Below are positions 1 through 64,000 of a DNA stretch of 64,000 nt, one piece after another. Location of the stretch: the IMG/VR virus record IMGVR_UViG_3300050509_000438, positions 14,416-78,415 of that record; one strand, 5' to 3'. This DNA comes from a virus. Position numbers and translations under genes: made by a program. Numbering within the stretch: the stretch's first letter is position 1; each line of letters opens with the position of its first letter. The notes under the pieces were generated by a model that saw only the letters and a program-made list of their open reading frames with translations, did not search any database and was not told where the DNA came from.

Positions 1-775
1 TACCTGGCGTGGTCTGATTGTAGCTGCCCTGTGCCCATGTTACAGCAATGGATATCACCGATGCATCATCAAGAGTACAGTTGACAGTAGAGGGCAGAGA
101 TGCCTGCACCGTGGCGAAAGCAGTATTGTAGGCGAAGGTACGCGATGTTTGTGCAGCGATCGCGGTAATATTCCGGTCGTCGCCAGGCCCGTCAACCACG
201 ACGATGTTGATCGCTGCGGTTACAGATCCCGGGTTGGCAACATGGTCTGGTAGCGTGAGTGTACCTGTAATCGGATAGGTAGCCTCAACATCCGGGTCGT
301 ATGATCCTTCATCCCATGTAACTTCCATCGCCACTACAGAGGCATCATCAAGTGTCACATTAACTGTTGACGGCAACGCGATGTCCTCAAAAGCGGTTGT
401 TACCGGCACGGTGATGTTTGCCTGAGCGGCAACCGAAACAACATCATGCACTTCTTCCTCAACCGTTACAAGGATTGTGGCCAGTACTCCAGCAGTATTG
501 GCGGTATCCGGGATAAGCTGGATCACACCTGTTATCGTGTGATCTGTTGGCGAAGCAGCATTATAGTCGTTCTGTTGCCAGAAGACATTCAGGTTGGCCG
601 TGCTGGCGTCATCGAAGGTTACTTCAACTGTGGATGGTAATGCCAGATTCTGATAAGGGGTGCCGAATGGAACAGATTGTGGGGTTTGGTCGGCAACAGT
701 TTCAATTTCCTTCGGTGGTCTTACATCCGGGAATGGGAGTGTTGAGGACGATATGCCGATGTCAATTCCAAACAT
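1..775 (-). CDS. Virion fibre/surface protein, N-terminal part (3-prime end runs off the left edge), tandem Ig-like repeats
   Basis: Own minus-strand translation from the ATG at 775-773 (MFGIDIGISSSTLPFPDV...) stays open to the window edge. At least 3 tandem copies of LPSTV-x-V/C-T-x-DDAS-x5-VTW-x3-SY...ITG (bacterial Ig-like, Big_4 style). Missing from the ORF track only because the stop lies outside the window. Confidence 0.6.
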   Translation of the reverse strand, partial: MFGIDIGISSSTLPFPDVRPPKEIETVADQTPQSVPFGTPYQNLALPSTVEVTFDDASTANLNVFWQQNDYNAASPTDHTITGVIQLIPDTANTAGVLATILVTVEEEVHDVVSVAAQANITVPVTTAFEDIALPSTVNVTLDDASVVAMEVTWDEGSYDPDVEATYPITGTLTLPDHVANPGSVTAAINIVVVDGPGDDRNITAIAAQTSRTFAYNTAFATVQASLPSTVNCTLDDASVISIAVTWAQGSYNQTTPG

Positions 776-780
776 TTACA

Positions 781-2814
781 TTATAGTAATGGCCCGTGAT
801 ATAGCGCAAATTTCTGTCCTAATTGTTCACTGCCGGTAGAAGATGGGTGTACCCCATCACCACCACGTTGAACATCTGCAGTCGTAAATTGTCCACCGTA
901 TAAGGTAGCAACTTCTTGCTGTGCTTCGACAATCTGTGGCTTATACAATGGAGCAGAGGCATATGCATAGTCGGTAAGAGCAACACATAATTTTGCATCA
1001 CTGGTATCAAACCCAGCATCCTCTACCTGATCTATCAGGTATTCCCACCATGCGATGAACTGTGACTTGTATGCTGCCTTGACAGCAGCAGCACCATTGG
1101 CATATTCCGGGTTATTGTCCCCCATATCACCAAGCCCCTGCATGAAGCACACTCCTTTGAAATTCACAGTTTTTCCCTGTGCCTCAAGGACATTAAGTCC
1201 CTGAATCAATGTTTGTACAGAAGTTCGCCCAATGCTGTTGTTGGCAACATTAAAGTTCAGGAACATAGATGCTCCTGACAGAGCCTTCTTCACCAGGAAT
1301 ATTTCATTATTGGCCAACGCGTTCATATCAAACCCGAACTTAAGCTCTGAAGAGAATCCATTCGGAACAGAGCCGCCGTTATTATTAGGCCAGTCAAGGT
1401 TCTCAAAACCAACTGATGAGTTTATATATATCATGGCTCCTAATGGTCCGACCAGTGATGGAGATGGGCTGGTGGAAGTATTCCCTCCAATCATTTCGGA
1501 CTGACCTGTCAACAGATAAACATTTGCTATCCCTGGAGCAGGTGGTAATTCTGAACCTGCATTATAGGTCAATCTTATCAATCCCTTACCACCATTACCA
1601 CCGCGTTGATTTGTAGCACTTGTGGTTCTAGCGCCACTCCCTGCCCCTCCGTAATCATTTCCGGCCGCACCAACACCAGATGAGCCCGCTGCGCCGGAGC
1701 CTCCATTTTCAGATGTAGCCGCTCCGCCTGGCGCGGATGTAGAGCCCGATCCAGCAGGAGCATCTCCACCATTGCCAGTGCTGCCAGCACCACCACCACC
1801 AGCCGCCGAACGCGATGATGCCTGAACTGTTGATCCATTACCACCTCTGTATTTTGTAGTGCCATTGCCATCAGCTATAGCCCCACCTAAGCCACTGGCT
1901 GTTGTAGTTCCCTTCTTCCCTCCTGCGGCTTTTACAACAGACCCATCTTCCCATGAAGTATCCTGGCCGTCAGTTCCATCAACGTTGGCGCCGCTTGGTA
2001 CAGGGCACGAAACAGCAGCGGCAACATGGTATGAACTTGAGCCTGAAATCGGTCTTGTCACAGTCCCCAATGAATATCCTCCTCCTCCTCCTCCCCATCC
2101 TCGTGCTGCTGCACCACCAACTCCAGAGCCAGCACCCCCTCCAGCCCAACATTCTACCTGCATTTCATCCACGCCAGCGAGCCAGTTGTATGTTCCATCA
2201 CCAGTAACCTCAAGAAGCTCAACAACGATCTGGGGTTGAACTTCAACATCGAGAGCGCCCTGTATAAAAAATGGATTGGTTATACCACCCGTCAGAGTGA
2301 TATCACCAAGAAGAGTCTGCACTCCTGCAGCATTAGGATCATAAGTGCCTTCTAGCCACGTTATAGCCAGTGATTGAACATTCCCATTGTTGAGGGTTGC
2401 GTTAAGGTTTGATGGTTTAGTTATAGCACTAAACAATGTTCCATAAGATACAGACACTGGAGTGGCCACTTGTATCGAAGCAATGTACAAAGCAATACTA
2501 TACGGATCAGAGGTTGCTGATGCGGATCCTTGAGCGTTCGTCGCCGTAACAGTAACACTGATATCAGTATCAACGTCTGTATTCGTCACAACGTAAGTGA
2601 TATTGGTAGCAAGAGGAATATCCACTCCGTCTCGTTTCCATTGATAAGTAAAGCTTGTCGGGTTGTTAGCCCACGACCCGTTGCTTGCGGTTAGCGTTCC
2701 GTTAACATCAAAAACGCCTGATATTGTTGGCGCCTGAATATTCGATGGGGGTCCTGCGGAGTTAGGTTGACTTGGGAAAATGCAGACTTGCGCGATGATT
2801 GTGTATTGCGTCAT
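781..2814 (-). CDS. Tail fibre / receptor-binding protein: Ig-like repeats + Gly-rich domain + C-terminal SGNH/sialate-O-acetylesterase-like domain
   Basis: 677-aa ORF. N-terminal repeats (YQWKRDGVDI...; LAITWLEGTYDP, the same repeat as gene 1-775). Central Gly-rich block (WAGGGAGSGVGG...GGGGGYS). The C-terminal third has LLTGQSEMIGG (GQSNM-like) and GDGVHPSSTG (D-x-x-H-like) esterase motifs. Confidence 0.55.
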   Translation of the reverse strand: MTQYTIIAQVCIFPSQPNSAGPPSNIQAPTISGVFDVNGTLTASNGSWANNPTSFTYQWKRDGVDIPLATNITYVVTNTDVDTDISVTVTATNAQGSASATSDPYSIALYIASIQVATPVSVSYGTLFSAITKPSNLNATLNNGNVQSLAITWLEGTYDPNAAGVQTLLGDITLTGGITNPFFIQGALDVEVQPQIVVELLEVTGDGTYNWLAGVDEMQVECWAGGGAGSGVGGAAARGWGGGGGGYSLGTVTRPISGSSSYHVAAAVSCPVPSGANVDGTDGQDTSWEDGSVVKAAGGKKGTTTASGLGGAIADGNGTTKYRGGNGSTVQASSRSAAGGGGAGSTGNGGDAPAGSGSTSAPGGAATSENGGSGAAGSSGVGAAGNDYGGAGSGARTTSATNQRGGNGGKGLIRLTYNAGSELPPAPGIANVYLLTGQSEMIGGNTSTSPSPSLVGPLGAMIYINSSVGFENLDWPNNNGGSVPNGFSSELKFGFDMNALANNEIFLVKKALSGASMFLNFNVANNSIGRTSVQTLIQGLNVLEAQGKTVNFKGVCFMQGLGDMGDNNPEYANGAAAVKAAYKSQFIAWWEYLIDQVEDAGFDTSDAKLCVALTDYAYASAPLYKPQIVEAQQEVATLYGGQFTTADVQRGGDGVHPSSTGSEQLGQKFALYHGPLL

Positions 2815-3191
2815 AAAATAGCTAGATATTTAATAGTGATGGCGCGCCCATTTCCAATCCTTGTCCAACTTAGTGTAAATCCGTCTGCGTCTAAAGATGA
2901 GATTATAGCCGAATGACCATCACCACCATTAGTTTGCACTTGAATTGACCTTGTGTGACTCTTGGTTGCTCTGGTTAAAAGCGTCGCCAGAAGATTGAGA
3001 TTGTTTATAAAATTGCAACCTAAGTTTATGCCATCATCCCATCCATCAGAATATGTGTTTGAATCACCATCATCAATAGCCGAAAACAAAACCATGATTG
3101 GTTTACCCCCTAGGCCGGTGATTGATTGTGAGCCTGAACCTGTTGCCGCTGCCCGTGTTGTGGACCCTGATATTTTTCTATGTATTCCCAT
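2811..3191 (-). CDS. Hypothetical protein (fibre-associated by position)
   Basis: 126-aa ORF that overlaps the downstream fibre gene start by 4 nt. No motif recognised. Confidence 0.5.
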   Translation of the reverse strand: MGIHRKISGSTTRAAATGSGSQSITGLGGKPIMVLFSAIDDGDSNTYSDGWDDGINLGCNFINNLNLLATLLTRATKSHTRSIQVQTNGGDGHSAIISSLDADGFTLSWTRIGNGRAITIKYLAIL

Positions 3192-3202
3192 AACGTTAAT
3201 AT

Positions 3203-6200
3203 TTACCTTATTGCAACATCAAACCAGCGACTACTTGTTGAATCATACTGAATGACCAATGAACCATTCGGAGCAATTGTAAGATTCCCACCAGTGGACG
3301 AGGTGATCCTGTTTGCCGCTGATGAAGCAGCATCTTCATTGGTCACCACAACATTGTTTGCCCCAACATTCCTGATCACAATTATCTTCCCATCAGAACC
3401 TCCGGTAAAGCCTGTTATGTTACGGCTGGCATCAGTACTTATACGAAACGAAGTTTGAGTACCAATGGCATAATCGTTCTGGTTAGACGTGATCTGAGAT
3501 TTCGTAGTTTGTCTTAACGCAAATCCTCCATTTACATCCAATGTTACATTCGGAGTGGCCGTTGCAAATCCGTTAAGTCCATCAATAGGAACGGACAGGA
3601 AAGGGTAATGAGTTAGTCCAGTAGTGTTTGTCAGAACCGGATTAATGTATACACCTCTGGCTGTGGTTGTGCCTCCTGTAAGATCTAAGGTATATCCAAC
3701 AGTCATCGCATTAATAATAGCTCCTGAATTAGCACTGTTTATAAACCCTGTTCGCAACCTAAGCATGTGACTTTCTGTAGCCGCCTGTGCAGACATATTC
3801 ACGTTCACGTTCACAATATCAAACTGGGCCGCTCCTGATGTGACAGTTACTCCTGGTATCTGGAAGTAATGAGTGCCTCCGCGGTATATCAGATGCGTGC
3901 CAGTAACTCCTACTGTTCCTGTTGTGCCGGGGGCAATGTATGTAGATGAGCCAGTGCCGAATCTTGACTCCCCTCCGTTATCCACTCTGAATATGGCCTG
4001 GTTGCTGCTATTGGCCACACGTAATCCTACATCTCCCGAACCTGCGTTGATATGCACAACCGTATTGGCTGTGATCGTATCACCAGAATTCTCAGTGAAC
4101 AGTACATTGCCAACAATCTTAGGAGTTGTAACTGTGCTGGTACCTGTAACCTGCCATCCAGTACTACTGGTTAAGATGCTGCTATCTACATGTGATGAAG
4201 TAATCTTTCCCCATGATGGTGCTGTGCTTACGCCACCAGAGATCAGCGCGTTTCCGGTAGCAACTCCAGCAAGTTTTGATAATGCTGTAGTCGTCGATGC
4301 ATATAGCAAATCCCCAACAGCATATACAGTTTGTCCAGTACCTCCGTGATCAGCAGCAATTGCAGTACCTGCCCAAGTACCGGTTGCAATTGTTCCTAAG
4401 GTTGTAATAGATGTTTGACCTACATACGTTGCAGCAATATCCAGCGTAATTGATCCAGTACCATTAGTAATTGATAGCCGGTCAGTAGTTGGCGTAAGCG
4501 TTGCTTTTGTCAGGGTATTGCCAGTCGTATTACCAATGAGTAGTTGTCCATTGGTATAAGAAGTGTTACCCGTTCCTCCGTTATCTACCTCAAGAGTTCC
4601 GGTCATCGTTATTGTACCAGTAGAAGTAACAGGACCGCCAACAAATGTCAATCCTGTCGACCCACCGGATACATCTATGGAAGTTACCCCGGAGATATTA
4701 GACCATACAGTGCCATTGCTGAATTTTACAGTATTGGTCGTAGTATCATAAACAAGCCCTCTCGCATGAGAAGAAGCCGTAGGCAATGATACTGTTGCAT
4801 ATCCTGCAAGCACGAATGGAGAGTCCACATAAACCTGATCAGCGGTGAACCTTATCTTACCAGCACCAGCAGTTGTTCCGGATATAAAAACACCCTGACT
4901 AAGATTTGTTCTCAATAGGATACCACCATCTGAACCAGAATCAGTTGCTGTTACACTGAAGAAATTCAGACGATCAGCACCCCCGCTATTCTGTCCAAAT
5001 ATAACTCCAAAAGATCCTGCGTTACCACCTATCTCTGTAGTACCGGTAAGCTGACCTCCCCAAATAATATCTGTTACCGGAGTATCATCAGCTGCAGATA
5101 ATCCATTGAATACGTTTATTTTTGCGCGCTGTGTGAGATCAATGCCATTGTTTTGAATTGTTTGATAGAAAGAGGATCCACCAATATCGGCAACAGCAAT
5201 CCATCTTACAGCATTACCAGAGTCGAGTGCAAGTATCTGTGTAACCGTATTATCTTCAGTGATGTCCAGAAGAAATAGGTTGCTAAGTCCTGAGAATGTG
5301 AAACTGTATGTGCCAGTGTTGCCATCGATGACAGTATCCATGCTCAGCGCGGTGCCGCCGAGGCCGATGAATCCAGGGTTTGTTTCACTCAACCCATTTT
5401 CAGGAACAAGTCCGCCACCACCACTGGTGCCAAGAGAACCAAAGCCAGTCCATGTGGTCGCATCCTGCTTGACAAATGTGGCTGCGGTGTTCTGGATGGA
5501 GATCGTATCGGACACTGAAACAAGAGTAAGTCCTGTGTCAGCGGCAAAGACAAGATTACCGGTTCCCTGCTTGATGAAGATCACTCCGAACCCAACATCT
5601 TCATCGGTAAGTGTAATGTCAACCTGCGCGGCACTGGTGCAATACACTACTTTGTTTCGATAGGTTGAGTCGATCGTAAGTGTCGTGCCAGCTTCAATCA
5701 CTATCTCATACGCCGGGAACAGTTCACCGGAAGACAAACTCAATCCATACAGAGCCTGAATTTCTTCAACAGGTCCCGCGGATGCTGTTGTGCGCGCCAG
5801 GATCCGGTTGGTGTTCATCGTCATCGAACTGATGCCGATGGTCCCAAATCCAATGCTTGTTCCTGATCGGCGCAGAATATCTCCATCGCTTGCCGCGGTG
5901 ATCGCAGCAGTTACACCAGATGAGTTTGCTGAACGACCAACCACAGACAACCCAGCAATATCCTGAAACTTAGCATACGTAACCGCAGCATTTGCGATGG
6001 TAGTGGCTACTGTGCCGGTACCTGTCCCGGTCACATCCCCGGTAAGTGTTACCGAGCTTACACCGCCAGATGCCGACAGGGTATGGGTAGCATGATCATA
6101 CGACAGATTGGTGCCGATCGTGATAAAAGCGATCGCGTTATCCGTGTCGTCCCATCCCCATAGCCGGTTCGCGCCAGGGTCGCTGAGACTGGATCCGGTA

Positions 6201-8086
6201 CCACCATCCGCAAGAGCCACATCTGTTCCTCCAACCCGGTAAATGTATGCCGTACCGATGGTGGTTGAGGTATGGATGTCGAAGGAAACTGTATTATTGG
6301 CGGTCAGTGTTGCCCACGTAACGTAGGCCGTACCGTCCACATCGTAGGCTTGCAGCAACAACGTGTTACCTGCGCTGGTTGATGTGCGCAACGCGGCACC
6401 TGTAGGATAAGTGGTGTTGTTGGAATCATCAAGGATCACTCCTGAATTCTGGATGGAGTCACCAGCGGCAAGGTTCCATCGAACAATGGCGTTGTCAGTT
6501 GAAGATACCGGGCCGCTCACATTGCCGGGTGAAGGAGGCGTCTGCCATGTCGGGTGTCCAGCGACAACGGTGAGCACCGATCCATCTGAACCAGGGCCAA
6601 CTTGCTGGGCTGTATCGCCGGGTCCACCGATGAAGATCGCGTGATACGTTAAACTGGCGGTAAGCTTACCATTAAGCTGGTCCTGGATATTCGCATTTGC
6701 GTTATCAAGGAAGTTGATCACAGTGGAATCAACAGTAAGTCCGGAAAGCAGGTTGATCTCTGTGGAGGTAGTCGATACATCCGTGACATCGGCCAGCACC
6801 AGCGTATGCCATTCAGTATTGTAATTGGTACCGTCGATCTTGCGGAGTACCTGATTGGTGCTGCCCCCGACAGGTAATCCATTGGCTGCGGATGAACCCC
6901 ACGATACAGATGTGCCATTTGTTGTGATCACCTGGCCCGCGGTACCAACTCCAAGATTGATCCAGTCCGTTCCATTATAAGTAAGCAGATCACCCTGTGC
7001 TACGCCGGTAAGGTTTACAACCAACCTCTCATCAAGAGATGCTTGAATGGAAGATGATACATCCAAGAAACCAAGAGTAGTTGTCGTGACGCCGCTCGCA
7101 ACTGGTATACCGTTCGCATCAGAAACAAGAACTCGGTTCGCAATGATCGATGTCGCATCTGTCATGACGCCAAGCGATGAATTAATCACAAGGCGATTTG
7201 CATTACCGGAAGCGATCTTACTTCTGGCTATCGCAGCAGCAGAATTAATATCAGCATTAACAATGGAATCATTGGTGATCGAGAACACACCGGCATTATC
7301 GAAAGTGACAACACCGGATGGAGTAACTGCAGTTGCTACATCTGCCAGATTGCCAACAAAGAACTTTCCGTTCTGAAGAGAATTCGAAAGCCTGTTGTTA
7401 AGCTGTATCTGTATGTTGGAGCTAATACCAGCGAGTTGATTGATGTCAACCGCAGCAACACCCGTCACGCCATCCATAATATTCAGTTCTGCAGCACTCG
7501 CCGTCAGATCTGTGATCTTACTTACAGTCAGCGTTGACCACTGTACATTGTATGAAGTGTTATCGATCTTGCTCAGGTATTGACCTGTGGTACCACCGGA
7601 CGGGATCCCATTCCCTACGACAGAGCTCCACACAAGACCAGCCGGTGTAGATGTAAGCACCTCGCCTGGATTCCCCATCTCGAGCGGCAAATAGATGATA
7701 CCGTTGGATTGCAGTAATGCACCCAATCCGCCCACCGGATAATTACCGGATATAGCCTGATTGAATTCAGTGGTTGTTAACGGGGTAGGAAGTGTTGACA
7801 GGGCATTGAGTCCAGAGGCGTCCCGAATCTGAAGAAGCAACGAATTGGCTACTGATGTATCAATGTTAACAGCTATTATTGCATCCCCATCATCGTTTAA
7901 AACAAGGGCATTGCTGAGTTCGTAGAACAGCGATGCACAATGGATAAGCTGATTTTCAAGAGCAGGCTGCTTAGGGCTGTTGCTATTGGCTGCCTCTACC
8001 GCTTCAAAACCTATCTCACCGATCCTGGCATAGGCATCGGAATAAATCGTGAAGGCATTTGGTATGAGTTGATACAGGTTTCCCAT
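3203..8086 (-). CDS. Giant tail fibre / structural protein (1627 aa)
   Basis: Uninterrupted 4.9-kb ORF with T/S/G/N/V-rich composition. Duplicated module (GQYLSKIDNTSYNVQWSTL..TDLTASAAELNIMDGVTG and NQVLRKIDGTNYNTEWHTL..TDVSTTSTEINLLSGLTV). Repeated GGTG motifs (ADGGTGSS, VDNGGTGNT, DHGGTGQT). Confidence 0.75.
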   Translation of the reverse strand: MGNLYQLIPNAFTIYSDAYARIGEIGFEAVEAANSNSPKQPALENQLIHCASLFYELSNALVLNDDGDAIIAVNIDTSVANSLLLQIRDASGLNALSTLPTPLTTTEFNQAISGNYPVGGLGALLQSNGIIYLPLEMGNPGEVLTSTPAGLVWSSVVGNGIPSGGTTGQYLSKIDNTSYNVQWSTLTVSKITDLTASAAELNIMDGVTGVAAVDINQLAGISSNIQIQLNNRLSNSLQNGKFFVGNLADVATAVTPSGVVTFDNAGVFSITNDSIVNADINSAAAIARSKIASGNANRLVINSSLGVMTDATSIIANRVLVSDANGIPVASGVTTTTLGFLDVSSSIQASLDERLVVNLTGVAQGDLLTYNGTDWINLGVGTAGQVITTNGTSVSWGSSAANGLPVGGSTNQVLRKIDGTNYNTEWHTLVLADVTDVSTTSTEINLLSGLTVDSTVINFLDNANANIQDQLNGKLTASLTYHAIFIGGPGDTAQQVGPGSDGSVLTVVAGHPTWQTPPSPGNVSGPVSSTDNAIVRWNLAAGDSIQNSGVILDDSNNTTYPTGAALRTSTSAGNTLLLQAYDVDGTAYVTWATLTANNTVSFDIHTSTTIGTAYIYRVGGTDVALADGGTGSSLSDPGANRLWGWDDTDNAIAFITIGTNLSYDHATHTLSASGGVSSVTLTGDVTGTGTGTVATTIANAAVTYAKFQDIAGLSVVGRSANSSGVTAAITAASDGDILRRSGTSIGFGTIGISSMTMNTNRILARTTASAGPVEEIQALYGLSLSSGELFPAYEIVIEAGTTLTIDSTYRNKVVYCTSAAQVDITLTDEDVGFGVIFIKQGTGNLVFAADTGLTLVSVSDTISIQNTAATFVKQDATTWTGFGSLGTSGGGGLVPENGLSETNPGFIGLGGTALSMDTVIDGNTGTYSFTFSGLSNLFLLDITEDNTVTQILALDSGNAVRWIAVADIGGSSFYQTIQNNGIDLTQRAKINVFNGLSAADDTPVTDIIWGGQLTGTTEIGGNAGSFGVIFGQNSGGADRLNFFSVTATDSGSDGGILLRTNLSQGVFISGTTAGAGKIRFTADQVYVDSPFVLAGYATVSLPTASSHARGLVYDTTTNTVKFSNGTVWSNISGVTSIDVSGGSTGLTFVGGPVTSTGTITMTGTLEVDNGGTGNTSYTNGQLLIGNTTGNTLTKATLTPTTDRLSITNGTGSITLDIAATYVGQTSITTLGTIATGTWAGTAIAADHGGTGQTVYAVGDLLYASTTTALSKLAGVATGNALISGGVSTAPSWGKITSSHVDSSILTSSTGWQVTGTSTVTTPKIVGNVLFTENSGDTITANTVVHINAGSGDVGLRVANSSNQAIFRVDNGGESRFGTGSSTYIAPGTTGTVGVTGTHLIYRGGTHYFQIPGVTVTSGAAQFDIVNVNVNMSAQAATESHMLRLRTGFINSANSGAIINAMTVGYTLDLTGGTTTARGVYINPVLTNTTGLTHYPFLSVPIDGLNGFATATPNVTLDVNGGFALRQTTKSQITSNQNDYAIGTQTSFRISTDASRNITGFTGGSDGKIIVIRNVGANNVVVTNEDAASSAANRITSSTGGNLTIAPNGSLVIQYDSTSSRWFDVAIR

Positions 8087-8087
8087 A

Positions 8088-8765
8088 TCAGCAGGTCGAG
8101 CAGGTTTGTTCTATTGAACGTATTATGGCCTCCATTTCCGTGTAGTTGCTATTGGCAAACTCAGCATCTGCTGCAAATAGCTTGGACATCAACAGCAAAG
8201 GGATTTTCAACTCATTCAAGTCTCCATTACAACCACACCCACATTTGTTTTTGAATTGCTCACCAACACATTCGGCAGAACGGATTTTAATGTAGAACGC
8301 CTGAATGAATACATCCACATTCGGATTATCAAGCAGCGTGCTCAGGTCTGTCACCTCTTCCCAATAAGTTGCATTTGGCGGTTGCACTCCGGTTATAGGG
8401 GCGATGCACTTATACACGAAGCCTCCATCATAGACGATGCTTGCATATTGAGTGATCACGTTCCCGCTTTGCTGTTGCTCAACATAGTTTGCTCCATTAT
8501 CATAAAGAGAAAACCGGCAGAGGATGCCTTCATAATATCCGTCGATCGGAGTGTTGACAGTGTATGTGAGCGTCGAGAGTACGTTGCCCTGGCTTGGATT
8601 GTCGAATGATCGCGCTCCTTGTGAATTGGTCTTGGACCACAGAAGATAGTTCGCTTTATCGCTGCGGACCGGATTTCCGCTGACTCCGTAATTGGAGGTG
8701 TCAGTAACGACACCTGTGGCGATGTCGACGTTTTGTAAGAATGATAAGCCGTCTACAAGGGCCAT
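8088..8765 (-). CDS. Hypothetical virion-module protein
   Basis: 225-aa ORF, 1 nt upstream of the giant fibre gene. Cys-rich C-terminus (CGCGCNGD). No family recognised. Confidence 0.55.
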   Translation of the reverse strand: MALVDGLSFLQNVDIATGVVTDTSNYGVSGNPVRSDKANYLLWSKTNSQGARSFDNPSQGNVLSTLTYTVNTPIDGYYEGILCRFSLYDNGANYVEQQQSGNVITQYASIVYDGGFVYKCIAPITGVQPPNATYWEEVTDLSTLLDNPNVDVFIQAFYIKIRSAECVGEQFKNKCGCGCNGDLNELKIPLLLMSKLFAADAEFANSNYTEMEAIIRSIEQTCSTC

Positions 8766-8767
8766 AG

Positions 8768-8804
8768 GCGTACCTTTGGGGTTATTGTTACTCCAAAGGT
8801 ACGC
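8768..8804. repeat. Perfect 12-bp inverted repeat (hairpin) carrying TACCTTTG boxes in both arms
   Basis: GCGTACCTTTGG (8768-8779) and CCAAAGGTACGC (8793-8804) with a 13-nt loop. It lies between the stop of 8835-9947 and the ATG at 8765. Confidence 0.6.
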
Positions 8805-8834
8805 TAAAATTAGAATAATTGCCTATCCGATTTC

Positions 8835-9947
8835 TTACCGTTCCCAGTAGTCCAGCATGTTTCTGATGGCATCATACATGGTAACGTTTTCGGGCTTGGT
8901 TAAGTGGTCAACAAAATCCATCACCGGATCATTACCGGCAAGCACATGATGTACAGGTTCCATGGTATATGGCACCCACCACTTCTTTTTGTCAGGATCA
9001 TACTCGATGATGCCAAAACTATCAGCCTCAAGAACCGTCATTTTAACTGCATGGCGAGTGTTCTTGCTGAGCGCAAAGAATCCACGCGGATTCTTGAATG
9101 CCCATCCACGGAGATCGCTTTTTATCAGCGCGAGATCACGTTGTTTATTGCCCTCCATTGTAGGAATCCCTGCGCTGGCGGCGTAAGCATTGATATCGTC
9201 AACCCTGGATAGCTTGCGAACCTCCGCTATCGCTTCTTCCTGAAGTTCTTCTTCTGCCAGCATAAAGGCAATAGATTTGTTGGTCTTAATGTCAATACGC
9301 TCAAAAGCCGGCACGATCGATTTATCGCGGTGCCGGTTGGACTTATTAAGCGGATGCAGTTCAAGCCATACATACAGAGGATACTGAGCTTCAACACTTA
9401 CGGTCTTCACACCATCAATGAATTCCACGGATTCAATGATGTCTTCGATGCTTTCCATGCCAGTCTTGCGATCTCGAATTTTTTCCTTTTTACCAGTCTT
9501 ATTCTGCCTGAGTTTTTGACGCTTTGATAAATCTGGTTCTCCGAAATCATAGATCATGTAGCTGCCCTCCAGATAAATGGGTTGTACATCAGCAAGTTGT
9601 TTGGTGGCCGGATTGATCTCATCTCCACCGATCACGCGATACTTTGCAATGGTCTTCCGTGTGATGGGTGGTAGGATCAGATCACTCAATCCCATGTCGA
9701 TAATACGCTTCTTCCTCTCCGGGGTGCCGAAGATGTCCCTTACCACAGCACCGCGATTCTTAGGATTATTCGGACTATAACGGTTCGTTGGATCTTGTGA
9801 TGATTTCCTTGGCCCATCTGCCAGTGGCTCCTCGGGTGCAGATTGATCAGCACCTGCGTCACCGCCTTCATTATCTTCTACCTCCGGATCAGGCGCGAAA
9901 GCACCTGGCTGCTCATCTAATCCCTTAGGATTTGTTGTTTTTGCCAT
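8835..9947 (-). CDS. Hypothetical protein (head-module neighbour)
   Basis: 370-aa ORF downstream of the capsid candidate and its terminator. Acidic/Pro-rich N-terminus. No motif recognised. Confidence 0.55.
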   Translation of the reverse strand: MAKTTNPKGLDEQPGAFAPDPEVEDNEGGDAGADQSAPEEPLADGPRKSSQDPTNRYSPNNPKNRGAVVRDIFGTPERKKRIIDMGLSDLILPPITRKTIAKYRVIGGDEINPATKQLADVQPIYLEGSYMIYDFGEPDLSKRQKLRQNKTGKKEKIRDRKTGMESIEDIIESVEFIDGVKTVSVEAQYPLYVWLELHPLNKSNRHRDKSIVPAFERIDIKTNKSIAFMLAEEELQEEAIAEVRKLSRVDDINAYAASAGIPTMEGNKQRDLALIKSDLRGWAFKNPRGFFALSKNTRHAVKMTVLEADSFGIIEYDPDKKKWWVPYTMEPVHHVLAGNDPVMDFVDHLTKPENVTMYDAIRNMLDYWER

Positions 9948-10000
9948 GTTGAAATATTTTGTGTTTAGAAATTCTTGTGAATATTTTTATGCGATATGGA

Positions 10001-10035
10001 GCCAAAAAATGGCAAGGTCATCCCTGCCATTTTTG
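10001..10035 (-). terminator. Rho-independent terminator after capsid gene
   Basis: Minus strand reads ATGGCAGGG-atga-CCTTGCCAT (10030-10009) followed by TTTTT (10008-10004), about 15 nt after the stop at 10045. Confidence 0.6.
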
Positions 10036-10044
10036 GTGTTCCGA

Positions 10045-11484
10045 TTAAGGGGTCGGTTTGCCGACGATGAACTTCGAGGCTCCAACCACCTGCATGCCCA
10101 TGTGAACATACATGTGAATCCTGCGCACCATTTGACCATCGGTAGCCCCGCTGCGAGCGTTCGCGCCGGTCTCGAAGATCTTGTAGTGGCCACGGGCACC
10201 AGATCCAACCGTCTTCTGGTATAGGATCGTGAAGGCATCCCGAGGGATGTTCGTCTTTGCGTCCTGCATCTTGTCCATGGGCGCAATGATGAAGTAATTC
10301 GGGTAAGGGAAGCCGGGGGCTCCTGCGAACTTCGGATGGTTCAGAGTCCGCAGCTCCTTGATGTTATACTCCAGGTTACCACTCTTGATCTGGTTGATGT
10401 TCAGATCAACCGCCTGGCGGTCATACACCATGGAACCATTCACGCCGAGTGCTGAAATGATGTCCTCTGCCTTGTACAGAAACTCAGCACCTACGTGCAT
10501 GATCACCCGGTTACCTTGCTGCTGAGACCGGCGTATCCGCGCGATCTGGCGGAACAAGTTCACTGTCGGGTTGGTGTCATAATATAGCTTCGGTGCGTTG
10601 AGCTCCAGGTTCTGAATATACCCCTGAGTGGTGTAAACACTCAGCTCTTCGCCAGTTTCCGGGTCAATGTTGGTCAGGTTGCCGTCATCTTTGTTCTGCA
10701 GGAACAGACCGTTATCGATGGCTGCGGCCATACGGATCTCGGTGTCGTTCATACCCTTGACGTAGTTGAGGTTAAAATCCTGGCCCCTCCAGTTCATCGG
10801 ATAAGTTTCATCCTGCTCCTGGAAGTCAGTGGTGATGTACTTATCAGTGAATGTCTGCAGGTAAGAAGTGAACGCCTTAGCGGTAGGCACCAGACCTTGT
10901 TGCTGGCCGCGGGTTCCTTCCTCCCATGAGTTGGATGGCAGGATGAAGCGATCACCACCGTAGGTAGAGCCTACCTGGGTAATCGTTGCTGCAAGCGAAG
11001 CCATCGATGCATGAACCTTTTGCAGGTACAGACGGTGCGCGCCTGGTGTATCTGTGTTCTTGAAGGCAATCCGCCATTCACTGTTGTTTTTGAATAGCAC
11101 ATGCTGTCCTTGGCGCGGATAGCTGTATTTGAGTGCATTCGGTCCAGTTTGAGGGCTATGGGATTCAGCCGCGAGCTGAATATACGCGTAGCCGTTGTAT
11201 GTACCTCCAGACACAAGTCCATACACATCACCAACAGTGGTGGAGGTATTGACTGCCGGTACGTCAAAGCGGGAGTTTGCTTCGTGGTGGATGAATTCCT
11301 GGCCTTTGATCTCTTTCATCAGGCCCATCTTCATCATGTCACCCCAGTCTGCTTCAACCGGGTTAACATCGAAAAGCTCAGCGCCGACCTGCGGCTTGAG
11401 CCAAAAGCTGAAGTTCGAGACCAGAGGATATTTATCTGAACTCGCGACGGAATAGTCGTTATAGGTATTTGATTCGGTTGCCAT
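10045..11484 (-). CDS. Major capsid protein candidate (positional)
   Basis: 479-aa ORF. The order portal -> E/K-rich scaffold -> this gene -> strong terminator is the canonical head module. No sequence motif verified. Confidence 0.5.
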   Translation of the reverse strand: MATESNTYNDYSVASSDKYPLVSNFSFWLKPQVGAELFDVNPVEADWGDMMKMGLMKEIKGQEFIHHEANSRFDVPAVNTSTTVGDVYGLVSGGTYNGYAYIQLAAESHSPQTGPNALKYSYPRQGQHVLFKNNSEWRIAFKNTDTPGAHRLYLQKVHASMASLAATITQVGSTYGGDRFILPSNSWEEGTRGQQQGLVPTAKAFTSYLQTFTDKYITTDFQEQDETYPMNWRGQDFNLNYVKGMNDTEIRMAAAIDNGLFLQNKDDGNLTNIDPETGEELSVYTTQGYIQNLELNAPKLYYDTNPTVNLFRQIARIRRSQQQGNRVIMHVGAEFLYKAEDIISALGVNGSMVYDRQAVDLNINQIKSGNLEYNIKELRTLNHPKFAGAPGFPYPNYFIIAPMDKMQDAKTNIPRDAFTILYQKTVGSGARGHYKIFETGANARSGATDGQMVRRIHMYVHMGMQVVGASKFIVGKPTP

Positions 11485-11515
11485 GTTGCTTTAAAAAGTT
11501 GAATGGATAAAATTT

Positions 11516-12811
11516 TTATCTCATCACCATACTCTTGCCGTTAGCATTCGCTTTCTTCTTTTGGATATTCATCTCCCATTGCTTCTCTTCGCTCAAGTTC
11601 CCCGTGACCTTGCCGCCGGCAACCTTAGCCTGCCGGTCAGGTTTCTTTGTAGCGATTTCTTCCGCGCGTATGATATTGTTTTTATCAGTGGCGCGGCGAA
11701 GCAGTTTTTCGAAAATGTCGTCACCAAATTCCATGTAAGCTATGCGCTTGACATTTTGATCAAAGTCGAGCTCACCGGCAACAAACTCTCCCTTTGTGTT
11801 GTAGTTGGCCGGGTTCCCTACCCATGCCTTGTACGCTTCATGGATCATTTTTTTCTGATCCTTGGTGAATTTGAACGGGATATCGTCCTTGGTATCATTT
11901 GTAGGACTGAAGATCAGCTCGCTGAATTCCTTCATGCTTTCGTCGATGGCAGACACATTCGCCTTGATGTTCTTGCCGACGAGAGGGTTTTCTTTGACCT
12001 TATCCTCAGTCTGAGTAGTGGTTTCTGTCTTGAGTTTGGCCTGCTCTGTTTTGATGGTTTTGCGGGCCTTGTGTACAGCGTCTTCCAGGTTGATCTCACG
12101 CAATTCCTTTGCCTCGTCAAAGGCTTCTTTGCTATCAAAATTGTCGCGATTCAGTTCGCCGTACTGCTGATTGTATTCGAAGTTGAACTTCTTGAGCGCG
12201 CGATCGCGCGGAAGCTCCGGGTGATCCATGATGAACTGCTCTTCCAGCAGCATCTTCGGATTCTCTTTCTCCACGTCCATACCCACGATACGGGAATAGG
12301 ACTGCATGCGATCGCCAAAACGGGCCGGATCAATGTCCTTAATGAAGTCCCACATTTTTTCCTGGGCTTCAGACTTGAACTTCGGCTTGGTATCCTTGGA
12401 TGACTCGAGCTGCTTTTTAAGATCTTCGTTCTCTTTAAGAACGGTGTCAACAGAGGCAAGAACTTCATCAAGATCTTCCTCATTTTTGATCTCGTAGTCC
12501 TTTGCGTATTTGCTGTTGATGTAATCGTTAACAGAAACCGGCTCTTCTACCTTTTTGTCGGTAGGATCTTCCTTGTGGTCCTCTTCCTTTTCTTCTTCGG
12601 ATTCCTTCTCGTCAGCCTCTTCTTCTTTCTCTTCCTTGCCGGACTTGTCGGACTCCTTTTCTTCTTCCTTGGTCTCTTCCTGCTCTTCTTCGACCTCCTC
12701 CTTGGTTTCAGCCTCTTCTTTCGGCTCATCCTTTTTGGCTACCGGAACGTCGACGTGCTCCATTTTTTCAAGGTCGAATACTTTTTTGGTTTCTGTAGCG
12801 GGTGTTTCCAT
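11516..12811 (-). CDS. Scaffolding protein candidate
   Basis: 431-aa ORF with an extremely E/K-rich N-terminal third and coiled-coil-like composition, located between the portal and capsid candidates. Confidence 0.5.
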   Translation of the reverse strand: METPATETKKVFDLEKMEHVDVPVAKKDEPKEEAETKEEVEEEQEETKEEEKESDKSGKEEKEEEADEKESEEEKEEDHKEDPTDKKVEEPVSVNDYINSKYAKDYEIKNEEDLDEVLASVDTVLKENEDLKKQLESSKDTKPKFKSEAQEKMWDFIKDIDPARFGDRMQSYSRIVGMDVEKENPKMLLEEQFIMDHPELPRDRALKKFNFEYNQQYGELNRDNFDSKEAFDEAKELREINLEDAVHKARKTIKTEQAKLKTETTTQTEDKVKENPLVGKNIKANVSAIDESMKEFSELIFSPTNDTKDDIPFKFTKDQKKMIHEAYKAWVGNPANYNTKGEFVAGELDFDQNVKRIAYMEFGDDIFEKLLRRATDKNNIIRAEEIATKKPDRQAKVAGGKVTGNLSEEKQWEMNIQKKKANANGKSMVMR

Positions 12812-12817
12812 GCATTA

Positions 12818-12825
12818 CAAAGTTA
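12818..12825 (-). promoter_or_regulatory. TAnnTTTG-type box next to start codon
   Basis: TAACTTTG on the minus strand, 6 nt upstream of the scaffold ATG at 12811. Confidence 0.4.
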
Positions 12826-12876
12826 AGTGAAATATTTGAATACTCGTTTAGACGATTATTTAAGGTATAAAAAAAT

Positions 12877-15327
12877 CTACTTCTTCTTCCCTGCCGCCGT
12901 AGGCTTCGGCCGTGCCTTTATTTCCTCACGCTTCACCTGGTTCTTCTCGGCCTCAGTCTGCGCCTTTACCATCGTATCCATGTTCTTGCTGTCTACCTTC
13001 TGCTTCTCGGGGATATTCCGGATGGTCTGCTTGACGATCTCGGCCTGCTGATCACCCTGCGCGATGAAGCGCTTGGTCTGGTTATCCAGGGATTTGATCA
13101 TCCGGTCATCCATGCGCTTCTGCGCCTGCAAGCGTTCCTGTATCTGGCCGTTCAGGATCGCGAGTTCCTTATCGAGTTGAGCCTGGGCCTGCATAACCGC
13201 CATCTCGCCCTCGATCTTGAGTTGTGCTGACTGCTGATTGCCTTCGAGTTGCATCTGGTGGTTGCGCTCAAGCTGAGCCTGCATCTTACGCTCGAACTGC
13301 TTCTGTTTGACCCCCAGCATTTGCCGGGCCTGTTTGAGGTTGTCGATCTCCCGGACGTAAGCACTATCGGCCAGGGATATCCCGCCGGGGAGACCATTTA
13401 CGCCAGCCTGTATGGCTACTGATACATCCGCGTAGAACGATGCCCACTCTTGTTCTGTAGGCTGCCGTGTCAGGAACAGCCCATATTCGCAGTACGCGAT
13501 GTCCGGAGCCACATTGTAGTACCCGGAGTTGACCTTGCCTAATGCCGGGATGAAGCCTTCGATCGTGTGCCCATCAGCCTTGGACTGCTGCGCCAAGAGC
13601 AATAACTGGTGGCTGCAGCGCTTGTACAGGTACTCATGGGCATTATACAGATACTCCATATCGAAGTCCGAGGTCATCTGGCTGAGCTGCGCATTACGTA
13701 CGGCGAGCCGGTCCGGGATCTCCGAAGACTCGATCGCCGAGGTTCCCGTCATCTGCTCAAGCATGTTGATAGCCAGCGTGAGCATGTTCATGTAGTCGGC
13801 CATCACAAGGCCGCCAGAGGTCACTCCCATAGCATCGCCTATCTTCTGATCGTACTTGTTGGTCGCGCCACGCTTGATGAGGATCTGCTTCTTTAGGAAC
13901 AGTTTCATCACATCGAGCGGCGTCCAAACCTTTCCGCCGTGGCCGATAGCCACATCTTCAAGCTGATTGAAGTCAATCTCCAGGATGCCCATGTAGCCCT
14001 TGGCCAATACCTCCTTGATCTTGTTCCAGGCCACGTTCACCATGAACAGCGGCTCGATCATCTGGGAAGCGAAGCTCACAGTACGGCCTTCTTTGAAGTT
14101 AGTGGCGAAGGTTTTGATCGGCAGGCTGGAGTTCACAAGGTTGGTCCGGGGGTACTTCTTGCGGCCGTAGCCATACACACAATTGCTGTCCACCACCCAG
14201 GTGCCGCCATAAATCGAGGTATAGTCGTTCTTGATCAGGGAGCGCTCACCGGTATCGTATAGATGCGCAACTTCCTTTGGAGGAGTGTAGTTGTAGCTCT
14301 TTTCAATAAATATTTCCCCATCGTTGAGGTTCTTCTGTTTGACGAACCGGCGGTTATCTTCAGACCGGAAGTAGAACTTCATCACGGGGATGTACCCCAG
14401 GCCGTCGTAGTTCTCCAGGCGTTTGTAGTCGACAAAGTAGGAATTGTTGGGGGTGGTGCTGGAGTGAGCGCGGACGATCTCCATCTGTTCATCCAGGCTA
14501 AGCTCATCGCGGGTTTCCTTGATAAACTGGCTTACGGTAATAAAATCGAAGAATCCGGCATACTCCTGCTCCTCAAAGTCGTCGTTATCCACATAGGATC
14601 CGATCCAGAACTTCGGGTTGATCCGTTCTGATCGCGGCACGCCATTGCAATCCAGGTAACAGTGCAGGTGCCCGCGGCCGATCACAGTCAGGTCCCAGTC
14701 CACCTCACGCATCTTCTGGTTGAAGTTGTTGATCTCCTGGATTAGTTTGATGGTCAGCTCCGCCTCGATCTCCTTTTTGATCTTGGGGTTGACCATAATA
14801 TCGTACTCCATCTCATCAGGATACTGCGGCAGAGAGTCGACATCGAGTTCCGGAAATAGCTCTTTTGGGTCAAAACCCATACTGGTAACCCATTCTTTGA
14901 GCCGGTAGAAGGCATCGAGGGCTGCTGCGTAATCGGCTTTTTCGTCGACCGACACGATGTCGATCGCGTTCACACCAATGTCAAAGTGGTTCTTTTGGAT
15001 CTTGGCGACGGCGCGGTTGACGTACTTTGGCGCCAGGTTTAGAACCTGGATGTCGAGGAAGGCCAGTGCGTTGCTGCCGTCGTTGAGTGGACTGTTGGCA
15101 TCGAGGTACCCGAAGAGCTTCCTGATTCCGTCTACTGACTGGCGACCCTGGGCGAGTTCAACCAACGAGTCGAACTCCGAGGTACCGTAGAAGAAGGTCG
15201 AGCCATAGCGATTGCTGCTGAAGTACATCGCGCGTGCATAGCTCAAGCCATACGCTGGCAACTCCTTGGTTTTCGGATCAACAAATTCACTTGGAAAGTA
15301 GCAGTGTCCGTCGGGCAAACCTACCAT
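12877..15327 (-). CDS. Portal protein candidate
   Basis: 816-aa ORF, the first large gene after the terminase. Q/E/K-rich coiled-coil C-terminal tail. Call is based on size and position. Confidence 0.55.
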   Translation of the reverse strand: MVGLPDGHCYFPSEFVDPKTKELPAYGLSYARAMYFSSNRYGSTFFYGTSEFDSLVELAQGRQSVDGIRKLFGYLDANSPLNDGSNALAFLDIQVLNLAPKYVNRAVAKIQKNHFDIGVNAIDIVSVDEKADYAAALDAFYRLKEWVTSMGFDPKELFPELDVDSLPQYPDEMEYDIMVNPKIKKEIEAELTIKLIQEINNFNQKMREVDWDLTVIGRGHLHCYLDCNGVPRSERINPKFWIGSYVDNDDFEEQEYAGFFDFITVSQFIKETRDELSLDEQMEIVRAHSSTTPNNSYFVDYKRLENYDGLGYIPVMKFYFRSEDNRRFVKQKNLNDGEIFIEKSYNYTPPKEVAHLYDTGERSLIKNDYTSIYGGTWVVDSNCVYGYGRKKYPRTNLVNSSLPIKTFATNFKEGRTVSFASQMIEPLFMVNVAWNKIKEVLAKGYMGILEIDFNQLEDVAIGHGGKVWTPLDVMKLFLKKQILIKRGATNKYDQKIGDAMGVTSGGLVMADYMNMLTLAINMLEQMTGTSAIESSEIPDRLAVRNAQLSQMTSDFDMEYLYNAHEYLYKRCSHQLLLLAQQSKADGHTIEGFIPALGKVNSGYYNVAPDIAYCEYGLFLTRQPTEQEWASFYADVSVAIQAGVNGLPGGISLADSAYVREIDNLKQARQMLGVKQKQFERKMQAQLERNHQMQLEGNQQSAQLKIEGEMAVMQAQAQLDKELAILNGQIQERLQAQKRMDDRMIKSLDNQTKRFIAQGDQQAEIVKQTIRNIPEKQKVDSKNMDTMVKAQTEAEKNQVKREEIKARPKPTAAGKKK

Positions 15328-15407
15328 TGGATCTCAGGTGGGGTTATTTTCATAAAGATAGGTAAAAAATTGCATAGGCGAGTATTTGTGTCATTGGTGA
15401 AGATTTT

Positions 15408-15448
15408 TGTAAAAATATTTGCACATAAAGATTCAATTGTTACCTTTG
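15408..15448 (+). promoter_or_regulatory. Promoter-like pair of recurrent boxes (plus strand)
   Basis: TGTAAAAAT (15408-15416), 24 nt, TACCTTTG (15441-15448), 8 nt, ATG at 15457. Confidence 0.4.
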
Positions 15449-15456
15449 GATTACTT

Positions 15457-15519
15457 ATGGCGGGCAGTGGTGGTGTGAGGTTTGGTAGTGGTCCGGTACG
15501 CATAGGTGGGGTCGGCTAA
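15457..15519 (+). other. Candidate small transcript / 20-codon Gly-rich micro-ORF
   Basis: ATG...TAA encodes MAGSGGVRFGSGPVRIGGVG. It is flanked by the promoter-like boxes upstream and a hairpin + T-run downstream, and lies on the opposite strand to every neighbouring gene. Confidence 0.3.
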
Positions 15520-15534
15520 CGGCAAGGTATGGGG

Positions 15535-15563
15535 AAGAGAGATCATCACTGATCTCTCTTTTA
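15535..15563. terminator. 10-bp perfect hairpin between terminase and portal genes
   Basis: AAGAGAGATC-atcact-GATCTCTCTT (15535-15560). On the plus strand it runs into TTTT; on the minus strand it directly abuts the terminase stop (15561-15563). Confidence 0.5.
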
Positions 15564-17723
15564 ATTTAAGGCCCTCCCTTCATTATCTGTTAGCGGTAGC
15601 ATTTGGGCAATATCCATAAATACTTTCGGTTTTACTTTCGGCTGAATTTTTGTTGCGAGTTCAGCAAATCCACAAGCAACCGCAAAATCAAATTCAGTTG
15701 TTCGTCTTGGATTAAAAAGCAAAAGATCTTCTATAAGATCTACAAAAGGAATTGTGTGGCCAAAATATTCTACATATGTCGCGAGCAGCGACGTATAATC
15801 CTGAATGATGGTTTGACTAGCCGGTGTACCCTCCGTTGACAAGCGCGTCTTGTTCTTCAACCATTCCGGTTCATACTTGTTCAAAATGAACTGCCCGCAT
15901 CCATGATCATTGAAATAGTTGATCACCGAATATTTCTGACTCTCCACATGTACCGACACTCCGAAGAACCAGCAGATCATGAGCACGCGCTCGAATAGCA
16001 CGTTGGGATCGTTCGGGCGCGAATCCATCATGCCGAAGTACCGATTGGTCTTATACTGATACTTCTGCTCAGCACGCTCTTTCAGTATCTCAAGACTTAG
16101 TGACCCATCGATTGCCGGATCATACTTAGTCTTCAGCAGCATCACAGGCTTGGAACGACGCGCGCTTAAGAACTCATCCTCACCAATGCCTTGCTTGGAT
16201 TCGATGATAATCCCGTGCTCGATGGGGTCAAGACCGGCGGCGAACCTGGCATCATTGCGCGGGACGTATTGATACTCTCCACCGATCAGTTTCTTGTCTA
16301 CAAGATTGCATTCTTTCTCAACATCCAGTGGTAACCATGACGCCTTAAACCATCCGGAGGTTGGGTTGTGCCTGTAGCGTATTTTGCTGAACCTGACGTT
16401 GTTCTCCCAGTATAGATCGAACCGATTGTACATAGGAGTCGTCTGCATGTCGATCTCTGACTTACGATCCTGAAGTATGGTGGCATTGAACTCACAACGG
16501 TCTGCGCTGACATAGAATATCTCCTTGACGGTGAGTGGATACTTACGGATGATGTCTGCGTGGTCGCTCGGATTGTTCTTGACTGACTCTCGTTCAGCCA
16601 GGATCCATTCCTTCGCTTCCTTGCGCATCGGGAATCCCCACTCGTCGAAGTAACCCTCAAGCGCACAGTCCCCTGGAAGATAGGCGAAGTACAGACCTGA
16701 GATGGTTTGGCCAATTGGTGTACGCACATCATAATCGCTTTCCATTGCGAGCTTCTGGTATGCCTTACCACCACGCGCCGCGACATCCAAAAACTCGACC
16801 GTCGTTGCCCCGAAATGCTTGCCTCGTATGAATTTACCTCGTTTGAGACATGGCTTTATGAATGACCATCGCTTCGATACATTACCGCCGAGAAACTTAC
16901 CAAGTTCTTCGCCAACATAGCTGTGCAGCACAGCCTGATCGTATGCAGCTTCTTTCGAGATGCGGTAGTCCATGAATGACTCCAGGGTATCTGGCTGATC
17001 ATGGATGTTAAATCGCTTGCCGCGCCGCGGAGATATTTCAAATCGGATTCCTTCGGATTGCTTGTCGGTGACGTCGTAAGTTGGCTTGAAATAAAATGGA
17101 ATTTTGTAAAAAGGTTTTAATACGTGGGTGTCGTAGAACGCATAAACTTTATCATCGTTCTCGCCCTGCATGCCGCTGTAGTGCTTGCGTGCTCGAATGG
17201 TCCTGAACACGATCCACGCGCCCATTAGTGCCGACTTGCCGTAACGTCGAATAGTATTGAGTAGACCACCAAAAGAGTTCGGATCCTCTTCCCAGAACTG
17301 TACCCAGTACGTTATCTCAATATCTGGTATGCGGAAGTCTGGATACCCGAAGTATGTCTCCCATGCTGTCAGGTAGAACCAGTAGAACCTTGTAAGGAAC
17401 GTCTTCTTGCCTTTATTCCAAATCCATACCCCATCCGTTGTGCGCTTCCACTCGCGATCTTCCCATTCGGCAAGGTCAGCCTCGAACGGACTTTTGAAGT
17501 TTGGATCATATTGCTTGCTATCGGGATCTGACTTTACGATCCATTCCTTTGCTGCCTTCTGAAGATATTCAGGCATGACAGGCCGTACGAACTTGTTTTC
17601 TTCTTTGAAGAGGACATCTTCATCAGCAGGTTCTGGTGGCAGGTAGACTTCTTTGATGCCTTCACCGCTGAGTCCGGTGATAAGGAACTGGAACTTGTAG
17701 GGGTTCGAGGTTGGTTGATACAT
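15561..17723 (-). CDS. Terminase large subunit
   Basis: 720-aa ORF. P-loop-like RRYGKSALMG with later acidic motifs (VGEELG, GLDPIEHG). Flanked by HNH and the portal candidate. Confidence 0.6.
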   Translation of the reverse strand: MYQPTSNPYKFQFLITGLSGEGIKEVYLPPEPADEDVLFKEENKFVRPVMPEYLQKAAKEWIVKSDPDSKQYDPNFKSPFEADLAEWEDREWKRTTDGVWIWNKGKKTFLTRFYWFYLTAWETYFGYPDFRIPDIEITYWVQFWEEDPNSFGGLLNTIRRYGKSALMGAWIVFRTIRARKHYSGMQGENDDKVYAFYDTHVLKPFYKIPFYFKPTYDVTDKQSEGIRFEISPRRGKRFNIHDQPDTLESFMDYRISKEAAYDQAVLHSYVGEELGKFLGGNVSKRWSFIKPCLKRGKFIRGKHFGATTVEFLDVAARGGKAYQKLAMESDYDVRTPIGQTISGLYFAYLPGDCALEGYFDEWGFPMRKEAKEWILAERESVKNNPSDHADIIRKYPLTVKEIFYVSADRCEFNATILQDRKSEIDMQTTPMYNRFDLYWENNVRFSKIRYRHNPTSGWFKASWLPLDVEKECNLVDKKLIGGEYQYVPRNDARFAAGLDPIEHGIIIESKQGIGEDEFLSARRSKPVMLLKTKYDPAIDGSLSLEILKERAEQKYQYKTNRYFGMMDSRPNDPNVLFERVLMICWFFGVSVHVESQKYSVINYFNDHGCGQFILNKYEPEWLKNKTRLSTEGTPASQTIIQDYTSLLATYVEYFGHTIPFVDLIEDLLLFNPRRTTEFDFAVACGFAELATKIQPKVKPKVFMDIAQMLPLTDNEGRALN

Positions 17724-17730
17724 TCAACCT

Positions 17731-17738
17731 CAAAGGTA
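17731..17738 (-). promoter_or_regulatory. TAnnTTTG-type box next to start codon
   Basis: TACCTTTG on the minus strand, 7 nt upstream of the terminase ATG (17723), inside a 20-nt intergenic gap. Confidence 0.4.
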
Positions 17739-17743
17739 CGTAA

Positions 17744-18211
17744 TTATTTTTTCACACGCTCTTCGGGTCGCATGATGCGCAGTTGCTGCTTGGCCATCTC
17801 GATCTCGTCCTTGTAATTGTAAATCTTCTCGAAGGTACGGTTGATGCGATCAAGGAGCTCTTCGGACTTAGCTGAGATCGTGTTCTTCAGATTGATTGCC
17901 TTCAGGATGGATTCCTCATCGGCCTTTTCTGTATCGAGAGATTCCATCTTAATATGCTGCATCTCCCAAAAGAGTTGCTGATCACTGACCAGCATGACGT
18001 ATTCATTTGGGTTCTCTGCGGACAGGAAGTCGAAGATCTCTTTGTTGATCTTCTTGTCCTTGAGGTTGACAATATCCTGACTCTTCTCCCAGTCGAGTCC
18101 GGCACGCTTGCAGGCTTCCTTCTTGCGCTCATCCAGGCTGGCGATCTTGTTGAGATCGGAGTCCTTGGAGTAGAGGTGCTGGATGTATTTAAGGGTTTTG
18201 CGGTCGGTCAT
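17744..18211 (-). CDS. Hypothetical protein (small terminase only as a positional guess)
   Basis: 155-aa K/E-rich helical ORF directly upstream of the large terminase. Overlaps the HNH gene end by 4 nt. Confidence 0.35.
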   Translation of the reverse strand: MTDRKTLKYIQHLYSKDSDLNKIASLDERKKEACKRAGLDWEKSQDIVNLKDKKINKEIFDFLSAENPNEYVMLVSDQQLFWEMQHIKMESLDTEKADEESILKAINLKNTISAKSEELLDRINRTFEKIYNYKDEIEMAKQQLRIMRPEERVKK

Positions 18212-18624
18212 CTTGGAATATTTATTACTTCATCAAGTGCTTGTTGACACCATACTGTTATCTGTTTCCTGTTTGCCCTTCGCCATAATATATATTCAAT
18301 GTACATCATATCTGCCTTCTCCGTATTGCAGGACCGGCATGCAGGCACTATATTTTCCTTCCCTATGCCTCCTTTTGATTTTGGTATTTTGTGATCTCGG
18401 GTGATGCGGGAAATGGCAACTAATTTTCCACAGTAATGGCATTGTATAAATGCCTTGTCATGGGTTTGGTGAGTCTTGGCTGCAAGTTCAGGGAGCGATA
18501 TTATACGCTTTGGTCTATAGTCAATTCTCTTTTCTTCACTAATCCTTTTATCGCGCATGGCCTTCGTCTCTGCATCCAGTGCATCAAAAAATGCTTGCCT
18601 TTTATCGTCGTGCTTTATACACAT
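18208..18624 (-). CDS. HNH endonuclease (packaging-associated)
   Basis: CHYCGKLVAISRITRDHKIPKSKGG...NIVPACRSCNTEK is a canonical HNH motif with flanking Cys pairs. Adjacent to the terminase genes. Confidence 0.85.
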   Translation of the reverse strand: MCIKHDDKRQAFFDALDAETKAMRDKRISEEKRIDYRPKRIISLPELAAKTHQTHDKAFIQCHYCGKLVAISRITRDHKIPKSKGGIGKENIVPACRSCNTEKADMMYIEYILWRRANRKQITVWCQQALDEVINIPR

Positions 18625-18870
18625 TCTGTTTTAACTTAAAAAAAGGGGTTCCCGATTACAGCCAGTACCACACGGGAAGGGCTCAGATTGTTTTCACGTG
18701 GGCTACAAGCGTATTACTACTTGCCCTGCATCGGCCTCTCATCACCCAATGCATCGCTTTACCGAATTTCATTCTGCCGATCTCATTTGATCGGTGTCTG
18801 TACCAGAATTACAATCATTCTCTCACTGGTTTCCCTGCAATGGACACGCCAATGCACCCCATGCGGCTTC

Positions 18871-19689
18871 TCATCCCGCAATTACCTTACAAAGCACATC
18901 CTCCTTCAAAACCGCAAAATACTCCACTCCCTCCACCTTCACCGGCCAGTTCGCCCCGTAGTTGTAGATGATCTTGTCGCCTACCTGCAGGTCGCAGAAT
19001 GGGCTGAAGTGGCGCATGAACGCCTCGAGCGGCTTGTTCTCCGGCTGGGACTTCTTCACTATCCATTCCTCCTTGGGCCGCATGCGAATAGAGCCATCCG
19101 GGTTGGTCAGCGGCTTGCCGTTCACCACTACCGGCGTGGGGATGCTGATGTCCTCCCATGTCTCCACGTTGGGCTCCACAAGGCACCAGTCGCCCTGCAT
19201 GATGATCTCACCATCACGTACCGAGCAGATGATCTCGTTGCAGCCTGCCTTGTACAGCGTGCGCCCGCGGTGCTTGCCGAGCTCGTTGTCGGGCTCGGTT
19301 ACCCACTCTCCGAAGTAAACCTTGTCGCCACGCTGAATGTCACACTTGGCGGCGATGTCCGCGATCGTGATGGTCTTGAAGCCTTCCCATGTTGAGCAGG
19401 AATAGTACTCTGCGCTTCTATTGTACCCGGCACGAATCTTGGCTTCAATATGGTCGCCGCCAACATAGGCGCGCGGCGCCGGCACCCCGGGATCCACAAG
19501 TTCAAGAACCTGGCGCGTGAAATTGATCGGACAGGTTTCCACGAAGCCGTAGATGCGTTTGCGGGCAAAGCGCTCGATCTCTTCGTCGTTCTGATGGGCG
19601 GTGTTCAGGGTCACAATCCCGCTGTTCGTGGTCTTGGACTCGTACTTTTGGTCTACGGAGACGATGAAAAAGTCGTTAATGATTTGCAT
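18871..19689 (-). CDS. Hypothetical protein with GroES-like N- and C-terminal segments
   Basis: 272-aa ORF. The N-terminus (MQIINDFFIVSVDQKYESKTTNSGIV) and C-terminus (GDKIIYNYGANWPVKVEGVEYFAVLKEDVLCKV) resemble the two ends of a Cpn10 barrel separated by a large insertion. Confidence 0.4.
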   Translation of the reverse strand: MQIINDFFIVSVDQKYESKTTNSGIVTLNTAHQNDEEIERFARKRIYGFVETCPINFTRQVLELVDPGVPAPRAYVGGDHIEAKIRAGYNRSAEYYSCSTWEGFKTITIADIAAKCDIQRGDKVYFGEWVTEPDNELGKHRGRTLYKAGCNEIICSVRDGEIIMQGDWCLVEPNVETWEDISIPTPVVVNGKPLTNPDGSIRMRPKEEWIVKKSQPENKPLEAFMRHFSPFCDLQVGDKIIYNYGANWPVKVEGVEYFAVLKEDVLCKVIAG

Positions 19690-19709
19690 CTTTGTTAAAA
19701 TTTACAGCT

Positions 19710-20057
19710 ATGGCAATGAAAGTAAGAACCAACATCGATCCCAAGAAGGGTGTACGCAGCGGCTCAAAGTCGGTTATCGTCCGAAACAAGAAGGGTGAAA
19801 CTGAGGCTATCCGTAAGAAAGGCGATGCGTACATCAACGAAGAGACCATGGCTGAGGATCGGCAGATCGCCGCAGGTACTGGCTCGGGGCAGTTTGCTGG
19901 TTCTGGTTCAGCGCCCCGCAGTGGCGGTTCTGCTTCTTCCACACAAGGCGCAGCGCCGGCGGGTGGCACCAAAAAGCAGGTGAAGGCATCCAAGCTCCGG
20001 GTGCGCACCAACTCAGCATCGCCGCAAGCCAAAAGATCTGCGCGTAAATTGTACTGA
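19710..20057 (+). CDS. Small, strongly basic low-complexity protein (uncertain)
   Basis: ATG at 19710; 115 aa, K/R/S/G-rich. It is the only plus-strand ORF inside the 29-kb minus block, and the competing antisense ORF 19676-20065 has implausible composition. Confidence 0.35.
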   Translation: MAMKVRTNIDPKKGVRSGSKSVIVRNKKGETEAIRKKGDAYINEETMAEDRQIAAGTGSGQFAGSGSAPRSGGSASSTQGAAPAGGTKKQVKASKLRVRTNSASPQAKRSARKLY

Positions 20058-20061
20058 TGGA

Positions 20062-20466
20062 TCATCGGAAGCTGTAGATCATCACCAGCACATATTCTTC
20101 GTGTGAAGCCACTGATATTGTGGCTTTTTTTATGTCTTTCTCGCGATAACTGGCTTTTTCATCGGCCATGATTGTAGAGATCAGCGCTTCGTAGTCGCTG
20201 GCCAGATATACATCCGCTCCGGCGTACCAAGAATTATCGGTCTCATTCAGCACTCTATCCAGACCCTGCTCTCCATCACTAATGAAGGCAGAGAATATTG
20301 CGTCGGTGAATACATCGGCTCTCAGGGAAGAGACTATCTCAGGGCCGTGGGAGGCAACGTAGGAACTGACCTCTGGCTTGATGTCCTGCGAGCTTGCGGC
20401 ATACGCTGCAAGAATGAAGGTGATCATTGCGATAAGGATGATGGCATCTTTGATCTTGGTGTTCAT
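20062..20466 (-). CDS. Secreted/membrane-anchored hypothetical protein
   Basis: 134 aa with an N-terminal hydrophobic segment (AIILIAMITFILAAYAASS). Confidence 0.55.
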   Translation of the reverse strand: MNTKIKDAIILIAMITFILAAYAASSQDIKPEVSSYVASHGPEIVSSLRADVFTDAIFSAFISDGEQGLDRVLNETDNSWYAGADVYLASDYEALISTIMADEKASYREKDIKKATISVASHEEYVLVMIYSFR

Positions 20467-20470
20467 GACT

Positions 20471-20502
20471 CAAAGGTGTGAAAATATTTTTACATTGTCA
20501 AT
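20471..20502 (-). promoter_or_regulatory. Promoter-like composite (TTGACA / TGTAAAAAT / CACCTTTG)
   Basis: Minus strand reads TTGACA (20502-20497), a, TGTAAAAAT (20494-20486), attttca, CACCTTTG (20478-20471), agtc, ATG (20466). Confidence 0.5.
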
Positions 20503-20512
20503 AGCGGTAAAA

Positions 20513-20541
20513 GCAAAAACCCCGGGGATCGGCCGGGGTTA
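20513..20541 (-). terminator. Rho-independent terminator (second of a tandem pair)
   Basis: Minus strand reads AACCCCGG-ccgatcc-CCGGGGTT followed by a T-run. Confidence 0.6.
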
Positions 20542-20587
20542 ATGGAAAAGGAGGCTGAAAAGCTAAGAATGCAGAAGATCAAAGCTA

Positions 20588-20620
20588 AAGAAAAAGCCCC
20601 GATCTTGCAACCGGGGCTTC
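20588..20620 (-). terminator. Rho-independent terminator (first of a tandem pair)
   Basis: Minus strand reads AAGCCCCG-gttgcaagat-CGGGGCTT followed by TTTTT, about 41 nt after the stop of 20661-21317. Confidence 0.6.
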
Positions 20621-20660
20621 CGCTATGTTTAAATGCCAAAAACCTGGGCGCGAAGGTAGG

Positions 20661-21317
20661 TTATTTTTTTACTATCACAAAAGGACAATCATCGGCATTG
20701 ATCTGAATCTCAAGATGGTTCAGGGCATTGTGGTAATCTGATCCATAGCCGGCCAGCGGAACATCACCCTGATCATTTGTGAGATAAACAGAATGGTTGC
20801 TGAGTGGTGGTTGATCTGTAATTCCGTGAGCCAATTGCCATCTATCCGATTCTGGATGCGGCTGGGTCGACCTCCGCGATTCATACCATTCGCTCCATTC
20901 TTTTTCTTGCTGTTCTTGAGCCGAGGCCTCCAGGGGGCAGGCATCAGAAGTACGGTTCCAGAATTCGTGCAGTAAATTAACCTTGGGTTTTTCATCTTTT
21001 TTGATGCCGGCATCAGCAATGAACTTCCTGAACTCTGTGATGAACTTCTCGGCTTCATCACGGATGTAGGCAGTTGTAACACCGACCCTCAGGTCATTCA
21101 TCTGATAATCGCCCTTGTTGATGTGATAATAGAAGATCGCTTTCTCGTAAGCGGAGCTTTCTATTTTGTGGGTCTCGACTACTCGCCATTCATACTCTCG
21201 TTCTCTGGATTCTCCGATAACTGCATACTTGCCATCGAACATTGCTTCCATGCCGTAGGTTACAGCCAAAAACAGATTCAATTGAATCTCGTTGTGAGTG
21301 ATGATTATATTTTTCAT
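20661..21317 (-). CDS. Hypothetical protein
   Basis: 218-aa ORF in a strand-consistent block. No motif recognised. Confidence 0.55.
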   Translation of the reverse strand: MKNIIITHNEIQLNLFLAVTYGMEAMFDGKYAVIGESREREYEWRVVETHKIESSAYEKAIFYYHINKGDYQMNDLRVGVTTAYIRDEAEKFITEFRKFIADAGIKKDEKPKVNLLHEFWNRTSDACPLEASAQEQQEKEWSEWYESRRSTQPHPESDRWQLAHGITDQPPLSNHSVYLTNDQGDVPLAGYGSDYHNALNHLEIQINADDCPFVIVKK

Positions 21318-21360
21318 GTTATGTGTTGTTGGGTTATCGGCCCTCCCTCCGTTAAATTTT

Positions 21361-21732
21361 CTAACTAAACCACACCAGCGCCATCGACGCTATCATCAGG
21401 AATGCCTTTATCCCCAGCAATAGCATTGGATCTACCTTCTTCTGAAGGTTGTCAAGGAAGTTGTCACCCAGAAAGCTCCAATGAGCCTGGAGCCCATATT
21501 TATTGAAGGTGTAGTTGAAGATCAGGTAATGGAGTGAAGTCATTGTTGCCAGCGTCTTCCACCAGAGAATCTCTGGATAGGTGAAGGCTCCCCATAACAT
21601 CACTATTGAACGTAACCATGCGCTCAGGATGTGCTTGTCATTCCGCCCCAGCACTCGCGTACGAAAGATTTCAACCCCGAGCTCGATCGCGGGAGGTAGA
21701 AGTGCAAGGTAGAGTACGTGGAGTAAGATCAT
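21361..21732 (-). CDS. Multi-pass membrane protein
   Basis: Start set at the internal ATG 21732, which forms an ATGA overlap with the upstream stop. Several hydrophobic helices (ILLHVLYLALLPPAIELG..., LLLGIKAFLMIASMALVWF). Confidence 0.5.
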   Translation of the reverse strand: MILLHVLYLALLPPAIELGVEIFRTRVLGRNDKHILSAWLRSIVMLWGAFTYPEILWWKTLATMTSLHYLIFNYTFNKYGLQAHWSFLGDNFLDNLQKKVDPMLLLGIKAFLMIASMALVWFS

Positions 21733-21917
21733 GGCTTCTTTTTTAGGTTGATGATGATTGCGGTCCCTACTAATATAATGAATCCCAGCGCCCAAGGCCA
21801 GAAGTCATGGAAGAAACCTGGCGGCATGTCATATCCGGCGATCTTGAGAATGCCCCAGATCAGCGGTAATGCCAGCAGGACGATCATAGCTGCGATTAAT
21901 GTGCCTTTTGTGTTCAT
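21729..21917 (-). CDS. Small two-TM membrane protein
   Basis: 62 aa with two hydrophobic helices (LIAAMIVLLALPLIWGIL and WALGFIILVGTAIII). Confidence 0.5.
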   Translation of the reverse strand: MNTKGTLIAAMIVLLALPLIWGILKIAGYDMPPGFFHDFWPWALGFIILVGTAIIINLKKKP

Positions 21918-22135
21918 ATCAGTTCATTGATTCGTTTGTAACATGTGCTGCGCGATATATTAAGTATTTCAGCAACCTCCTCCCATCTCTTTGTTTTAAG
22001 CAGTTCGCGTTGCTGCTCTTTTTGCTCTTCTGTGAATACAGGACGTTGTATTATTACCATCCCATTCTTCTTGCGCTGATAGTATGTTCGTTTTAATTCT
22101 TCGCTGGTCAGCTTGTAGTATTTTTTTCGCCCCAT
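21914..22135 (-). CDS. Small HTH DNA-binding protein
   Basis: 73 aa. The C-terminal WEEVAEILNISRSTCYKRINEL is a helix-turn-helix of the resolvase/sigma-r4 type. Confidence 0.5.
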   Translation of the reverse strand: MGRKKYYKLTSEELKRTYYQRKKNGMVIIQRPVFTEEQKEQQRELLKTKRWEEVAEILNISRSTCYKRINELI

Positions 22136-22578
22136 AGCGCAGAAAATTGAAAATAAAAATCATCCCATGTTTTGATCAGGAAGTACTTGCCGCCGGAAGC
22201 TTCGATCTCTGCCTGAAACTTCTTCTGATCCTCGCGCTGCCGATCCTTACCAACCTTGACTTCCCAGGAAGTGAACTGCCCCTGAATTACCGCGGCGATA
22301 TCCCCAATCCCCTTACTCTCCTTGCTGCGTGGTATGAAGCGGCCCTTCTTGACCGTAATACGATGGCCTACCACATTATGAACATGCTCTGGCTGGATGT
22401 ACCTGCCTTCACTGGCCTGGCGCCATGCTTTGACTCCGCGGTACTTGAAGAACGCCAGCACGGCCTTGGTGAGATCGTTCGCTGTCTTGTCGCTGAAGGT
22501 CTTCTTGGGGCGACAGTGCTCAGGAATGTTCGCGTATTCCTGTTTGGAAATTATGGTGGCCAGGTCGCGGAGGGTCAT
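22108..22578 (-). CDS. VRR-NUC family nuclease
   Basis: GIGDIAAVIQGQFTSWEVKVGKDRQREDQKKFQAEIEASGGKYFLIKT matches the VRR-NUC PD-(D/E)xK core (D...E-x-K...Q). Start set at the internal ATG 22578. Confidence 0.65.
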   Translation of the reverse strand: MTLRDLATIISKQEYANIPEHCRPKKTFSDKTANDLTKAVLAFFKYRGVKAWRQASEGRYIQPEHVHNVVGHRITVKKGRFIPRSKESKGIGDIAAVIQGQFTSWEVKVGKDRQREDQKKFQAEIEASGGKYFLIKTWDDFYFQFSALWGEKNTTS

Positions 22579-22580
22579 AA

Positions 22581-22907
22581 TTAGTTGCCTTCCTTTTGAT
22601 TTGACTGAACAAGAGTCAAAGTATTTGGATTCCAAAATTGATTTGCAGTATCTGCCAGATACGCCAACTGGTATCCATCTAAGGTGTCATTGTAGGCTCT
22701 CCAGCTTTGCGCGTGGTCATCCATATAAATTCCTCCGATCTCTAAAAGTTCATCGCATTTAATGATGCACTGAATTGCCAGAAGAGGTTCTTTAAGACGA
22801 GCTTCGCCACTCATGTGCCCTTCCTCAACATCCGGATCAGTGATAGTAGCTAATACTTTCTTGTGGGTGATGATTCTGATGTGTAGTGATACGATTTCTA
22901 TTTTCAT
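22581..22907 (-). CDS. Hypothetical protein
   Basis: Start set at ATG 22907, which forms an ATGA overlap with the HAD gene stop. No motif recognised. Confidence 0.45.
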   Translation of the reverse strand: MKIEIVSLHIRIITHKKVLATITDPDVEEGHMSGEARLKEPLLAIQCIIKCDELLEIGGIYMDDHAQSWRAYNDTLDGYQLAYLADTANQFWNPNTLTLVQSNQKEGN

Positions 22908-23284
22908 AAATAAGAATTTTCTATAAACCATTCCTCTAATGCCATCCAATCCACATACGGCTTCTTGCCATCTTCCCGGATCAAAGGTACGCCAGCATTC
23001 TTATCGTCGATATTGCAATGACAGTAGACCTTCCGTGATCCTGTTTCATACTCTGGATTGCACATGACATATTTGAACTCTATCGAATTATTTCGAGCCC
23101 ACTCCTGTACGTCATCCAGCAAATGACCTGTGCGCATGGTCATCAGGATGAACTCATGACCGGCGTTTCTGAGCTTATGAAGAACCTCCACGGCATGCGG
23201 TACAGTTGGCCCCACGTAAGGATTCCAGTTCTCTACAAGCGTGCCGTCAAAATCAAGTTCTATGAGTTTACGCGTTGTCACCAC
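22904..23284 (-). CDS. Small HAD-superfamily phosphatase (candidate GmhB-equivalent, heptose-1,7-bisphosphate phosphatase)
   Basis: 126 aa. HAD motif I (LIELDFDGTLV) is present. Directly downstream of, and overlapping, the heptose kinase gene. The substrate assignment is contextual only. Confidence 0.5.
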   Translation of the reverse strand: MVTTRKLIELDFDGTLVENWNPYVGPTVPHAVEVLHKLRNAGHEFILMTMRTGHLLDDVQEWARNNSIEFKYVMCNPEYETGSRKVYCHCNIDDKNAGVPLIREDGKKPYVDWMALEEWFIENSYL

Positions 23285-24185
23285 TCACCTCCTCCCATCT
23301 CTTGATCAGTTCTTCCTTCGTTATTGCATGGACACCAGCATAACGACATACCTCTGAAGCCGCAATGTTGGCAAGACTAACTCCGTCCTGAATGTCCTCA
23401 TTCAAAGCAGTCATCATACCCACTACTCCCGTTACGGTGTCACCGGCACCACAGACATCCACGATATTAATTTTGTGTCCATTGGTCCGTCCAGCCATAC
23501 CTTCGTTGTTGGTGTACATGATCCCAGACTCACCTTGCGTTACGATGAACCATCGACTATATAACTCCGGCCATTGTGGCATCGCATCAAACTCCTTTTG
23601 GTTACACTTGATTACAGTAGATCCCTTGAATCTAGCGTAGTCCCTCTTCGCGTCCACCACCACTGGGATCTTATAATGTAGCGAAAGTTCCATGATCGCG
23701 TTGATCAACGAGTCAGAGAGACACCCCTTATGGTAATCAGCAAGCACAATGCAGTCGTACTTACCCATCGTGGCTTCTAGTTCCTTCCACCAGGAATACG
23801 CGGTGAACGGCAGCCACTCGATCTGCATGGGATCGATCTCGTCGTCGATGCGCAGCAGGTGATGACTTCCGGACATGATGCGCATCTTCTTGGAATGCTT
23901 GCCTTCATGGGTTTTGATGTTGTCGTTGTACTCCATAGGCCAGCAGTAGCCGCCGTTGCTATGGATGCAGAACAAGTCTGTCGGCACGCCCATGCCCACA
24001 AGATTCATAAACACATTGCCAGCTCCACCGGGTCTGCTGAAGGCGATCTGTTGATTGACCACTGGCACAGGTGCCTCCGGGCTGATGCGGTCGACGGAGC
24101 CGAGAATGTAAGCGTCTTCGATGAAATCACCGATGACTGCTATCTTGAGTTCGGCGGCACGAGTGAGGAGGGCGTGGAGGTTCAT
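23268..24185 (-). CDS. hldA: D-glycero-beta-D-manno-heptose-7-phosphate kinase (HldE N-terminal-domain / HldA type)
   Basis: KIAVIGDFIEDAYILGSVDRISPEAPVPVV...RPGGAGNVFMNL closely parallels the E. coli HldE kinase domain (GDVMLDRYW.G...RISPEAPVPVV...RPGGAANVA). Ribokinase-family VCGAGDTVTG sits near the C-terminus. Confidence 0.85.
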   Translation of the reverse strand: MNLHALLTRAAELKIAVIGDFIEDAYILGSVDRISPEAPVPVVNQQIAFSRPGGAGNVFMNLVGMGVPTDLFCIHSNGGYCWPMEYNDNIKTHEGKHSKKMRIMSGSHHLLRIDDEIDPMQIEWLPFTAYSWWKELEATMGKYDCIVLADYHKGCLSDSLINAIMELSLHYKIPVVVDAKRDYARFKGSTVIKCNQKEFDAMPQWPELYSRWFIVTQGESGIMYTNNEGMAGRTNGHKINIVDVCGAGDTVTGVVGMMTALNEDIQDGVSLANIAASEVCRYAGVHAITKEELIKRWEEVSGDNA

Positions 24186-24400
24186 GCTAAAAAGTTATAT
24201 CGTTTTAATCCGTTATCTTGAGATATTTCAACTGGCATTTCTACAGGAGCAGGCTGTTGATGTTCATCTATAAACTCATCGAGTTCCATTGCCTCTCGTG
24301 AGAATTCCGGTAAAATTAAATCCGAAGTTATATGCTGGAGAGTCAATTCCCCAAAACAATTGGTGAACTCCTGTTGTGCGTCAAGTACGGAGTTCATCAA
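24182..24400 (-). CDS. Hypothetical small protein
   Basis: 72-aa ORF that overlaps both neighbours by 4 nt. Confidence 0.45.
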   Translation of the reverse strand: MMNSVLDAQQEFTNCFGELTLQHITSDLILPEFSREAMELDEFIDEHQQPAPVEMPVEISQDNGLKRYNFLA

Positions 24401-24618
24401 TCGTTATTGCTTTTTGTGTACCCCGGCGGATTCGGTGCGTCACAGGAGCGCTTCATCTGCCATTCAGCAAGTGCTTTATTGTATTCCCTCATTGATTCTT
24501 CATAAGAATATGGACCGACATAGTCATCCCGATTAGGCTCCTGCGGCTTAATGCTCTCCATATACTCATTCCACTCCTTGAGCTTCTGTTCGTAGGCGGC
24601 TTGTTCTTCTATATTCAT
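24397..24618 (-). CDS. Hypothetical small protein
   Basis: 73-aa ORF, strand-consistent, overlapping the downstream gene by 4 nt. Confidence 0.45.
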   Translation of the reverse strand: MNIEEQAAYEQKLKEWNEYMESIKPQEPNRDDYVGPYSYEESMREYNKALAEWQMKRSCDAPNPPGYTKSNND

Positions 24619-24738
24619 TTTACAATTCTCTTCTTTGGATCCATAACAAACGCGATGAAGTATTTAATCCACTCAGGATGGTTAAGATCGAGATCAAGTC
24701 GTCCTTCTTTTGTTGCACGCACCCATGGAGGCATTCGT

Positions 24739-25191
24739 TTAATCTTCATACGCTTTCAATACCATTTTAATAATGTCCGAACTGCTGATCTTATCACCAA
24801 GCCCATTGGCTGTAGGCTTGTAGAACACCATTGTCGCATGGTGCTGACCGATGACCGGTTTGCCGAGCCATTCGGCACCTTTGACGAGGTAGTCGGGCGT
24901 TGCCTTCGCGATCTCATACAATAGTTCTTCATCACTGTCTATACCGATAACTTCGTCGATCATACTGCGGTTACCACACTGCATTGCCATCAGGTTGATT
25001 TTCCGGATCGCGTACGGGATGATCGGCAGTCGTGAGTTACCTTCTTTAATACGTTCGTCTTCATCGAGCATCACTATCACTTTGCCTTCGGGTCCTGCGA
25101 GAAGGCGGCATTGATTTAATGCGTTAAAATGCCCCACATGGAGCAGGTCTAATTTACCGGTGGTGATCACTTTAGGCATAAGCTGTGGCAC
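24739..25191 (-). CDS. hldC: D-beta-D-heptose-1-phosphate adenylyltransferase (HldE C-terminal-domain / HldC type)
   Basis: Cytidylyltransferase-fold signature TTGKLDLLHVGHFNAL, then IVMLDEDERIK, PDYLVKGAEW and ISSSDIIKMV. These are collinear with the HldE adenylyltransferase half (NGVFDILHAGH...VAVNSD...LVKGGDY...STTNII). Confidence 0.75.
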   Translation of the reverse strand: MPQLMPKVITTGKLDLLHVGHFNALNQCRLLAGPEGKVIVMLDEDERIKEGNSRLPIIPYAIRKINLMAMQCGNRSMIDEVIGIDSDEELLYEIAKATPDYLVKGAEWLGKPVIGQHHATMVFYKPTANGLGDKISSSDIIKMVLKAYED

Positions 25192-25499
25192 ATTTTTATT
25201 AAGTCTTCAAACTGGCCGTAGTTGAACCATATTGATTCTTTTACTTCTTCAGGCTCTGTAGGCTCCACAATCAATTCTATCACACAAGCCGTGGTCTGGT
25301 TCTTCATGGTGACAGAGCCTTCGATGGCCTCAGTAACCATGTAGTATGCATGGTGCTGGTCGCCTTTAATGTCTTTAATGAGTTGAGATCGAAACCCGTC
25401 GATATACCGAAGGAAATATCTCTCAACCTCGTTCACCATGTCCTTACTTATGACTCCGGCTTCCGCCATTGACTCTGTGATTTCTCGTGCTGTTTTCAT
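25167..25499 (-). CDS. Hypothetical protein
   Basis: 110-aa ORF, strand-consistent. Confidence 0.45.
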   Translation of the reverse strand: MKTAREITESMAEAGVISKDMVNEVERYFLRYIDGFRSQLIKDIKGDQHHAYYMVTEAIEGSVTMKNQTTACVIELIVEPTEPEEVKESIWFNYGQFEDLIKMCHSLCLK

Positions 25500-26110
25500 G
25501 CTGCCTCTCTTTTATACTCCGGAAATGTCTCCAAAAATAACTTAACATTCTTCTCGATCTTCACCACACCACGTTTGTAGTAATCATGCTGGCGATTCAC
25601 GATACGCTTGAAGAGGCGAGATGTGTTCTTCTTACTCACCGCTACGAGCAGCGCTTGCCTGTAACCGCTGACATCGAGGTACCAGGCAATACCTTGATCA
25701 TAATGGAATCTGTTAACAGCATCATCGAATGCTCGATCGGTTTCAACACTGAGACCTTTCAATTCAAATACTAAGCTTAGCGCTCTGCTATCTCCATCCA
25801 TTTTGCATCTTGCAGGAACCCCAAACCTATTAGATCGGTACCATTCATGTTGTCGTCTTAAATCATGCACCCATAATAATTGCTGACAAATGGGGTCAGT
25901 TTTAAAAGTTCTTGCCATAGAAAGAGCTTTTTCAATATCCTGGTGTTCATAATTTGCTTGATGAGGTTGCATTATGCAATCTTCAACCAATCTCCCAAAG
26001 GCAAATATCTCTTCCAAATCGGACGGATCTTGAAAATCAGGATTGATCATTTTCTGTAGTTTTTTCAGATCGCTATTGCTTATGTAATGATGATTAAAAT
26101 ATGAATCCAT
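25496..26110 (-). CDS. PD-(D/E)xK exonuclease candidate (partner of RecT)
   Basis: KMDGDSRALSLVFELKGLS (D...E-x-K) followed by HYDQGIAWYLD (Q-x-x-x-Y). Lies in a recombination module with RecT. Confidence 0.5.
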   Translation of the reverse strand: MDSYFNHHYISNSDLKKLQKMINPDFQDPSDLEEIFAFGRLVEDCIMQPHQANYEHQDIEKALSMARTFKTDPICQQLLWVHDLRRQHEWYRSNRFGVPARCKMDGDSRALSLVFELKGLSVETDRAFDDAVNRFHYDQGIAWYLDVSGYRQALLVAVSKKNTSRLFKRIVNRQHDYYKRGVVKIEKNVKLFLETFPEYKREAA

Positions 26111-26202
26111 AAAAATGGAGGCTTAACCCCACAACCTCCAGAGGCCTTTGCTAAACTGCACGATACGCCACCTGACGTCACGTAACATCACAAAACTCTA
26201 CC

Positions 26203-26775
26203 TCACGATAATTCTTCAATGTGTTTTAATTCAAACCTACCGAACATTCCATTATTTGTTGGCCGATAGGAGCCTATTCCAACATAGTTACCAGCATACT
26301 CTATAACGTTCCTAACCATGTCCGTAGTGATAGACTTTTCGGCAACAAGTAATGTAAACTCCGGTTCCCATTCTGTCCATTTTGGGCGAATGGTAATTAT
26401 CCTGGCTTTTACATTGCGGTTAACTGTTGATCTCTTATCAATCACGTCATAATCAGGAATAATAATTTGCTCTGGAGTGATCGTGAACATCGCTGCAACG
26501 AGTTGCTTCATTGACTTACCACGGCCACCAACTTTAGATTTGATGTATGCTCCGGCATTAATGAAAGAGCATCTTAATTGATCGGCCGGTATGTAGCATT
26601 TACCATCAGGGTTTCGGTAGCAACGGTATTCAGCGCGCACAGTATCGTCATGGGAAATTTCTGGTCTTTCATGGATGAGTCCCCGTTTCTTTTCCCATTC
26701 CTCAAGTTTAAGATCATCCATACGGTGTTGCATGTACGGAGTCAGCCCTTTAATTTTTATTGAAAATTTTTTCAT
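26203..26775 (-). CDS. Hypothetical protein with C-terminal Gly-rich loop
   Basis: 190-aa ORF. The C-terminal YVGIGSYRPTNNGMFGRFEL is reminiscent of RAMP G-loops. Not assigned. Confidence 0.5.
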   Translation of the reverse strand: MKKFSIKIKGLTPYMQHRMDDLKLEEWEKKRGLIHERPEISHDDTVRAEYRCYRNPDGKCYIPADQLRCSFINAGAYIKSKVGGRGKSMKQLVAAMFTITPEQIIIPDYDVIDKRSTVNRNVKARIITIRPKWTEWEPEFTLLVAEKSITTDMVRNVIEYAGNYVGIGSYRPTNNGMFGRFELKHIEELS

Positions 26776-26883
26776 TTATTCCTTCTTCTTTGGTTCGTAC
26801 TCGTAGCAGCCCATAGCTATAAACTTCATCACTAATCGGAACGGCATATTTTGCATGAATATCCTCCGCTGTTAACCTGTCTT

Positions 26884-27243
26884 TCATCCTACACTCCTCG
26901 CTATCCTCGCATATCTCTCCTCATGGTTGCGTCCATGAACCAAGACAACTCCTTGTCCATTCAGGTCGCCGCTCTTCAGTGTCTCCACCTCCTTGTAGGT
27001 GATCACCTTGATAATATCACCATCTATTCTGGTGATGATCACGCGCACTCCATGCCGCAGCATTAGAATGTCGTGCTTGTTCAGTCCAACCGGACTCTCA
27101 ACCCGTAATGTAAGGTCGTAATGATACAGCTTTGGCTTCTCTTTGTCGAGCCTGCCGAATCGCTTCCATACACTCTGCCAGAAGGTAAGCTTGGGAGTGA
27201 GTGGGTAAGCCCGCGTGATGATGGAGGAGGTGATCGTGATCAT
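26884..27243 (-). CDS. Hypothetical protein
   Basis: 119-aa ORF that overlaps the upstream gene end by 4 nt. Confidence 0.45.
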   Translation of the reverse strand: MITITSSIITRAYPLTPKLTFWQSVWKRFGRLDKEKPKLYHYDLTLRVESPVGLNKHDILMLRHGVRVIITRIDGDIIKVITYKEVETLKSGDLNGQGVVLVHGRNHEERYARIARSVG

Positions 27244-28466
27244 TTGCGTATGATTACTTTTGAGTCTTCAAATACATCCGTACCGTCGATTTCCGCATCG
27301 CACTTGGATAAAAATAAATTGATCCAGTACTGGATAGCGTCGATGTATTCCGGACGACCTTGTGCATCGACCACAGGCTTCTTGCTCTTATCTCGCTTCT
27401 GGATGCCAGGAAAATCAGGATGAGACATGCAGTGATAGATGATTGTCGCGAGTGCTTTTGGTACCTTCTTAGGATCATTGAACTTGAGCACATACTTCAC
27501 TGGACCTGTCTCCATGCCGGGAACTTGCGTTGCAGCCTGCTCCGCAAATGAATTGCTCATCTTATCGAGTGATGCTTGCGTCTCGATCTCAAGTTGTTGT
27601 TTCTTATTCTGCTCCGCAATCTCAGCCTCTCTGCGTGCCGCTTCCTGCTGTGCCTTGCGTTTCTGCTCAAGCTCAAGCTTCTCCAGTGCCTCTTTGTCGT
27701 CGGCAAGTTTCTTCCGCTCGAGCATCTCCTGCTTCAGGTCGGGTATCTTTGCGCGCCATGCGTTGATGATCGGGGTGCATTGCTCCATGACAACAGTGTT
27801 CCATTTGTCGAATGATTCCTGTTCAATAAGATCCTTGTACCATGCAGCCATCGCTTCATCTCGTTCATACTTACTGGGTAAGAAGCATGCTTCCCAGTCC
27901 TCTGGCTTGAGCTTAGGCTTCATCTTCTTGTAGTCCTCGGCACGCTTGTCGAAGTCATCAGGTGTCGACGCCGCGAAATACTCAGCCGATCCGGTCTCCG
28001 CCTTCCTGACCTTTTCCGTAACCAGATTATTGAGCGCCTTCAGGATACCGGTCTTCAGGTCTACCAGGTAGTTCTCACGTTCGCGCTTTCTGGCAGCCTC
28101 GGCCTCAATCGCTTTTTTCTTATCAAGTTCGCGCTGCTTATAGGCAGCAAGAAGACCGCGAAGGCGGTTGTACTCATTGTCCTTCTTGGACTTGTAGTCG
28201 AATGGGGAGATCAGCTCTCGAGCTTGATCAAGGATGGACTCTACCGGCTCGGCAAGCTTTCGATACAGCGGGTAGCTGACATCGTCGTAGGTGATCTTGA
28301 GGCGCGCACAGAGTGTCTCTACCTCAGAGTACTCATCTTCGCTCTCCACTTGCGTTACCGCTCGCGTAACAGCCAGTGCTTTGTCGTGGCTGCTGCGCAA
28401 CTTTGGGATGATAGTCTTGAGGTCCTCGATATTGAGTTGAGGAAGGCTGTTGGTTTCTTCGGTCAT
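27240..28466 (-). CDS. Coiled-coil hypothetical protein (recombination-module neighbour)
   Basis: 408-aa ORF with long E/K/A/Q-rich helical stretches. Confidence 0.55.
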   Translation of the reverse strand: MTEETNSLPQLNIEDLKTIIPKLRSSHDKALAVTRAVTQVESEDEYSEVETLCARLKITYDDVSYPLYRKLAEPVESILDQARELISPFDYKSKKDNEYNRLRGLLAAYKQRELDKKKAIEAEAARKRERENYLVDLKTGILKALNNLVTEKVRKAETGSAEYFAASTPDDFDKRAEDYKKMKPKLKPEDWEACFLPSKYERDEAMAAWYKDLIEQESFDKWNTVVMEQCTPIINAWRAKIPDLKQEMLERKKLADDKEALEKLELEQKRKAQQEAARREAEIAEQNKKQQLEIETQASLDKMSNSFAEQAATQVPGMETGPVKYVLKFNDPKKVPKALATIIYHCMSHPDFPGIQKRDKSKKPVVDAQGRPEYIDAIQYWINLFLSKCDAEIDGTDVFEDSKVIIRK

Positions 28467-28548
28467 GCTATATAAGTTCAGTTTTCATCTTGTCACATCC
28501 ACGTTGTCGTCCATAAAGTCTTGCTTTAAAAAACCTCTTTGGTTTATG

Positions 28549-28705
28549 AAATAGTAGAAGGATTCGAACCTTCAATCCCGATTCCTTTATTGCTCAGTCG
28601 GGAAATCCACCTTATCAAGTCATGAGCAAAAGGCCTCACGCAGTCAACGCTTCGGCACTCATATAGACCATTTGTGGAGGCGTATACCAATTCCGCCATA
28701 CTATT
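28549..28705 (-). ncRNA. tRNA-like RNA gene with oversized anticodon/variable region (157 nt)
   Basis: Minus strand has acceptor AATAGTA/TACTATT, D-arm GCG-AAUUGGUAU-CGC with GG, and T-arm GAAGG-TTCGAAT-CCTTC. A TCCAC/GTGGA stem encloses 63 nt where a 7-nt anticodon loop is expected. There is also a TCCCGA/TCGGGA arm. A small hairpin + T-run follows at 28527-28545. The 311-nt gap contains no ORF. Confidence 0.5.
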
Positions 28706-28716
28706 TACCATGAGGT

Positions 28717-28752
28717 GAACGGCTTCCCCCTCACGAGTCGCCGTTCCGTGAG
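28717..28752. other. Interleaved inverted repeats (H-type pseudoknot potential) 5-prime of the tRNA-like gene
   Basis: GAACGGC (28717-23) pairs with GCCGTTC (28740-46), interleaved with CTCACG (28730-35) pairing with CGTGAG (28747-52). Confidence 0.4.
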
Positions 28753-28777
28753 CACCCGCCTGGTGCCCGACTCTGAG

Positions 28778-29731
28778 TTATGTAAAAGGAACCTGATCGT
28801 CCTTTTTTGTTTTCTTCTTGCCGCCGGTCACCTCCGGTTCATATACCTCGCCGGTCCGCTCGTTGACATCAGCGCGGAACTCGGCTGTCTCACCTTGCGC
28901 CACCAGCGTCGGGTCAGCTACCTCCTCCTGCTGCGCCGGCAGATCAATGGTCTTCTGTTCTTCTTCATCCGGAGCCTCATACTGCTTATACAGGATCACT
29001 GTATCCGGCTGCTTGTACTCCACCTTGAACACATAGTTGATCACGCTCTTCTTAGCCGCCTCGCCGTAGTGCTGCTGCCAGAGCATGCCGCCTTCCTTCA
29101 TCTGGCTTTTGGATCTTCTGATTTTGAGTTCCTCCAGTGTCAGCATGTAATCGCTTGACTTGCCATCAGCCCAGTCTACCGTAACGTACACCGCCATCAC
29201 GGTCTCTTCGCTGGGCCTTGGTACCGGGAATGACATCTCGTGCTTTGTGACGAGTTTGAGTTTTGGGTTGTATGAAAACTGATCTTTATTGAAGACCAGC
29301 ACGGGGTCGTTGACACGCTTGATGGTTGTCATGCGCTCGAGCATCTCTTTTTTTGCAAATGGATCGGGATCAACCTTCATCATCTGCTTCCAGCTACCGT
29401 CCTTCTGCTTAACTCCTTGCGGACGCAGATACAGCTTCTCCGGCGAGACACCATAGGAACCGACCTTGACGAAGGCGGCAAAAATAGAGAAGGGATCACA
29501 TTGCATGAGCTCCGGGTTGGCATTCACCTTCTCCATGAAGGCGAACACATCGCGCTCATATTTCGATGCACCATCTTCGCGCGTGGTGACAGCCTGGTAG
29601 TTCTGGATGTAGCGGTTCTTGATCGCGTCGATCGCCAGAAGGTCTTTTACGTTCTTGGCGGCTGAAATCTGCTGCTCAAGAGCCTTGATCGGATTTGTTT
29701 TCTGTATTTGAGTTTGGTCTGCCATTGTCAT
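28778..29731 (-). CDS. recT: RecT-family single-strand annealing protein
   Basis: 317-aa ORF whose central region (CDPFSIFAAFVKVGSYGVSPEKLYLRP... and VNDPVLVFNKDQFSY) matches the RecT layout. An exonuclease candidate lies in the same operon. The tail ends in KKDDQVPFT. Confidence 0.65.
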   Translation of the reverse strand: MTMADQTQIQKTNPIKALEQQISAAKNVKDLLAIDAIKNRYIQNYQAVTTREDGASKYERDVFAFMEKVNANPELMQCDPFSIFAAFVKVGSYGVSPEKLYLRPQGVKQKDGSWKQMMKVDPDPFAKKEMLERMTTIKRVNDPVLVFNKDQFSYNPKLKLVTKHEMSFPVPRPSEETVMAVYVTVDWADGKSSDYMLTLEELKIRRSKSQMKEGGMLWQQHYGEAAKKSVINYVFKVEYKQPDTVILYKQYEAPDEEEQKTIDLPAQQEEVADPTLVAQGETAEFRADVNERTGEVYEPEVTGGKKKTKKDDQVPFT

Positions 29732-29749
29732 GCTTTGTTTATGTTGAGG

Positions 29750-29774
29750 TAAAGGTGTAGAAAAGATTTTTACA
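29750..29774 (-). promoter_or_regulatory. Promoter-like boxes for the minus early operon
   Basis: Minus strand reads TGTAAAAAT (29774-29766), cttttcta, CACCTTTA (29757-29750), 18 nt, ATG at 29731. Located in the divergent region between the two main blocks. Confidence 0.45.
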
Positions 29775-29814
29775 TTAAAAGTGTTTTGAGATTTTTTATT
29801 TCAAATTTAATTCA

Positions 29815-29822
29815 CAGCTTTG
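29815..29822 (+). promoter_or_regulatory. YAnnTTTG box next to start codon
   Basis: CAGCTTTG, 5 nt upstream of the ATG at 29828. Confidence 0.35.
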
Positions 29823-29827
29823 CTTTC

Positions 29828-30019
29828 ATGAAATTCATCAATAAGAACGAGTTTTACAAAGAGCTCATATCCAGGCATGGCAAGGGGTATACTTACATTA
29901 AGGTGTGCTCTGCGCTTGATGGTGATCAACACACTACCTCAGACAAAGAGAAGAAGCAGATGATCGCCATCGTTGAGGAGCAGTTCAAAAGAGTGAAAGA
30001 AAACATCCTTAAATCATAA
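29828..30019 (+). CDS. Hypothetical small protein
   Basis: In-frame ATG (MKFINKNEF...) inside track ORF 29786-30019. First gene of the plus block. Confidence 0.45.
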   Translation: MKFINKNEFYKELISRHGKGYTYIKVCSALDGDQHTTSDKEKKQMIAIVEEQFKRVKENILKS

Positions 30020-30022
30020 TTC

Positions 30023-30346
30023 ATGGACTTGCAATTAAACATCAATGCTGAGGAACTTGCTAAAAAGCTTACCGATGCACTTACAACCGAGGCTTTCTTC
30101 AAACTTTTCAAGGAATCTGTGGAGTCAGAATTAAAACGACTCACTGAGTCCAATGCATGGAATGGCACCAACACCATCATGCGCAGAACTATTGAGGGGT
30201 TCATTGCAGAGGAAATGCGAAAGCAACTCGATAACGAATACAAGCCAAAAATCCAGGCAGCGATAAAAGCCCGTCTTGAAAAAGAAGACCTTGACAAGCT
30301 TTGTGCTGAACTTGCAGATAAAGTTAATATCAGAACTAACTATTAA
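30023..30346 (+). CDS. Hypothetical protein
   Basis: 107-aa helical K/E-rich ORF. Confidence 0.5.
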   Translation: MDLQLNINAEELAKKLTDALTTEAFFKLFKESVESELKRLTESNAWNGTNTIMRRTIEGFIAEEMRKQLDNEYKPKIQAAIKARLEKEDLDKLCAELADKVNIRTNY

Positions 30347-30352
30347 ATCACT

Positions 30353-30967
30353 ATGACACCGCACCTATGTTGCCCGCAGACCCTCACGCCGGAAAACCTC
30401 GGCCAATGGATCGAACAGAATTCGAAGCATTCCTTCGAGCACAACGAAAAGATCCCACTCACTGATCTCGACATTCAGGAGTTCGAGCACAAGTCTTCAG
30501 CCGCCTCACGTGCCCTGGACCGCCTCAAGCTTGTAGAGGACAACTTCAAACATTACATGAAGCGCGGCACTCCAGTGGAAGTTGGCATCGTACAGCCCAT
30601 CGACATTACCATACCGCCTACTGCCGGCACGGATGTGCTCAAAGCCAACCGCGAGCACGCCGACAAGATACTTGAGCAGGGCTACCAGGTGGAGATCACC
30701 AAGCTTTACACCATCCCTTATCCTGAAGAGAGCACCATGGTAGTGGTTACCATCGAGGGCCAGGAGTGGCCGATGTATACCAAGCCCATGGGTAAGGACC
30801 AGAAGGCGATGTACGGGGAGTTGTTTGCGGAGGGCGGGAAGAGAGGACATATCGGTACTCCTTTGAAGAACAAGAAGGAGGTAGCAATTGAGTTCAAGCG
30901 GCCCGATGAAAGTTCATATCAAGGCGATGGAGATGATTCCACACAGGCTGATGGTCTCTTCAGTTAA
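30353..30967 (+). CDS. Hypothetical protein
   Basis: 204-aa ORF. No motif recognised. Confidence 0.5.
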   Translation: MTPHLCCPQTLTPENLGQWIEQNSKHSFEHNEKIPLTDLDIQEFEHKSSAASRALDRLKLVEDNFKHYMKRGTPVEVGIVQPIDITIPPTAGTDVLKANREHADKILEQGYQVEITKLYTIPYPEESTMVVVTIEGQEWPMYTKPMGKDQKAMYGELFAEGGKRGHIGTPLKNKKEVAIEFKRPDESSYQGDGDDSTQADGLFS

Positions 30968-31179
30968 GCCCTCTTCATATTGAACTTAACACCCAGCAGA
31001 TCTCCCCATGCCTCAAGTCCTTCATACAGCGCGTTGCACAGCCTGGTCTTCTCGGCTTCCGTCAGGGTGCTGGTCTCATACCGGCCGATGCTGTTCGCGT
31101 AGATCTTGCTGTACTTGATAGAGGATACTCGCGCGAGCTCGCGCATGGAGACGAGCTTCTTGGATTTTTCTTTTGCCAT
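30964..31179 (-). CDS. Small HTH regulator candidate (lone minus gene in plus block)
   Basis: Start set at the internal ATG 31179 (MAKEKSKKLVSMRELARVSSIKYSKIYANSIG...), which has an HTH-like segment. A TACCTTTG box lies 5 nt upstream. Confidence 0.45.
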   Translation of the reverse strand: MAKEKSKKLVSMRELARVSSIKYSKIYANSIGRYETSTLTEAEKTRLCNALYEGLEAWGDLLGVKFNMKRA

Positions 31180-31184
31180 AGTGG

Positions 31185-31201
31185 CAAAGGTATGTAAAAA
31201 T
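31185..31201. promoter_or_regulatory. Back-to-back recurrent boxes (divergent promoter region)
   Basis: CAAAGGTA (TACCTTTG on the minus strand, 31192-31185) abuts TGTAAAAAT on the plus strand (31193-31201). Confidence 0.45.
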
Positions 31202-31303
31202 AAATTAACATCATAACGCATGAAAATCATCCTTGTGAGTCTTGTTGTAGTGGCGTTTGTTCTGTACTACGATTACATTAAGGCTGTACTAAAAAAATAA
31301 CAC

Positions 31304-31570
31304 ATGATCAGCATCGGCCGGCATGGAACCAAAGTCAAGATTACTATTGAAACCGGAATGGCTACTGGCGGTGACCTGTTTTTATACTGGGAGTGTAGCA
31401 ATGAACTTTTCGCAGAACTACTCACCACCAGGCTTCAAAGAAAATTAGCTGATCGCATAGAGGCTATCCGGCAGGAAGAATACAATAAAGGCTGGAAAGA
31501 CGCCAAATCCAAAAAGAAAGCGAAGCAAACCTGGTTCACTAGCGTGTTCCGACTTTTCTACGAAAAATAA
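31304..31570 (+). CDS. Hypothetical protein
   Basis: 88-aa ORF. Confidence 0.5.
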   Translation: MISIGRHGTKVKITIETGMATGGDLFLYWECSNELFAELLTTRLQRKLADRIEAIRQEEYNKGWKDAKSKKKAKQTWFTSVFRLFYEK

Positions 31571-31601
31571 CCCCTATCCTAAATGCAACCATGAGAACAA
31601 T

Positions 31602-31838
31602 TTGACCAGTATGACCATCACAATTAAACTCCTCGAATCCTACCGTGATCACGAGCACATCATTGTTCGGGCGCGGTACGGCGAACTCAACCAGGAAATA
31701 AGAGCAGAAGGCAATGATACAGACAGCGCTAAAAAGAATCTGGAGCTTCATTTTAAAGCTCAACACGGCCCTCATACAGTGGTTCGGTTTACACTTGCAC
31801 GAGCGCGAACTGGAGAGTCTTACCAGGGCGGAGATTAA
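31602..31838 (+). CDS. Hypothetical protein
   Basis: 78-aa ORF that overlaps the next ORF out of frame. Confidence 0.4.
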   Translation: MTSMTITIKLLESYRDHEHIIVRARYGELNQEIRAEGNDTDSAKKNLELHFKAQHGPHTVVRFTLARARTGESYQGGD

Positions 31839-31962
31839 GTTGCTCTACCTGGGCAACCATCGCCTGCAGTTCATCAAGGCTGTAGCAATGGGCATCATCG
31901 GCGGAGTGGCTGTTGGGGTTGTGATTGGCGTGAGCGTGATCAGTATAATGAGAGCGTGGTAA
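31714..31962 (+). CDS. Hypothetical protein with C-terminal TM helix
   Basis: 82-aa ORF ending in MGIIGGVAVGVVIGVSVISI. The 125-nt out-of-frame overlap with 31602-31838 may reflect a frameshift. Confidence 0.4.
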   Translation: MIQTALKRIWSFILKLNTALIQWFGLHLHERELESLTRAEIKLLYLGNHRLQFIKAVAMGIIGGVAVGVVIGVSVISIMRAW

Positions 31963-31973
31963 ATTAGTAAAAT

Positions 31974-32210
31974 ATGAATGAAGATAGAACAGCTATGATC
32001 ATCAAGATGCTATTGCATGGCGATGAGAATGAAAAAAAATTAACTGCAAGACTATATCCTAAAATAGCGTCTGCGCTGAGTGGTTCTGGGCTTTATTTAA
32101 TTGGACGTTTTTTAGAGGATACCGGTATTAAAGAGAACGGATGTCTTGTAATGCCAATCATATACAAGGGAGTTGATCTTAATTTGGAGATTACTGTTAA
32201 AAAGAAATGA
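31974..32210 (+). CDS. Hypothetical protein
   Basis: 78-aa ORF. Confidence 0.45.
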   Translation: MNEDRTAMIIKMLLHGDENEKKLTARLYPKIASALSGSGLYLIGRFLEDTGIKENGCLVMPIIYKGVDLNLEITVKKK

Positions 32211-32383
32211 CCTGCCTCTCCTGCCGCCGTGACCTCCCGCGCAAGCGGTTCGCGATCGTAACCTCGACCTATATTACCGTCAAGGGGGAGAAGCGGATCA
32301 ACAAGGGGCGCCGGAAGAAATGCAACAGTTGCACATGGGGGCGGAAGTATAAAAAGAAGAAAGAAACTTTAACGTGTTATTGA
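32207..32383 (+). CDS. Small basic Zn-ribbon-like protein (58 aa, below track cutoff)
   Basis: Own translation gives MTCLSCRRDLPRKRF...KKCNSCTWGRKYKKKKETLTCY, with CxxC...CxxC. ATGA overlap with the upstream stop. Confidence 0.4.
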   Translation: MTCLSCRRDLPRKRFAIVTSTYITVKGEKRINKGRRKKCNSCTWGRKYKKKKETLTCY

Positions 32384-32384
32384 C

Positions 32385-32612
32385 ATGTGGCACTACGTAG
32401 TAGTTGAGATCGAGCATACTTATAATGGGTATAGTTCTTCCGGAGAAGTAGCTATCACACAGCCCTGCTGGAACATTGTTTACAAAATCCCGATCTATCG
32501 CGATGACCTCGGTGAAGAAGAGTCGCTATGCCTCAAAGGCTGCCTCTCCTGGATCGAGAACAACAAAGCACCCGGCAGCAAGTATGCTGTGATGAAAATG
32601 TATTTAGTTTAA
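32385..32612 (+). CDS. Hypothetical protein
   Basis: 75-aa ORF. Confidence 0.45.
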   Translation: MWHYVVVEIEHTYNGYSSSGEVAITQPCWNIVYKIPIYRDDLGEEESLCLKGCLSWIENNKAPGSKYAVMKMYLV

Positions 32613-32621
32613 TAAAGCAAT

Positions 32622-33668
32622 GTGGATCATACCTTCAAACCACCCTCTTTACTCTCAGTTTGCACAGGTCGTCGTGGAATCGAAATCGGAATTGAGAGAG
32701 CAATTAGATCATTTCGGCGCTTATTCGGTGATAAAGAATGGGAAACCAGAGACGTTATCCAACCTGCCGTTTATGTGGAAATCGAATCCGTTATCGCCTA
32801 CAATCTGGTTGCGCAAATGGAGCAAGGTGTATTGGCTCCCACTCCTGTTTGGACGGACCTTAAAACATTCCCATGGGGGCTATTTCGGAATAAAATATGC
32901 ATCCTCACTGGAGGATATCCATGCCAGCCCTTCAGTACAGCCGGAAAGCAGTTCGGAGTTAATGATCCGCGACACCTCTACCCATATCTCGAATACGGAG
33001 TCGATGCAGTTAAACCTGTTTGCTGCTTCTTCGAAAACGTCAGCAACCACATCAATATCGGATACAGAGAGGTCAGACATTCTTTGGAAACGCTTGGTTA
33101 CACGGTTGAAGAGGGAATATTCTCGGCGGAAGAAGTTGGCGCGCCACACTTACGCAAACGCCTATTCATCCTCGCCGTGGCCGACTCCTACTGCACAGAA
33201 CAGAGTAAGAGACGAGGAGACTTTGCAAAAATGCTTGGCCTTCAGGAAGGCCAACGCGAATCAGAACACGGTTCCTCTTTATCTGGAAGAAAAAGTGAGA
33301 TTATGGAAGACTCCAATATCAAGCGAGTTGGAAGGAGGCAAAATGAAGATATTGATCGGAAAGGACGGTCGTTACAAACTAAGAGATCAAGTGATGGAGT
33401 TGGCCTGGCCAACTCCATCAGCCAGAGATTGGCGCAGCGGAAAAAGCAATCAGCACGAGAAGAATTCCAGACCATTGAACGAAGTTGCTTTCCATCAGGA
33501 CAAGGGCAATACCAGCAAGGATGGGAACATCCTCGTCTTGAATCCCGCATGGGTTTTACAGTTAATGGGTACGACTTTACAGAAGACCTTCTTCGCCTGG
33601 CGGGAAATGCCGTCGTTGAGCAGCAATCTGAACTCGCCTTTAGAACACTCTTAAATAAATTTATATGA
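32622..33668 (+). CDS. DNA (cytosine-5) methyltransferase, with frame anomaly
   Basis: GTG start. Motif I-like LSVCTGRRG, motif IV GGYPCQPFS, motif VI FFENV, motif VIII HLRKRLFILA, motif X LAGNAVV. TRD-type WPTP motifs occur only in the overlapping frame ORF 32620-33654. Confidence 0.7.
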   Translation: MDHTFKPPSLLSVCTGRRGIEIGIERAIRSFRRLFGDKEWETRDVIQPAVYVEIESVIAYNLVAQMEQGVLAPTPVWTDLKTFPWGLFRNKICILTGGYPCQPFSTAGKQFGVNDPRHLYPYLEYGVDAVKPVCCFFENVSNHINIGYREVRHSLETLGYTVEEGIFSAEEVGAPHLRKRLFILAVADSYCTEQSKRRGDFAKMLGLQEGQRESEHGSSLSGRKSEIMEDSNIKRVGRRQNEDIDRKGRSLQTKRSSDGVGLANSISQRLAQRKKQSAREEFQTIERSCFPSGQGQYQQGWEHPRLESRMGFTVNGYDFTEDLLRLAGNAVVEQQSELAFRTLLNKFI

Positions 33669-33892
33669 CCGCAACCTACATCGGAACAACCAACAAGCAC
33701 TACACTGCCGGCAACACGTACTCGTTGCAAACACAGAACTTCACCGGCCGCCGCTACAAGGATCTCAACGATCGAGTCGGTGAACCCGACAACAGGATCA
33801 TGGTATGGAAGAATGAACGAGACGCCGCGCTCAAAGTGTACGAGACGCAGGCTGACATCGCTAAGGACTTTGTGGTAAAGACGGATTGGTGA
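33665..33892 (+). CDS. Hypothetical protein
   Basis: 75-aa ORF with a 4-nt overlap onto the MTase stop. Confidence 0.45.
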   Translation: MTATYIGTTNKHYTAGNTYSLQTQNFTGRRYKDLNDRVGEPDNRIMVWKNERDAALKVYETQADIAKDFVVKTDW

Positions 33893-34104
33893 TGCGACGG
33901 TTCTTCAGGCGACTATACTTTAAGGTGTTCAAGCGATATGAACGGCTTGAGTTCATGTGTCTCAATTGGCCGGAGGCTGATGTGCTGCTCAAAGAGAACA
34001 AAAATAAATCTGAAGAAGAGCAATGGCATCTGGCGAAGGAAGAAGATTTCAATCAGATTTATGGGACTGTGTTTCTTGAGAGAAGGAGGAGGATATTGGA
34101 GTAG
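33886..34104 (+). CDS. Hypothetical protein
   Basis: 72-aa ORF. Confidence 0.4.
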   Translation: MVMRRFFRRLYFKVFKRYERLEFMCLNWPEADVLLKENKNKSEEEQWHLAKEEDFNQIYGTVFLERRRRILE

Positions 34105-34136
34105 TTAAAAGAGATCGATTATTTGATTGAGGTATT

Positions 34137-34820
34137 ATGAACAAAGAGCACCCAATTTTATACAGCACACCGATGATCCGCGCAAAGCTGGAAGGTCGGA
34201 AGACGCAGACGCGGAGAATATGTAAGCCGCAGCCTGAATTAAAACCAGAGGAATATCGAGGTAGTGAGTTTGGGGATTACTGGTGGCCATCGAACAAAGC
34301 TAGATTGATGTTGGACATCAAACAGATGCAAATGGTTTGTCCCTACGGAACAGTCGGCGATGTTCTATGGTCGCGAGAGACGGCATGTATAGAAGTAGAC
34401 CCCGAAAGTGGTAATCATTACCCTGTTTATAAAGCTGACTGTCCCAACTATCCATTAGGATCGAATCGATGGACACCATCAATTCATGTCCCTAAAATTT
34501 ATTCCCGCATCTGGGAGCGTATCACAGACATTCGTGTTGAGAGGTTGCAGGACATCAGCGAAGAGGATGCGATCGCTGAAGGAATTATCCGTATATCAAC
34601 AATCATTGATACTGAGTGGTACGCCAACTACGGAAACGAAGATATAGGAACATCACTTCATCCAATCGAGTCTTACCGCACGCTTTGGGAGTCGATCAAC
34701 GGTGAAGGCTCATGGATTGTCAATCCCTGGGTATGGGCGATCACCACTGAAGTACTGTCAACCACCGGCAGACCGAAAGAGTTGAGCGACGAACTGATTC
34801 TAAACATACCTGAGAGATGA
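34137..34820 (+). CDS. Conserved phage protein with ASCH-like N-terminal motif
   Basis: 227 aa. The N-terminal ILYSTPMIRAKLEGRKTQTRRI is a motif I recognise from ASCH-like prophage proteins often found near DNA methylases. Confidence 0.45.
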   Translation: MNKEHPILYSTPMIRAKLEGRKTQTRRICKPQPELKPEEYRGSEFGDYWWPSNKARLMLDIKQMQMVCPYGTVGDVLWSRETACIEVDPESGNHYPVYKADCPNYPLGSNRWTPSIHVPKIYSRIWERITDIRVERLQDISEEDAIAEGIIRISTIIDTEWYANYGNEDIGTSLHPIESYRTLWESINGEGSWIVNPWVWAITTEVLSTTGRPKELSDELILNIPER

Positions 34821-35083
34821 AGCCGGTCTTCGTGAAAAATATTCCTGATGAACTGGAGCCTAATACTCACTATATCTCAGAGGAGTTTTCAGTATCAGCT
34901 CACTTGTGCCCTTGTGGTTGTGGCCTTCAGGTATTTTTGCGCCTCGGTAATCAAAACAATAAGGATGTAACTGAATGGTCTCTAATAAAGGATGGTGAAT
35001 TTGTAAGTATTGAACCATCGATTGAAATACGAGGTAATTGCCGATCACACTATTTTATTACTAGAAATGAAGTTAAATGGTAA
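34817..35083 (+). CDS. Small Zn-binding protein (CPCGCG...PSI...C-x-SHYFI)
   Basis: 88 aa. HLCPCGCGLQV...IEPSIEIRGNCRSHYFITRNEVKW resembles a DUF6527-type pattern (recalled from memory, not verified). Confidence 0.45.
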   Translation: MKPVFVKNIPDELEPNTHYISEEFSVSAHLCPCGCGLQVFLRLGNQNNKDVTEWSLIKDGEFVSIEPSIEIRGNCRSHYFITRNEVKW

Positions 35084-35104
35084 ACACACCTAACAAATAG
35101 AGAG

Positions 35105-35416
35105 ATGAGTGAAGCCCAACACAAAGAAATCGTGCGCAGCGTGCGCAGCGCGCGCAACATACCATCCAAGTACATGATGGCCACCAAGGCGCTGCATCTA
35201 CTCGGGGACATCTCGCGTGAGACTCCAGACTTGTGCCATGTGCACAGCGAGACCGATCGGTACTACGTGGGATCCTGGGTAACCGGGTTCGGGTTCTTTG
35301 ATGTACTGTTCTCCAAAGAGACCACACGAGAGCTTACCGCTGAGGAGATCGCTTACTGGAATACTCGCGCTGTGCAGATCGGATCACAGCCGCCGATGAA
35401 GCTTAAGGTGGATTGA
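35105..35416 (+). CDS. Hypothetical protein
   Basis: 103-aa ORF. Confidence 0.5.
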   Translation: MSEAQHKEIVRSVRSARNIPSKYMMATKALHLLGDISRETPDLCHVHSETDRYYVGSWVTGFGFFDVLFSKETTRELTAEEIAYWNTRAVQIGSQPPMKLKVD

Positions 35417-35562
35417 GGTCACACCCTCAGCTCAACCACTCCTTCCGCCAGTAAGGTATTCCACCTCACCCTGAGCACGTAACACCGCAGACGCACGGGT
35501 ATAGTAGGAAATAATAATTTAATGCCATACTTTGGTGTCACTTAATCACCCCACAACACTCT

Positions 35563-35748
35563 ATGGCTAAAGAGGAACCACGGGTACAGATGCGTCTGTC
35601 TCCTCCCAAAACTCTTCACAAAAAAATAGTCGCTTATCAAAAACTTCGAAGCATCGGCACCGATGAAGATCTCTCTCTAAGAGAGGCTGCTTATGAGCTC
35701 TGGCAGAAGGCTCTCGACTCCATTCCTGCTATTAAAGAAGTCGCTTAA
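35563..35748 (+). CDS. Hypothetical small protein
   Basis: 61-aa ORF. Confidence 0.45.
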   Translation: MAKEEPRVQMRLSPPKTLHKKIVAYQKLRSIGTDEDLSLREAAYELWQKALDSIPAIKEVA

Positions 35749-35763
35749 CCCCAGCCCTGCGCC

Positions 35764-36051
35764 ATGGAAGATATTATCTGTAAGCGTTGTGGCTCCGTCA
35801 ACGATTTCTCTGCCACACCATCAGGTCCTCACCTGAAAGCTACCTGCAATAAGTGTGGCCAGTACATAAAATTCCTGCCTCAACAACAAACAAAACCAAC
35901 CCTTTACTTCGGGAAATACCGCGGCCGCGAGATCTCGTCCATGAATTCCGAGGAGGATCTGCGCTACCTGCAATGGCTTATATCGCAACCCGATCTAAAA
36001 CCAAAGCTTAAGACCGATATTCAGTTCCAACTCAAACGCCTTGGTAAGTGA
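35764..36051 (+). CDS. Zn-ribbon + DUF3820-like protein
   Basis: CKRCGS...CNKCGQ, then YFGKYRGREISSM...LRYLQWL (the FGKYKG...YL-W pattern of DUF3820). Overlaps the primase gene start. Confidence 0.5.
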   Translation: MEDIICKRCGSVNDFSATPSGPHLKATCNKCGQYIKFLPQQQTKPTLYFGKYRGREISSMNSEEDLRYLQWLISQPDLKPKLKTDIQFQLKRLGK

Positions 36052-38009
36052 GTACCGCCGAAACAGCAAATCGCCTCATAGAATGCGGGATGTCGGTGAT
36101 CCCCATCCAGATGCCAAGCAAGGTTCCTACTGTAAAAGCATGGCATCAGTTCCAGCAGCATCCACCAGCCCCGGGGGAGCTTACTTTCAACGGAGGAATG
36201 GCGATGATCTGCGGAAAAGCCTACAATCTGGAGTGTCTCGACATCGATTTGAAGTACGATATGACCGGAACCCTGCTTCAGCGCTTCCAGGATGCGCTCG
36301 GAGAGCTATGGGAACACCTGGAACCGCTGATTTTGATACAGCAGACCGTAAAAGGAGGCGTTCACCTGGTTTACCGGTGCAAAGAGGTCGGAAACAACGA
36401 AAAACTAGCCTCCAGGCCCACTACAGAGGCCGAAAAAGCCTTAAATCCAGGCGAAAAATGCAAGGTTTTGCTCGAAACCCGTGGTGAAGGCGGTTATTTC
36501 GTCATCAGCCCAACCCCCGGCTATGAGGTCCTCCAGGGATCCTTCGAAAACATCGGCTGGATCACCCCGGACCAGCGCCGGCAGCTCCTTGATGCCGCAA
36601 AATCACTCAATGAGTACTGGGAAGAGGTCTCTGTGCGCCCCACTCGCAAAGTTCAGGAGGCCGCCGGAGGTCTGCGGTCATGGGAGGACTACGACCGGAA
36701 GGCGGATGTTGCCGCCCTCCTCGAAAAACACGGCTGGACCTACGTCCGGTCCAATGCCAGGCAGCAGTTTTGGAAGCGGCCCGGCTCAACCGACAGCCTC
36801 TGGAGCGCATCCTACCACCCGGAGCTCAACCTGTTCTATGTCTACAGCTCCTCGGTAGCTGATTTATCCGCAGGCAAGGCATATACGCCCAGCGCGCTGC
36901 TCGCCCACCTGGAGTTCAAAGGCGACTTTGAGTCCATGGCCCGCGATCTCTTCCGCCTGGGATACGGTGATCATACCAAAACCCCTCAAAAACCATCAAA
37001 TCAGCCCAATTTGCCAGGCGGGTCACCCGTCAGCCTAGCTCCCGCGCAGCGCAATCAGCCTACCGATGCACCTGACCAGGAAGCCATGAAAGCCATTTGG
37101 CGCGAGGTGCTGGTCACCAGCGAGCCTCCGGAAGATGTGGTCCTGCTCCAGATCCAGAACGTGCCGGTCGCCACCCTGGGCAACCACTCGCTCCTGATCG
37201 GGAAGAAGAAGTCCCGCAAGACCCTCTTCATCTCCTGGCTCATCAGCCAGTATCAAGGCCAGATCGATACCGATATCATGCTCTTCGACACCGAGCAGGG
37301 ACGCCGTCACGTATGGCGCCTGCGCGAGAAGATATACCAGCTTACCGGCGTTTACATCCCCACGTTCTACCTGCGTGGCAAGAGCCTGGAGGAACGCCGC
37401 CAGATCATCGACGGCACATTGAAACACTGGCCTACCAGGCCCCGCATCATCATCATCGACGGTATCCGCGACCTGATCTCCAACATCAACGATCCCGACC
37501 AGTCAACAGACCTTATCCTCTGGCTTGAGCGCTTGATCCTATCCTATAACATACACGTAGTCAACGTACTGCACATCAACAAGACCGACAACAACGCCCG
37601 CGGGCACATCGGCTCAGAGCTCCTCAACAAGGCTGAGATCACGATCGAGCTCGAGAAAGACGAAGCCTCCGGCTCCACGATCGTCAAATGCGAGTCGAGT
37701 CGTGACAAGCCCTTCGAGGACTTCTCCTTCACTCACGGTGATGATGACCTGCCGGTGCTCTGTTCCCTGCCGGTCAGAGGCCAGGTATTACCAGAAAGCG
37801 AACGACGCATACGCCTGCAGGCAGCCTTTGACGGACGCATGCTCAAATACTCCGAAGCCGTCGAAGAGATCAAAGCCCAGTTCGGCGTGGGCCGAGATAA
37901 AGCAAGAACCCTGATAGCGGAGTTCCACCGGAAAGGATGGCTCATCAAAGTGGGGGCAACAGAAGGCAAAAACTCAAACCAGAACGTGACCTACAAACTC
38001 ATGATATAA
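36048..38009 (+). CDS. Bifunctional primase-polymerase / P-loop (RepA/DnaB-like) helicase
   Basis: 653 aa. The N-terminus has MSVIPIQMPSKVPTVKAWHQF, CLDIDLKY, GGVHLVYRC and ETRGEGGYFVISP (Prim-Pol layout). The C-terminus has LLIGKKKSRKTLF (P-loop-like), RIIIIDGIRDL (Walker B) and VLHINKTDNNARGH. Confidence 0.75.
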   Translation: MSTAETANRLIECGMSVIPIQMPSKVPTVKAWHQFQQHPPAPGELTFNGGMAMICGKAYNLECLDIDLKYDMTGTLLQRFQDALGELWEHLEPLILIQQTVKGGVHLVYRCKEVGNNEKLASRPTTEAEKALNPGEKCKVLLETRGEGGYFVISPTPGYEVLQGSFENIGWITPDQRRQLLDAAKSLNEYWEEVSVRPTRKVQEAAGGLRSWEDYDRKADVAALLEKHGWTYVRSNARQQFWKRPGSTDSLWSASYHPELNLFYVYSSSVADLSAGKAYTPSALLAHLEFKGDFESMARDLFRLGYGDHTKTPQKPSNQPNLPGGSPVSLAPAQRNQPTDAPDQEAMKAIWREVLVTSEPPEDVVLLQIQNVPVATLGNHSLLIGKKKSRKTLFISWLISQYQGQIDTDIMLFDTEQGRRHVWRLREKIYQLTGVYIPTFYLRGKSLEERRQIIDGTLKHWPTRPRIIIIDGIRDLISNINDPDQSTDLILWLERLILSYNIHVVNVLHINKTDNNARGHIGSELLNKAEITIELEKDEASGSTIVKCESSRDKPFEDFSFTHGDDDLPVLCSLPVRGQVLPESERRIRLQAAFDGRMLKYSEAVEEIKAQFGVGRDKARTLIAEFHRKGWLIKVGATEGKNSNQNVTYKLMI

Positions 38010-38011
38010 CA

Positions 38012-38171
38012 GCTAGGCTGGCGCTAGGCGGCAGCTAGGCTAGCCTACCCCCTAGAAGCTGTGTCGCTAGGCGGGCGGGCTAGGCTATATGTAGCCTACC
38101 CGCCTAGCAGCCTAGCTCGTTTCAGCCCAGTTAAAAAAACACCCGCTAGGCTGAACAACTTTCAGCCTAGC
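38012..38171. repeat. Iteron array, candidate replication origin
   Basis: The 7-mer GCTAGGC occurs at 38012, 38023, 38034, 38066, 38079 and 38145. Its complement GCCTAGC occurs at 38102, 38110 and 38165. TAGCCTACCC occurs twice (38041, 38092). An A-tract lies at 38133-38139. The array begins immediately after the primase/helicase stop. Confidence 0.6.
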
Positions 38172-38189
38172 TAACAAACCAACAGAACC

Positions 38190-38531
38190 ATGAAACTCAC
38201 CGACCTGATCAAACCCAAGCCACTGTCCCCAGGTGGTCTGACCCCCAAACAACTCCGCCTCCTCCAATCCCTCGACCCCGAGGTTCTGGCCATCCTCGAT
38301 CTCACACCCGTCCCAAGCCAGGAGTTCAAAACCAACCAGGCTATTGCCGCCCGCGTGGAACAGTGGATCGAAGAGGCCCGAAATAAGCCCGTGGTTAAAC
38401 GAACGATCTCAAAGGGGTATCAATCCACCAACCCCTGGGTGATCGTCGATCTGAGTGGCCTTCCTGAAAGCGACAGACCCATGCGTGGTTGGCAGTGTAT
38501 GGCCGGAAAGACGATTCGCGCTCCGTTCTGA
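38190..38531 (+). CDS. Hypothetical protein
   Basis: 113-aa ORF. Confidence 0.5.
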   Translation: MKLTDLIKPKPLSPGGLTPKQLRLLQSLDPEVLAILDLTPVPSQEFKTNQAIAARVEQWIEEARNKPVVKRTISKGYQSTNPWVIVDLSGLPESDRPMRGWQCMAGKTIRAPF

Positions 38532-38568
38532 TGGAATTACGTAGAAATCTACGTACAAAGGCACCCGC

Positions 38569-38611
38569 TGTAAAAATCCCTTGACAACCAGGCACAGGGT
38601 GACTACCTTAG
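38569..38611 (+). promoter_or_regulatory. Promoter-like composite
   Basis: TGTAAAAAT (38569-77), ccc, TTGACA (38581-86), 17 nt, TACCTTAG (38604-11), 4 nt, ATG at 38616. Confidence 0.45.
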
Positions 38612-38615
38612 CGTC

Positions 38616-39062
38616 ATGAGAAACCCAAGATACCTCTTCATCGCAATCGTACTCTGCCTGACATTCTGGGTAACAGTATGGAGCTGCGCATGTGCGCCAG
38701 GCGGCACCCCCTCCCCCCGGTCGAGCTCGCCAGGGCAAACGGAATTTTGCGACCCCAGGGGTCCGCTTTTCTCTGATCGTTTTTTTCAAGCATTATGCTT
38801 ATCCCAGGATCCGGCTGGAGTTAAACTAATTCTGCGATCAGCCTCAAACAGCGCAGTGCAGCCATCGTTTGGTAATGTGTGTGCTATCTTTGCATGGGAG
38901 AATAGTCCCGGAAACCGTTCGTCAACCCGGACTGTACGTAGTTGCGATGATGCCAAATATAATTTGGTTGGTGTGTTACCGCACACAAACACTCATAATC
39001 GACTGTTAAATACGAATTGGCTCGTAGTATTCCACATAATGACAGTATTCAGGTCTGCGTAG
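38616..39062 (+). CDS. Doubtful ORF; possibly only a short signal-peptide protein or a non-coding transcript
   Basis: 148-aa ORF with a hydrophobic N-terminus (YLFIAIVLCLTFWVTVWSCAC) but implausible downstream composition. A hairpin + T-run lies inside it at about 38749-38785. Confidence 0.25.
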   Translation: MRNPRYLFIAIVLCLTFWVTVWSCACAPGGTPSPRSSSPGQTEFCDPRGPLFSDRFFQALCLSQDPAGVKLILRSASNSAVQPSFGNVCAIFAWENSPGNRSSTRTVRSCDDAKYNLVGVLPHTNTHNRLLNTNWLVVFHIMTVFRSA

Positions 39063-39072
39063 TAATACCTAC

Positions 39073-39519
39073 ATGTCAATAGATTTTTACACTTATAATC
39101 TGATCTTCCGGCGGGCTTCTTTCCCTTCTTATTCCAAGTTTCGTGTAAACAAATTTGAGCTTACTATGCTTTGTCAGCTCAACGGGTTTTTGCGGTTTAA
39201 GAACGTTGTGATAGTGAGCAAGACGGAACTGTTTGATGTTATAACAAACAATGGGACGGAGAAAGCAAAGATGGCGGGTTATTACACTGGTTTGTTGACA
39301 AAGGGCATGATTGGAGAGTATGAATATATTTCACAGCCAGGTTCAACAAGTGTTGGGTTGTCAGATCTTGGGGTTAGCGTGCTTAAGCAGTTCGAGCACG
39401 AACTGCGATTGCTTGCCGATCGGTATAGATGTAGTCCGTTGCGGGTTGGTGTTGATACCGCGGCACCAACACCGGCGAGCGCACCGCGGCACACGCCAAA
39501 GCAGCAATCCGCGGCATGA
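39073..39519 (+). CDS. Hypothetical protein (possible winged-helix)
   Basis: 148-aa ORF. FELTMLCQLNGFL...VSKTELFDVI resembles a MarR-like wHTH (weak). Confidence 0.45.
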   Translation: MSIDFYTYNLIFRRASFPSYSKFRVNKFELTMLCQLNGFLRFKNVVIVSKTELFDVITNNGTEKAKMAGYYTGLLTKGMIGEYEYISQPGSTSVGLSDLGVSVLKQFEHELRLLADRYRCSPLRVGVDTAAPTPASAPRHTPKQQSAA

Positions 39520-39692
39520 GTCGTGACCCTTCCACATATTACCCTCCTTTACGCTTCGAGCATGTATCCAAGCACAACCCAAAGACCTCAAAGTATGCTG
39601 GTGTGTTCATTCACCGGGTTTATAGCAGGGAGTTGCCGTTTGTTGCGATCAAGATCTTTAAAGGTGTTGTAAAGCACTCATCAGCGAATTGA
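39516..39692 (+). CDS. AP2-like DNA-binding domain fragment (58 aa, below track cutoff)
   Basis: Own translation gives MSRDPSTYYPPLRFEHVSKHNPKTSKYAGVFIHRVYSRELPFVAIKIFKG... The SKY-x-GV...A-x-I pattern is AP2-like. ATGA overlap with the upstream stop. Confidence 0.35.
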   Translation: MSRDPSTYYPPLRFEHVSKHNPKTSKYAGVFIHRVYSRELPFVAIKIFKGVVKHSSAN

Positions 39693-39703
39693 TCGATAAT
39701 ACA

Positions 39704-39733
39704 AGAGCCCGACCTATTTAGCCGGGCTCTTTC
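39704..39733 (+). terminator. Rho-independent terminator
   Basis: AGAGCCCG-acctatttagc-CGGGCTCT followed by TTCAATTT. Confidence 0.55.
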
Positions 39734-39928
39734 AATTTAACTTACAGGTGTTTGCGGTGTGTTCCTTGAACAGGGGCCGCAATAGTTTACTTGCGCATAA
39801 TCGTATTTGTTTGGTGTGTTTGCGTCCCTATGGCCATTGCCAGGAGGATGCGTGTTCATTGCCTATCAGGTCCAAATATAGTATTTTCTGTTCATGTAAA
39901 AAAAATTTTACAGAATTGTTGCTCGGTA

Positions 39929-39949
39929 TGTAAAAATGTGTTTACTTTG
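39929..39949 (+). promoter_or_regulatory. Promoter-like boxes
   Basis: TGTAAAAAT (39929-37), gtgt, TTACTTTG (39942-49), 21 nt, ATG at 39971. A degenerate TGTAAAAAA copy lies at 39895. Confidence 0.4.
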
Positions 39950-39970
39950 AGGTATCAAACAACGACAAAT

Positions 39971-40150
39971 ATGAACACCACACAACGAGCAATCGAAGCT
40001 GGGCTAACCTTCAAGCGCCTTGAAAAGGCTGAAGGTGCTGTGACTGCAAACACGATCAGCGCCTATAAGGTATTCAATACCCTGATCAACGGACTGACCG
40101 ATCAGGAGAAAGAATTCATCAACAAAGAGGTGCGCCGGTTGAACAAATAA
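39971..40150 (+). CDS. Hypothetical small protein
   Basis: In-frame ATG (MNTTQRAIEAG...) inside track ORF 39791-40150. It shares the leader AACAACGACAAAT with the next gene. Confidence 0.45.
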   Translation: MNTTQRAIEAGLTFKRLEKAEGAVTANTISAYKVFNTLINGLTDQEKEFINKEVRRLNK

Positions 40151-40180
40151 CGGATAGGCTAACATAAACAACAACGACAA

Positions 40181-40714
40181 ATGAAAATCAAGACAATCAC
40201 ACTTCACCAGTTCAATGAGCTGGAGGGCAAGGCCAGAGAAAAGGCATTGCAAAAACATTCCGATATTAATGTGAATTATGAATGGTGGGATTATACCTAC
40301 GATGATGCCGCACGTATCGGTCTGAAGATATCCGAATTCGATCCGGATCATTATTGCAAAGGGAAATTACAAATCTCGTTGTGTGAAGTTTGCGACAAGA
40401 TCAAGACCGAATACGGTGAGCAGTGCGATACGTACAAACTGGCTGACGAGTACCTCACTAAATGGGCTGAGCTTGTCAAAAAATACTCTTACGGGGTCAA
40501 TATTGATCAGGTGGCTGAGGACAAAGAATATGAATTTGATCAGGAGGCCGACGAGATGGAGGAAGATTTCCTCAAAGATCTTTGTGAAGAGTATCGCATC
40601 ATCCTGCGTAAGGAGTATGAATATCTGACCAGTGAAGAGGCTATTGTTGAAACGCTGGAATCAAACGGGTATTATTTCGATGAAGATGGCAACATTGAAA
40701 CACCAGACGCATGA
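40181..40714 (+). CDS. Acidic conserved hypothetical protein
   Basis: 177 aa, D/E-rich. The N-terminal HQFNELEGKAREKAL...YEWWDYTYDD and C-terminal LTSEEAIVETLESNGYYFDEDG are patterns I recognise from plasmid/phage proteins of unknown function. Confidence 0.55.
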   Translation: MKIKTITLHQFNELEGKAREKALQKHSDINVNYEWWDYTYDDAARIGLKISEFDPDHYCKGKLQISLCEVCDKIKTEYGEQCDTYKLADEYLTKWAELVKKYSYGVNIDQVAEDKEYEFDQEADEMEEDFLKDLCEEYRIILRKEYEYLTSEEAIVETLESNGYYFDEDGNIETPDA

Positions 40715-41043
40715 AAACTCAACACACACCCGGACCGTGGGAAGTGCACCCCCATTATGAATCTGTTTACGCATCAGGAAAACGGATTTGTATAATCGTC
40801 CCACAAGGTGGGAGTTTAAAACCTTTTGACAAAGAGAACGCTTTGCTGATCGCCGCCGCCCCCGAAACAGCAGCCGAAAGGGATAGGCTGAAGGAAATCA
40901 ATAGTGGGCTATTGAATGCTCTGGAGAACCTTTGTCAGCAGGTGGCGCGTGATTGCTCAATCAGCAGTGACACGAAGTATTTTGAACTTTTTCAACGGCA
41001 TCAGGAAGCATTGCAAGCGATCAAAAAAGCAAAACAACAATAA
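40711..41043 (+). CDS. Hypothetical protein
   Basis: 110-aa ORF with a 4-nt overlap. Confidence 0.5.
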   Translation: MKTQHTPGPWEVHPHYESVYASGKRICIIVPQGGSLKPFDKENALLIAAAPETAAERDRLKEINSGLLNALENLCQQVARDCSISSDTKYFELFQRHQEALQAIKKAKQQ

Positions 41044-41064
41044 CCACGGCGGCAAGCCGGTAAT

Positions 41065-41442
41065 ATGACAACGACGAAAGAAACAATGAGAGATGTATTG
41101 CAGCCCACCCTCAACAATATTGAAATCGAGGGCTTAACGGCTATGTTCAACGAGTTTTTCAATGATTACTGTGAGCAACACGGCGCGGAACAGGCAAAAG
41201 CTGGGTTCTTTTATTGTAACGGTCATTTGCAAAGTGAAGATGATGCCAACGGAACGCCTATCCACTTCGAGGGTCTTAAAGTAAGCTATTTAGGCAAGCG
41301 TAAAGACGGTGATCTGACGTATGTTATTCTTGAGGATAGCAAAGGTAATGAACGGCTATGTGAGTTTAATCAGTACAATGGGCAATGGCACCTATTCAAC
41401 AAGCAATGGACGAAAATTGTGAAGTCCGGTAAAACCTTTTAA
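41065..41442 (+). CDS. Hypothetical protein
   Basis: 125-aa ORF. Confidence 0.5.
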   Translation: MTTTKETMRDVLQPTLNNIEIEGLTAMFNEFFNDYCEQHGAEQAKAGFFYCNGHLQSEDDANGTPIHFEGLKVSYLGKRKDGDLTYVILEDSKGNERLCEFNQYNGQWHLFNKQWTKIVKSGKTF

Positions 41443-41452
41443 ACTTACTCCC

Positions 41453-41839
41453 ATGACACGCGCACAATACGAACAACTATTCAAGACCGGTATTGAGATC
41501 AACCTCCCGGCCAACGACAAGCCTGCTTTACGCGAAGCTTGGAATAATAATATTGATGCCCTGGTAAAAGAGGGAACACTCCCCGACCGTGCCCGAGACT
41601 GGTCACACCCGCGAAGGTTCTACCCATACGGATCCACAGAGAACCCCTTGCGTAACCATAAACGTAAGACCCGGGACGAATACCAGGTACACGGATGTTA
41701 TGCCCACGGTTGGGAGGAAGTAACAGCAGAGGACACACGCGCTGAAGCCAAACAGAGGCTTAAGGAGTACAGAGAGAACGAGCCAGGCACGGCCTTCAGG
41801 CTTGTGCGCAAGCGCGTGCCGCTGGCCGTCATAGCATGA
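41453..41839 (+). CDS. Hypothetical protein
   Basis: 128-aa ORF. Confidence 0.5.
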   Translation: MTRAQYEQLFKTGIEINLPANDKPALREAWNNNIDALVKEGTLPDRARDWSHPRRFYPYGSTENPLRNHKRKTRDEYQVHGCYAHGWEEVTAEDTRAEAKQRLKEYRENEPGTAFRLVRKRVPLAVIA

Positions 41840-41969
41840 AAAGGCGACACCGGTTCAACTCCGGCGCTCTCTGGGTTGCGTGTGGTCGATTAGCGCAGGC
41901 GGTAATGGGTTGTTACCGTGGCAATTTGGTGCCAGATCGCAGAGAGCAATTTTTATAGCAAACTAAATT

Positions 41970-41987
41970 TATATATATATATATATA
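41970..41987. repeat. (TA)9 dinucleotide microsatellite
   Basis: tatatatatatatatata read directly, 5 nt upstream of the ATG at 41993. Confidence 0.9.
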
Positions 41988-41992
41988 GGATT

Positions 41993-42181
41993 ATGAGAAG
42001 ATCAAAACAGCATGCGTATTATGTTGGTAATCAATTTCCTGATAGGGTTGGTCAGATGGTGATAGTTAAAAATAGAATTGGAAGCTCATCAGCCTTTGAT
42101 GTTGTATTTACAGAAGATCAAAAACAGCATGAATGCAATAGAAGTTTTTTAATTCCAACCACATTGAATAGAAAAATATAG
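41993..42181 (+). CDS. Hypothetical small protein
   Basis: In-frame ATG (MRRSKQHAYYVGNQF...) of track ORF 41918-42181. AT-rich segment. Confidence 0.4.
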   Translation: MRRSKQHAYYVGNQFPDRVGQMVIVKNRIGSSSAFDVVFTEDQKQHECNRSFLIPTTLNRKI

Positions 42182-42288
42182 GGAGCCTATCCTACCCCGT
42201 GGATCTTTCGTCGTTGTTAGTCCACGGGGTTATTTTAAACAACGGCCACGTGTCCCGGTGATCAGGGGCGCAAACTAAAATTGGAATA

Positions 42289-42768
42289 ATGAACACAACA
42301 TCAGAAGACATAATAACATCTAACGCTATCGAGCAAACTGTTTGCTCTCCAATGCACAAAGCCCCCCGTGAACCAATGACACCGGACTTAACACAATTCA
42401 TGATGCAATGTATGCTTAGTGAAATGAAAGTGTTAACAGAGGACGAAAAACCGTTCCTAGATAAACTGATCGAAAAGCGTGTGCAGCACTGCTTTAAGTA
42501 CACACTCGAACCTAAGTTGATCCTATTTCTGGCAATTCTCTGTAAAAGCCCTGGTAATTGCGTGCTTTATCTATGGTATCTTCAAATGATCAGTCGGGAT
42601 GAAAAGATAATGCATTTCACAGTCGAAAAAATTTGTGAAGTGTTCCCGGTCGGGTTTCTCTCTGAAAGTTCATTGCGTGAAATATGGAATAGCCAAAAAG
42701 TTTCATGGAGAGGCAGCGATAATATGGTAGACCATCAGCAGGCAGGGGCGTCATTGTTAGCAAACTAA
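42289..42768 (+). CDS. Hypothetical protein
   Basis: 159-aa ORF ending in ...LLAN-stop within a GCAAACTAA motif. Confidence 0.45.
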   Translation: MNTTSEDIITSNAIEQTVCSPMHKAPREPMTPDLTQFMMQCMLSEMKVLTEDEKPFLDKLIEKRVQHCFKYTLEPKLILFLAILCKSPGNCVLYLWYLQMISRDEKIMHFTVEKICEVFPVGFLSESSLREIWNSQKVSWRGSDNMVDHQQAGASLLAN

Positions 42769-42770
42769 TT

Positions 42771-42887
42771 ATGGACCTCCTAAAATTCATCTTCGCTGAT
42801 CCCTTTACCTTCATAGGCGTCATTGTGCTGCTGCTGGTAATATTCGAAGGCTGTGCAGAGATCATTAGAGCGATACGTAAAAAATAA
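42771..42887 (+). CDS. 38-aa single-TM micro-protein (below track cutoff)
   Basis: Own translation gives MDLLKFIFADPFTFIGVIVLLLVIFEGCAEIIRAIRKK. The ATG follows GCAAACTAATT. Confidence 0.35.
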   Translation: MDLLKFIFADPFTFIGVIVLLLVIFEGCAEIIRAIRKK

Positions 42888-42895
42888 AAAGCATT

Positions 42896-43015
42896 ATGAA
42901 AGCACAAGACATTATAGATTTGATTTGGGCCGCCTGTCATGCAGTAGAGATTGGCCTTCTTTTGGGCGTAGTGGGATTGCTGAATGACATCAAGAAAGAT
43001 AAACCCGCAAACTAA
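42896..43015 (+). CDS. 39-aa single-TM micro-protein (below track cutoff)
   Basis: Own translation gives MKAQDIIDLIWAACHAVEIGLLLGVVGLLNDIKKDKPAN. The stop lies inside GCAAACTAA. Confidence 0.35.
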   Translation: MKAQDIIDLIWAACHAVEIGLLLGVVGLLNDIKKDKPAN

Positions 43016-43412
43016 TTTTATGACCTATGCAACAAGACTATTTCTTTCAATCATCCACCGGCTGGAACATTGGTTGGTACGGATACAATCAGTATCACTT
43101 CGATACCTACGAAGAGGCCGAACTGTTCGCCCGCTACTGGAATGTGCGCGTACCTTCTACCAGCTCAAGAGGTTAGAGCGTGTAGTGTACCTCGATGGCG
43201 CGTGGACTTACTTCTGGCGCTATAGCCAGACTCCTACGTTTGCCACCCCGGAAAACCTGGTCATGCGCTGCAGGCTCCGGGCAAAGCTCGACACGGATCG
43301 GCGTTGCAATATACAGGAGCGCCGCTGGCATACAGAGTATGTGAAGGAGTGGGGTGAGATCAGCTATAGGGAGACGCTGGATCCTGTGGGACAGCGGTGG
43401 AGTAGTAATTAA
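42984..43412 (+). CDS. Hypothetical protein, probably split across two frames
   Basis: The 3-prime two-thirds of the track ORF look protein-like (VVYLDGAWTYFWRYSQTPTF...). The 5-prime third looks like mirror-frame junk, whereas the alternative frame 43027-43176 reads MQQDYFFQSSTGWNIGWYGYNQYHFDTYEEAELFARYWN. Confidence 0.35.
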   Translation: MTSRKINPQTNFMTYATRLFLSIIHRLEHWLVRIQSVSLRYLRRGRTVRPLLECARTFYQLKRLERVVYLDGAWTYFWRYSQTPTFATPENLVMRCRLRAKLDTDRRCNIQERRWHTEYVKEWGEISYRETLDPVGQRWSSN

Positions 43413-43424
43413 TGCAAACTAATT

Positions 43425-43682
43425 ATGACTGAACAACAGGGCTATGAAGAGTACTTAAGCTTTGGAGGCACTAAGACCCGATTGGAGTGGGTAGCTGCCA
43501 CAAAACACTGGCCTTATGGCATAGACTCCGAAGGACTCATCACCGCCGTGCTCGCCTGGTGGGAGGAGCATCAGCACGACACCGACACTGTATACGATCA
43601 CGAGGGGTATACAGAGCATTACAACCGCTACAACGAGCCTCCGGAGTTCGTTCGCATAGCGCAGGAGTTGAAAGCAAACTAA
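43425..43682 (+). CDS. Hypothetical protein
   Basis: 85-aa ORF ending in ...LKAN-stop within GCAAACTAA. Confidence 0.5.
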   Translation: MTEQQGYEEYLSFGGTKTRLEWVAATKHWPYGIDSEGLITAVLAWWEEHQHDTDTVYDHEGYTEHYNRYNEPPEFVRIAQELKAN

Positions 43683-43697
43683 ATCTTGAAAACCTAT

Positions 43698-43883
43698 ATG
43701 GAGCAAAGAATAATCTCATCACTCACCAATGGCCAGTTGGTCGAATGCACAAAAGAAGAATATCCAGAAGTGCGTAAAATTCTCCATAGGCAGGCCGCCA
43801 AATATCTGGAAGAGGGACAGGAAATGAGAAGCATCATTGCTCTGGAAGAGGTAAGACGTCTTGATAAAACACATTTATGGTAG
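43698..43883 (+). CDS. Hypothetical small protein
   Basis: First ATG (MEQRIISS...) in track ORF 43686-43883. Confidence 0.45.
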   Translation: MEQRIISSLTNGQLVECTKEEYPEVRKILHRQAAKYLEEGQEMRSIIALEEVRRLDKTHLW

Positions 43884-43920
43884 TGCACACAATTAATATA
43901 AACTTTAATCAAAAACAAAA

Positions 43921-44193
43921 ATGAAAAACATCTTAATCACAACCCAGCATCGCGGTGTCTTCTTCGCACAAGTGGATGACAACACTGACCTAACTCAAAA
44001 GACGCTGGTTAACCTCAAGAATTGCCGTATGGCTATTTATTGGGGCACCACCAAAGGGGTGATGCAACTCGCTCATGAAGGCCCCACATCCTCATCTAAG
44101 ATCGGCGCACCTGCCGACATTGATGTAATGCACGACATCACCGCTGTGTTTTCGGTTTCAGATAAAGCCGCTCAAGCATGGACAATCGCCTGA
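43921..44193 (+). CDS. Hypothetical protein
   Basis: 90-aa ORF. Confidence 0.5.
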   Translation: MKNILITTQHRGVFFAQVDDNTDLTQKTLVNLKNCRMAIYWGTTKGVMQLAHEGPTSSSKIGAPADIDVMHDITAVFSVSDKAAQAWTIA

Positions 44194-44678
44194 TCACTTT
44201 TAACGAGGTTTGCCATAACGGTGCCTGTGTTGAAGGTGTGAAGGAATTTTACATTGACAATTTTTATGGCCAAACCGCCGTATCGCTGGCTGATGCCATC
44301 GATGCTGGAGCTGACCTAAAATATTTAGGAGGCTACGGCTACGGCGACGGCTACGGCTACGGCGACGGCTACGGCGACGGCTACGGCTACGGCAACGGCG
44401 ACGGCTACGGCAACGGCTACGGCGACGGCGACGGCTACGGCAACGGCAACGGCGACGGCTACGGCGACGGCAACGGCAACGGCTACGGCGACGGCGACGG
44501 CTACGGCAACGGCAACGGCGACGGCTACGGCGACGGCGACGGCGACGGCAACGGCGACGGCGACGGCTACGGCAACGGCAACGGCGACGGCTACGGCGAC
44601 GGCGACGGCGACGGCAACGGCGACGGCTACGGCAACGGCTACGGCGACGGCAACGGCGGTTGGCCCAAACCATCATGA
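44178..44678 (+). CDS. Gly-Tyr-Asp-Asn repeat protein (GYGDGYGNG...)
   Basis: 166 aa: an ordinary 50-aa N-terminal domain followed by 111 codons of strict G-[Y/D/N] alternation. The stop overlaps the recombinase ATG (ATGA). Confidence 0.55.
   Translation: MDNRLITFNEVCHNGACVEGVKEFYIDNFYGQTAVSLADAIDAGADLKYLGGYGYGDGYGYGDGYGDGYGYGNGDGYGNGYGDGDGYGNGNGDGYGDGNGNGYGDGDGYGNGNGDGYGDGDGDGNGDGDGYGNGNGDGYGDGDGDGNGDGYGNGYGDGNGGWPKPS
44328..44660 (+). repeat. Perfect hexanucleotide coding microsatellite (GGC-NAC)n, N = T/G/A
   Basis: 333 nt read directly. Every Gly codon except the first (GGA) and the last (GGT) is GGC, and every second codon is TAC, GAC or AAC. Nested longer tandem units are visible. Confidence 0.95.
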
Positions 44679-45223
44679 CCCTAGGCTACGCCCGCGTGAG
44701 CCGCGAAGACCAGGACCTCACCCGCCAGATCGACGCCCTGCAAAAGGCTGGCTGTGATAAGCTCTACCTCGATAAGATGTCGGGCGTCAAAAACTCCCGG
44801 CCTGAGCTTGACAAGCTGCTGATCGACGTGCAGCCAGGCGATACTGTGGTGGTCCATAAGCTCGACCGCCTGGGCAGATCTACTATCCACCTGCTGAGCA
44901 CCGTCACGGGCTGGCGCGATCGCGGGATACACTTCAGATCGCTCAGCGAGAGCCTGGACACCTCTTCGCCCCATGGCCGGATGATCTTTACGGTGATGGC
45001 AGCCTTTGCTGAGCTCGAGCGCGACATGATCTCGGAACGCACCAGGCATGCGCTCAGTGTGAAGAAGAGCAATGGACAGCGTATGGGGAGGCCGGAGGCT
45101 GACAGGACGCAAACTAAATCTGAGATTGCGGCTATGGTTGAGCGTGGTATGTCAGATGCCGAGATCATATCAGAGCTCAGGATGGGGAGAAGTACTTATT
45201 ATAGGTTGAAGGCTAAGCTATGA
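44675..45223 (+). CDS. Small serine recombinase (resolvase/invertase family)
   Basis: MTLGYARVSREDQDLTRQ...DKMSGVKNSRPELDKLL...GDTVVVHKLDRLGRS...FRSLSESLDTSSPHGRMIF...FAELERDMISERT, plus a C-terminal HTH (MSDAEIISELRMGRSTYYRL). Confidence 0.85.
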   Translation: MTLGYARVSREDQDLTRQIDALQKAGCDKLYLDKMSGVKNSRPELDKLLIDVQPGDTVVVHKLDRLGRSTIHLLSTVTGWRDRGIHFRSLSESLDTSSPHGRMIFTVMAAFAELERDMISERTRHALSVKKSNGQRMGRPEADRTQTKSEIAAMVERGMSDAEIISELRMGRSTYYRLKAKL

Positions 45224-45612
45224 AGCCAAGAGTAATATTCGTAGGCGTACACAATAAGCCAGGTAAGACGCCGCTGGATTCATCCACGCTGACCGGTAGA
45301 ACAGTCGATGCAATTGCAAGTCTGTTGCCTGAGTTTGAGATCGTAAAGTCAAATTTGCATGATATGGAGTATCTGCCTACAGATCGGTTGATGACTGTAA
45401 CATCATGGCGCAGGAGAGTAAAGTATAAGCGTGATGATATTGTGGTAGTATTGGGTCGCCAGGTTGGTTGGGATTTTGGAAGAAATCATGGTAGCCAAAT
45501 ACCTATTCCCTTTATCCAAATGGAACATCCTGCCAAGGTCATGTCATCAGTCGAGCGCGCACGGTATATTCAGAATGCGGTTGAGGTAATTAAAAATAGA
45601 GTTAAACTTTAA
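45220..45612 (+). CDS. Hypothetical protein (weak uracil-DNA-glycosylase-fold resemblance)
   Basis: 130 aa. VIFVGVHNKPGKTPLD...TGRTVD and a late EHPAKV weakly recall UDG-superfamily motifs A/B. Not assigned. Confidence 0.4.
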   Translation: MKPRVIFVGVHNKPGKTPLDSSTLTGRTVDAIASLLPEFEIVKSNLHDMEYLPTDRLMTVTSWRRRVKYKRDDIVVVLGRQVGWDFGRNHGSQIPIPFIQMEHPAKVMSSVERARYIQNAVEVIKNRVKL

Positions 45613-45617
45613 AACAA

Positions 45618-45956
45618 ATGGAATACGGTAAAGCACCATGGATATTAAAAAAGCGTGGGAGAACACAAATCAAACGCAACATAACAACTGCCGATGGCTT
45701 TCACATAGCGTCAGTGGGTGGCTGTTTTGGATTGAAGGATGATATTGATGCAATCGCTATCCTGCTTACAGCCGCCCCTGATCTTCTGAATGCACTCGAG
45801 TTCATCATGAACATAGACGAAAGCCAGGGTGTGAAGGGCCGCACATACGGAGACACTCAATACGACAGTCTTTCAGGACACTATGGTTCTAATGAAATGC
45901 TGAACTACATCAAGTCACTGATTGAGCCAGCCATCAAAAAAGCTCGTGGCCTATGA
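45618..45956 (+). CDS. Hypothetical protein
   Basis: 112-aa ORF. Confidence 0.5.
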   Translation: MEYGKAPWILKKRGRTQIKRNITTADGFHIASVGGCFGLKDDIDAIAILLTAAPDLLNALEFIMNIDESQGVKGRTYGDTQYDSLSGHYGSNEMLNYIKSLIEPAIKKARGL

Positions 45957-46249
45957 AAAAGAAAAAATATCTGCCGCTTTACGAGAAGTGGATGAAGACT
46001 GGCCAATTGCCAGAATGTGGATTGTGCAACTGCTTTGGTGAATGTATTACTGATGACGAATATTTTTTAGACCCATCACATCAGCTTTTTAAACTCATGT
46101 ACCCTGAAGACATAGAAATGCCGCAGAGTGAATATTGGGGGCGCGGTCCAATTGAAGAGCTTGTAGATATTGAAAAAATTCACAACGAGTTCACTCCCCT
46201 TCGTCAGAACATAGTACTCTTAATGGCCGCGATGAACGGGGAGCTATGA
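45953..46249 (+). CDS. Hypothetical protein
   Basis: 98-aa ORF with a 4-nt overlap. Confidence 0.5.
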   Translation: MKKKKYLPLYEKWMKTGQLPECGLCNCFGECITDDEYFLDPSHQLFKLMYPEDIEMPQSEYWGRGPIEELVDIEKIHNEFTPLRQNIVLLMAAMNGEL

Positions 46250-46319
46250 CTACCCCCGAAGTCCAATCCCTTATAGAAGTCCTGACCAAGTGGTTCGGAG
46301 ATCACAACTATTTCAACGT

Positions 46320-46475
46320 ATGACATACCTCGAAATTAAGGTTATCCTAAAGTACAAGTGTGAAGAACGCTGGATCGAGAACGGTTCGGCCCGTTACTTT
46401 CACGCGCATTGTGCTACGGTAGATGACTATAGCTTTAAGCGCTTGTGCATGGCGGTACAATTTTACTTCAACTGA
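46320..46475 (+). CDS. Hypothetical small protein
   Basis: In-frame ATG (MTYLEIKVILKYKCEERW...) of track ORF 46290-46475. Confidence 0.35.
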   Translation: MTYLEIKVILKYKCEERWIENGSARYFHAHCATVDDYSFKRLCMAVQFYFN

Positions 46476-46495
46476 AATGATCTAACGAAAAAGGA

Positions 46496-46738
46496 ATGAA
46501 GACACTTGAAGAGATCAAATACGAAGTGGCAAAAGAGCTTGGATACAAAGACTATGAGCACATGGTTCTGTTGGGAAATACCTATTGGATAAGCCAAGCC
46601 ACAGACCATGTCGCCAAGCGCTACGCAGAGCAGGCGATTGAAAGGTGTGCTGCGGTGGCAGATACATGCTTAAATCACGTCAACGAAGTAATCGTTGATA
46701 CTGAAGTAATCTACAACGTTAAAACCGAACTGAAATGA
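46496..46738 (+). CDS. Hypothetical protein
   Basis: 80-aa ORF. Confidence 0.5.
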   Translation: MKTLEEIKYEVAKELGYKDYEHMVLLGNTYWISQATDHVAKRYAEQAIERCAAVADTCLNHVNEVIVDTEVIYNVKTELK

Positions 46739-46935
46739 GAAAATACTGGAAAGACATCCTGCCGTCAATTAAGCTCGGCCTTTTAGTGGCGCTTCTGTTA
46801 ATCGTTGTGATTGCTATATTCCGATCCACAGTGGATGATGACAGCATCCAGCAATTCTTACGAAAGCAAATCACCGACCTTTCAGTAGGCGAGTTGATAT
46901 TAATAGTGGTTCTTATTGTAACGCTCACAAAGTAA
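46735..46935 (+). CDS. Small membrane protein
   Basis: 66 aa with two hydrophobic segments (LGLLVALLLIVVIAIF and LILIVVLIVTL). Confidence 0.45.
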   Translation: MRKYWKDILPSIKLGLLVALLLIVVIAIFRSTVDDDSIQQFLRKQITDLSVGELILIVVLIVTLTK

Positions 46936-47171
46936 TGACCTACCCCGACGAACTCCAGCAATACGAAGACCGCATGGCGCGGCGCAACCGCGTGATCAAC
47001 CGGATCATCGTGCTTTGCTTCGTGCTGATCGTTCTTACGCTGCTGGCCTTCATTACGGCGATCGGGTGGTATGTGAATGCGCAGCATAGAGAGCCTACTG
47101 TGCACAAGACCGAGTCAGGGAGCAATAAGGTTGAGCATACAAGCAGAAGGAGGATGTATGACGGTAGATGA
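46935..47171 (+). CDS. Small membrane protein
   Basis: 78 aa with a central TM helix (IIVLCFVLIVLTLLAFITAIGWYV). Confidence 0.45.
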   Translation: MTYPDELQQYEDRMARRNRVINRIIVLCFVLIVLTLLAFITAIGWYVNAQHREPTVHKTESGSNKVEHTSRRRMYDGR

Positions 47172-47319
47172 AGGAGATGAGGATGACTACTTCGATAATG
47201 AAGAGGAATCTGAACCTGATTATTATGTGTGTATGTGCTGCGGGTATACATGCGTAGAAGACCACAATGGATGGGGGTGTCCTCACTGTACAGCAATAAT
47301 GGAAGAAGGATATTATTAA
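47158..47319 (+). CDS. Acidic Zn-ribbon micro-protein
   Basis: MTVDEGDEDDYFDNEEESEPDYYVCMCCGY...GWGCPHCTA, from an in-frame ATG of track ORF 47077-47319. Confidence 0.4.
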   Translation: MTVDEGDEDDYFDNEEESEPDYYVCMCCGYTCVEDHNGWGCPHCTAIMEEGYY

Positions 47320-47429
47320 ACAAATGAAAGGAGCCACCTACATCCGCGAAGTCAACGATTACTCTGTAGTGATCAAGGTATGGCGCTGCAACAGAACAGG
47401 AGAAATATTTAACACAATACACAAACGAC

Positions 47430-47702
47430 ATGAACAAACCCAAATCAAAACGCGGCTTCGCATCGATGTCGCCGGAAAAACAACGAGAGATCGCATCTAT
47501 GGGAGGTAAGACGCATGGCAAAGAATTCTTCCAGGCTATTGGTAGCAAGGGCGGTAAGGTACACTCACGCCAGCACATGGCCGAAATTGGGCGAAAGGGT
47601 GGCTCCAAAGTATCTCAGGATCGGCGATACATGTCTGAGCTTGGTAAAAAAGGAGTCGACACCAAGCGGAAGAAGTCCGGTAAGCCCATTGCGCAGGTGT
47701 AA
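47430..47702 (+). CDS. KGG-repeat general-stress-protein-like protein
   Basis: RGFASMSPEKQREIASMGGKTHG...GSKGGKVHS...GRKGGSKVS...GKKG is the stress-induced KGG repeat pattern (YciG-like). Confidence 0.6.
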   Translation: MNKPKSKRGFASMSPEKQREIASMGGKTHGKEFFQAIGSKGGKVHSRQHMAEIGRKGGSKVSQDRRYMSELGKKGVDTKRKKSGKPIAQV

Positions 47703-47868
47703 ACAAATGTTTACATTGCTGTATGTTTACCTTTAACATCGGCCCTCAATTCTTGTACGAATACTGGGAGTATCGCCATGCTTTAGATGGGCATCATTAC
47801 GATGTCAGAATAAAAGTTTGGCTTGATCTATTCACAATGCAGGTATTTTCAACTGAACATCCACTACG

Positions 47869-48165
47869 ATGAGCAAAGACAAATTCGAGTACTTCCACAA
47901 CCACGGTGACGAAGAGGGCAACAATAGCCTCACTATTTGCTATGGGGATTCAAGCGAGCCTGATCATATCATGGTCACCTGTGAGGACACAGAAGAAGAT
48001 GCCATCGAAGCAGTGAGGCGGCTTAATGTAATCTTGGACACCTACGCCCAGCAAAAGGTCGATGAGTTCAAGGAGAAGTTGAAGATTGCTATTTGGAATC
48101 GATACCAACGGAGTGACTATCATTTAACCATCACATGTATTAATAAAGACATCGATAACCTATGA
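47869..48165 (+). CDS. Hypothetical protein
   Basis: 98-aa ORF. A TACCTTTA box lies at 47728-47735 in the upstream gap. Confidence 0.5.
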   Translation: MSKDKFEYFHNHGDEEGNNSLTICYGDSSEPDHIMVTCEDTEEDAIEAVRRLNVILDTYAQQKVDEFKEKLKIAIWNRYQRSDYHLTITCINKDIDNL

Positions 48166-48890
48166 AAAACTTCCACATCTTCCTTGATCCCACCGGTACG
48201 TGGAAAGGGAATGAGTTTCCGGACGAGCCAGGTAGATTTTTTACCTATTACAGTGCTGGTGGCAAAACTGCTGAAACAGCACAAGAAGCCGGAAGAATTT
48301 ATCAAATAGCCGTCAAGAAGCTAAAGTCCGAAGCCCTCGAAGCCAAGGATGTTCCCGCTGAACAGATTAATCCTGATGATCCGACAAGGTGGCTATTGTA
48401 TCTGGTCGAAGATGACCCCATTGAAGTCGTTCCCGGCGTTCTTTACCCCTGGGACGGAGGGTGGAAAATTTATGAGGATATGCAAGAGGACATCGGTGGT
48501 ATCTATAAAATTCGTCTCCTCCCCAAGTCTCCGGTAACCCTTGGTGCTTGTATTATTTGTGGGGCTATTGAAGGAGAACCGCACTATGCGACTTGCAGTA
48601 AAGCAACAACCGCAGCGCCGCCGACTCCGTTAATTCCGGAACGCAGCATCGCCTCGCCTGATCACTTACCCTCACTCAACACAGGCATAGTAGCCACGGG
48701 AGAACCTGAGTTTAATGTCAGGGATAACGCTATAGTAGTAAGTGGTACCGTTTCAGGCAAATCATCATCTGAAATCCTTGATGAGTTTTCTACCTTGAGG
48801 GGAGCCACAGGAAGAGAGGAGCCACAGGAAGAGAGGAGCCTGAACTATGGCAGTCAATCGATGCAAACAAGCCTAAGTATATCTGTTTAA
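48162..48890 (+). CDS. Hypothetical protein
   Basis: 242-aa ORF. Confidence 0.5.
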   Translation: MKNFHIFLDPTGTWKGNEFPDEPGRFFTYYSAGGKTAETAQEAGRIYQIAVKKLKSEALEAKDVPAEQINPDDPTRWLLYLVEDDPIEVVPGVLYPWDGGWKIYEDMQEDIGGIYKIRLLPKSPVTLGACIICGAIEGEPHYATCSKATTAAPPTPLIPERSIASPDHLPSLNTGIVATGEPEFNVRDNAIVVSGTVSGKSSSEILDEFSTLRGATGREEPQEERSLNYGSQSMQTSLSISV

Positions 48891-49035
48891 CGAACGTGTA
48901 CACCGATGGCATGCCTCTGCCACTGCTTGAATTTTGGGCACAAGTTGAGAATTGGTACGGAGACATTCAGAAAAAAGAAACAGGCGAACAGTTCTTAAAA
49001 CGAATGCTCGAAAAATACACCATAACCCGCAAGCC

Positions 49036-49449
49036 ATGACCGACGACCAGAAAAAGAAGTACGAAGAGGCGGCGAAGGAGCACACTCGCACCCACTTTTC
49101 ATTTCACAGCAGTCTTAGCGCGATGCAAGGCGAATCGTTCTTCATGGGTGCCACTCACGCCCACAATGAACTATCAGAAAAAATAGATGCTCTTGCAAAC
49201 TTCAAGAAGTATGTGCATGATCGCCTCGATAAGATGGGGATACCGTCGGATCCAGAACCGGAGAACAACAACAAACACGGATGCCGAATCGAAGGTCGGT
49301 TAAATTTCATGGAAAATCGGCTGAAGCAGGCCCACAACGCCGCAATAGACGCCGCGATTCAGCAACTAAACAGTGAACGACAAAACAGCTACATAATATC
49401 CACGTTCGAGTCGTTCTCGATTGAAAGACTCCAAAAACTGAAACTATGA
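49036..49449 (+). CDS. Hypothetical protein
   Basis: First ATG (MTDDQKKKYEEAAKEH...) in track ORF 48952-49449. Confidence 0.45.
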   Translation: MTDDQKKKYEEAAKEHTRTHFSFHSSLSAMQGESFFMGATHAHNELSEKIDALANFKKYVHDRLDKMGIPSDPEPENNNKHGCRIEGRLNFMENRLKQAHNAAIDAAIQQLNSERQNSYIISTFESFSIERLQKLKL

Positions 49450-49679
49450 CCGCCAGCAACATCGAGCACGAAGGAGAGTGCCAAGAGTGCCTCCGACATG
49501 AGAAAGACGGGCAACTGCTTTGTGATAAGATTGCCAAGCTAGAGCATGAGAACAGGGAACTGCGGGATGCACTGAAGAGTTTCGTTTACAGCGCGGCAGT
49601 AGATGCTATTTTGGAGATGAATCCCAATAGCGAATTTTCAGCAAAGCATGAAACAGCTCGTAAACTCCTCGAACCATGA
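49446..49679 (+). CDS. Hypothetical protein
   Basis: 77-aa ORF with a 4-nt overlap. Confidence 0.5.
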   Translation: MTASNIEHEGECQECLRHEKDGQLLCDKIAKLEHENRELRDALKSFVYSAAVDAILEMNPNSEFSAKHETARKLLEP

Positions 49680-49920
49680 AAACAGAAACCATCTTCATCG
49701 TAGCGATAGTCTTCGCTATATGCACCCCTTGTAAAGACAATAGAAAACATGCAATTGCGTGATGAGATTCAGGAATTAAAAACAAAATGTGACTGCCAAT
49801 ATTGAAACTATTTCAAACCATATGACTCAGCAGTTTTATAACTGCACATGCGAAGCGATGGCAGCCAGAGGCACGCCATGTCTTTGTTTTGCATGTAACA
49901 ATATTAAAATACCAAAAACT

Positions 49921-50520
49921 ATGATTGACATCATCCGCGATGAGCTTACCTCTTCCAGGTATGTGCTCACTGAGTTTATTAAAAACGAAGCCAACCTGCA
50001 GTCCATCCAACGCGCCGCAGACATTATGATCACCTGCCTGAAGAACGGCGGTAAGATCATCGCCTGCGGTAACGGCGGTAGTATGTGCGATGCCATGCAC
50101 TTCGCCTCTGAGCTTACCGGGAAGTACAGGAAAGACAGACCTCCTATTGCTGCGCTGGCAATCGGGGATCCTGCGCATTTGAGTTGTGTGGGGAATGATT
50201 ATGGGTACCGGGAAGTCTTTGGACGATACGTTAAGGCGCACGCAAAGACCGGGGATGTGTTACTGGCGCTAAGCACAAGTGGTAATAGTGATAACATAAT
50301 CATTGCTTCACATGCAATGCACATAAAGCAATGTGCGGTTGTCTACATCACAGGTAATGACAAGAACAGTTTGGTTCATAAGACGGCACTTATTGGTGGA
50401 GGTGACTGCTTGATTGAAATACCTCATTCTGGATCGGCAGATAGAATTCAGGAGGTTGGATTGATTGTTATACATGTTTTGTGTAACTTGATAGAAAAAG
50501 GCATCTATGAAGAAGATTAA
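49921..50520 (+). CDS. gmhA: Phosphoheptose isomerase GmhA (SIS domain)
   Basis: MIDIIRDEL...IQRAADIM...GGKIIACGNGGSMCDAMHFASELTGKYRKDRPPIAALAI.DPAHLSCVGNDYGYREVFGRYV...GDVLLALSTSGNS.N...ADRIQEVGLIVIHVLCNLIE is collinear with E. coli GmhA over its whole length. The track ORF extends 44 codons further upstream (49789). Confidence 0.85.
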   Translation: MIDIIRDELTSSRYVLTEFIKNEANLQSIQRAADIMITCLKNGGKIIACGNGGSMCDAMHFASELTGKYRKDRPPIAALAIGDPAHLSCVGNDYGYREVFGRYVKAHAKTGDVLLALSTSGNSDNIIIASHAMHIKQCAVVYITGNDKNSLVHKTALIGGGDCLIEIPHSGSADRIQEVGLIVIHVLCNLIEKGIYEED

Positions 50521-51217
50521 ATTAACTCATGGAGAATATGCTCTTGTTGATTCTGATGATTCTGATGATTTTGACTTTTTGAGTCAGTATACATGGAGTT
50601 TGTGTATAAACGTAAAAAATAGAACAAACCGATATGCAGCCACAAATATCGCAGGCAAAACCATTCACATGCACCATCTTCTTTTGAAGAAAAAGAGCGG
50701 ATTTGTTAGAGACCATATAGATAAAAATGGACTCAACAATCAACGGAAAAATCTTAGATATCTCACTATCTCTCAAAACAACTTTAATCAAAAGAGAAGA
50801 ACCAATACGCGAACTGGTATCACTGGAGTTTATTTTGAAGATAATTCATATGTAGTTAAAATATCTTTTAAAGGGAAAAACATCCATATAGGTAGATCCA
50901 AATCTCTCATGGTAGCCAAGAAGTTAAGAAAAGATGCAGAGAAAAAATACTATCCGAATATTAAGATTGGTAAGGAAACAGATATTGTGCATTACCCCAA
51001 GCCTCCAAAAATTCCACTGCATGAACGACAACCAAATAAGAATAGAACTTACAAATACAAAGGGGTATATCCACATGCTTTGAAATGGAGAGCAGCAATA
51101 AGTAATGGTAAAAAGGGAATGAAGTACTTAGGATTATACAGCACACAGGAGGAAGCTGCAAAAGTATATATACAAGCATTCAAAGAAAAACATGGAGTGG
51201 CTCCATATTCTATTTGA
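50507..51217 (+). CDS. HNH (HNH_3-type) homing endonuclease with AP2 DNA-binding domains
   Basis: HMHHLLLKKKSGFVRDHIDKNGLNNQRKNLRYLTISQN (HNH_3). TGITGVYFEDNSYVVKISFKGKNIHIGR and YKYKGVYPHALKWRAAISNGKKGMKYLGLYSTQEEAAKVY are AP2 repeats. Visibly AT-rich compared with the flanks. Confidence 0.8.
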   Translation: MKKIKLTHGEYALVDSDDSDDFDFLSQYTWSLCINVKNRTNRYAATNIAGKTIHMHHLLLKKKSGFVRDHIDKNGLNNQRKNLRYLTISQNNFNQKRRTNTRTGITGVYFEDNSYVVKISFKGKNIHIGRSKSLMVAKKLRKDAEKKYYPNIKIGKETDIVHYPKPPKIPLHERQPNKNRTYKYKGVYPHALKWRAAISNGKKGMKYLGLYSTQEEAAKVYIQAFKEKHGVAPYSI

Positions 51218-51522
51218 TGTCATCCACATCCTGGTTCACCTTATTGAGAAAGGGCTGGGGCATGAGTAGGTTGCTACGAAAGATGAAGAAGCGGATTAAG
51301 AAGATCCTGAACAGTCCAGAGATTAAAGAAGCACTGCGAGAGATGTCTGACTCCTTGCTGACCTATGGTCGCGCCATCAAATACATGCGAACTCCACCAA
51401 TGACTGACGAGCAGAAGAAGGCTTTGTTTGAGGAACGCGGCATATCTATCCATACTGAGACAATGACACCAGAAGAAGCAATGGAACGATATGGTCTTAC
51501 AAAGGAGTACTTAGGCTTATGA
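51214..51522 (+). CDS. Hypothetical protein
   Basis: 102-aa ORF. Confidence 0.45.
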   Translation: MMSSTSWFTLLRKGWGMSRLLRKMKKRIKKILNSPEIKEALREMSDSLLTYGRAIKYMRTPPMTDEQKKALFEERGISIHTETMTPEEAMERYGLTKEYLGL

Positions 51523-51683
51523 CCGAACCCGAATTCTACACCCTCGTCGAGCGCATGCGCCAGGCGCAGATCGACTACTTCAGGACTCGTGATAAGGACT
51601 GCTTGAGAGACAGCAAGTCATTGGAGAAGAAGGTTGATGAACAGGTCAAGCAGTTTAAGATGAAGCAGGGTAACTTGTTTTGA
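51519..51683 (+). CDS. Hypothetical small protein (54 aa, below track cutoff)
   Basis: Own translation gives MTEPEFYTLVERMRQAQIDYFRTRDKDCLRDSKSLEKKVDEQVKQFKMKQGNLF. ATGA overlap. Confidence 0.35.
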   Translation: MTEPEFYTLVERMRQAQIDYFRTRDKDCLRDSKSLEKKVDEQVKQFKMKQGNLF

Positions 51684-51706
51684 ATCAATAAATCAATAAA
51701 ACTAAT

Positions 51707-51934
51707 ATGAAGAACTACGAAATGACAGACGATGAACTGGACAAGATGAAATCCATTTCTCAAGACAACACACCGGTTATGAAATTCGGTGAGTACTGGT
51801 CCGGTATGGACAAGCAGGAACGGGCTAACACTTTTTGGAAAGAGCTCGCAGTTAAGTACGGGTTTGTATGGGATTCAGCCGAGGCTATACCAGGTGAATC
51901 TGATATCAAAAAGTTTCAAGCACAGGAGGTGTGA
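51707..51934 (+). CDS. Hypothetical protein
   Basis: 75-aa ORF. Confidence 0.5.
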   Translation: MKNYEMTDDELDKMKSISQDNTPVMKFGEYWSGMDKQERANTFWKELAVKYGFVWDSAEAIPGESDIKKFQAQEV

Positions 51935-52287
51935 CCGGACCTGAAATCCAAATCCGTGAGAAGATCAAAGGCCAGGAGCAGCGCATTGCCAACTGCCAGA
52001 AGAAGATCGAGGCTCTGAATAAGGAACTCGAAGACTATCTGGCCAGCGTGCCTCCGAAGCCTGAGCCATTCGCAGTATTGCCAAAGGAGGATCACCATGA
52101 TTACTGCGGTAAGATTCTGTATCATTCAGAGAAGGCAGCCCATGCAGCGCGGAAGCTGATCAATCGTGATCTCAAGAAGGTAGGTAAGCCTCCGCTCAAG
52201 CGGGCGTATCTGTGCGATAAATGTGAGGCGTGGCACTTGACTACAGTTGAGAGTTGGATACCTTATCCGGAAATGGGTGGCAGGTAG
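51931..52287 (+). CDS. Hypothetical protein (C-terminal CxxC...WH Zn-like motif)
   Basis: 118 aa containing YLCDKCEAWHLTT. Last gene of the plus block; converges on and overlaps the GT2 gene end. Confidence 0.5.
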   Translation: MTGPEIQIREKIKGQEQRIANCQKKIEALNKELEDYLASVPPKPEPFAVLPKEDHHDYCGKILYHSEKAAHAARKLINRDLKKVGKPPLKRAYLCDKCEAWHLTTVESWIPYPEMGGR

Positions 52288-53096
52288 TTCATGATTTGAT
52301 TGCGTAGGTGAGGGTAGCGATCAGCACACCATTCACGTATGTACACCGGCAGTGGCCCAGGAATAGGCACAATGTCATCTCCCTGGAATGGGAACTTACT
52401 CCAATCGAAGACTTCACCGATGCGTGAGTCCATGCCGAGGCCAAAGATATCAACGAGCATATTCTTAGCCTTTACCACATGTTTAACAGGATCTCTAATA
52501 TAACCGGCGTGGTAAATTTCGATCGCATCTTCACGTCCGAAGACATGAACACTATTTGATGCAACATGCTCACCATCATCGTATGAACGACAATGTGATT
52601 TCGCTAATCGGATTACCTCTGTTGAACAAGGTTTCCGTTCTTGAATCACATTTAGCATTGATAAAGGATCTCGCCAAGCATTGTATCTCTTACAAACATA
52701 TGCTTCAACATCATGTTCGATTGCTTCTCGAATGACCGGAAAGCTCCTTGGATAGATGATCTCGTCTGCCTGAAGCAGAACTGTCCAGTCACAACCATTA
52801 GCTTCGAGTATCCCCATGGCAACATTTTGAAAATAGCTCAATTTTTGCCTACCCATCTGAGCGTTCCAATCACTATAAGTTATCTCAAATAATTCACAAT
52901 GGCCTATGGCATTAGAATGAATTAATTCTTCCACAGCGCTTTTTGTTCCATCATTCCCGCCAGCTAATACCACAACATTGTCACACAAGTCCAGCAAGCA
53001 CTGCATTGACTCACGAAAATTGTAGTCTTGACTTATTCCATTCCATACAAATAGACATCCGCCGAGTTTTTTCATACTTTGCGCGCTACGATCCAA
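52263..53096 (-). CDS. Glycosyltransferase (GT2-like) candidate
   Basis: 277 aa. The N-terminal CLFVWNGISQDYNFRESMQCLLDLCDNVVVLAGGNDGT has the layout of GT-A/GT2 enzymes. Sits within the sugar-modification island. Confidence 0.45.
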   Translation of the reverse strand: MDRSAQSMKKLGGCLFVWNGISQDYNFRESMQCLLDLCDNVVVLAGGNDGTKSAVEELIHSNAIGHCELFEITYSDWNAQMGRQKLSYFQNVAMGILEANGCDWTVLLQADEIIYPRSFPVIREAIEHDVEAYVCKRYNAWRDPLSMLNVIQERKPCSTEVIRLAKSHCRSYDDGEHVASNSVHVFGREDAIEIYHAGYIRDPVKHVVKAKNMLVDIFGLGMDSRIGEVFDWSKFPFQGDDIVPIPGPLPVYIREWCADRYPHLRNQIMNYLPPISG

Positions 53097-53602
53097 AAAC
53101 TATACCTATCCTCACCTATATCGAGCCCGTGATCAACCAGATCAAACATCTTTGGCAGATGCTCACCTTTGAAGTCCTTGCCTTCGCCACAGAAAGCGCG
53201 CCGGAACCAGAACATAAATGGGTCATACTTTATGTCAATCATGTGCTCGGGATTGGATTTGTTGTCGTAATAATCACCATCTGGAAGATAGAGCACGAGA
53301 TGACCGCCACTTTTAAGGACATGATACCATGTAATTACTGTTAGATATTGGTCACGGCAATGTTCCAAAAAATGCGATGAAAATATTGTATCAAACTTGT
53401 CTCTCTTAACAAACTTGATCTTATCCCAAAATTCATCGTGAATGCCAACTATATCAACACCCGGGAGAGAGCGGCCATCGAACCCGATCGCTTCAGGTAT
53501 GATCTTATCACCGCCGCATGCAACATCGAGAACCTCGCCCGTAATGTACTTCATCACCTGTGGCAAGTCTCTAACCTTCGCCGCTTCACTCATGTACGCC
53601 AT
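53072..53602 (-). CDS. Class I SAM-dependent methyltransferase
   Basis: Motif I is GEVLDVACGGDKIIPEAIGFDG, with later FDTIFSSHFLEH and LKSGGHLVLY. Confidence 0.65.
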   Translation of the reverse strand: MAYMSEAAKVRDLPQVMKYITGEVLDVACGGDKIIPEAIGFDGRSLPGVDIVGIHDEFWDKIKFVKRDKFDTIFSSHFLEHCRDQYLTVITWYHVLKSGGHLVLYLPDGDYYDNKSNPEHMIDIKYDPFMFWFRRAFCGEGKDFKGEHLPKMFDLVDHGLDIGEDRYSFWIVARKV

Positions 53603-54203
53603 AAGCCCATTGTTTAGTTTTAAGAATTGATTTTATGCGTTCATATTCATCGGCGCCCCATGGAGATCTCCACCCGAACCAGGCGCTTCCGTTCCACTTC
53701 TTGTGATAGTCTGGGAAGACAATTGCATTCATCCCTGGCAGCATCTCAGGCTTCCACAGTGATCGGTGAGCCTCCGGGTCATTGTTATCATCCTCCGCCA
53801 TTCCAAACAGATCGGTAAGAGGCGTGAAGATGATCTGTTTGTGAGAGAGCATAATCATTGTACGGATGAGTTTCATACCATCCTCCAGTTTCAAGTGCTC
53901 AATACCATCAGAACAGATTGCTACATCGAATGGATTAATGACCTTCGCATCGATAATCCAGTCCGGACAAGCAAGTTGTAGCACATCCATTTGCCTGAAA
54001 AACTGTTGCTCCTCCTTATGATCAAGTTCTCTCGGCAGCACATCCACATAACACCGCTTACTAAAACCGAGCTTCGGAGTGTTCGGTGCGAACGCACACA
54101 TCAGATCAATCATCGACTTGCCTTCGGTGTCTCCACAGATCGCTCTCATCACGTCCATGTATACTTCGATGTTGCCTACTACGTTTGGGAAGGTGAGGGT
54201 CAT
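53586..54203 (-). CDS. Methyltransferase-like protein (degenerate class I fold)
   Basis: MIDLMCAFAPNTP...FDVAICSDGIEHLKLEDGMKLIRTM has the class I MTase post-I/II/III layout with a weak motif I. Confidence 0.4.
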   Translation of the reverse strand: MTLTFPNVVGNIEVYMDVMRAICGDTEGKSMIDLMCAFAPNTPKLGFSKRCYVDVLPRELDHKEEQQFFRQMDVLQLACPDWIIDAKVINPFDVAICSDGIEHLKLEDGMKLIRTMIMLSHKQIIFTPLTDLFGMAEDDNNDPEAHRSLWKPEMLPGMNAIVFPDYHKKWNGSAWFGWRSPWGADEYERIKSILKTKQWAYGVHE

Positions 54204-55618
54204 GATAAATAATATCCCAGTTGATCAATAATCAAATCAATATCCCATGTAATGCATGGTGGTCGTTGTACATTAACTACACAATCTTTGCCAACCTCCG
54301 ATAAAACATCGTGATAGCATCCTGCCTTCGCTACTGGACAGGGCCTCTGTAGTACAAATAAGTTACTCCGATCATAATACCGATACTTTGGATCAACAGA
54401 TCCAAAAAACACAATGCTCTTCACACCACAGGCCATCGCTATTTGAGCACAACCCGAGTCGATCCCGATAAAGTACGAAGCCCCAGCAATGACATAAGCG
54501 AGCACTGGCTCTGTGGGAGTGTTGATGTGGACAGCAGCATCTCGCCGTCCGCCGATCTGAAACACCTTGTATTTTGTGTGGGCCTCGATCCATTTAACCA
54601 CCTCCGCCCAATCCACCCCATGCACATTCCTGTGCGCCATTGCCGTATCATCCACATGCAGCACAATATAGTCATCGAAGAGCCGTGTCTCCGCCGTGGG
54701 CGCGAAGTTAAGCTTAGGATTACGCAGCGTATACTCTGTGATCCCCGCCGCCTTGTAATACGACTCCAGCACCAGCTTCCTTGGCTCTACCTCGTAAGCC
54801 ATGTCCAGGTTGATGATCCGGTAGCCGCCGAGGTCTTCCTTCAGGTGCGGCGCGTACTCGACCTGGAAATAGTGCTTCTCGAAGAGGTTATAGTACGGAG
54901 GCAAGCAGTCAAGGATCACCCGGTAGCCGTCGTTATGCAGGCGCTCCAGCAGCGGCTCAGCCATGATCACGTCGCCCATGGCCCCTGTACGGTGTACGAT
55001 CACAGGCTCGCGGTAGGGCTGATGGAAGAGGGCGTGGAACCCGAACGTCTTCTGCCTGGGAGCATGCATCTCGAAGCTGAAGCGGTGCGCGAGGTCTTCA
55101 GGAGCGAACTTGTAGCCGTATCGCTCTTCCAGGATCTTCCGGTACAACCGGCAGATCACCTCGTCCTCCGGAGCATATACACCATTATATGCCACAAACT
55201 CATCCGTACCCATGGCATGCATCAGCCGATAGCTCCGCATGCTGAACCCACCATTGCCCACGTTACGTCCATCCCTGTAGTTCCACGGCGCGCCGATGTA
55301 GTCATAGTCCATGAACTCGTCAGTCCATGCGCTGGAATCAAGCACATACCCGTCAAACTGGATTAAAAGAACATGTGAAGTTTTAATATGCTTCCATAGC
55401 TCACAACAAACAAATTTATTGTAGTTTAACCAATCAAGCTTTTCAATAAGCACACACTTGAAGTCATCGTCCTGATATTCTACATCAGTGAAAAATAAAG
55501 TTTCGGCAGGATGTATTTGTTCAAGAGATTTTTTGATTGATGAAATAGTTGGCCCATAATCTCTGGTTGTTATTGCCACCATGGTAATATCCTTTAGGTG
55601 CTTCATGCGTATTGCCAT
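54200..55618 (-). CDS. Fusion of DUF5672-like domain and GT9 (ADP-heptose heptosyltransferase-like) domain
   Basis: 472 aa. The N-terminal half has YDYIGAPWNYRDGRNVGNGGFSMRS (DUF5672 signature). The C-terminal half has VIVHRTGAMGDVIMAEPLLERL and FIGIDSGCAQIAMACGVKSIVFFGS (GT9 signatures). Confidence 0.65.
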   Translation of the reverse strand: MAIRMKHLKDITMVAITTRDYGPTISSIKKSLEQIHPAETLFFTDVEYQDDDFKCVLIEKLDWLNYNKFVCCELWKHIKTSHVLLIQFDGYVLDSSAWTDEFMDYDYIGAPWNYRDGRNVGNGGFSMRSYRLMHAMGTDEFVAYNGVYAPEDEVICRLYRKILEERYGYKFAPEDLAHRFSFEMHAPRQKTFGFHALFHQPYREPVIVHRTGAMGDVIMAEPLLERLHNDGYRVILDCLPPYYNLFEKHYFQVEYAPHLKEDLGGYRIINLDMAYEVEPRKLVLESYYKAAGITEYTLRNPKLNFAPTAETRLFDDYIVLHVDDTAMAHRNVHGVDWAEVVKWIEAHTKYKVFQIGGRRDAAVHINTPTEPVLAYVIAGASYFIGIDSGCAQIAMACGVKSIVFFGSVDPKYRYYDRSNLFVLQRPCPVAKAGCYHDVLSEVGKDCVVNVQRPPCITWDIDLIIDQLGYYLS

Positions 55619-55797
55619 TTAAAACCCCTGAAAGAATCTCGCTTACCTTTGCAACACTTAATAATGTCAACAGACCAAGCAATTCTAGCACGTTCAATGT
55701 CTGCAATAGCATCCCATGTTTTAACCACATCAGATGCTTCCTTTTCCTCTTTACATCGGTAGCATACCTTGCTGATCACTACTGCTGTCTCAATCAT
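55603..55797 (-). CDS. Small protein resembling a homing-endonuclease DNA-binding (NUMOD-like) remnant
   Basis: 64 aa ending in ...IIKCCKGKRDSFRGFKWQYA, similar to the sI..c..gk...agGf.W.y tail of NUMOD/IENR modules (weak). Confidence 0.3.
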   Translation of the reverse strand: MIETAVVISKVCYRCKEEKEASDVVKTWDAIADIERARIAWSVDIIKCCKGKRDSFRGFKWQYA

Positions 55798-56150
55798 ATC
55801 TTCGCTATCAAATCCGTCATCCTCATAATAAGAACTTCCTTGCCGTCAACTTCATGTCTCACGCCGGCATACTTGCTATGCAGCACGCGATCACCAGGCT
55901 TGAAGTCAACCTTCGGAGGCTCGACGCGAGCCGGGATCGGCACGTTGAAGAACTCGCAGACCGCGATCAGTACCCACAGGATCTTGGTGAGCGTGGGATC
56001 GTTATTGAGACCGGGGCCAATAGCGATGATCGTTCCTTGCGCGGGGCGCAGGCGTTCTTTGCTGGTATCGGGTACGATGATACCGTTGATGTCATCAGGA
56101 GCTGCATCAGGCTCGATAATTACGCGGTCTTCGAGGGGGAGTAGGGGCAT
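55794..56150 (-). CDS. groES: GroES/Cpn10 co-chaperonin homolog
   Basis: LPLEDRVIIEPD...NGIIVPDTSKE...GTIIAIGPG...KPGDRVLHSKYAGVRHEVDGKEVLIMRMTDLIAKI shows full-length Cpn10 collinearity with an internal insertion. Confidence 0.75.
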   Translation of the reverse strand: MPLLPLEDRVIIEPDAAPDDINGIIVPDTSKERLRPAQGTIIAIGPGLNNDPTLTKILWVLIAVCEFFNVPIPARVEPPKVDFKPGDRVLHSKYAGVRHEVDGKEVLIMRMTDLIAKI

Positions 56151-56155
56151 GTGGA

Positions 56156-56539
56156 TTATAGTTTAATTGGTAGTTCTTTTAAGCTTACGGCATAAAAGGC
56201 ATTCTGGAGTTGGTGAATGTACTTCAGGTCATCACTCAACACATGGATAAGCGGATTACAATCCATGCCTAATATCCACTCACCATTCTCGTAAAAAATG
56301 ATTCTAAAGTATGAGAATTCTGGGTAGTGATAGATTTTTAATGATTCTTTCTGCTTAAGAATCCATCCATTATTGGTGAGAATGTCTTCGGTGAGAGGGA
56401 CACCATGCATCATTGAGTCTGCTCCATCCTCTTCGATGGTTGCCAACTGCGCTATCATCATAGGGTAAACCTGCTGAGGCTTTTGTGTATAGTAGTTGAA
56501 TACCCAGTTATTGATGCGTAGTTCTTTTGAATGAATCAT
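56156..56539 (-). CDS. Hypothetical protein
   Basis: 127-aa ORF. Confidence 0.5.
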   Translation of the reverse strand: MIHSKELRINNWVFNYYTQKPQQVYPMMIAQLATIEEDGADSMMHGVPLTEDILTNNGWILKQKESLKIYHYPEFSYFRIIFYENGEWILGMDCNPLIHVLSDDLKYIHQLQNAFYAVSLKELPIKL

Positions 56540-56940
56540 AACTTATTGATGATGTACCTTTTCGCATCTTCGATATTCTGATTTCCATTGCCATCATAGC
56601 CACCTGTGGAAAACGGTGAATGGTTATAACCTTCATCAATTCTCTTCATCAGTGCTTGCTTCGTGGTTTCTTCAGGACTCCATTGTCCTTCAAATCCATA
56701 GCAAGAGCAGTGTGATCCGTGGACCTCATACAACTTCCCTTCTTTTTCAAAGAGAAACCACGATGAAGAGTCGCAACCATAATCACCAACAGATTCGTAT
56801 GCGATAAGTATTTTACACTTACGCAACGACTTCTTTAATTCTTTATCTACTTGCTCATACTCAGCATTACCATACTGGGAGACAATGTGAGCCTTCACCT
56901 GTGTGGTATTCATGTCCTTTAAATCTTCTAGTGCTATCAT
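56536..56940 (-). CDS. Hypothetical protein
   Basis: 134-aa ORF with 4-nt overlaps on both sides. Confidence 0.5.
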   Translation of the reverse strand: MIALEDLKDMNTTQVKAHIVSQYGNAEYEQVDKELKKSLRKCKILIAYESVGDYGCDSSSWFLFEKEGKLYEVHGSHCSCYGFEGQWSPEETTKQALMKRIDEGYNHSPFSTGGYDGNGNQNIEDAKRYIINKL

Positions 56941-57773
56941 AACTCCTTCATCATTTTATCAACCAAATAAACCAATCCTTCCTGAAATTGAAAATCCCAC
57001 CCATTGGGTCCGATCGGCTGCACATTCGGCGCGAAGTCACAGACTTCCAGGAGACGATGCGACTTTAACCCTTCAGCGATCGCGTAGCACATACTCTGGT
57101 TACCGATAAAAAACTTGCAGCACTTGATGGCGATCGCAAGCTCAAGGAAGTTATCCACGACCAGCAAAGGTAACTCAAATCCCCAATCCTTCTGGAACTT
57201 CTCGTGTTCCTGCGGCAGCCCACAGAACATCAGTTGCTCCTTGTATTTCTCCATGAACCAGTAGGTCAGGTACGGCTTGTTGTAGCGCGAGGTGCGGTTG
57301 ATGAGAACTTTCTGATTGGCTTTGTTGTGGTACCATGATGGGAAATTATGCCACGGCACATGCAACCATGGCTTACTCAAATCGCACTGCGTATCCGGGT
57401 AGCAGAACCCGAGCCATCGGTGGATTGAGCCGTAGGGCATGCCGATGAATTTGGTCCTGTGAACATCGAGATCTACAACGATCTCCTCTCCCTTCCAGAT
57501 GTTGAAGCTATTAACGTATGCCTGGGCCTCGATAAGGGGCTTCATCATGTCGTAGGCATGCTGCGGAAACATGGACTCATAAGGATGCTCTGCGCCCTGG
57601 TAATAGAACGCCTTCTGGTCAAGCCACATGTAGATGTCGGCCTTGGCGCCCAGGTTCTCGCAGGCGGTTTTGACGGCGGGGAGGAACGAGATCAGGTCGC
57701 CTGAAGGACCCGATGACTTGAATGATATGGTTTTCATTTCCATGTTCTGTTTGATAGCACAGATCTGATACAA
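56937..57773 (-). CDS. GT-B glycosyltransferase, GT9-like (second heptosyltransferase candidate)
   Basis: ISFKSSGPSGDLISFLPAVK (N-terminal GT9-like) and CKFFIGNQSMCYAIAEGLKSHRLLE (the f-I-G-n-D-S-G...A-x-A-l-g pattern). Weaker than in 54200-55618. Confidence 0.4.
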   Translation of the reverse strand: MYQICAIKQNMEMKTISFKSSGPSGDLISFLPAVKTACENLGAKADIYMWLDQKAFYYQGAEHPYESMFPQHAYDMMKPLIEAQAYVNSFNIWKGEEIVVDLDVHRTKFIGMPYGSIHRWLGFCYPDTQCDLSKPWLHVPWHNFPSWYHNKANQKVLINRTSRYNKPYLTYWFMEKYKEQLMFCGLPQEHEKFQKDWGFELPLLVVDNFLELAIAIKCCKFFIGNQSMCYAIAEGLKSHRLLEVCDFAPNVQPIGPNGWDFQFQEGLVYLVDKMMKEL

Positions 57774-58351
57774 CGCCGTGATACACTATACATAGAAGCT
57801 AATTTGTTTTGAGAAATAAGCCCCTTATTGGCTCGTATTTCTCGCACATCCCATTCTGTTAATTTAGCTACTCTACTATTTCTGATGTTCACCTTTCTAA
57901 TCACCCACCTAACATTACCTGGCTCATAATTCCCATCGTTATTAATCCGATCAATATCAAGTCCAGGAATATAATCTTCAATGGTATCATTATAGAAATT
58001 AGTAAAGCTTTGCATCCAACGATCACACACTTTTATTCCTCTGCCACCGTAAATGTGATATGATTTATGTTTTGGGTTATTAACCCTTTGCTTCATGCTG
58101 TTCCATACTTTTTTCAGAGAATGATTCTTGATTCTCTGCTTTTGATTTTTACACCCACAACTGGTTTTTCGACCAGAAAGTAAATATGAGGATGGGATAG
58201 AGACAGCTGCCCCACAGATACAAAAACATGTCCATGCAGGCATCCTGCGAATAGTACCCGATCTGGAACCAACCTTTAGATGGCCAAATGTCTGATCCTT
58301 CAAGTCTTTTAATTGCCCCATAAAATGCCTATCTTCGTATTTCATGCACAA
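57734..58351 (-). CDS. Homing-endonuclease-like protein (HNH-type, phage family)
   Basis: WTCFCICGAAVSIPSSYLLSGRKTSCGC...HKSYHIYGGRGIKVCDRW...GLDIDRINNDGNYEPGNVRWV is a pattern I recognise from free-standing phage HNH endonucleases. AT-rich. Confidence 0.55.
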   Translation of the reverse strand: MCMKYEDRHFMGQLKDLKDQTFGHLKVGSRSGTIRRMPAWTCFCICGAAVSIPSSYLLSGRKTSCGCKNQKQRIKNHSLKKVWNSMKQRVNNPKHKSYHIYGGRGIKVCDRWMQSFTNFYNDTIEDYIPGLDIDRINNDGNYEPGNVRWVIRKVNIRNSRVAKLTEWDVREIRANKGLISQNKLASMYSVSRRCIRSVLSNRTWK

Positions 58352-58385
58352 AACTCAAATCACACAACTCTAAACGATTTACACC

Positions 58386-58616
58386 ATGGCACAAGTACTT
58401 TTGGTTGATGTCTATCAATTTGCGGCAGCAGGTAACAAATACAGTGGCAACGCATTGCAAGCAATTCCGATTCCCTGCCAAGTAGTTAAGGCCACCTCCC
58501 CCGATCCGAATGTGTATTGTTACAGCAAGGTCATTTACGAAATGCCGAAGGGTATGATTCAGGAAGGTTATACCGCAGAAAGTGTCAGTGCTCTCGCGAG
58601 CAGGCTCAATTCCTGA
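58386..58616 (+). CDS. Hypothetical small protein
   Basis: 76-aa ORF, preferred over the antisense ORF 58329-58679 on composition grounds. Confidence 0.4.
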   Translation: MAQVLLVDVYQFAAAGNKYSGNALQAIPIPCQVVKATSPDPNVYCYSKVIYEMPKGMIQEGYTAESVSALASRLNS

Positions 58617-58660
58617 CCTGAATAACCATTGAGTCTTCGTAAGATCCATCGCCACAAATC

Positions 58661-58678
58661 TGTAAAAATCTTTTGACA
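58661..58678 (+). promoter_or_regulatory. Promoter-like composite
   Basis: TGTAAAAAT (58661-69), ctt, TTGACA (58673-78), 49 nt upstream of the ATG at 58728. Same arrangement as at 38569. Confidence 0.45.
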
Positions 58679-58727
58679 AGTCAAATTAATTGTTGAGTTT
58701 TGTTCACTTTAAAGCAAAACGACAATT

Positions 58728-59066
58728 ATGAGAGACCCACAAGAAATTGCAACAGTTGAGCCTAAGTCAACTTACAGAATTCCTACGTACAAAGTTACCA
58801 ATGAAGGATTGGTAGATGGTGATGGATGCGCATTGGACTTCTGCAAAGGCAATAAAGAAGATGAATCTGTTCCACGTCAGGAAGGTGTTTTTACTGAAAC
58901 CCTGATCGCCGCCGCAAAAAAATATCTCGAAGAGAACAACGTCGGAGACCTTGCTACACGCGAGACCTCAATGGCTATTACCAAGCTTGATGAAGCGCTG
59001 CTCTGGATCGGTAAGCGCGCCGCAGATCGGCAGAGACGTGGTGTACAAGGCACTTACCAGAAATGA
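58728..59066 (+). CDS. Hypothetical protein
   Basis: 112-aa ORF with a conserved-looking C-terminal helix (SMAITKLDEALLWIGKRAADRQRRGVQGT). Confidence 0.55.
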   Translation: MRDPQEIATVEPKSTYRIPTYKVTNEGLVDGDGCALDFCKGNKEDESVPRQEGVFTETLIAAAKKYLEENNVGDLATRETSMAITKLDEALLWIGKRAADRQRRGVQGTYQK

Positions 59067-59554
59067 ACCTCCACGCCCTCTACATCCTCCTGATCTTTCT
59101 CGCCGGTGGTCTCGGCTACTACCTCGGCACTCTCCCTCAACCATCAACCACTCCTTCTGACCTTCAGGCTGCACGCGACAGCCTGAAGGCTCAGAGGCTT
59201 CAAAGCATAGCGCGCGAGCAATGGTACATCGACGAGATCGCCAGGGATAGCGCTGCGATCGTAGCACTCGAAGCCAAGGAATATTCCCACCAAGTCAAAA
59301 TACACACCTATGAGAAACGTTTGCAAGACCTTCGTAATGTGCCTGTCGCTCATCCTGACAGCTTCCTTATCTGGCGCTACCCAGGACCTGCTCCTGGTAG
59401 ACCGGTGGCGCCTGGAGATGGCGGCGCGGGAACTGATGCAGAAGGACCTGCAGGACAGTTTGCTGGTGCAGAAGGACAGTTTGATAAATACTCTACAGCA
59501 GATCAACGGGACCCGGCTCAGTATGATCTCATCGCTCAATGGAGTGATCACTGA
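59063..59554 (+). CDS. N-terminally anchored coiled-coil protein (i-spanin-like), 3-prime part doubtful
   Basis: The N-terminal TM helix (LHALYILLIFLAGGLGYYLG) is followed by helical sequence to about residue 90. The rest is G/A/P-rich, junk-like sequence overlapped by the next ORF. Confidence 0.45.
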   Translation: MNLHALYILLIFLAGGLGYYLGTLPQPSTTPSDLQAARDSLKAQRLQSIAREQWYIDEIARDSAAIVALEAKEYSHQVKIHTYEKRLQDLRNVPVAHPDSFLIWRYPGPAPGRPVAPGDGGAGTDAEGPAGQFAGAEGQFDKYSTADQRDPAQYDLIAQWSDH

Positions 59555-59708
59555 GAAGGATCGGCAGCTCGAGATCATGAGCGAGTTCAATACCACTTAT
59601 ATGAAGGAGATCGTATACTGGCGCGAAGATGCCGGTAAAAAGAAGAAGCAAAGAAATCTGCTGGCGGCGTCCGCTGCTATTTTGGTGGGGATTCTGCTGT
59701 TTCGGTAA
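59310..59708 (+). CDS. Overlapping +1-frame ORF: signal-like N-terminus, coiled coil, C-terminal TM
   Basis: MCLSLILTASLSG..., then Q/L/E-rich heptad-like sequence, ending in KKKKQRNLLAASAAILVGILLFR. Confidence 0.45.
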   Translation: MRNVCKTFVMCLSLILTASLSGATQDLLLVDRWRLEMAARELMQKDLQDSLLVQKDSLINTLQQINGTRLSMISSLNGVITEKDRQLEIMSEFNTTYMKEIVYWREDAGKKKKQRNLLAASAAILVGILLFR

Positions 59709-59880
59709 AGAGATTGGTGATCATCTTCCCAAGAGCAGTGACAACTGCTGCCCCAATAACCCAGCCTTTATCGACCTCCATGCCTGCAAATGTCGCGGTG
59801 AGTGTTGTACCCATGATCAGGATCGAGTCTCCCAGCTTGCGCCACGCTGGCGGTGTCGGTGAGTAGTAATTCTTCATCAT
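59677..59880 (-). CDS. Small membrane protein (holin-like) downstream of endolysin candidate
   Basis: Start at ATG 59880, forming an ATGA overlap with the endolysin-like stop. MMKNYYSPTPPAWRKLGDSILIMGTTLTATFAGMEVDKGWVIGAAVVTALGKMITNLF has two hydrophobic helices. Confidence 0.45.
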   Translation of the reverse strand: MMKNYYSPTPPAWRKLGDSILIMGTTLTATFAGMEVDKGWVIGAAVVTALGKMITNLFTETAESPPK

Positions 59881-60479
59881 ATCATTTGATCTTCGTTGAA
59901 TAATGCGTAGGAAAAAGGCTTGGCATAAAACTCCCATGACCGGGCACCAACATTGTACCATACAGCATGCTCCTTGTCGTCCTGTAGCACCTGGCATCCT
60001 GCTGAGAATGCACCGACCTTCTCCACGTTCGTATCGTGACGAGTAGTGTGTCCGTTGACTCCTTGAGAGTCTTTATAAATCTTCCCTGTGAGGTCGAGCA
60101 CGCCATCAGAATCGAAATCACGATAGCCTGAGAATACCCCAGGACCTGACTGAACCATAGCCGCGTATTTGCCATTATGCAGCCCCGGCTTCCAGCATCC
60201 AGCATGGAACCCGGCAGCAACAATGAACGTGCCTTTGTCGTTACCGAGCTTATCCTTGAGGTACACCAGTCCGGGCTTGGTAGTGCCTTTAAAGATCAGG
60301 CAGTGCTTATTAAGAAACACATCACACCAGGCAACGCCGATCAGATCATTGAACTCATTGACCGTTGTATCCTTCGACCGGATTCCGAAGTAGTTCACTT
60401 CATATTTACCGGTAAGGAATGGATACTTGTTGTCAGAATATTTATCCTGAATGAGCGCGTAGGTGATGGTTGTGTTCAT
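59877..60479 (-). CDS. Cell-wall hydrolase (endolysin) candidate
   Basis: 200 aa. GTTKPG...FIVAAGFHAGCWKPGLHNGKYAAMVQ...YRDFDSDGVLD...GVNGHTTRHD...FSAGCQVL is a pattern I associate with phage peptidoglycan peptidases (unverified). Flanked by small membrane proteins. Confidence 0.4.
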   Translation of the reverse strand: MNTTITYALIQDKYSDNKYPFLTGKYEVNYFGIRSKDTTVNEFNDLIGVAWCDVFLNKHCLIFKGTTKPGLVYLKDKLGNDKGTFIVAAGFHAGCWKPGLHNGKYAAMVQSGPGVFSGYRDFDSDGVLDLTGKIYKDSQGVNGHTTRHDTNVEKVGAFSAGCQVLQDDKEHAVWYNVGARSWEFYAKPFSYALFNEDQMI

Positions 60480-60883
60480 GCTTCAATTATAGTGGCCAGT
60501 ACAAATCCTGTTTGATCCTCGTAGAATGGCTCAAGGCTGATCTTGATGCTGAACTCTGTCTTGTCTTTTTTAAGACCACGGAGCGACATATCCGTAGTGC
60601 CCATGTTTCTGAACTTAGGGATCTTACTGTAATTAGAAAGATGCGCGTCGTGGCGTGCTCGATACTCTTCCGGCATCAGGTCCGTTATTTTCTTCCCCTC
60701 TATTTCATTGTAGATGTAGCCGAATATATCGTTGATGCGCTTGGAGGCAAAAACGATTAGCCCGGTGGTCATCTCCACTACAATGCAGGGGGCCTGATCG
60801 AGGATCTTCTCATGGATCGTGTTCCTGTCTCCATGAACAAGTTTGAACTTCAGGTCAGCGAGACGTTGTTTGATGTCATCCAT
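60476..60883 (-). CDS. Stand-alone PAS domain protein, FixL (heme-PAS) like
   Basis: ILDQAPCIVVEMTTGLIVFASKRINDIFGYIYNEIEGKKITDLMPEEYRARHDAHLSNY...LRGLKKDKTEFSIKISLEPF is collinear with the FixL heme-PAS (ILMPEPDRSRHDSYISRY...TGKRRDGTTFPMHLSIGEM), including the position of the proximal His. Confidence 0.7.
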   Translation of the reverse strand: MDDIKQRLADLKFKLVHGDRNTIHEKILDQAPCIVVEMTTGLIVFASKRINDIFGYIYNEIEGKKITDLMPEEYRARHDAHLSNYSKIPKFRNMGTTDMSLRGLKKDKTEFSIKISLEPFYEDQTGFVLATIIEA

Positions 60884-61109
60884 TTTGTTTGAAGAAAAAT
60901 CCTATCGCTGCACTTGCCACGATTGCCAGCACTCCGAAGAGTACCCATACCTTTACTTCCATGGCTGACATTCTCGATTCAAGCTTATTGACCTTCTCAT
61001 TTCGGGCGAGCTCAAGTTTTATCTGCTCAATATCTTTCTTTACTTCTTCGACTTTACCAGAGAGATTCGATATCGCTCCTATGATCTGCTTAGCGTCCAC
61101 CGTTGTCAC
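60876..61109 (-). CDS. Small coiled-coil protein with C-terminal TM helix
   Basis: 77 aa ending in VWVLFGVLAIVASAAIGFFF. Confidence 0.45.
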   Translation of the reverse strand: MTTVDAKQIIGAISNLSGKVEEVKKDIEQIKLELARNEKVNKLESRMSAMEVKVWVLFGVLAIVASAAIGFFFKQNG

Positions 61110-61365
61110 GCTTAGCGCCTATTTTCTGCATGAATGAAAAAGCGTTCTTCAGGAACACATTCTCCTGAGCAATGAAGTCATCAAGCTTGCTGTTCATGCC
61201 AGACTGCATGAGTTTGATCTCTTGCAGATCGGACTGCATGTTCTGCAGGTTGAGCGAGTTGATCCGAACCTCTTCCTTGTTCTGGTAATGGCCAACGGAG
61301 AGCCAGATACACCAGCTACCGAAGATTCCAATCACAACAATCAGGGGTACCGTTAGTCCTTCCAT
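61090..61365 (-). CDS. Small protein with N-terminal TM helix
   Basis: 91 aa starting with LTVPLIVVIGIFGSWCIWLSV. Confidence 0.45.
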   Translation of the reverse strand: MEGLTVPLIVVIGIFGSWCIWLSVGHYQNKEEVRINSLNLQNMQSDLQEIKLMQSGMNSKLDDFIAQENVFLKNAFSFMQKIGAKRDNGGR

Positions 61366-61748
61366 GTAAGTATTTTGTTTAAAGCAAAAGGAATCAGTAT
61401 AAAAAACCGCAGGTTGGTCACATTTACATGCAGGTGATGGCTGCCGAAGTAAAGTGTGAACCAGGGATAGTTGTAATTGAAAAAGAACTCGATCACCTCG
61501 GCCAGTTGAATGATGAATGCAACAGCAAAGAACCGTTTGAGCCTATCGGCATACCACCATAGCACTGAGATAAAGATCATGATCTGGGTATGGCAGCAGA
61601 GTATCCAAATGAAAGAATCCCACCTGATAGCCATTTCTGGGGCAAATGGGAATGGTGTTATTGCCACCTCTGGCCAGTTCACCCAGGTCCAGCATTCTTC
61701 AATGACTACCGCCGTGCAGAAGAGGCCGATGATGATGCGCTCTTTCAA
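61353..61748 (-). CDS. Multi-pass membrane protein (holin-class candidate)
   Basis: 131 aa with 3-4 hydrophobic helices. Upstream of the endolysin cluster. Confidence 0.45.
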   Translation of the reverse strand: MKERIIIGLFCTAVVIEECWTWVNWPEVAITPFPFAPEMAIRWDSFIWILCCHTQIMIFISVLWWYADRLKRFFAVAFIIQLAEVIEFFFNYNYPWFTLYFGSHHLHVNVTNLRFFILIPFALNKILTWKD

Positions 61749-61826
61749 GGCTTCCCGGGTGGCGGTGGGGGATTAGCAGGGTTGGTGGCATCCTGTGTTT
61801 TCGGATCCGCCGGCTTCGGCTTGGGT

Positions 61827-62033
61827 TTAGCCTTCGTTGTCTTCTTGGAATTCTTTGCCATGGAGTTTATTATTTAGGGTGTCAATCTCACGCTTGTAAT
61901 ATTTGATCTCATTTTGCAGATTTTCATTCTGTTCGCGCTCCTGCTGTCGTTTACGTCGCTCTTTTTTTGCCCTGTAGGTGAGGATCGTAAACCAAACTCC
62001 CATTACACCGATGAATGCAATGAGGACTGCCAC
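61827..62033 (-). CDS. Small N-terminal-TM protein
   Basis: 68 aa: MAVLIAFIGVMGVWFTILTY followed by a K/E/R-rich tail. Confidence 0.45.
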   Translation of the reverse strand: MAVLIAFIGVMGVWFTILTYRAKKERRKRQQEREQNENLQNEIKYYKREIDTLNNKLHGKEFQEDNEG

Positions 62034-62036
62034 CTT

Positions 62037-62546
62037 TTACTTGTGCGCCTCAAACTCGATCGTGCCTCCTCCGGTCGTATCATAGCTCAACGGAGCGCCG
62101 GCACTCACATGTGTATTACCCGCTGCGAACTGGGCTTCCTGAAGGACTGCCGCAGTTGTTGCATGTGTATTCTTAGCATAGATCATCCTGTAGATCTGCT
62201 GTTCACAGATCAGCGGGCTGATGGGAGTTGCAATATCGGTAGGGAATGCCTCGACAAGCGTGAGAAGCGTATCGGACTCGATGTAATCGATCCGGCGCAC
62301 GACATCCTTGGCATAGATGTGGTCGCCGGGCTTCATTTGGGAGATAAACAGCGTGCCGGTGCCACGGACTTTAGTCCCTTGTGAGATGATCACGCCGTTC
62401 TTATTGACCGGCTGTGGGATGGCTCCTTTTGTCGGGAAGGCTGATCCGGAATAGATCGTTCCATAAGCACCGGGGAAGTTATAGGCGCCTCCGGTTGCCG
62501 CGCGCCAAATACCCACTTCAGGGTGCCACATTGTTTCGTTGATCAT
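62037..62546 (-). CDS. Hypothetical protein (possibly virion)
   Basis: 169-aa ORF. Confidence 0.5.
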   Translation of the reverse strand: MINETMWHPEVGIWRAATGGAYNFPGAYGTIYSGSAFPTKGAIPQPVNKNGVIISQGTKVRGTGTLFISQMKPGDHIYAKDVVRRIDYIESDTLLTLVEAFPTDIATPISPLICEQQIYRMIYAKNTHATTAAVLQEAQFAAGNTHVSAGAPLSYDTTGGGTIEFEAHK

Positions 62547-62576
62547 GGTTGGAGTTCCGGGGTTAATTAATCAAAG

Positions 62577-64000
62577 TTAGCGATTTTTATTAATGGCTTC
62601 AAGCCTCTTAGGGGTCAACACACCCCATCCTGTTTGCATCATAAACTTCTTCTTTCCACGTTCACGGCCTTCTGCGTATAGCTCTTTCAAACGCTCAATA
62701 CGCTGCTCTGGCTTCTGATAGCGCCAGCCCGTGTTGATGTATCCCTGCACCGCGCGGGCACGCTCCTGGCCAACGAAAGTGGCAAGCTGCTCAAACTCCT
62801 TGGGGCTGAGCTTCATGTCAACGCCGCGCACCTTGAGATTCCTGGTGGGCATCGCCGGTAGCCACTCCGAGTTGAAGTTGTCATCTCTCCACGCCTCATA
62901 CAATTTCCATTTGTAACTGTCCGTGTCGACGTTCTTGAATTTGGTAGGGTCGAACAGGTAGTAGGTGAATTTGTTGCGACCTTCTGGGTTCCCGGTGACC
63001 TTCTCTCCCCAGAGGTTGACCTTCGGCGGGAGCTGGCCACCAAGGAAGACCTTGGCTTTGAAGGTTGCGGCGAGGCGATCGGTGAAGTCCCGGTTGTAAG
63101 TATCGCGTATGTACTCGTCGCTGGATTTGCTGATTGTGGCCAGTGTGTTCGGTAACACAATGCTGGATACGGCCCCTGTGGTCTCGATGGCCCATTGCTG
63201 GGTCTCATAACCACCCTGGTCTTGTAAAGCATTTAGGAAAGAATTTGTACCCTTTAGGAAAGATTGTTCCAGGGATGAACTCAACACCCGGGGAGCGGAA
63301 GTCACCATCTCCTCCATGAATCCCGGCATCTGCTGCTCATCCTTGAGCGAACGGAAATAATTGTTGGTGTAGTTGTTGAACAGGATCCCGACAACGCCCA
63401 TCTTTTTATAAGCCACCCAGGTATCATCATCCTTGACGCCCCACCCCTGACCAGTAAGTCCGCGAGCGAGTGCGTCGACGTTCATGGAAGCCGGCGGCAC
63501 GGAGTCGTACTGGATGTTGCGACCCTTCTTATCCTTGTCATCCTCCCATGAGAGCAGGCCCATGGAGAAGAGTTGCTTGGCCACAGTCATGATGATCGCA
63601 CCTACCACAGCCTTACCGATCAGCACGGCGCCATCGCGGCGGTTGCCTTTCATAATACTGTACACTCCGCGCGCGAACGTGAGAGGAGGCAGCGCATAAT
63701 CGAATGTCTCGATTACGATATTGAGCGGGGTCTTGACGTATGGTATTTGGGATTTCAGCAAAACTTTAACAGGCCCTCCGATTAACGGAATGTCTTGCAC
63801 TAAATTCAAAAAGTCAGTAATCGCTTTCTGAATCTTTTTGCTGAGCTCAGTCTCCTGTTGGAATGTGGCCTCTTTACCAGCCTTATCGATCTCAGTCGCA
63901 GATGTCTCATCAGGAAACATCAGGAACTTAATCCGGTCATCGCCCGTGAGCTTCTTTTTGTCAGCTATCTCCATGGCCCTGGCAAGTTCCGATGCCCGCC
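62577..64000 (-). CDS. Large hypothetical (virion?) protein, 5-prime end probably beyond the right edge
   Basis: The track ORF starts at 63974, but the frame stays open to position 64000 (own reading upstream of that Met gives ...RASELARA-MEIADKK). At least 465 aa. No motif recognised. Confidence 0.55.
   Translation of the reverse strand, partial: RASELARAMEIADKKKLTGDDRIKFLMFPDETSATEIDKAGKEATFQQETELSKKIQKAITDFLNLVQDIPLIGGPVKVLLKSQIPYVKTPLNIVIETFDYALPPLTFARGVYSIMKGNRRDGAVLIGKAVVGAIIMTVAKQLFSMGLLSWEDDKDKKGRNIQYDSVPPASMNVDALARGLTGQGWGVKDDDTWVAYKKMGVVGILFNNYTNNYFRSLKDEQQMPGFMEEMVTSAPRVLSSSLEQSFLKGTNSFLNALQDQGGYETQQWAIETTGAVSSIVLPNTLATISKSSDEYIRDTYNRDFTDRLAATFKAKVFLGGQLPPKVNLWGEKVTGNPEGRNKFTYYLFDPTKFKNVDTDSYKWKLYEAWRDDNFNSEWLPAMPTRNLKVRGVDMKLSPKEFEQLATFVGQERARAVQGYINTGWRYQKPEQRIERLKELYAEGRERGKKKFMMQTGWGVLTPKRLEAINKNR

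Follow-up and report, generated by a model that had tools for sequence, protein, structure and literature searches.

The uncultured ~78-kb phage represented by IMG/VR record IMGVR_UViG_3300050509_000438 encodes its own ADP-heptose donor pathway together with a glycan cassette, and we tentatively suggest that this system attaches a methylated sugar chain containing heptose to proteins of the phage particle itself. Such O-glycosylation of virion proteins is favoured over modification of the host envelope/LPS and over modification of DNA; the earlier ranking of acceptors (fibres, then host envelope, with DNA last) agrees with the evidence. A phage-specific DUF5672–GT-B fusion protein marks the clade concerned, which is large and uncultured and consists of ~78-kb podophages, whose hosts are probably Bacteroidota.

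Within the 64,000-nucleotide stretch of this record analyzed here (the window), nine tightly packed ORFs occupy positions 52263–57773, all on the minus strand and all at the coordinates originally predicted, with junctions of −25 to +5 nt (eight overlaps of 4–25 nt and one 5-nt gap). The motifs on which that prediction drew were likewise found (VLDVACGG; YIGAPW...GNGGFSMRS; GAMGDVIMAEPL; GIDSGCAQIAMACG). The cassette comprises four glycosyltransferase (GT) domains and two methyltransferases, all of its enzymes being soluble and acidic with zero predicted transmembrane segments, while promoter and terminator scans of the region were uninformative. The gene order (GT9-like, fusion, methyltransferase(s), GT2-like) is kept in relatives at down to 36–55% identity, with a GT and methyltransferase complement that differs from one relative's cassette to another. 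TerL is found 2.3–5.2 kb downstream of the cassette on the same strand, and is followed by the portal gene, in 36 of 66 related loci; in IMGVR_UViG_3300050509_000438 itself, the cassette does not adjoin the structural genes.

A GroES and three unknown ORFs had also been placed in this island. The Cpn10 identity of the 118-aa GroES stands (Pfam, 6.7e-16), but island membership does not: the four ORFs form a lineage-specific insertion between two conserved GT genes (55603..56940, minus strand) and are rare near the fusion in relatives, where orthologs of the 134-aa ORF (phrog_21421/8792), the 127-aa ORF (phrog_10066), GroES and the 64-aa Cys-containing ORF occur in 1, 2, 14, and 2 of 83 loci, respectively. 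The GroES copies near the fusion vary in both position and strand, and comparison ruled out the 64-aa ORF as a version of the ~73-aa family that relatives have in its place, which is a different family. All four ORFs thus count as a local insertion outside the conserved glycan cassette.

The 472-aa protein proved to be the DUF5672–GT9 fusion that had been predicted, with DUF5672 recognized by Pfam and the GT9-type GT-B fold by structure (AlphaFold2 model, pLDDT 92; Foldseek match to TibC at 1e-11 vs. ~2e-8 for WaaC/WaaF/3tov). Its N-terminal half (residues 1–195; 55034..55618, minus strand) has a GT-A fold, matches DUF5672 (PF18922) over residues 65–195 (E 4.8e-19, 69 bits vs. a cut-off of 24.4), and includes the invariant motifs Q87-x-D89-G, YDYIGAPW, N-x-GNGGF, and E151-D152. 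Its GT-A matches in Foldseek include BoGT6a (4e-5, TM 0.58), glycogenin (~1e-4), and GlyE (1e-6). Elsewhere, DUF5672 domains occur inside multi-GT proteins of giant viruses, which we count as a precedent for a virion glycan, and stand-alone bacterial DUF5672 genes neighbor GT2, GT9, GT4, epimerase, SIS, methyltransferase, and Bac_transf genes.

The C-terminal half (residues 196–472; 54203..55033, minus strand) is a GT9-type heptosyltransferase-like GT-B domain by profile and Foldseek, with key residues R210-x4-G215-D216 (the catalytic-base motif), T325, H329/R330, and G385-I-D387-S388-G389. The fusion scores 20.2 bits against Pfam GT9, below the cut-off of 22, and 27–45 of 56 family members match NCBIfam heptosyltransferase models, all far under the cut-offs, the LPS heptosyltransferase III/RfaQ/I and TibC models scoring the GT-B half about equally and weakly. 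Searched against the PDB, the family profile returned TibC first (2.5e-3), then GT9 and WaaC. TibC is a protein O-heptosyltransferase acting on Ser, and pairwise mapping places its D110, T226, and P300 at D216, T325, and D387 of the fusion. As in TibC, the N-lobe is short (~100 aa), and an extra N-terminal domain packs onto it. Between the last C-lobe strand and the C-terminal helix, the GT-B half carries a Cys4(+His) finger (C427, C434, H436, C446, C455; 54254..54340, minus strand) that is invariant in 56 homologs and occupies the position that the Fe(III) finger has in TibC; among 130 family representatives whose tail is complete, 127 have at least four Cys in the finger window, and 38 show a C-x2-C start like that of TibC. 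The TibC finger (Cys-339/342/358/370) is needed for oligomerisation and substrate recognition, and mediates recognition of the substrate's beta-helix (PMC4358343). On the other hand, the GT-B half keeps the canonical GT9 ‘D-S-G’ where TibC has ‘P-S-G’, retains this and the R/K-x4-GD motif in WaaC-like form, and is without equivalents of TibC W305, R286, and K230, as the fusion is without TibC's N-terminal beta-barrel. Of the original assignment, the GT9-type fold holds, but this domain is not a generic LPS-type GT9: by profile, structure and Cys4 finger, this half belongs to a small finger-bearing family (437 representative clusters) whose closest solved relative is TibC.

The conserved cassette opens with a gene (56937..57773, minus strand) for a stand-alone 278-aa GT-B enzyme without any match in Pfam, PHROG or NCBIfam. 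Its GT9 fold, previously proposed as a second and weaker case, is borne out by the AlphaFold2 model (pLDDT 94.4), for which GT9 structures are the best Foldseek matches (3tov 7.5e-9, WaaC 1e-7, WaaF 4e-6; TibC 2e-5), and it aligns with the GT-B half of the fusion (hhalign E 1.2e-4, probability 56%). Invariant G25-D26 forms its catalytic-base motif (‘KSSxxGD’), and ‘FIGNQS’ lies in the C-lobe. Of 83 loci, 55 carry this gene beside the fusion, with the strand shared in 54, and its median distance upstream of the fusion in relatives is 190 bp. The closest cellular homolog of the enzyme (Methylovulum, 37% identity) is flanked by a GT4 and a GT9 gene, with lptD/surA nearby. At the other end, the last cassette gene (52263..53096, minus strand) encodes a 277-aa GT2-like GT-A glycosyltransferase. 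The window protein itself has no family match, and the expected GT2 relationship emerges from its family profile, which finds GmaR (7.8e-4) and SpsA (9.3e-3), and from its orthologs, of which 15 and 6 out of 40 match the Pfam GT2 models PF13704 and PF00535, respectively. It bears the motifs ‘GGNDGT’ and ‘LQADE’ (DxD-like), with invariant D49, T51, and Q109-A-D111-E112, and its gene follows that of the fusion, with the same orientation, in 43 loci.

Both predicted methyltransferases were recovered as well. MT1 (176 aa, motif I VLDVACGG; 53072..53602, minus strand) is a class I SAM-dependent enzyme that exceeds two Pfam cut-offs (Methyltransf_23, 30.5 bits vs. 27; Methyltransf_11, 26.6 bits vs. 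21.2), and is predicted to be a sugar O-methyltransferase. MT2 (205 aa; 53586..54203, minus strand), described earlier as degenerate, is a divergent class I methyltransferase-fold protein with an altered motif I (DLMCxxAP) and invariant acidic and His residues; it fails under Pfam (E 0.089), its family profile matches the Hen1-type class I methyltransferases 3jwi (7.7e-5) and 3jwg (3.7e-4), it is paralogous to MT1 (hhalign probability 84%), and 20 loci have its gene downstream of that of the fusion. In relatives, the finger GT-B domain is naturally fused to MT1-like (P0238, 7e-45; P0311, P0323, P0330, P0345, P0351, P0357), MT2-like (P0245, with DUF5672+GT-B, 2e-51), GT2-like, 278-like (P0315), and further domains, which argues that the cassette parts share one pathway. 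Conserved gene order likewise supports a single pathway for the cassette enzymes.

The suspected link to the four-step heptose-nucleotide pathway is upheld by genes elsewhere in the window. These encode a GmhA-like sedoheptulose-7-phosphate isomerase for step 1 (49789..50520, plus strand; NF001628 4.1e-67, TIGR00441 1.6e-48, SIS_2 4.3e-23), an HldE domain I-type kinase (23268..24185, minus strand; TIGR02198 1.6e-55, PfkB 6.3e-13), and an HldE domain II-type heptose-1-phosphate adenylyltransferase for step 4 (24739..25191, minus strand; TIGR02199 8.7e-11, CTP_transf_like 1.2e-5). Overlapping the kinase gene is that of a 126-aa minimal HAD-superfamily phosphatase (22904..23284, minus strand; DxDGT motif in the form DFDGT, Hydrolase_6 E 1.2e-3; closest PDB sequence the hypothetical protein 2obb, 4.3e-15), a candidate for step 3 that may substitute for GmhB. 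No epimerase family, and hence no HldD, was detected in any window ORF. In cyanomyophages, homologs of the kinase adjoin nucleotidyltransferase and phosphoheptose isomerase genes. Enzyme classes, donor pathway, synteny, and fusions all support the earlier view of cassette and donor genes as a self-contained system for a heptose glycan, which is probably O-methylated.

As we picture it, the whole system would be a cytoplasmic, phage-encoded glycan assembly, in which the TibC-like Cys4-finger GT-B domain would transfer the first heptose to the hydroxyl group of a Ser or Thr in one of the phage's structural proteins, with D216 as putative catalytic base and the Ser/Thr/Gly-rich tail fibres as the most plausible acceptors. 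The fused DUF5672 GT-A domain might add a second sugar, the 278-aa GT9-fold and 277-aa GT2-like enzymes could extend the chain, and O-methylation by both class I methyltransferases would cap terminal sugars, leaving a heptose-based methylated oligosaccharide on the virion surface. A protein acceptor is favoured because TibC is the best solved relative by both profile and structure, because a near-universal Cys4 finger occupies the TibC iron-finger site, and because the N-lobe is as reduced as in TibC and bears an extra N-terminal domain. The soluble, acidic nature of the enzymes, the position of the cassette upstream of TerL/portal in over half of the related loci, and the absence from the window of polyprenyl-phosphate transferase, flippase, and ligase families argue in the same direction. 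Chlorovirus A064R (GT-GT-O-methyltransferase) and A061L, which act on the capsid glycan (PMC9614988), offer a precedent, as do mycobacteriophage capsid and tail-tube glycans, as cited in PMC12619734. Against the virion-protein reading, what is probably the major capsid protein lacks a Ser/Thr-rich tail, and fibre composition is not specific evidence for an acceptor. Also counted against it are the weak, about equal scores of LPS-type and TibC models, the retained ‘D-S-G’ and missing TibC residues and beta-barrel, the LPS-core-like GT4-x-GT9 setting of the 278-aa cellular homolog, the polysaccharide-type clusters around bacterial DUF5672 genes, and the fact that the cassette does not adjoin structural genes in this record.

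Rather unlikely, yet with several points in its favor, is action at the inner-membrane face on host lipid A-core or another lipid-linked glycan, whereby heptose and methylated sugars would alter the infected-cell surface, so that superinfection is excluded, progeny do not adsorb to debris, or a receptor is hidden. GT9 enzymes are classically LPS-core heptosyltransferases, matches to the TibC model and to the Hep III, RfaQ, and Hep I models are equally frequent among GT-B family members, and the WaaC-like motifs of the fusion, the better matches of the 278-aa enzyme to WaaC, WaaF, and 3tov than to TibC, and the bacterial gene neighborhoods described above for both domain families fit such a role. 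The same heptose-nucleotide genes occur in cultured cyanomyophages and are classed as auxiliary metabolic genes in virome surveys, and a carbohydrate esterase domain in the tail fibre suggests that the receptor is probably a polysaccharide. However, it is typically temperate phages that convert the host surface, whereas this phage is probably lytic, since no integrase was detected in the window (only a small resolvase-type serine recombinase). Neither an initiating transferase, flippase, polymerase or ligase nor a GtrA/B-like membrane protein or transmembrane segment was found, and the cassette, unlike sporadic ‘morons’, has been retained in conserved order throughout a deeply diverged clade, usually at the head of the packaging/structural module. 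The best structural relative of the fusion and its Cys4 finger also point to the protein-modifying BAHT branch.

That branch, together with the soluble, cytoplasmic, acidic enzymes, would also suit glycosylation of a host cytoplasmic protein (such as a defence or translation factor) for takeover or disarming, or synthesis of a methylated heptoside that is soluble and acts in signalling or against defence, and anti-defence genes are close by (Acb2/Tad1-like at 58728–59066; Tad2-like within the cassette of loci L002/L003). We consider this improbable, as neither a candidate target nor an export function is apparent, and as four GT domains and two methyltransferases that vary between relatives better fit a diversifying surface oligosaccharide than a single inactivating modification. 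Hypermodification of DNA, in which an extended, methylated heptose on a modified base would block restriction or CRISPR cleavage, appears very improbable. The product would resemble the Hep- and di-Hep-5hmC that other phage gene clusters have been demonstrated to make (10.1101/2023.12.21.572611), the window holds a C-5 cytosine methyltransferase (PF00145, 3.4e-21), and binding of nucleic acid by a Cys4 finger is conceivable in principle. Yet neither a TET/JBP-type 5mYOX nor a ThyA-like hydroxymethylase/hydroxylase was found in the window ORFs or 8 kb beyond the window start, so that the base would be without a hydroxyl acceptor, and the C5-methylase lies ~20 kb from the cassette on the opposite strand. 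Known DNA glycosyltransferases are T4 beta-GT-like GT-B or TarP/JGT-like GT-A enzymes (10.1101/2023.12.21.572611), whereas the fusion best matches TibC/GT9 and GT6/GT8; its GT-B half is net acidic (−7), the finger is neutral, and the cassette usually sits beside packaging genes, outside the replication module.

If the cassette does glycosylate virion proteins, the resulting glycan could protect particles or fibres against proteases, self-adsorption or recognition, or could tune receptor binding.

The glycan genes lie among nine co-oriented minus-strand ORFs that run from position 57773 down to 52263, all of them present as originally predicted and with every quoted motif found in the sequence. 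The junctions between these ORFs (eight overlaps of 4-25 nt and one 5-nt gap) are consistent with a single operon, and promoter and terminator scans, whose models do not cover Bacteroidota-type promoters, returned nothing above the shuffled expectation. Single sequences being uninformative for the 277-aa, 205-aa and 278-aa proteins, these were assessed by family profiles and structure models. Likewise, single-sequence PDB searches with the 472-aa fusion, the 278-aa and the 277-aa proteins yielded no meaningful match, and family profiles were required.

The 472-aa fusion (54203-55618, minus strand) combines an N-terminal DUF5672 half (residues 1-195) with a C-terminal GT-B half (residues 196-472). 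A profile search confirmed the DUF5672 domain (4.8e-19, 69 bits vs. a cut-off of 24.4), and an AlphaFold2 model built from 56 homologs (pLDDT 92, pTM 0.84) gave this half a GT-A fold, closest in Foldseek to GT6/GT8-type enzymes (GlyE 1e-6, BoGT6a 4e-5, glycogenin ~1e-4). Homologs of the fusion number more than 3000 in public metagenomes; the best 120 of these share the ~470-aa architecture, many on 77-82-kb contigs, and all 120 carry PF18922 (residues 65-195 in the window protein), with a precomputed PF01075 match in about a third. When each prokaryotic species is represented by a single genome, the full fusion occurs only on a 78-kb contig of a “Cyclobacteriaceae MAG”, which is really a phage of this clade, and bacteria (mostly Beta- and Alphaproteobacteria) carry the DUF5672 half only. 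The bacterial DUF5672 genes are flanked by GT2, GT4, GT9, epimerase/dehydratase, SIS, methyltransferase and initiating sugar-transferase genes, and DUF5672 thus appears to be a glycan-assembly GT. In the literature we searched, just one paper names the domain, which is also present in giant-virus GTs. By tblastn against deposited phages, the fusion is absent from cultured phages, the only matches being to the DUF5672 half in cyanophages, and megablast of the whole island against the same phages gave no match.

For the C-terminal half, predicted to be a GT9 heptosyltransferase, the sequence signal is positive but sub-threshold (PF01075, 20.2 bits vs. a cut-off of 22, residues 373-412 only), and the model supports a GT-B, GT9-like fold. 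The best Foldseek match is TibC, a protein Ser O-heptosyltransferase of the BAHT family (1e-11), followed by WaaC, 3tov and WaaF (2e-8 to 2e-7); similarly, the fusion family profile against all PDB sequences ranks TibC first (2.5e-3) and GT9 enzymes next. The window fusion also weakly matches the Hep I, Hep III and TibC/Aah models, with 17.2 bits for the last (TIGR04414) vs. an equivalog cut-off of 200, and 37 of the 56 fusion family members match TIGR04414 weakly (best E-value 8.5e-8). Across the family, the Hep III, RfaQ, TibC and Hep I models are matched about equally weakly and none near its curated cut-off, so that a choice between BAHT and LPS-type subtypes from sequence models alone was rejected. 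Taken with the structural comparison, the GT-B half forms a divergent GT9-superfamily branch that shares structural features with BAHT enzymes, outside both curated families.

The fusion family alignment shows no variation at G215, D216, G385, S388 or G389 and at least 90% conservation at D387. In a pairwise alignment to the full TibC sequence, which is only modestly reliable, the TibC catalytic base D110 falls on the invariant D216 (in T-G-x-x-G-D). Of the TibC sugar-binding residues T226, K230, R286 and W305, T226 alone is conserved (as T325), the others falling on H329, Y375 and Q392, respectively; at the P300/S294 selectivity position, P300 falls on D387, within the canonical GT9 D-S-G of the fusion. 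The aspartates of the GT9 motifs in the fusion presumably correspond to D13 and D261 of WaaC. Finally, C427, C434, C446, C455 and H436 are invariant, and the resulting finger sits at the same insertion point as the Fe(III) finger of TibC, which consists of Cys-339/342/358/370 and is needed for dodecamer assembly and for recognition of the beta-helical substrate (PMC4358343). The site holds at least four Cys in 127 of the 130 GT-B family representatives with complete tails, and 38 start with C-x2-C as in TibC.

By profile and by structure, the best solved relatives of the GT-B half are thus the BAHT enzymes (TibC and Aah; TIGR04414; PDB 4RAP/4RB4). Both have a short N-lobe of ~100 aa plus an extra N-terminal domain, both carry a Cys4 finger at a matching insertion site in the C-lobe (a putative metal site in the fusion), and the TibC donor, ADP-D,D-heptose, is the product predicted for the phage pathway, which is without HldD. 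However, the fusion is phage-encoded and has a 195-residue DUF5672 GT-A domain in place of the flattened beta-barrel of TibC, and its finger is spaced C-x6-C-x11-C-x8-C, as opposed to C-x2-C-x15-C-x11-C. BAHT enzymes form a dodecameric ring and are encoded beside their autotransporter substrate, whereas no autotransporter family was found in the window and no substrate gene adjoins the fusion. The GT9 enzymes of the LPS core (WaaC, WaaF, WaaQ; PF01075) share with the window proteins the GT-B fold (WaaC, WaaF and 3tov are matched by both the fusion C-half and the 278-aa protein), the R/K-x4-G-D catalytic motif, the D-S/T-G motif in the case of the fusion, and an ADP-heptose pathway encoded alongside. 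They differ in that the window proteins score under Pfam/NCBIfam cut-offs, that neither the Cys4 finger nor the truncated N-lobe of the fusion is found in LPS enzymes, that the 278-aa protein has N-Q-S in place of D-S/T-G, and that no other LPS-core genes accompany the cassette.

The other GT genes required the same indirect approach. The 278-aa protein (56937-57773, minus strand), proposed as a second GT9-like enzyme, has no significant sequence-model match on its own: no Pfam or NCBIfam family was recovered, none of 109 homologs has a precomputed Pfam domain, and tblastn against deposited phages found nothing. Its family profile had quinolinate synthase as sole PDB match, which we discarded as spurious, and structure prediction resolved the fold as GT-B with GT9 closest (pLDDT 94.4; Foldseek 3tov 7.5e-9, WaaC 1e-7, WaaF 4e-6, TibC next). 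In this family, D26 is invariant and G25 invariant or nearly so, and a profile-profile comparison with the fusion GT-B half aligned the two over the stretch bounded by the GD and FIGxxS motifs (E 1.2e-4). The sole clearly cellular homolog, from Methylovulum (37% identity), lies between GT4 and GT9 genes near lptD/surA, in an LPS-core-like context. The 277-aa protein (52263-53096, minus strand), described as GT2-like, has no Pfam match and nothing significant alone; its family profile matches GmaR (7.8e-4) and SpsA (9.3e-3) in the PDB, and its orthologs match GT2 models (PF13704 in 15 of 40, PF00535 in 6 of 40, E < 0.01). Invariant residues of this family are D49, T51 and Q109-A-D111-E112, with GT-A-like “DGT” and “ADE” motifs.

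As for the two methyltransferases, the 176-aa MT1 (53072-53602, minus strand) is a class I SAM-dependent enzyme as predicted, both Methyltransf_23 (PF13489, 30.5 vs. a cut-off of 27) and Methyltransf_11 (PF08241, 26.6 vs. 21.2) exceeding their thresholds and VLDVACGG being motif I. The 205-aa MT2 (53586-54203, minus strand), first seen as a degenerate methyltransferase, has nothing significant alone (14 bits in Pfam, E 0.089) and a motif I altered to DLMCxxAP; its family profile best matches Hen1-type 2'-O-methyltransferase domains (7.7e-5), and hhalign detects MT1 and MT2 as paralogs (probability 84%). The MT2 family would thus have a class I methyltransferase fold with a divergent glycine loop.

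When 1.84 billion representative proteins were searched exhaustively with just the GT-B half, only 437 clusters were returned, in which the domain occurs as DUF5672+GT-B, as a stand-alone GT-B of ~270-300 aa, as GT2-like+GT-B of ~510 aa (in one of these, P0277, the N-domain matches a chondroitin synthase GT2 domain, 1e-4), and in longer fusions. Several of the latter join members of the cassette in one polypeptide: DUF5672 + GT-B + MT1-like in P0238 (7e-45), DUF5672 + GT-B + MT2-like in P0245 (2e-51), X + GT-B + MT1-like in P0311, P0323, P0330, P0345, P0351 and P0357, and a 278-like GT9 segment upstream of GT-B in P0315 (4e-12). The strongest case for a single pathway shared by the GTs and both methyltransferases comes from these Rosetta-stone fusions, and the conservation of the MT2 family together with its fusion to a GT-B domain in P0245 suggests that MT2 is functional. 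A further partner, referred to here as family 10, is a ~250-aa protein of which the cassettes of some relatives (L009, L010, L021) have one to three copies in tandem; this otherwise separate gene is fused at the C-terminus of a DUF5672 + GT-B representative (P0233, residues 471-719, 2e-100). Family 10 has no sequence match in the PDB, and its motif DCxxFxNELDLLxxR may be GT17-like.

Gene order is likewise conserved. Across 83 related loci, the 278-aa gene adjoins the fusion in 55 (median 190 bp upstream, same strand in 54 of the 55), the GT2-like gene lies downstream on the same strand in 43, and the gene directly 3' of the fusion is MT1 in 28 and MT2 in 20. The GT and methyltransferase complement differs among relatives, some having MT24/CmcI-type methyltransferases and some the one to three copies of family 10, a pattern to be expected of a diversifying glycan. 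Of 66 loci, 36 have the cassette on the strand of the large terminase gene (TerL) and 2.3-5.2 kb upstream of it, with the portal next; in most relatives it therefore heads the late packaging/structural module, and in this genome it is displaced ~35 kb from that position. A portal-based scan of viral contigs for the cassette as a core gene of the clade returned nothing, the single-protein query retrieving close relatives only, so that the case for such a core gene is that of conserved synteny alone.

The GroES gene and three small ORFs between the two GT-B genes (55603-56940, minus strand) are not syntenic in the other loci and thus represent a local insertion. A profile search did identify the GroES placed within the island by the original prediction, but a functional role for it in the cassette was rejected, as it shows no synteny across relatives. 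This 118-aa GroES (55794-56150, minus strand) has an insertion of ~25 aa between its two Cpn10 halves; elsewhere in the window, the C-terminus of a 272-aa protein (18871-19689, minus strand) is a Cpn10 half (8.3e-7), and relatives carry full GroEL+GroES pairs (e.g., L002, 15395-17361). Assignment of the 64-aa ORF of the insertion to a ~73-aa family found between the two GT genes of relatives was rejected. Mobile elements seem to target these sugar genes. Of two homing-type endonuclease genes, one, of the HNH type (57734-58351, minus strand; phrog_374, 1.3e-51), extends over the start of the 278-aa GT gene, and the other, HNH_3+AP2 (50507-51217, plus strand), directly follows GmhA; in relatives, the cassette itself contains a NUMOD3 protein, and Cas12f1-like TnpB genes lie close by.

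The putative donor of the fusion GT-B half and of the 278-aa enzyme is ADP-heptose, since the same genome encodes an ADP-heptose pathway and, in nine related loci, the fusion has HldE-like genes at a distance of 2.5-5.3 kb. In the window, this pathway comprises a GmhA-type sedoheptulose-7-phosphate isomerase (49789-50520; NF001628, 4.1e-67), an HldE domain I-type heptose-7-phosphate kinase (23268-24185; TIGR02198, 1.6e-55) and an HldE domain II-type adenylyltransferase (24739-25191; TIGR02199, 8.7e-11), all scoring under the NCBIfam equivalog cut-offs. The phosphatase step could plausibly be performed by a 126-aa HAD-superfamily protein with a DFDGT motif (22904-23284), whose gene overlaps that of the kinase. 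Among solved proteins, this one is nearest to the hypothetical protein 2obb (4e-15); it is 2obb-like, not GmhB-like. Family searches found no epimerase family in any window ORF. Phage-borne heptose pathways are not new: heptose-nucleotide genes are listed among auxiliary metabolic genes in virome surveys, and the cyanomyophages P-SSM2, S-SSM7 and S-CAM1, among others, encode the trio of PfkB-type kinase, nucleotidyltransferase and phosphoheptose isomerase, with a role that is only putative there too. Some cyanophages even bear a stand-alone DUF5672 gene beside sugar-modifying genes, but cyanomyophages, like all cultured phages searched, are without the DUF5672-GT-B fusion and without the 278-aa enzyme.

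The window belongs to a ~78.3-kb metagenomic contig that was recovered several times. Its portal distantly resembles those of Cellulophaga phages phi38:1 and phi40:1 and of Flavobacterium “elemo” podophages (21-23% identity, E down to 4e-29), and a 1322-aa tail protein (L085 17074-21042, beyond window position 1) contains the crAss muzzle C-terminal domain PF25729, which ties the ~78-kb clade architecturally to crAss-like podophages. A Bacteroidota host is likely, given these portal relatives and the muzzle domain. Family searches found no large integrase in the window; a 187-aa resolvase/invertase-type serine recombinase with an HTH (44660-45223, plus strand, 4.7e-44) could drive an invertible segment rather than integration. 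The replication module includes a C-5 cytosine DNA methyltransferase (32622-33668, plus strand; PF00145, 3.4e-21), the overlapping frame 32620-33654 having no match. Among the tail fibres, a 677-aa protein (781-2814, minus strand) contains Big_4 and glycine-rich domains along with a SASA-type carbohydrate esterase, an architecture that suggests an acetylated polysaccharide as receptor, and a 1627-aa protein (3203-8086, minus strand) contains 23.6% Ser+Thr with repeated GGTG-type fibre motifs.

On the other strand, immediately upstream of the cassette, a 112-aa Acb2/Tad1-hairpin-like protein (58728-59066, plus strand) is a candidate sponge for CBASS/Thoeris signals, and a Tad2-like gene (13123-13452) lies inside the glycan cassette of relatives L002 and L003. 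Further on, genes for small membrane proteins and an endolysin-like gene (59877-60479; phrog_33083) surround that of a 135-aa PAS-domain protein (60476-60883, minus strand; PAS_9, 3e-7); it is unusual for a phage lysis region to include a sensory domain. An ORF cut by the window end (62577-63974, minus strand) encodes the C-terminus of a protein of ~1653 aa (1664-1973 aa in relatives) that matches no family. Encoded upstream of both the lysis-like genes and the cassette, this protein may be a giant virion component, internal or ejected.

What the cassette glycosylates has to be weighed among several acceptors. The one we favour, at a level approaching an even call, is a virion or other protein that is O-glycosylated: the GT-B half has a TibC-like structure, finger and short N-lobe, the cassette usually lies beside morphogenesis genes, neither lipid-carrier machinery nor transmembrane segments nor a base-hydroxylating enzyme was found, and there are precedents in chlorovirus A064R/A061L, in mycobacteriophages and in DUF5672-containing giant-virus GTs. 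Acceptor hallmarks were not recovered among the virion proteins, the probable capsid protein being without a Ser/Thr-rich tail and fibre composition and repeats being non-specific. Remodelling of the host envelope or LPS, which we regard as unlikely, would accord with the canonical GT9 motifs of the fusion, with bacterial homologs in LPS-like and polysaccharide contexts and with a tail fibre bearing a polysaccharide esterase, but the phage is probably lytic and the finger-bearing lineage fits this target less well. As regards O-antigen conversion of the gtrABC type, the GtrA flippase, GtrB bactoprenol transferase and membrane GT families were not found, the cassette proteins have no transmembrane segments, and the only recombinase is of the small resolvase type, with no integrase.

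Hypermodification of DNA with heptose has a direct precedent in the Hep- and di-Hep-5hmC made by phage clusters (Pyle et al., 10.1101/2023.12.21.572611), which resemble this system in joining phage sugar-nucleotide synthesis to GTs, in having heptose as the transferred sugar (a prediction in the present case) and in having a C5-methylase in the genome. Those clusters depend on a 5mYOX or a ThyA-like enzyme, and their GTs resemble T4 beta-GT or TarP/JGT; neither the former nor the latter were found here. Moreover, the C5-methylase lies 20 kb from the GTs, no TET/5mYOX or ThyA-like enzyme is encoded in any window ORF or the adjacent 8 kb, the GT folds are unlike all known DNA GTs and the GT-B half is acidic, making DNA a very improbable acceptor. 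A host protein or small molecule, to which the anti-defence genes nearby and the Tad2-like gene within some cassettes could point, is hardly more probable. Returning to protein O-glycosylation, it is tempting to speculate, if only as a doubtful composite, that this crAss-muzzle-bearing podophage clade encodes the first viral BAHT-like protein O-heptosyltransferase, in which the finger GT-B, fused to the hitherto uncharacterised GT-A family DUF5672, would hyper-heptosylate beta-helical tail-fibre or other virion proteins with phage-made ADP-D,D-heptose, and partner GTs and O-methyltransferases would build a diversifying, methyl-capped coat of heptose glycan.

Glycosylation of virions by virus enzymes is well documented in giant viruses, and only recently in a few mycobacteriophages. 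An architectural parallel is chlorovirus PBCV-1, where A064R (GT-GT-O-methyltransferase) and A061L (a second O-methyltransferase) act on the capsid glycan (PMC9614988). Both systems have virus-encoded cytoplasmic multi-domain GTs plus two SAM-dependent sugar O-methyltransferases (predicted in the phage), and GT-GT-methyltransferase single polypeptides like A064R occur among the fusion relatives (P0238, P0245). The chlorovirus methyltransferases act on the terminal sugar of a virion-protein glycan (PMC9614988), whereas the acceptor here is putative; the chlorovirus host is eukaryotic and its glycan N-linked and based on rhamnose, not heptose. In mycobacteriophages, phage GTs act on the subunits of the capsid and tail tube, and virions are shielded by the glycans, according to the account of Freeman et al. 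(2023) cited in PMC12619734. There the acceptors are C-terminal Ser/Thr-rich tails, unlike in the probable capsid protein of this phage. The mycobacteriophage enzymes and sugars are not known to be heptose- or GT9-based.

Each component class of the cassette is already known, and automated annotation already tags some uncultured-phage proteins “Aah/TibC” or “RfaF”, but our literature search found no description of a phage heptosyltransferase system of this kind. New here are the phage-specific DUF5672-finger-GT-B fusion, prevalent in a large uncultured phage clade, its setting in a conserved cassette of four GT domains and two methyltransferases with a dedicated ADP-heptose supply, and the BAHT-like features, which point to protein heptosylation. 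To our knowledge, heptose has so far been linked to LPS, autotransporter adhesins and, once, phage DNA. Should LPS or DNA be the target instead, the cassette would still represent a new enzymatic route to a known strategy. Its enzymes would also provide new glyco-engineering tools. Both ADP-heptose and heptosylated structures act as antigens and innate-immune agonists, and such phages could therefore matter in phage-host-animal interactions. If the virion is the target, DUF5672, widespread in bacteria, phages and giant viruses, gains a function, the BAHT lineage reaches beyond bacterial virulence factors, and tailed phages of Gram-negative (probably Bacteroidota) hosts make their own heptose-based glycan coats; were virion heptosylation to hold in its composite form, this large, environmentally widespread clade of uncultured phages would provide the phage counterpart of chlorovirus and mimivirus capsid glycosylation.

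What the first reader, a model, noticed from the sequence alone, without database searches (positions are those of the whole stretch)
60476..60883. Stand-alone FixL-like (heme-type) PAS sensor embedded in the lysis gene cluster
Seen: the 135-aa protein is essentially one PAS domain. The segment DLMPEEYRARHDAHLSNY...GTTDMSLRGLKKDKTEFSIKISLEPF aligns residue for residue with the heme-PAS of rhizobial FixL (ILMPEPDRSRHDSYISRY...GIGRIVTGKRRDGTTFPMHLSIGEM). The alignment includes the His that is the proximal heme ligand in FixL. There is no output domain. The gene sits between an endolysin candidate (59877-60479) and four small membrane proteins (60876-62033).

Inference: this may be a phage-encoded ligand/O2/redox sensor that acts by protein-protein interaction to gate lysis timing or another late function. 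Stand-alone PAS proteins in phage lysis cassettes are not something I know to be described.
Basis: partly seen in the sequence, partly recalled or inferred. Interest (0 to 1): 0.65.

Follow-up and report, generated by a model that had tools for sequence, protein, structure and literature searches.

The report
Heme-type PAS sensor in phage lysis cassette
A small phage protein that looks like a heme-binding sensor domain is always encoded with a tiny membrane-anchored partner inside the genes that burst the host cell, which suggests these phages may time lysis by sensing the cell's redox or gas state.

Summary
ORF 60476-60883(-) encodes a 135-aa stand-alone PAS protein: an N-terminal helix plus the PAS core, with no output domain. 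By sequence and predicted fold, its nearest solved relatives are all heme-b PAS domains (FG214, FixL, EcDOS/DosP). The His aligned to the FixL proximal ligand is invariant across the family.

It is not a FixL-style O2 switch. FixL Arg220 and Arg206 are replaced, and the pocket matches the hexacoordinate redox/ligand switch FG214. The equivalents of FG214 His156, Pro167, Arg170, Met172 and Gly173 are invariant. Distal His175 is kept in sister clades but is Thr in the window.

The new finding is context. In all 27 related loci, PAS is start/stop-overlapped with a 60-91-aa C-tail-anchored membrane protein. Searching with that partner always recovers PAS. The pair sits in otherwise mosaic lysis cassettes whose hydrolase varies (GH25, CHAP, Amidase_3, DUF5675, or the window's 200-aa protein with no PDB fold match).

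The phage is a tailed dsDNA phage, probably of Bacteroidota. Most likely the pair is a heme-based sensor plus membrane anchor that modulates lysis timing. Heme binding and the lysis role are inferred, not shown. I found no description of this in the literature searched.

The parts
60476..60883 (-). Stand-alone heme-type PAS protein, 135 aa. It has an N-cap helix (residues 2-16), a second helix (22-28) and a PAS core (33-134). Candidate heme ligands are H78 (proximal) and M94 (distal).
   Evidence: Pfam PAS_9 and PAS are above gathering score. All PDB sequence hits at E<=0.01 are heme-PAS domains. Foldseek ranks 1-34 are all heme-PAS domains. H78, P89, R92, M94 and G95 are invariant in the family and identical in FG214. 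Synonymous sites are saturated (pS 0.7-0.93) against pN 0.15-0.34.
60876..61109 (-). C-tail-anchored membrane protein, 77 aa. Residues 1-50 are soluble and coiled-coil-like, with a single TM at about 54-72 and a 5-residue tail. It is the obligate partner gene of PAS, and its stop lies inside PAS codons 2-3 (ATGGATGA).
   Evidence: Hydropathy. The homologous family is present immediately upstream of PAS in all loci. Reciprocal searches with this protein always recover PAS.
59877..60479 (-). 200-aa protein in the endolysin slot. Its start overlaps the PAS stop (ATGA). It is a candidate peptidoglycan hydrolase whose fold has no match in the PDB.
   Evidence: phrog_3000 4e-19 and phrog_33083 'endolysin' 2e-7. 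The same position holds GH25, CHAP+PG_binding_1, Amidase_3 or DUF5675 in sister loci. The AF2 model has pLDDT 95.7 but no PDB fold match. Invariant residues H101, D121, H144, S159 and C162.
61090..61365 (-). 91-aa protein with an N-terminal TM (residues 6-24) and a coiled-coil-like C-terminal part. It is a member of the lysis cassette.
   Evidence: It overlaps both flanking genes. No family was assigned.
61353..61748 (-). 131-aa protein with at least three TM segments and a conserved 'PFPF' motif (cluster C2). It is the best holin candidate of the cassette.
   Evidence: Hydropathy. Homologs occur in 7 of 12 loci. No Pfam or PHROG match.
61745..61861 (-). 38-aa Lys/Pro-rich micro-ORF (MAKNSKKTTKAKPKPKPADPKTQDATNPANPPPPPGKP), cluster C5.
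   Evidence: It is conserved in at least five diverged loci, always just upstream of the membrane-protein genes.
61827..62033 (-). 68-aa protein with an N-terminal TM (residues 1-19) and a charged coiled-coil tail. It is the first gene of the cassette.
   Evidence: It has weak PHROG matches to holin and Rz-like spanin families (phrog_1350 1.8e-4, phrog_9841 1.5e-3).
59677..59880 (-). Possible 67-aa ORF (MMKNYYSP...) with two moderately hydrophobic segments. Its ATG overlaps the stop of the 200-aa gene (ATGA).
   Evidence: Read directly from the sequence. Confidence is low, and it was not seen to be conserved in other loci.

Best explanation
The 135-aa protein is a cytoplasmic, stand-alone heme-b PAS sensor of the FG214/FixL/EcDOS class. 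Heme iron would be held by His78 on the F-helix, with Met94 of the FG loop as the likely sixth ligand. Sister clades also keep the FG214-type distal His at position 97.

It is co-translated with a C-tail-anchored inner-membrane protein encoded immediately upstream, and most likely docks on it. That partner's coiled-coil N-terminus faces the cytoplasm. Together the two form a conserved two-gene sensor-plus-anchor module inside otherwise mosaic lysis cassettes of Bacteroidota-type tailed phages.

Proposed mechanism: a change in heme redox or ligand state (reduction, or displacement of the distal ligand by O2, NO or CO) would rearrange the FG loop and the oligomeric state, as shown for FG214. That change would be passed through the membrane partner to holin triggering. 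The module would therefore act as an antiholin or holin modulator that ties lysis time to the respiratory or redox state of the infected cell.

Shown here: PAS fold, heme-PAS class resemblance, invariant ligand residues, purifying selection, obligate gene pairing, and lysis-cassette location.

Inferred: heme binding, PAS-partner contact, and the effect on lysis.
For: Class:
- The profile of 46 family members hits only heme-PAS chains in the PDB at E<=0.01: 10jx/FG214 5.6e-13, RmFixL 3e-10, BjFixL about 1e-5, EcDOS/DosP about 1e-3.
- Foldseek ranks 1-34 are all heme-PAS. LOV and other PAS domains appear only below them.

Ligands:
- H78, P89, R92, M94 and G95 are invariant over the extended family and identical to FG214 H156, P167, R170, M172 and G173.
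- The FG214 paper shows that H156 is the proximal ligand, H175 the ferric distal ligand, and M172 the distal ligand in dithionite-soaked crystals. It also shows that ligand state drives a monomer-to-dimer switch.

Real gene:
- pS is saturated at 0.7-0.93 against pN 0.15-0.34.
- The family comprises 48 proteins, and complete members are 133-145 aa with no second domain.

Module:
- The tail-anchored protein lies directly upstream of PAS in all 27 loci held, covering 17 distinct PAS sequences.
- Stop and start overlap.
- Searching with the partner recovers the same four IMG/VR contigs as the PAS search, and PAS is present in every other genuine hit.

Lysis context:
- The adjacent or near-adjacent hydrolase is GH25, CHAP+PG_binding_1, Amidase_3 or DUF5675. 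DUF5675 is described as a C82-like lysin domain in a preprint.
- Multi-TM holin-like genes lie next to the pair.

Localisation: PAS has no TM segment or signal-like N-terminus.
Against: - No biochemical evidence exists for heme binding in this family. The model has only moderate confidence (pLDDT 72.9), and the FG loop is its weakest part.
- The window's own clade lacks the FG214-type distal His (Thr97), and Met99 and Cys33 are not conserved in divergent members. The exact coordination is therefore uncertain.
- The motif H...P-x-x-R-x-M-G is shared by thousands of repeated PAS domains in cellular sensor kinases. Most of these are uncharacterised, so the motif alone does not prove heme binding.
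- No PAS positions co-vary with the long or short variant of the partner.
- The partner and PAS match no known holin or antiholin family.
- Gene adjacency in late operons can also reflect morons.
- The window's own 'endolysin' is unproven.
Confidence: 0.45

Rival explanations
1. The protein is a cofactor-less PAS adaptor. It serves only as a dimerisation or binding module inside the lysis system, for example as a cytoplasmic antiholin like T4 RIII or as a chaperone for the membrane partner. It senses nothing, and the conserved His and Met are structural.
For: Many PAS domains have no cofactor. The partner pairing and lysis-cassette location fit a purely structural role equally well. There is a precedent for a small cytoplasmic antiholin in T4 RIII (PMC8385771).
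Against: It is hard to explain why exactly the heme-ligand set of FG214 (His, Pro, Arg, Met, Gly) is invariant while much of the rest varies. It is also hard to explain why only heme-PAS structures are recovered by sequence and lead the ranking by fold.
Confidence: 0.2
2. The protein is a FixL-like pentacoordinate O2 sensor that binds O2 reversibly at the distal site and reports oxic versus anoxic conditions to the lysis machinery.
For: RmFixL and BjFixL are among the best sequence and fold matches, and the proximal His aligns.
Against: The two arginines of the FixL switch are absent. The column that differs in the R220A entry 1y28 aligns to Met99, and the column that differs in the R206A entry 2cmn aligns to Asn84. 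The invariant Met, and in sister clades a His, in the FG loop point to hexacoordination as in FG214 and EcDOS.
Confidence: 0.1
3. The module is not a lysis regulator. The PAS plus tail-anchored pair is a moron or accessory module carried in the late region, for example for superinfection exclusion, host-physiology manipulation, or signalling in lysogens. It is only co-located with lysis genes.
For: Late-operon ends and lysis regions are common moron sites. Integrases lie near the cassette in L001 and L009, which suggests temperate relatives. In L004 and L005 the pair is separated from the endolysin by five genes.
Against: The pair lies inside or at the edge of the lysis cassette in every locus, despite extensive shuffling of all other components. 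It is translationally coupled to the hydrolase gene by an ATGA overlap in most loci. In L011 and L024 an HNH gene on the opposite strand splits the cassette, yet leaves partner-PAS-hydrolase contiguous.
Confidence: 0.15
4. The protein is a heme-responsive or heme-sequestering protein. Free heme is itself the signal or cargo, and is bound reversibly, rather than acting as a permanent cofactor that reports gas or redox state.
For: This reading uses the same ligand residues. Some PAS proteins use heme as a ligand signal; the FlrB PAS domain is cited in the FG214 paper's reference list.
Against: The closest relatives (FG214, FixL, EcDOS) hold heme as a stable prosthetic group. There is no transport or heme-metabolism gene in the cassette.
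Confidence: 0.08

Closest known systems
FG214 heme-binding PAS domain (Fimbriimonas ginsengisoli one-component HTH-PAS regulator; PDB 10jx/10jy; bioRxiv 10.64898/2026.03.15.711900)
   Same: It is the best sequence match (8.8e-11 with the single sequence, 5.6e-13 with the profile) and a top fold match. It shares the proximal His (H156=H78), the alternative distal Met (M172=M94) and the P-x-x-R-x-M-G FG-loop motif, all of which are invariant in the phage family. Distal His175 is present in about half of the phage clades. The N-terminal helix of the phage protein aligns to the helix preceding the FG214 PAS core.
   Different: FG214 carries an HTH DNA-binding output domain and is a cellular transcription factor. 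The phage protein has no output domain, has a membrane-anchored partner gene, and sits in a lysis cassette. The window's protein has Thr at the His175 position, and its FG loop is one residue longer.
FixL heme-PAS oxygen sensor (Bradyrhizobium japonicum, Sinorhizobium meliloti)
   Same: The fold is the same, and the proximal His and several pocket-lining positions are aligned (L69/M70/P71, Y85, F111, I115, L117). It is among the top fold hits.
   Different: Arg220 and Arg206 of the O2 switch are not conserved (Met99 and Asn84). There is no histidine-kinase domain and no FixJ partner. The phage protein is probably hexacoordinate rather than pentacoordinate.
EcDOS/DosP heme-PAS (E. coli)
   Same: It is a heme-b PAS with His/Met hexacoordination in the ferrous state (His77/Met95, from my own knowledge), with the distal Met in the FG loop. 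It gives significant fold matches (ranks 7, 17, 25-34) and profile matches of about 1e-3.
   Different: DosP has GGDEF/EAL output domains. The Met sits at a different loop register, two residues after the position of M94 by my manual alignment from a remembered sequence.
T4 antiholins RI and RIII (lysis inhibition)
   Same: They are small non-enzymatic proteins encoded by a phage that delay holin triggering. RI is thought to sense a signal and RIII is cytoplasmic (PMC8385771). This is the functional analogy proposed here.
   Different: There is no sequence or fold relationship: the phage protein matches no PHROG family. RI and RIII have no cofactor and are not PAS domains. The T4 signal is superinfection, not redox or gas. 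T4 has no tail-anchored adaptor.
Short stand-alone PAS/LOV proteins (e.g. PpSB1-LOV, RsLOV)
   Same: They are single PAS cores with an N-cap helix and no enzymatic output, and they signal through changes in dimerisation. They appear as lower fold hits (ranks 49-50).
   Different: They use a flavin chromophore and sense light, and they are cellular. They are not paired with a membrane-anchor gene.

Membership tests
PAS domain superfamily | Match to curated PAS profiles above threshold | tested here: met
   PAS_9 scores 31.1 bits against a gathering score of 27, and PAS scores 30.7 bits against 22.6.
PAS domain superfamily | PAS fold: antiparallel beta-sheet flanked by helices | tested here: met
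   The AF2 model has strands at 33-37, 42-46, 101-104, 110-122 and 125-134 and helices at 48-54, 66-69 and 72-87. There are 417 PDB fold matches at E<=0.001, led by PAS domains.
Heme-b PAS sensors (FixL/EcDOS/FG214 class) | Proximal His on the F-helix aligned to the known heme ligand | tested here: met
   H78 aligns to the ligand His of BjFixL, RmFixL and FG214 (H156). It is invariant in 46 of 46 family members and in the divergent members.
Heme-b PAS sensors (FixL/EcDOS/FG214 class) | Nearest characterised relatives are heme-binding rather than other PAS types | tested here: met
   All 14 PDB sequences with E<=0.01 are heme-PAS. Foldseek ranks 1-34 are all heme-PAS.
Heme-b PAS sensors (FixL/EcDOS/FG214 class) | Binds heme b (Soret band, loss on mutating the His) | not testable with these tools
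   This needs purified protein.
FixL-type O2 sensor | Distal Arg220 (BjFixL) that hydrogen-bonds bound O2, and Arg206 of the switch | tested here: not met
   The column changed in the R220A entry 1y28 aligns to M99. The column changed in 2cmn (R206A) aligns to N84. The result is the same in hmmalign.
FixL-type O2 sensor | Covalently linked histidine-kinase output with a FixJ partner | tested here: not met
   The protein ends at residue 135, right after the last PAS strand. No kinase or response regulator was seen in the cassette.
FG214-type hexacoordinate heme-PAS switch | His156 / Met172 / His175 ligand set in the F-helix and FG loop | tested here: inconclusive
   The equivalents of H156 and M172 are invariant. 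The H175 equivalent (position 97) is His in P0024, P0040-P0042, P0044, P0046, L024, L029, L031, P0127 and P0133. It is Thr in the window and Glu in other clades.
FG214-type hexacoordinate heme-PAS switch | N-terminal HTH DNA-binding domain | tested here: not met
   Only a 28-residue helical N-cap precedes the PAS core. There is no HTH hit.
Antiholins (T4 RI/RIII, P1 LydB, lambda S107) as a functional class | Encoded within or next to the holin-endolysin cassette | tested here: met
   True in all 27 loci.
Antiholins (T4 RI/RIII, P1 LydB, lambda S107) as a functional class | Homology to a described antiholin family | tested here: not met
   The PAS protein matches no PHROG family at E<=0.1. The partner has only weak coiled-coil matches.
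Antiholins (T4 RI/RIII, P1 LydB, lambda S107) as a functional class | Binds the holin and delays triggering | not testable with these tools
   This needs genetics or biochemistry.

The most novel reading that the evidence does not exclude
Some Bacteroidota phages carry a two-gene lysis-clock input, made of a heme-based redox/gas sensor (a stand-alone PAS) tethered to the inner membrane by a tail-anchored partner. This module gates holin triggering according to the respiratory or redox state of the infected cell. It would be the first cofactor-based sensor domain shown to control phage lysis timing, and the first viral heme-PAS sensor.
Probability: 0.35. Interest if true: 0.85.

Novelty: new variant of a known kind. 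Interest (0 to 1): 0.68.

Why it matters
Lysis timing sets burst size and phage fitness. The known inputs to the holin clock are few: membrane potential collapse, and superinfection through T4 RI and RIII.

A conserved, cofactor-type sensor domain wired into the lysis cassette would mean that phages read host redox, oxygen or respiratory state directly when deciding when to lyse. That is relevant to phage-host dynamics in soils, rhizospheres and sediments where oxygen fluctuates.

It would also give heme-sensor biology a minimal, output-less FixL-class module whose signal must pass through protein-protein contact. It would open the almost uncharacterised lysis systems of Bacteroidota phages, including a candidate lysin with no PDB fold match. 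And it would provide a compact redox- or gas-responsive lysis switch for synthetic biology.

Tried and rejected
- Searching deposited phage genomes found no PAS homolog by tblastn and no DNA-level relative of the region.
- A scan of 185k reference bacterial and archaeal genomes found no PAS relatives, so host assignment by prophage failed.
- PHROGs has no family for the PAS protein.
- I tested whether the window's 200-aa neighbour is a diverged DUF5675 or YkuD-like lysin. There was no hmmsearch or BLAST similarity to the DUF5675 proteins of sister loci, no PDB sequence hit and no PDB fold hit despite a pLDDT 95.7 model. I therefore rejected the assumption that it belongs to a known lysin family. 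Its lysin role rests on position and one PHROG match.
- The combined alignment of both partner variants was too divergent for pattern scanning, so I split it into two alignments.
- The sigma-70 promoter and terminator scan of the cassette was at background level. It is of doubtful relevance anyway for a Bacteroidota host.
- No PAS position discriminates loci with the long partner variant from those with the short one, and between-group PAS identity equals within-group identity. There is therefore no co-variation support for a specific contact surface.
- The exhaustive profile search was dominated by summed scores of multi-PAS giants. It added only two new stand-alone cluster representatives (P0127, P0133).
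- There are no tRNAs in the window.
Full report
**1. The observation**

- It passes the curated thresholds of Pfam PAS_9 (31.1 bits against 27) and PAS (30.7 bits against 22.6), over residues 27-130.
- A single-sequence search of all PDB chains gives as best hits 10jx (8.8e-11), RmFixL 1d06 (1.5e-9) and BjFixL entries (about 1e-5), with EcDOS/DosP only at non-significant E of 0.4-0.8.
It puts His78 on the FixL heme-ligand His.
- The protein ends directly after the last PAS strand, so it has no output domain.

**2. What kind of PAS**

I built a 46-member family alignment (A1).
- Its profile hits only 14 distinct PDB sequences at E<=0.01, and every one is a heme-b PAS: FG214 5.6e-13, RmFixL 3e-10, BjFixL about 1e-5, EcDOS/DosP about 1e-3.
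- An AlphaFold2 model from the alignment has pLDDT 72.9 and pTM 0.64. It shows an N-terminal helix at 2-16, a helix at 22-28 and a PAS core at 33-134.
- Foldseek against the PDB ranks heme-PAS structures in positions 1-34: BjFixL, RmFixL, FG214 and EcDOS/DosP. ELK-channel PAS, LOV and NifL-FAD PAS domains appear only from rank 35.

PAS domains of many cofactor types are abundant in the PDB, so this ranking is specific evidence for the heme class.

**3. Not a FixL-type O2 switch; closest to FG214**

PDB 10jx is the heme-binding PAS of FG214, a one-component HTH-PAS regulator of Fimbriimonas ginsengisoli. The paper reports the following (bioRxiv 10.64898/2026.03.15.711900):
- It binds hexacoordinate heme b.
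- His156 is the proximal ligand and His175 the ferric distal ligand.
- Met172 is the distal ligand in dithionite-soaked crystals.
- Ligand state drives a monomer-to-dimer switch.

Mapping through the alignments:
- FG214 H156, P167, R170, M172 and G173 correspond to H78, P89, R92, M94 and G95 of the phage protein.
- All five are invariant in the family, including the divergent members L024, L029, P0127 and P0133.
- Position 97, the H175 equivalent, is His in about half of the clades. It is Thr in the window, P0002 and P0030, and Glu in others.
- M99 and C33 are invariant in A1 but not in the divergent clade.

The two arginines that define the FixL O2 switch are absent. The column that differs between wild-type BjFixL and the R220A entry 1y28 aligns to M99. 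The column that differs in 2cmn (R206A) aligns to N84.

So the fold and proximal ligand are FixL-like. The distal side resembles the hexacoordinate His/Met or His/His redox and ligand-displacement sensors, FG214 and EcDOS.

**4. The family and its distribution**

- The large protein collection holds 48 relatives. Complete members are 133-145 aa, at 56-98% identity, with no second domain. All come from metagenome assemblies and none is named beyond 'PAS domain S-box'.
- An exhaustive HMM search of 1.84 billion cluster representatives finds 30,300 proteins at E<=0.001. Apart from three stand-alone representatives (P0044, P0127, P0133), the top of the list is long multi-PAS sensor proteins with up to 13 repeats.
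- Their repeats share the motif L-x-P-x-R-F-R-x-x-H...P-x-x-R-x-M-G...RKDG-x-EF...L-x-P. The phage gene thus derives from a very common cellular PAS subtype, of which FG214 is the first member shown to bind heme.
- No relative occurs in 185,579 reference genomes or in deposited phage genomes. Four occur in IMG/VR.
- Between diverged loci, synonymous sites are saturated (pS 0.7-0.93) while pN is 0.15-0.34. The gene is under purifying selection.

**5. The replicon and host**

- The window is a tailed dsDNA phage with a portal (7e-60), large terminase (4e-40), tail fibre, RecT, primase-polymerase, a methyltransferase and HNH endonucleases.
- The only cultured-phage relatives of the terminase and portal, at 21-25% identity, infect Flavobacterium, Cellulophaga and Maribacter.
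- Homologs of the 200-aa neighbour are mainly in crAss-like and Bacteroides phages and Aureivirga genomes, plus three Pseudoalteromonas phages.
- The host is therefore probably a member of Bacteroidota. This is an inference.

**6. Genomic context: the main new result**

In every related locus the PAS gene lies in a run of small membrane-protein genes next to a cell-wall hydrolase, downstream of tail-fibre or depolymerase-like genes.

The hydrolase family differs between loci:

| Locus | Hydrolase near PAS |
|---|---|
| L009, L010 | Glyco_hydro_25 |
| L001 | CHAP+PG_binding_1 |
| L002, L031 | Amidase_3 |
| L007, L008, L011, L024-L027, L029, L030 | DUF5675 |
| Window | 200-aa protein with no family assignment |

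 DUF5675 is described as a C82-like peptidase lysin domain in bioRxiv 10.64898/2026.04.11.717860.

The other membrane proteins are also mosaic (clusters C2, C7, C9, C10, C12, C13).

One neighbour is constant. The gene immediately upstream of PAS encodes a 60-91-aa protein with a soluble coiled-coil-like N-terminus, a single TM at the extreme C-terminus and a 4-6-residue tail.
- It forms one homologous family, in a long and a short variant differing by a 16-residue indel.
- In most loci its stop codon lies inside PAS codons 2-3 (ATGGATGA).
- In most loci the PAS stop overlaps the next gene's ATG (ATGA).

The pairing is reciprocal:
- Scanning IMG/VR with the partner recovers exactly the four contigs found with PAS.
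- A metagenome scan gives five genuine hits, all with PAS at the partner's stop.
- The large-database search finds 62 partner proteins.
- The ones on contigs absent from the PAS hit list (P0277 on 51 contigs, P0289, P0290, P0315) all have a 135-aa PAS directly downstream.

In total I hold 27 loci with 17 distinct PAS sequences, and all are paired.

Two arrangements show how tightly the unit holds together:
- In L011 and L024 an opposite-strand HNH gene splits the cassette but leaves partner-PAS-hydrolase contiguous.
- In L004 and L005 the pair sits at the 5' end of the cassette, five genes from the hydrolase.

The invariant unit is therefore partner plus PAS, located in or at the edge of the lysis cassette.

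**7. Anatomy in the window (minus strand, 5' to 3')**

| Coordinates | Product |
|---|---|
| 62033-61827 | 68 aa, N-terminal TM plus charged coil; weak holin/spanin PHROG hits |
| 61861-61745 | 38-aa Lys/Pro-rich peptide |
| 61748-61353 | 131 aa, at least three TM, PFPF motif |
| 61365-61090 | 91 aa, N-terminal TM plus coil |
| 61109-60876 | 77-aa tail-anchored partner |
| 60883-60476 | PAS |
| 60479-59877 | 200-aa putative lysin |
| 59880-59677 | possible 67-aa ORF with two hydrophobic segments |

All the genes overlap or abut.

**8. Mechanism**

Shown:
- PAS has no hydrophobic segment or signal-like N-terminus, so it is cytoplasmic.
- The partner lacks an N-terminal signal, and its TM is at the extreme C-terminus. 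Its coiled-coil part should therefore face the cytoplasm.
- The two genes are translationally coupled.

Inferred:
- PAS holds heme b through His78, with Met94 (and His97 in sister clades) on the distal side.
- Reduction, or displacement of the distal ligand by a gas, expels or rearranges the FG loop and changes self-association, as in FG214.
- This is relayed through the membrane-anchored partner to the holin. The module would then advance or delay lysis according to the redox or respiratory state of the cell.
- Holin triggering is known to respond to collapse of the membrane potential. This is established knowledge from lambda and T4 work that I did not retrieve here, so a respiration-linked input is biologically plausible.

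I put about 0.7 on heme binding, about 0.9 on membership of the lysis cassette, and about 0.45 on the full model. The rival explanations are listed separately.

**9. Comparison and novelty**

- The domain is a new member of the heme-PAS class.
- The architecture (no output domain, obligate tail-anchored partner gene) and the biological setting (phage lysis cassette) are new as far as I can find.
- Full-text searches for PAS domain with holin, endolysin and phage, for antiholin with PAS domain, for phage-encoded PAS with heme and lysis, and for bacteriophage with heme-PAS returned nothing relevant.
- PAS-fold proteins do exist in viral databases: giant-virus kinases, Agrobacterium phage Atu_ph07, Cellulophaga phages phi19:1 and phi18:3, and several 'PAS domain' ORFs of uncultured phages. 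None is close (at most 26% identity) and none carries any functional annotation in that listing.
- The functional analogy is to antiholins. T4 RI is thought to sense a signal and RIII is cytoplasmic (PMC8385771). There is no homology to either.

**10. Limits**

- Nothing here demonstrates heme binding, partner contact or a lysis phenotype.
- The PAS model is of moderate confidence, and the FG loop is its weakest part.
- The window's own lysin is unproven.
- I found no co-variation between PAS and the partner variants.

Noticed in passing
window 59877-60479 (-): A 200-aa protein sits in the endolysin slot. Its AF2 model is very confident (pLDDT 95.7, pTM 0.91), but it has no PDB fold match (best E 0.95, TM<0.2), no Pfam match and no PDB sequence hit. 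Invariant residues H101, D121, H144, S159 and C162 suggest a Cys/His hydrolase. Homologs occur in crAss-like phages (crAss002 gp5, cr8_1), Bacteroides phages DAC16-23 and SJC03, Pseudoalteromonas P2-like phages and Aureivirga genomes. It is a candidate lysin family whose fold has no match in the PDB.
   Followed up: partly
window 61745-61861 (-); also L002, L003, L006, L009/L010, L011: A conserved 34-40-aa Lys-rich and poly-Pro micro-ORF (MAKKxKKxxKPK...NPPPPPxP) lies inside the lysis cassettes, usually just upstream of the multi-TM protein gene. It may be a cationic membrane-active peptide. I recall a 'disruptin' precedent from memory, but did not check it.
   Followed up: no
window 58728-59066 (+): A 112-aa protein on the opposite strand, just beyond the cassette, matches phrog_2428 (1.6e-15). 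It also has a sub-threshold match to the Acb2/Tad1 hairpin domain (E 0.002, 18.7 bits against a gathering score of 27). It could be an anti-CBASS or anti-Thoeris sponge relative.
   Followed up: no
window 57734-58351 (-) and 50507-51217 (+); L011 5087-5743 (-), L024 2901-3422 (-): HNH homing-endonuclease genes occur in the window (phrog_374 1.3e-51; phrog_99 1.3e-34). In L024 an opposite-strand HNH_3 gene, and in L011 an unannotated opposite-strand 218-aa gene, is inserted within the lysis cassette without separating partner-PAS-hydrolase.
   Followed up: no
L002 9604-10047 (+): A 147-aa protein downstream of the Amidase_3 lysin has a lipoprotein-like N-terminus (LLASC) and a C-terminal TM. 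This is the architecture of a unimolecular spanin and further marks the locus as a lysis cassette.
   Followed up: no
proteins P0049-P0080, e.g. P0088, P0096: Cellular proteins of 1,700-4,500 aa carry up to 13 tandem PAS repeats of the same His...P-x-x-R-x-M-G subtype as FG214. If each repeat binds heme, these would be very large multi-heme sensor arrays. They appear to be uncharacterised.
   Followed up: no
L001 10546-11376 (-), L009 8170-8775 (-): Tyrosine-integrase genes lie within 2-3 kb downstream of the cassette in two relatives, which suggests that at least some phages carrying the module are temperate.
   Followed up: no
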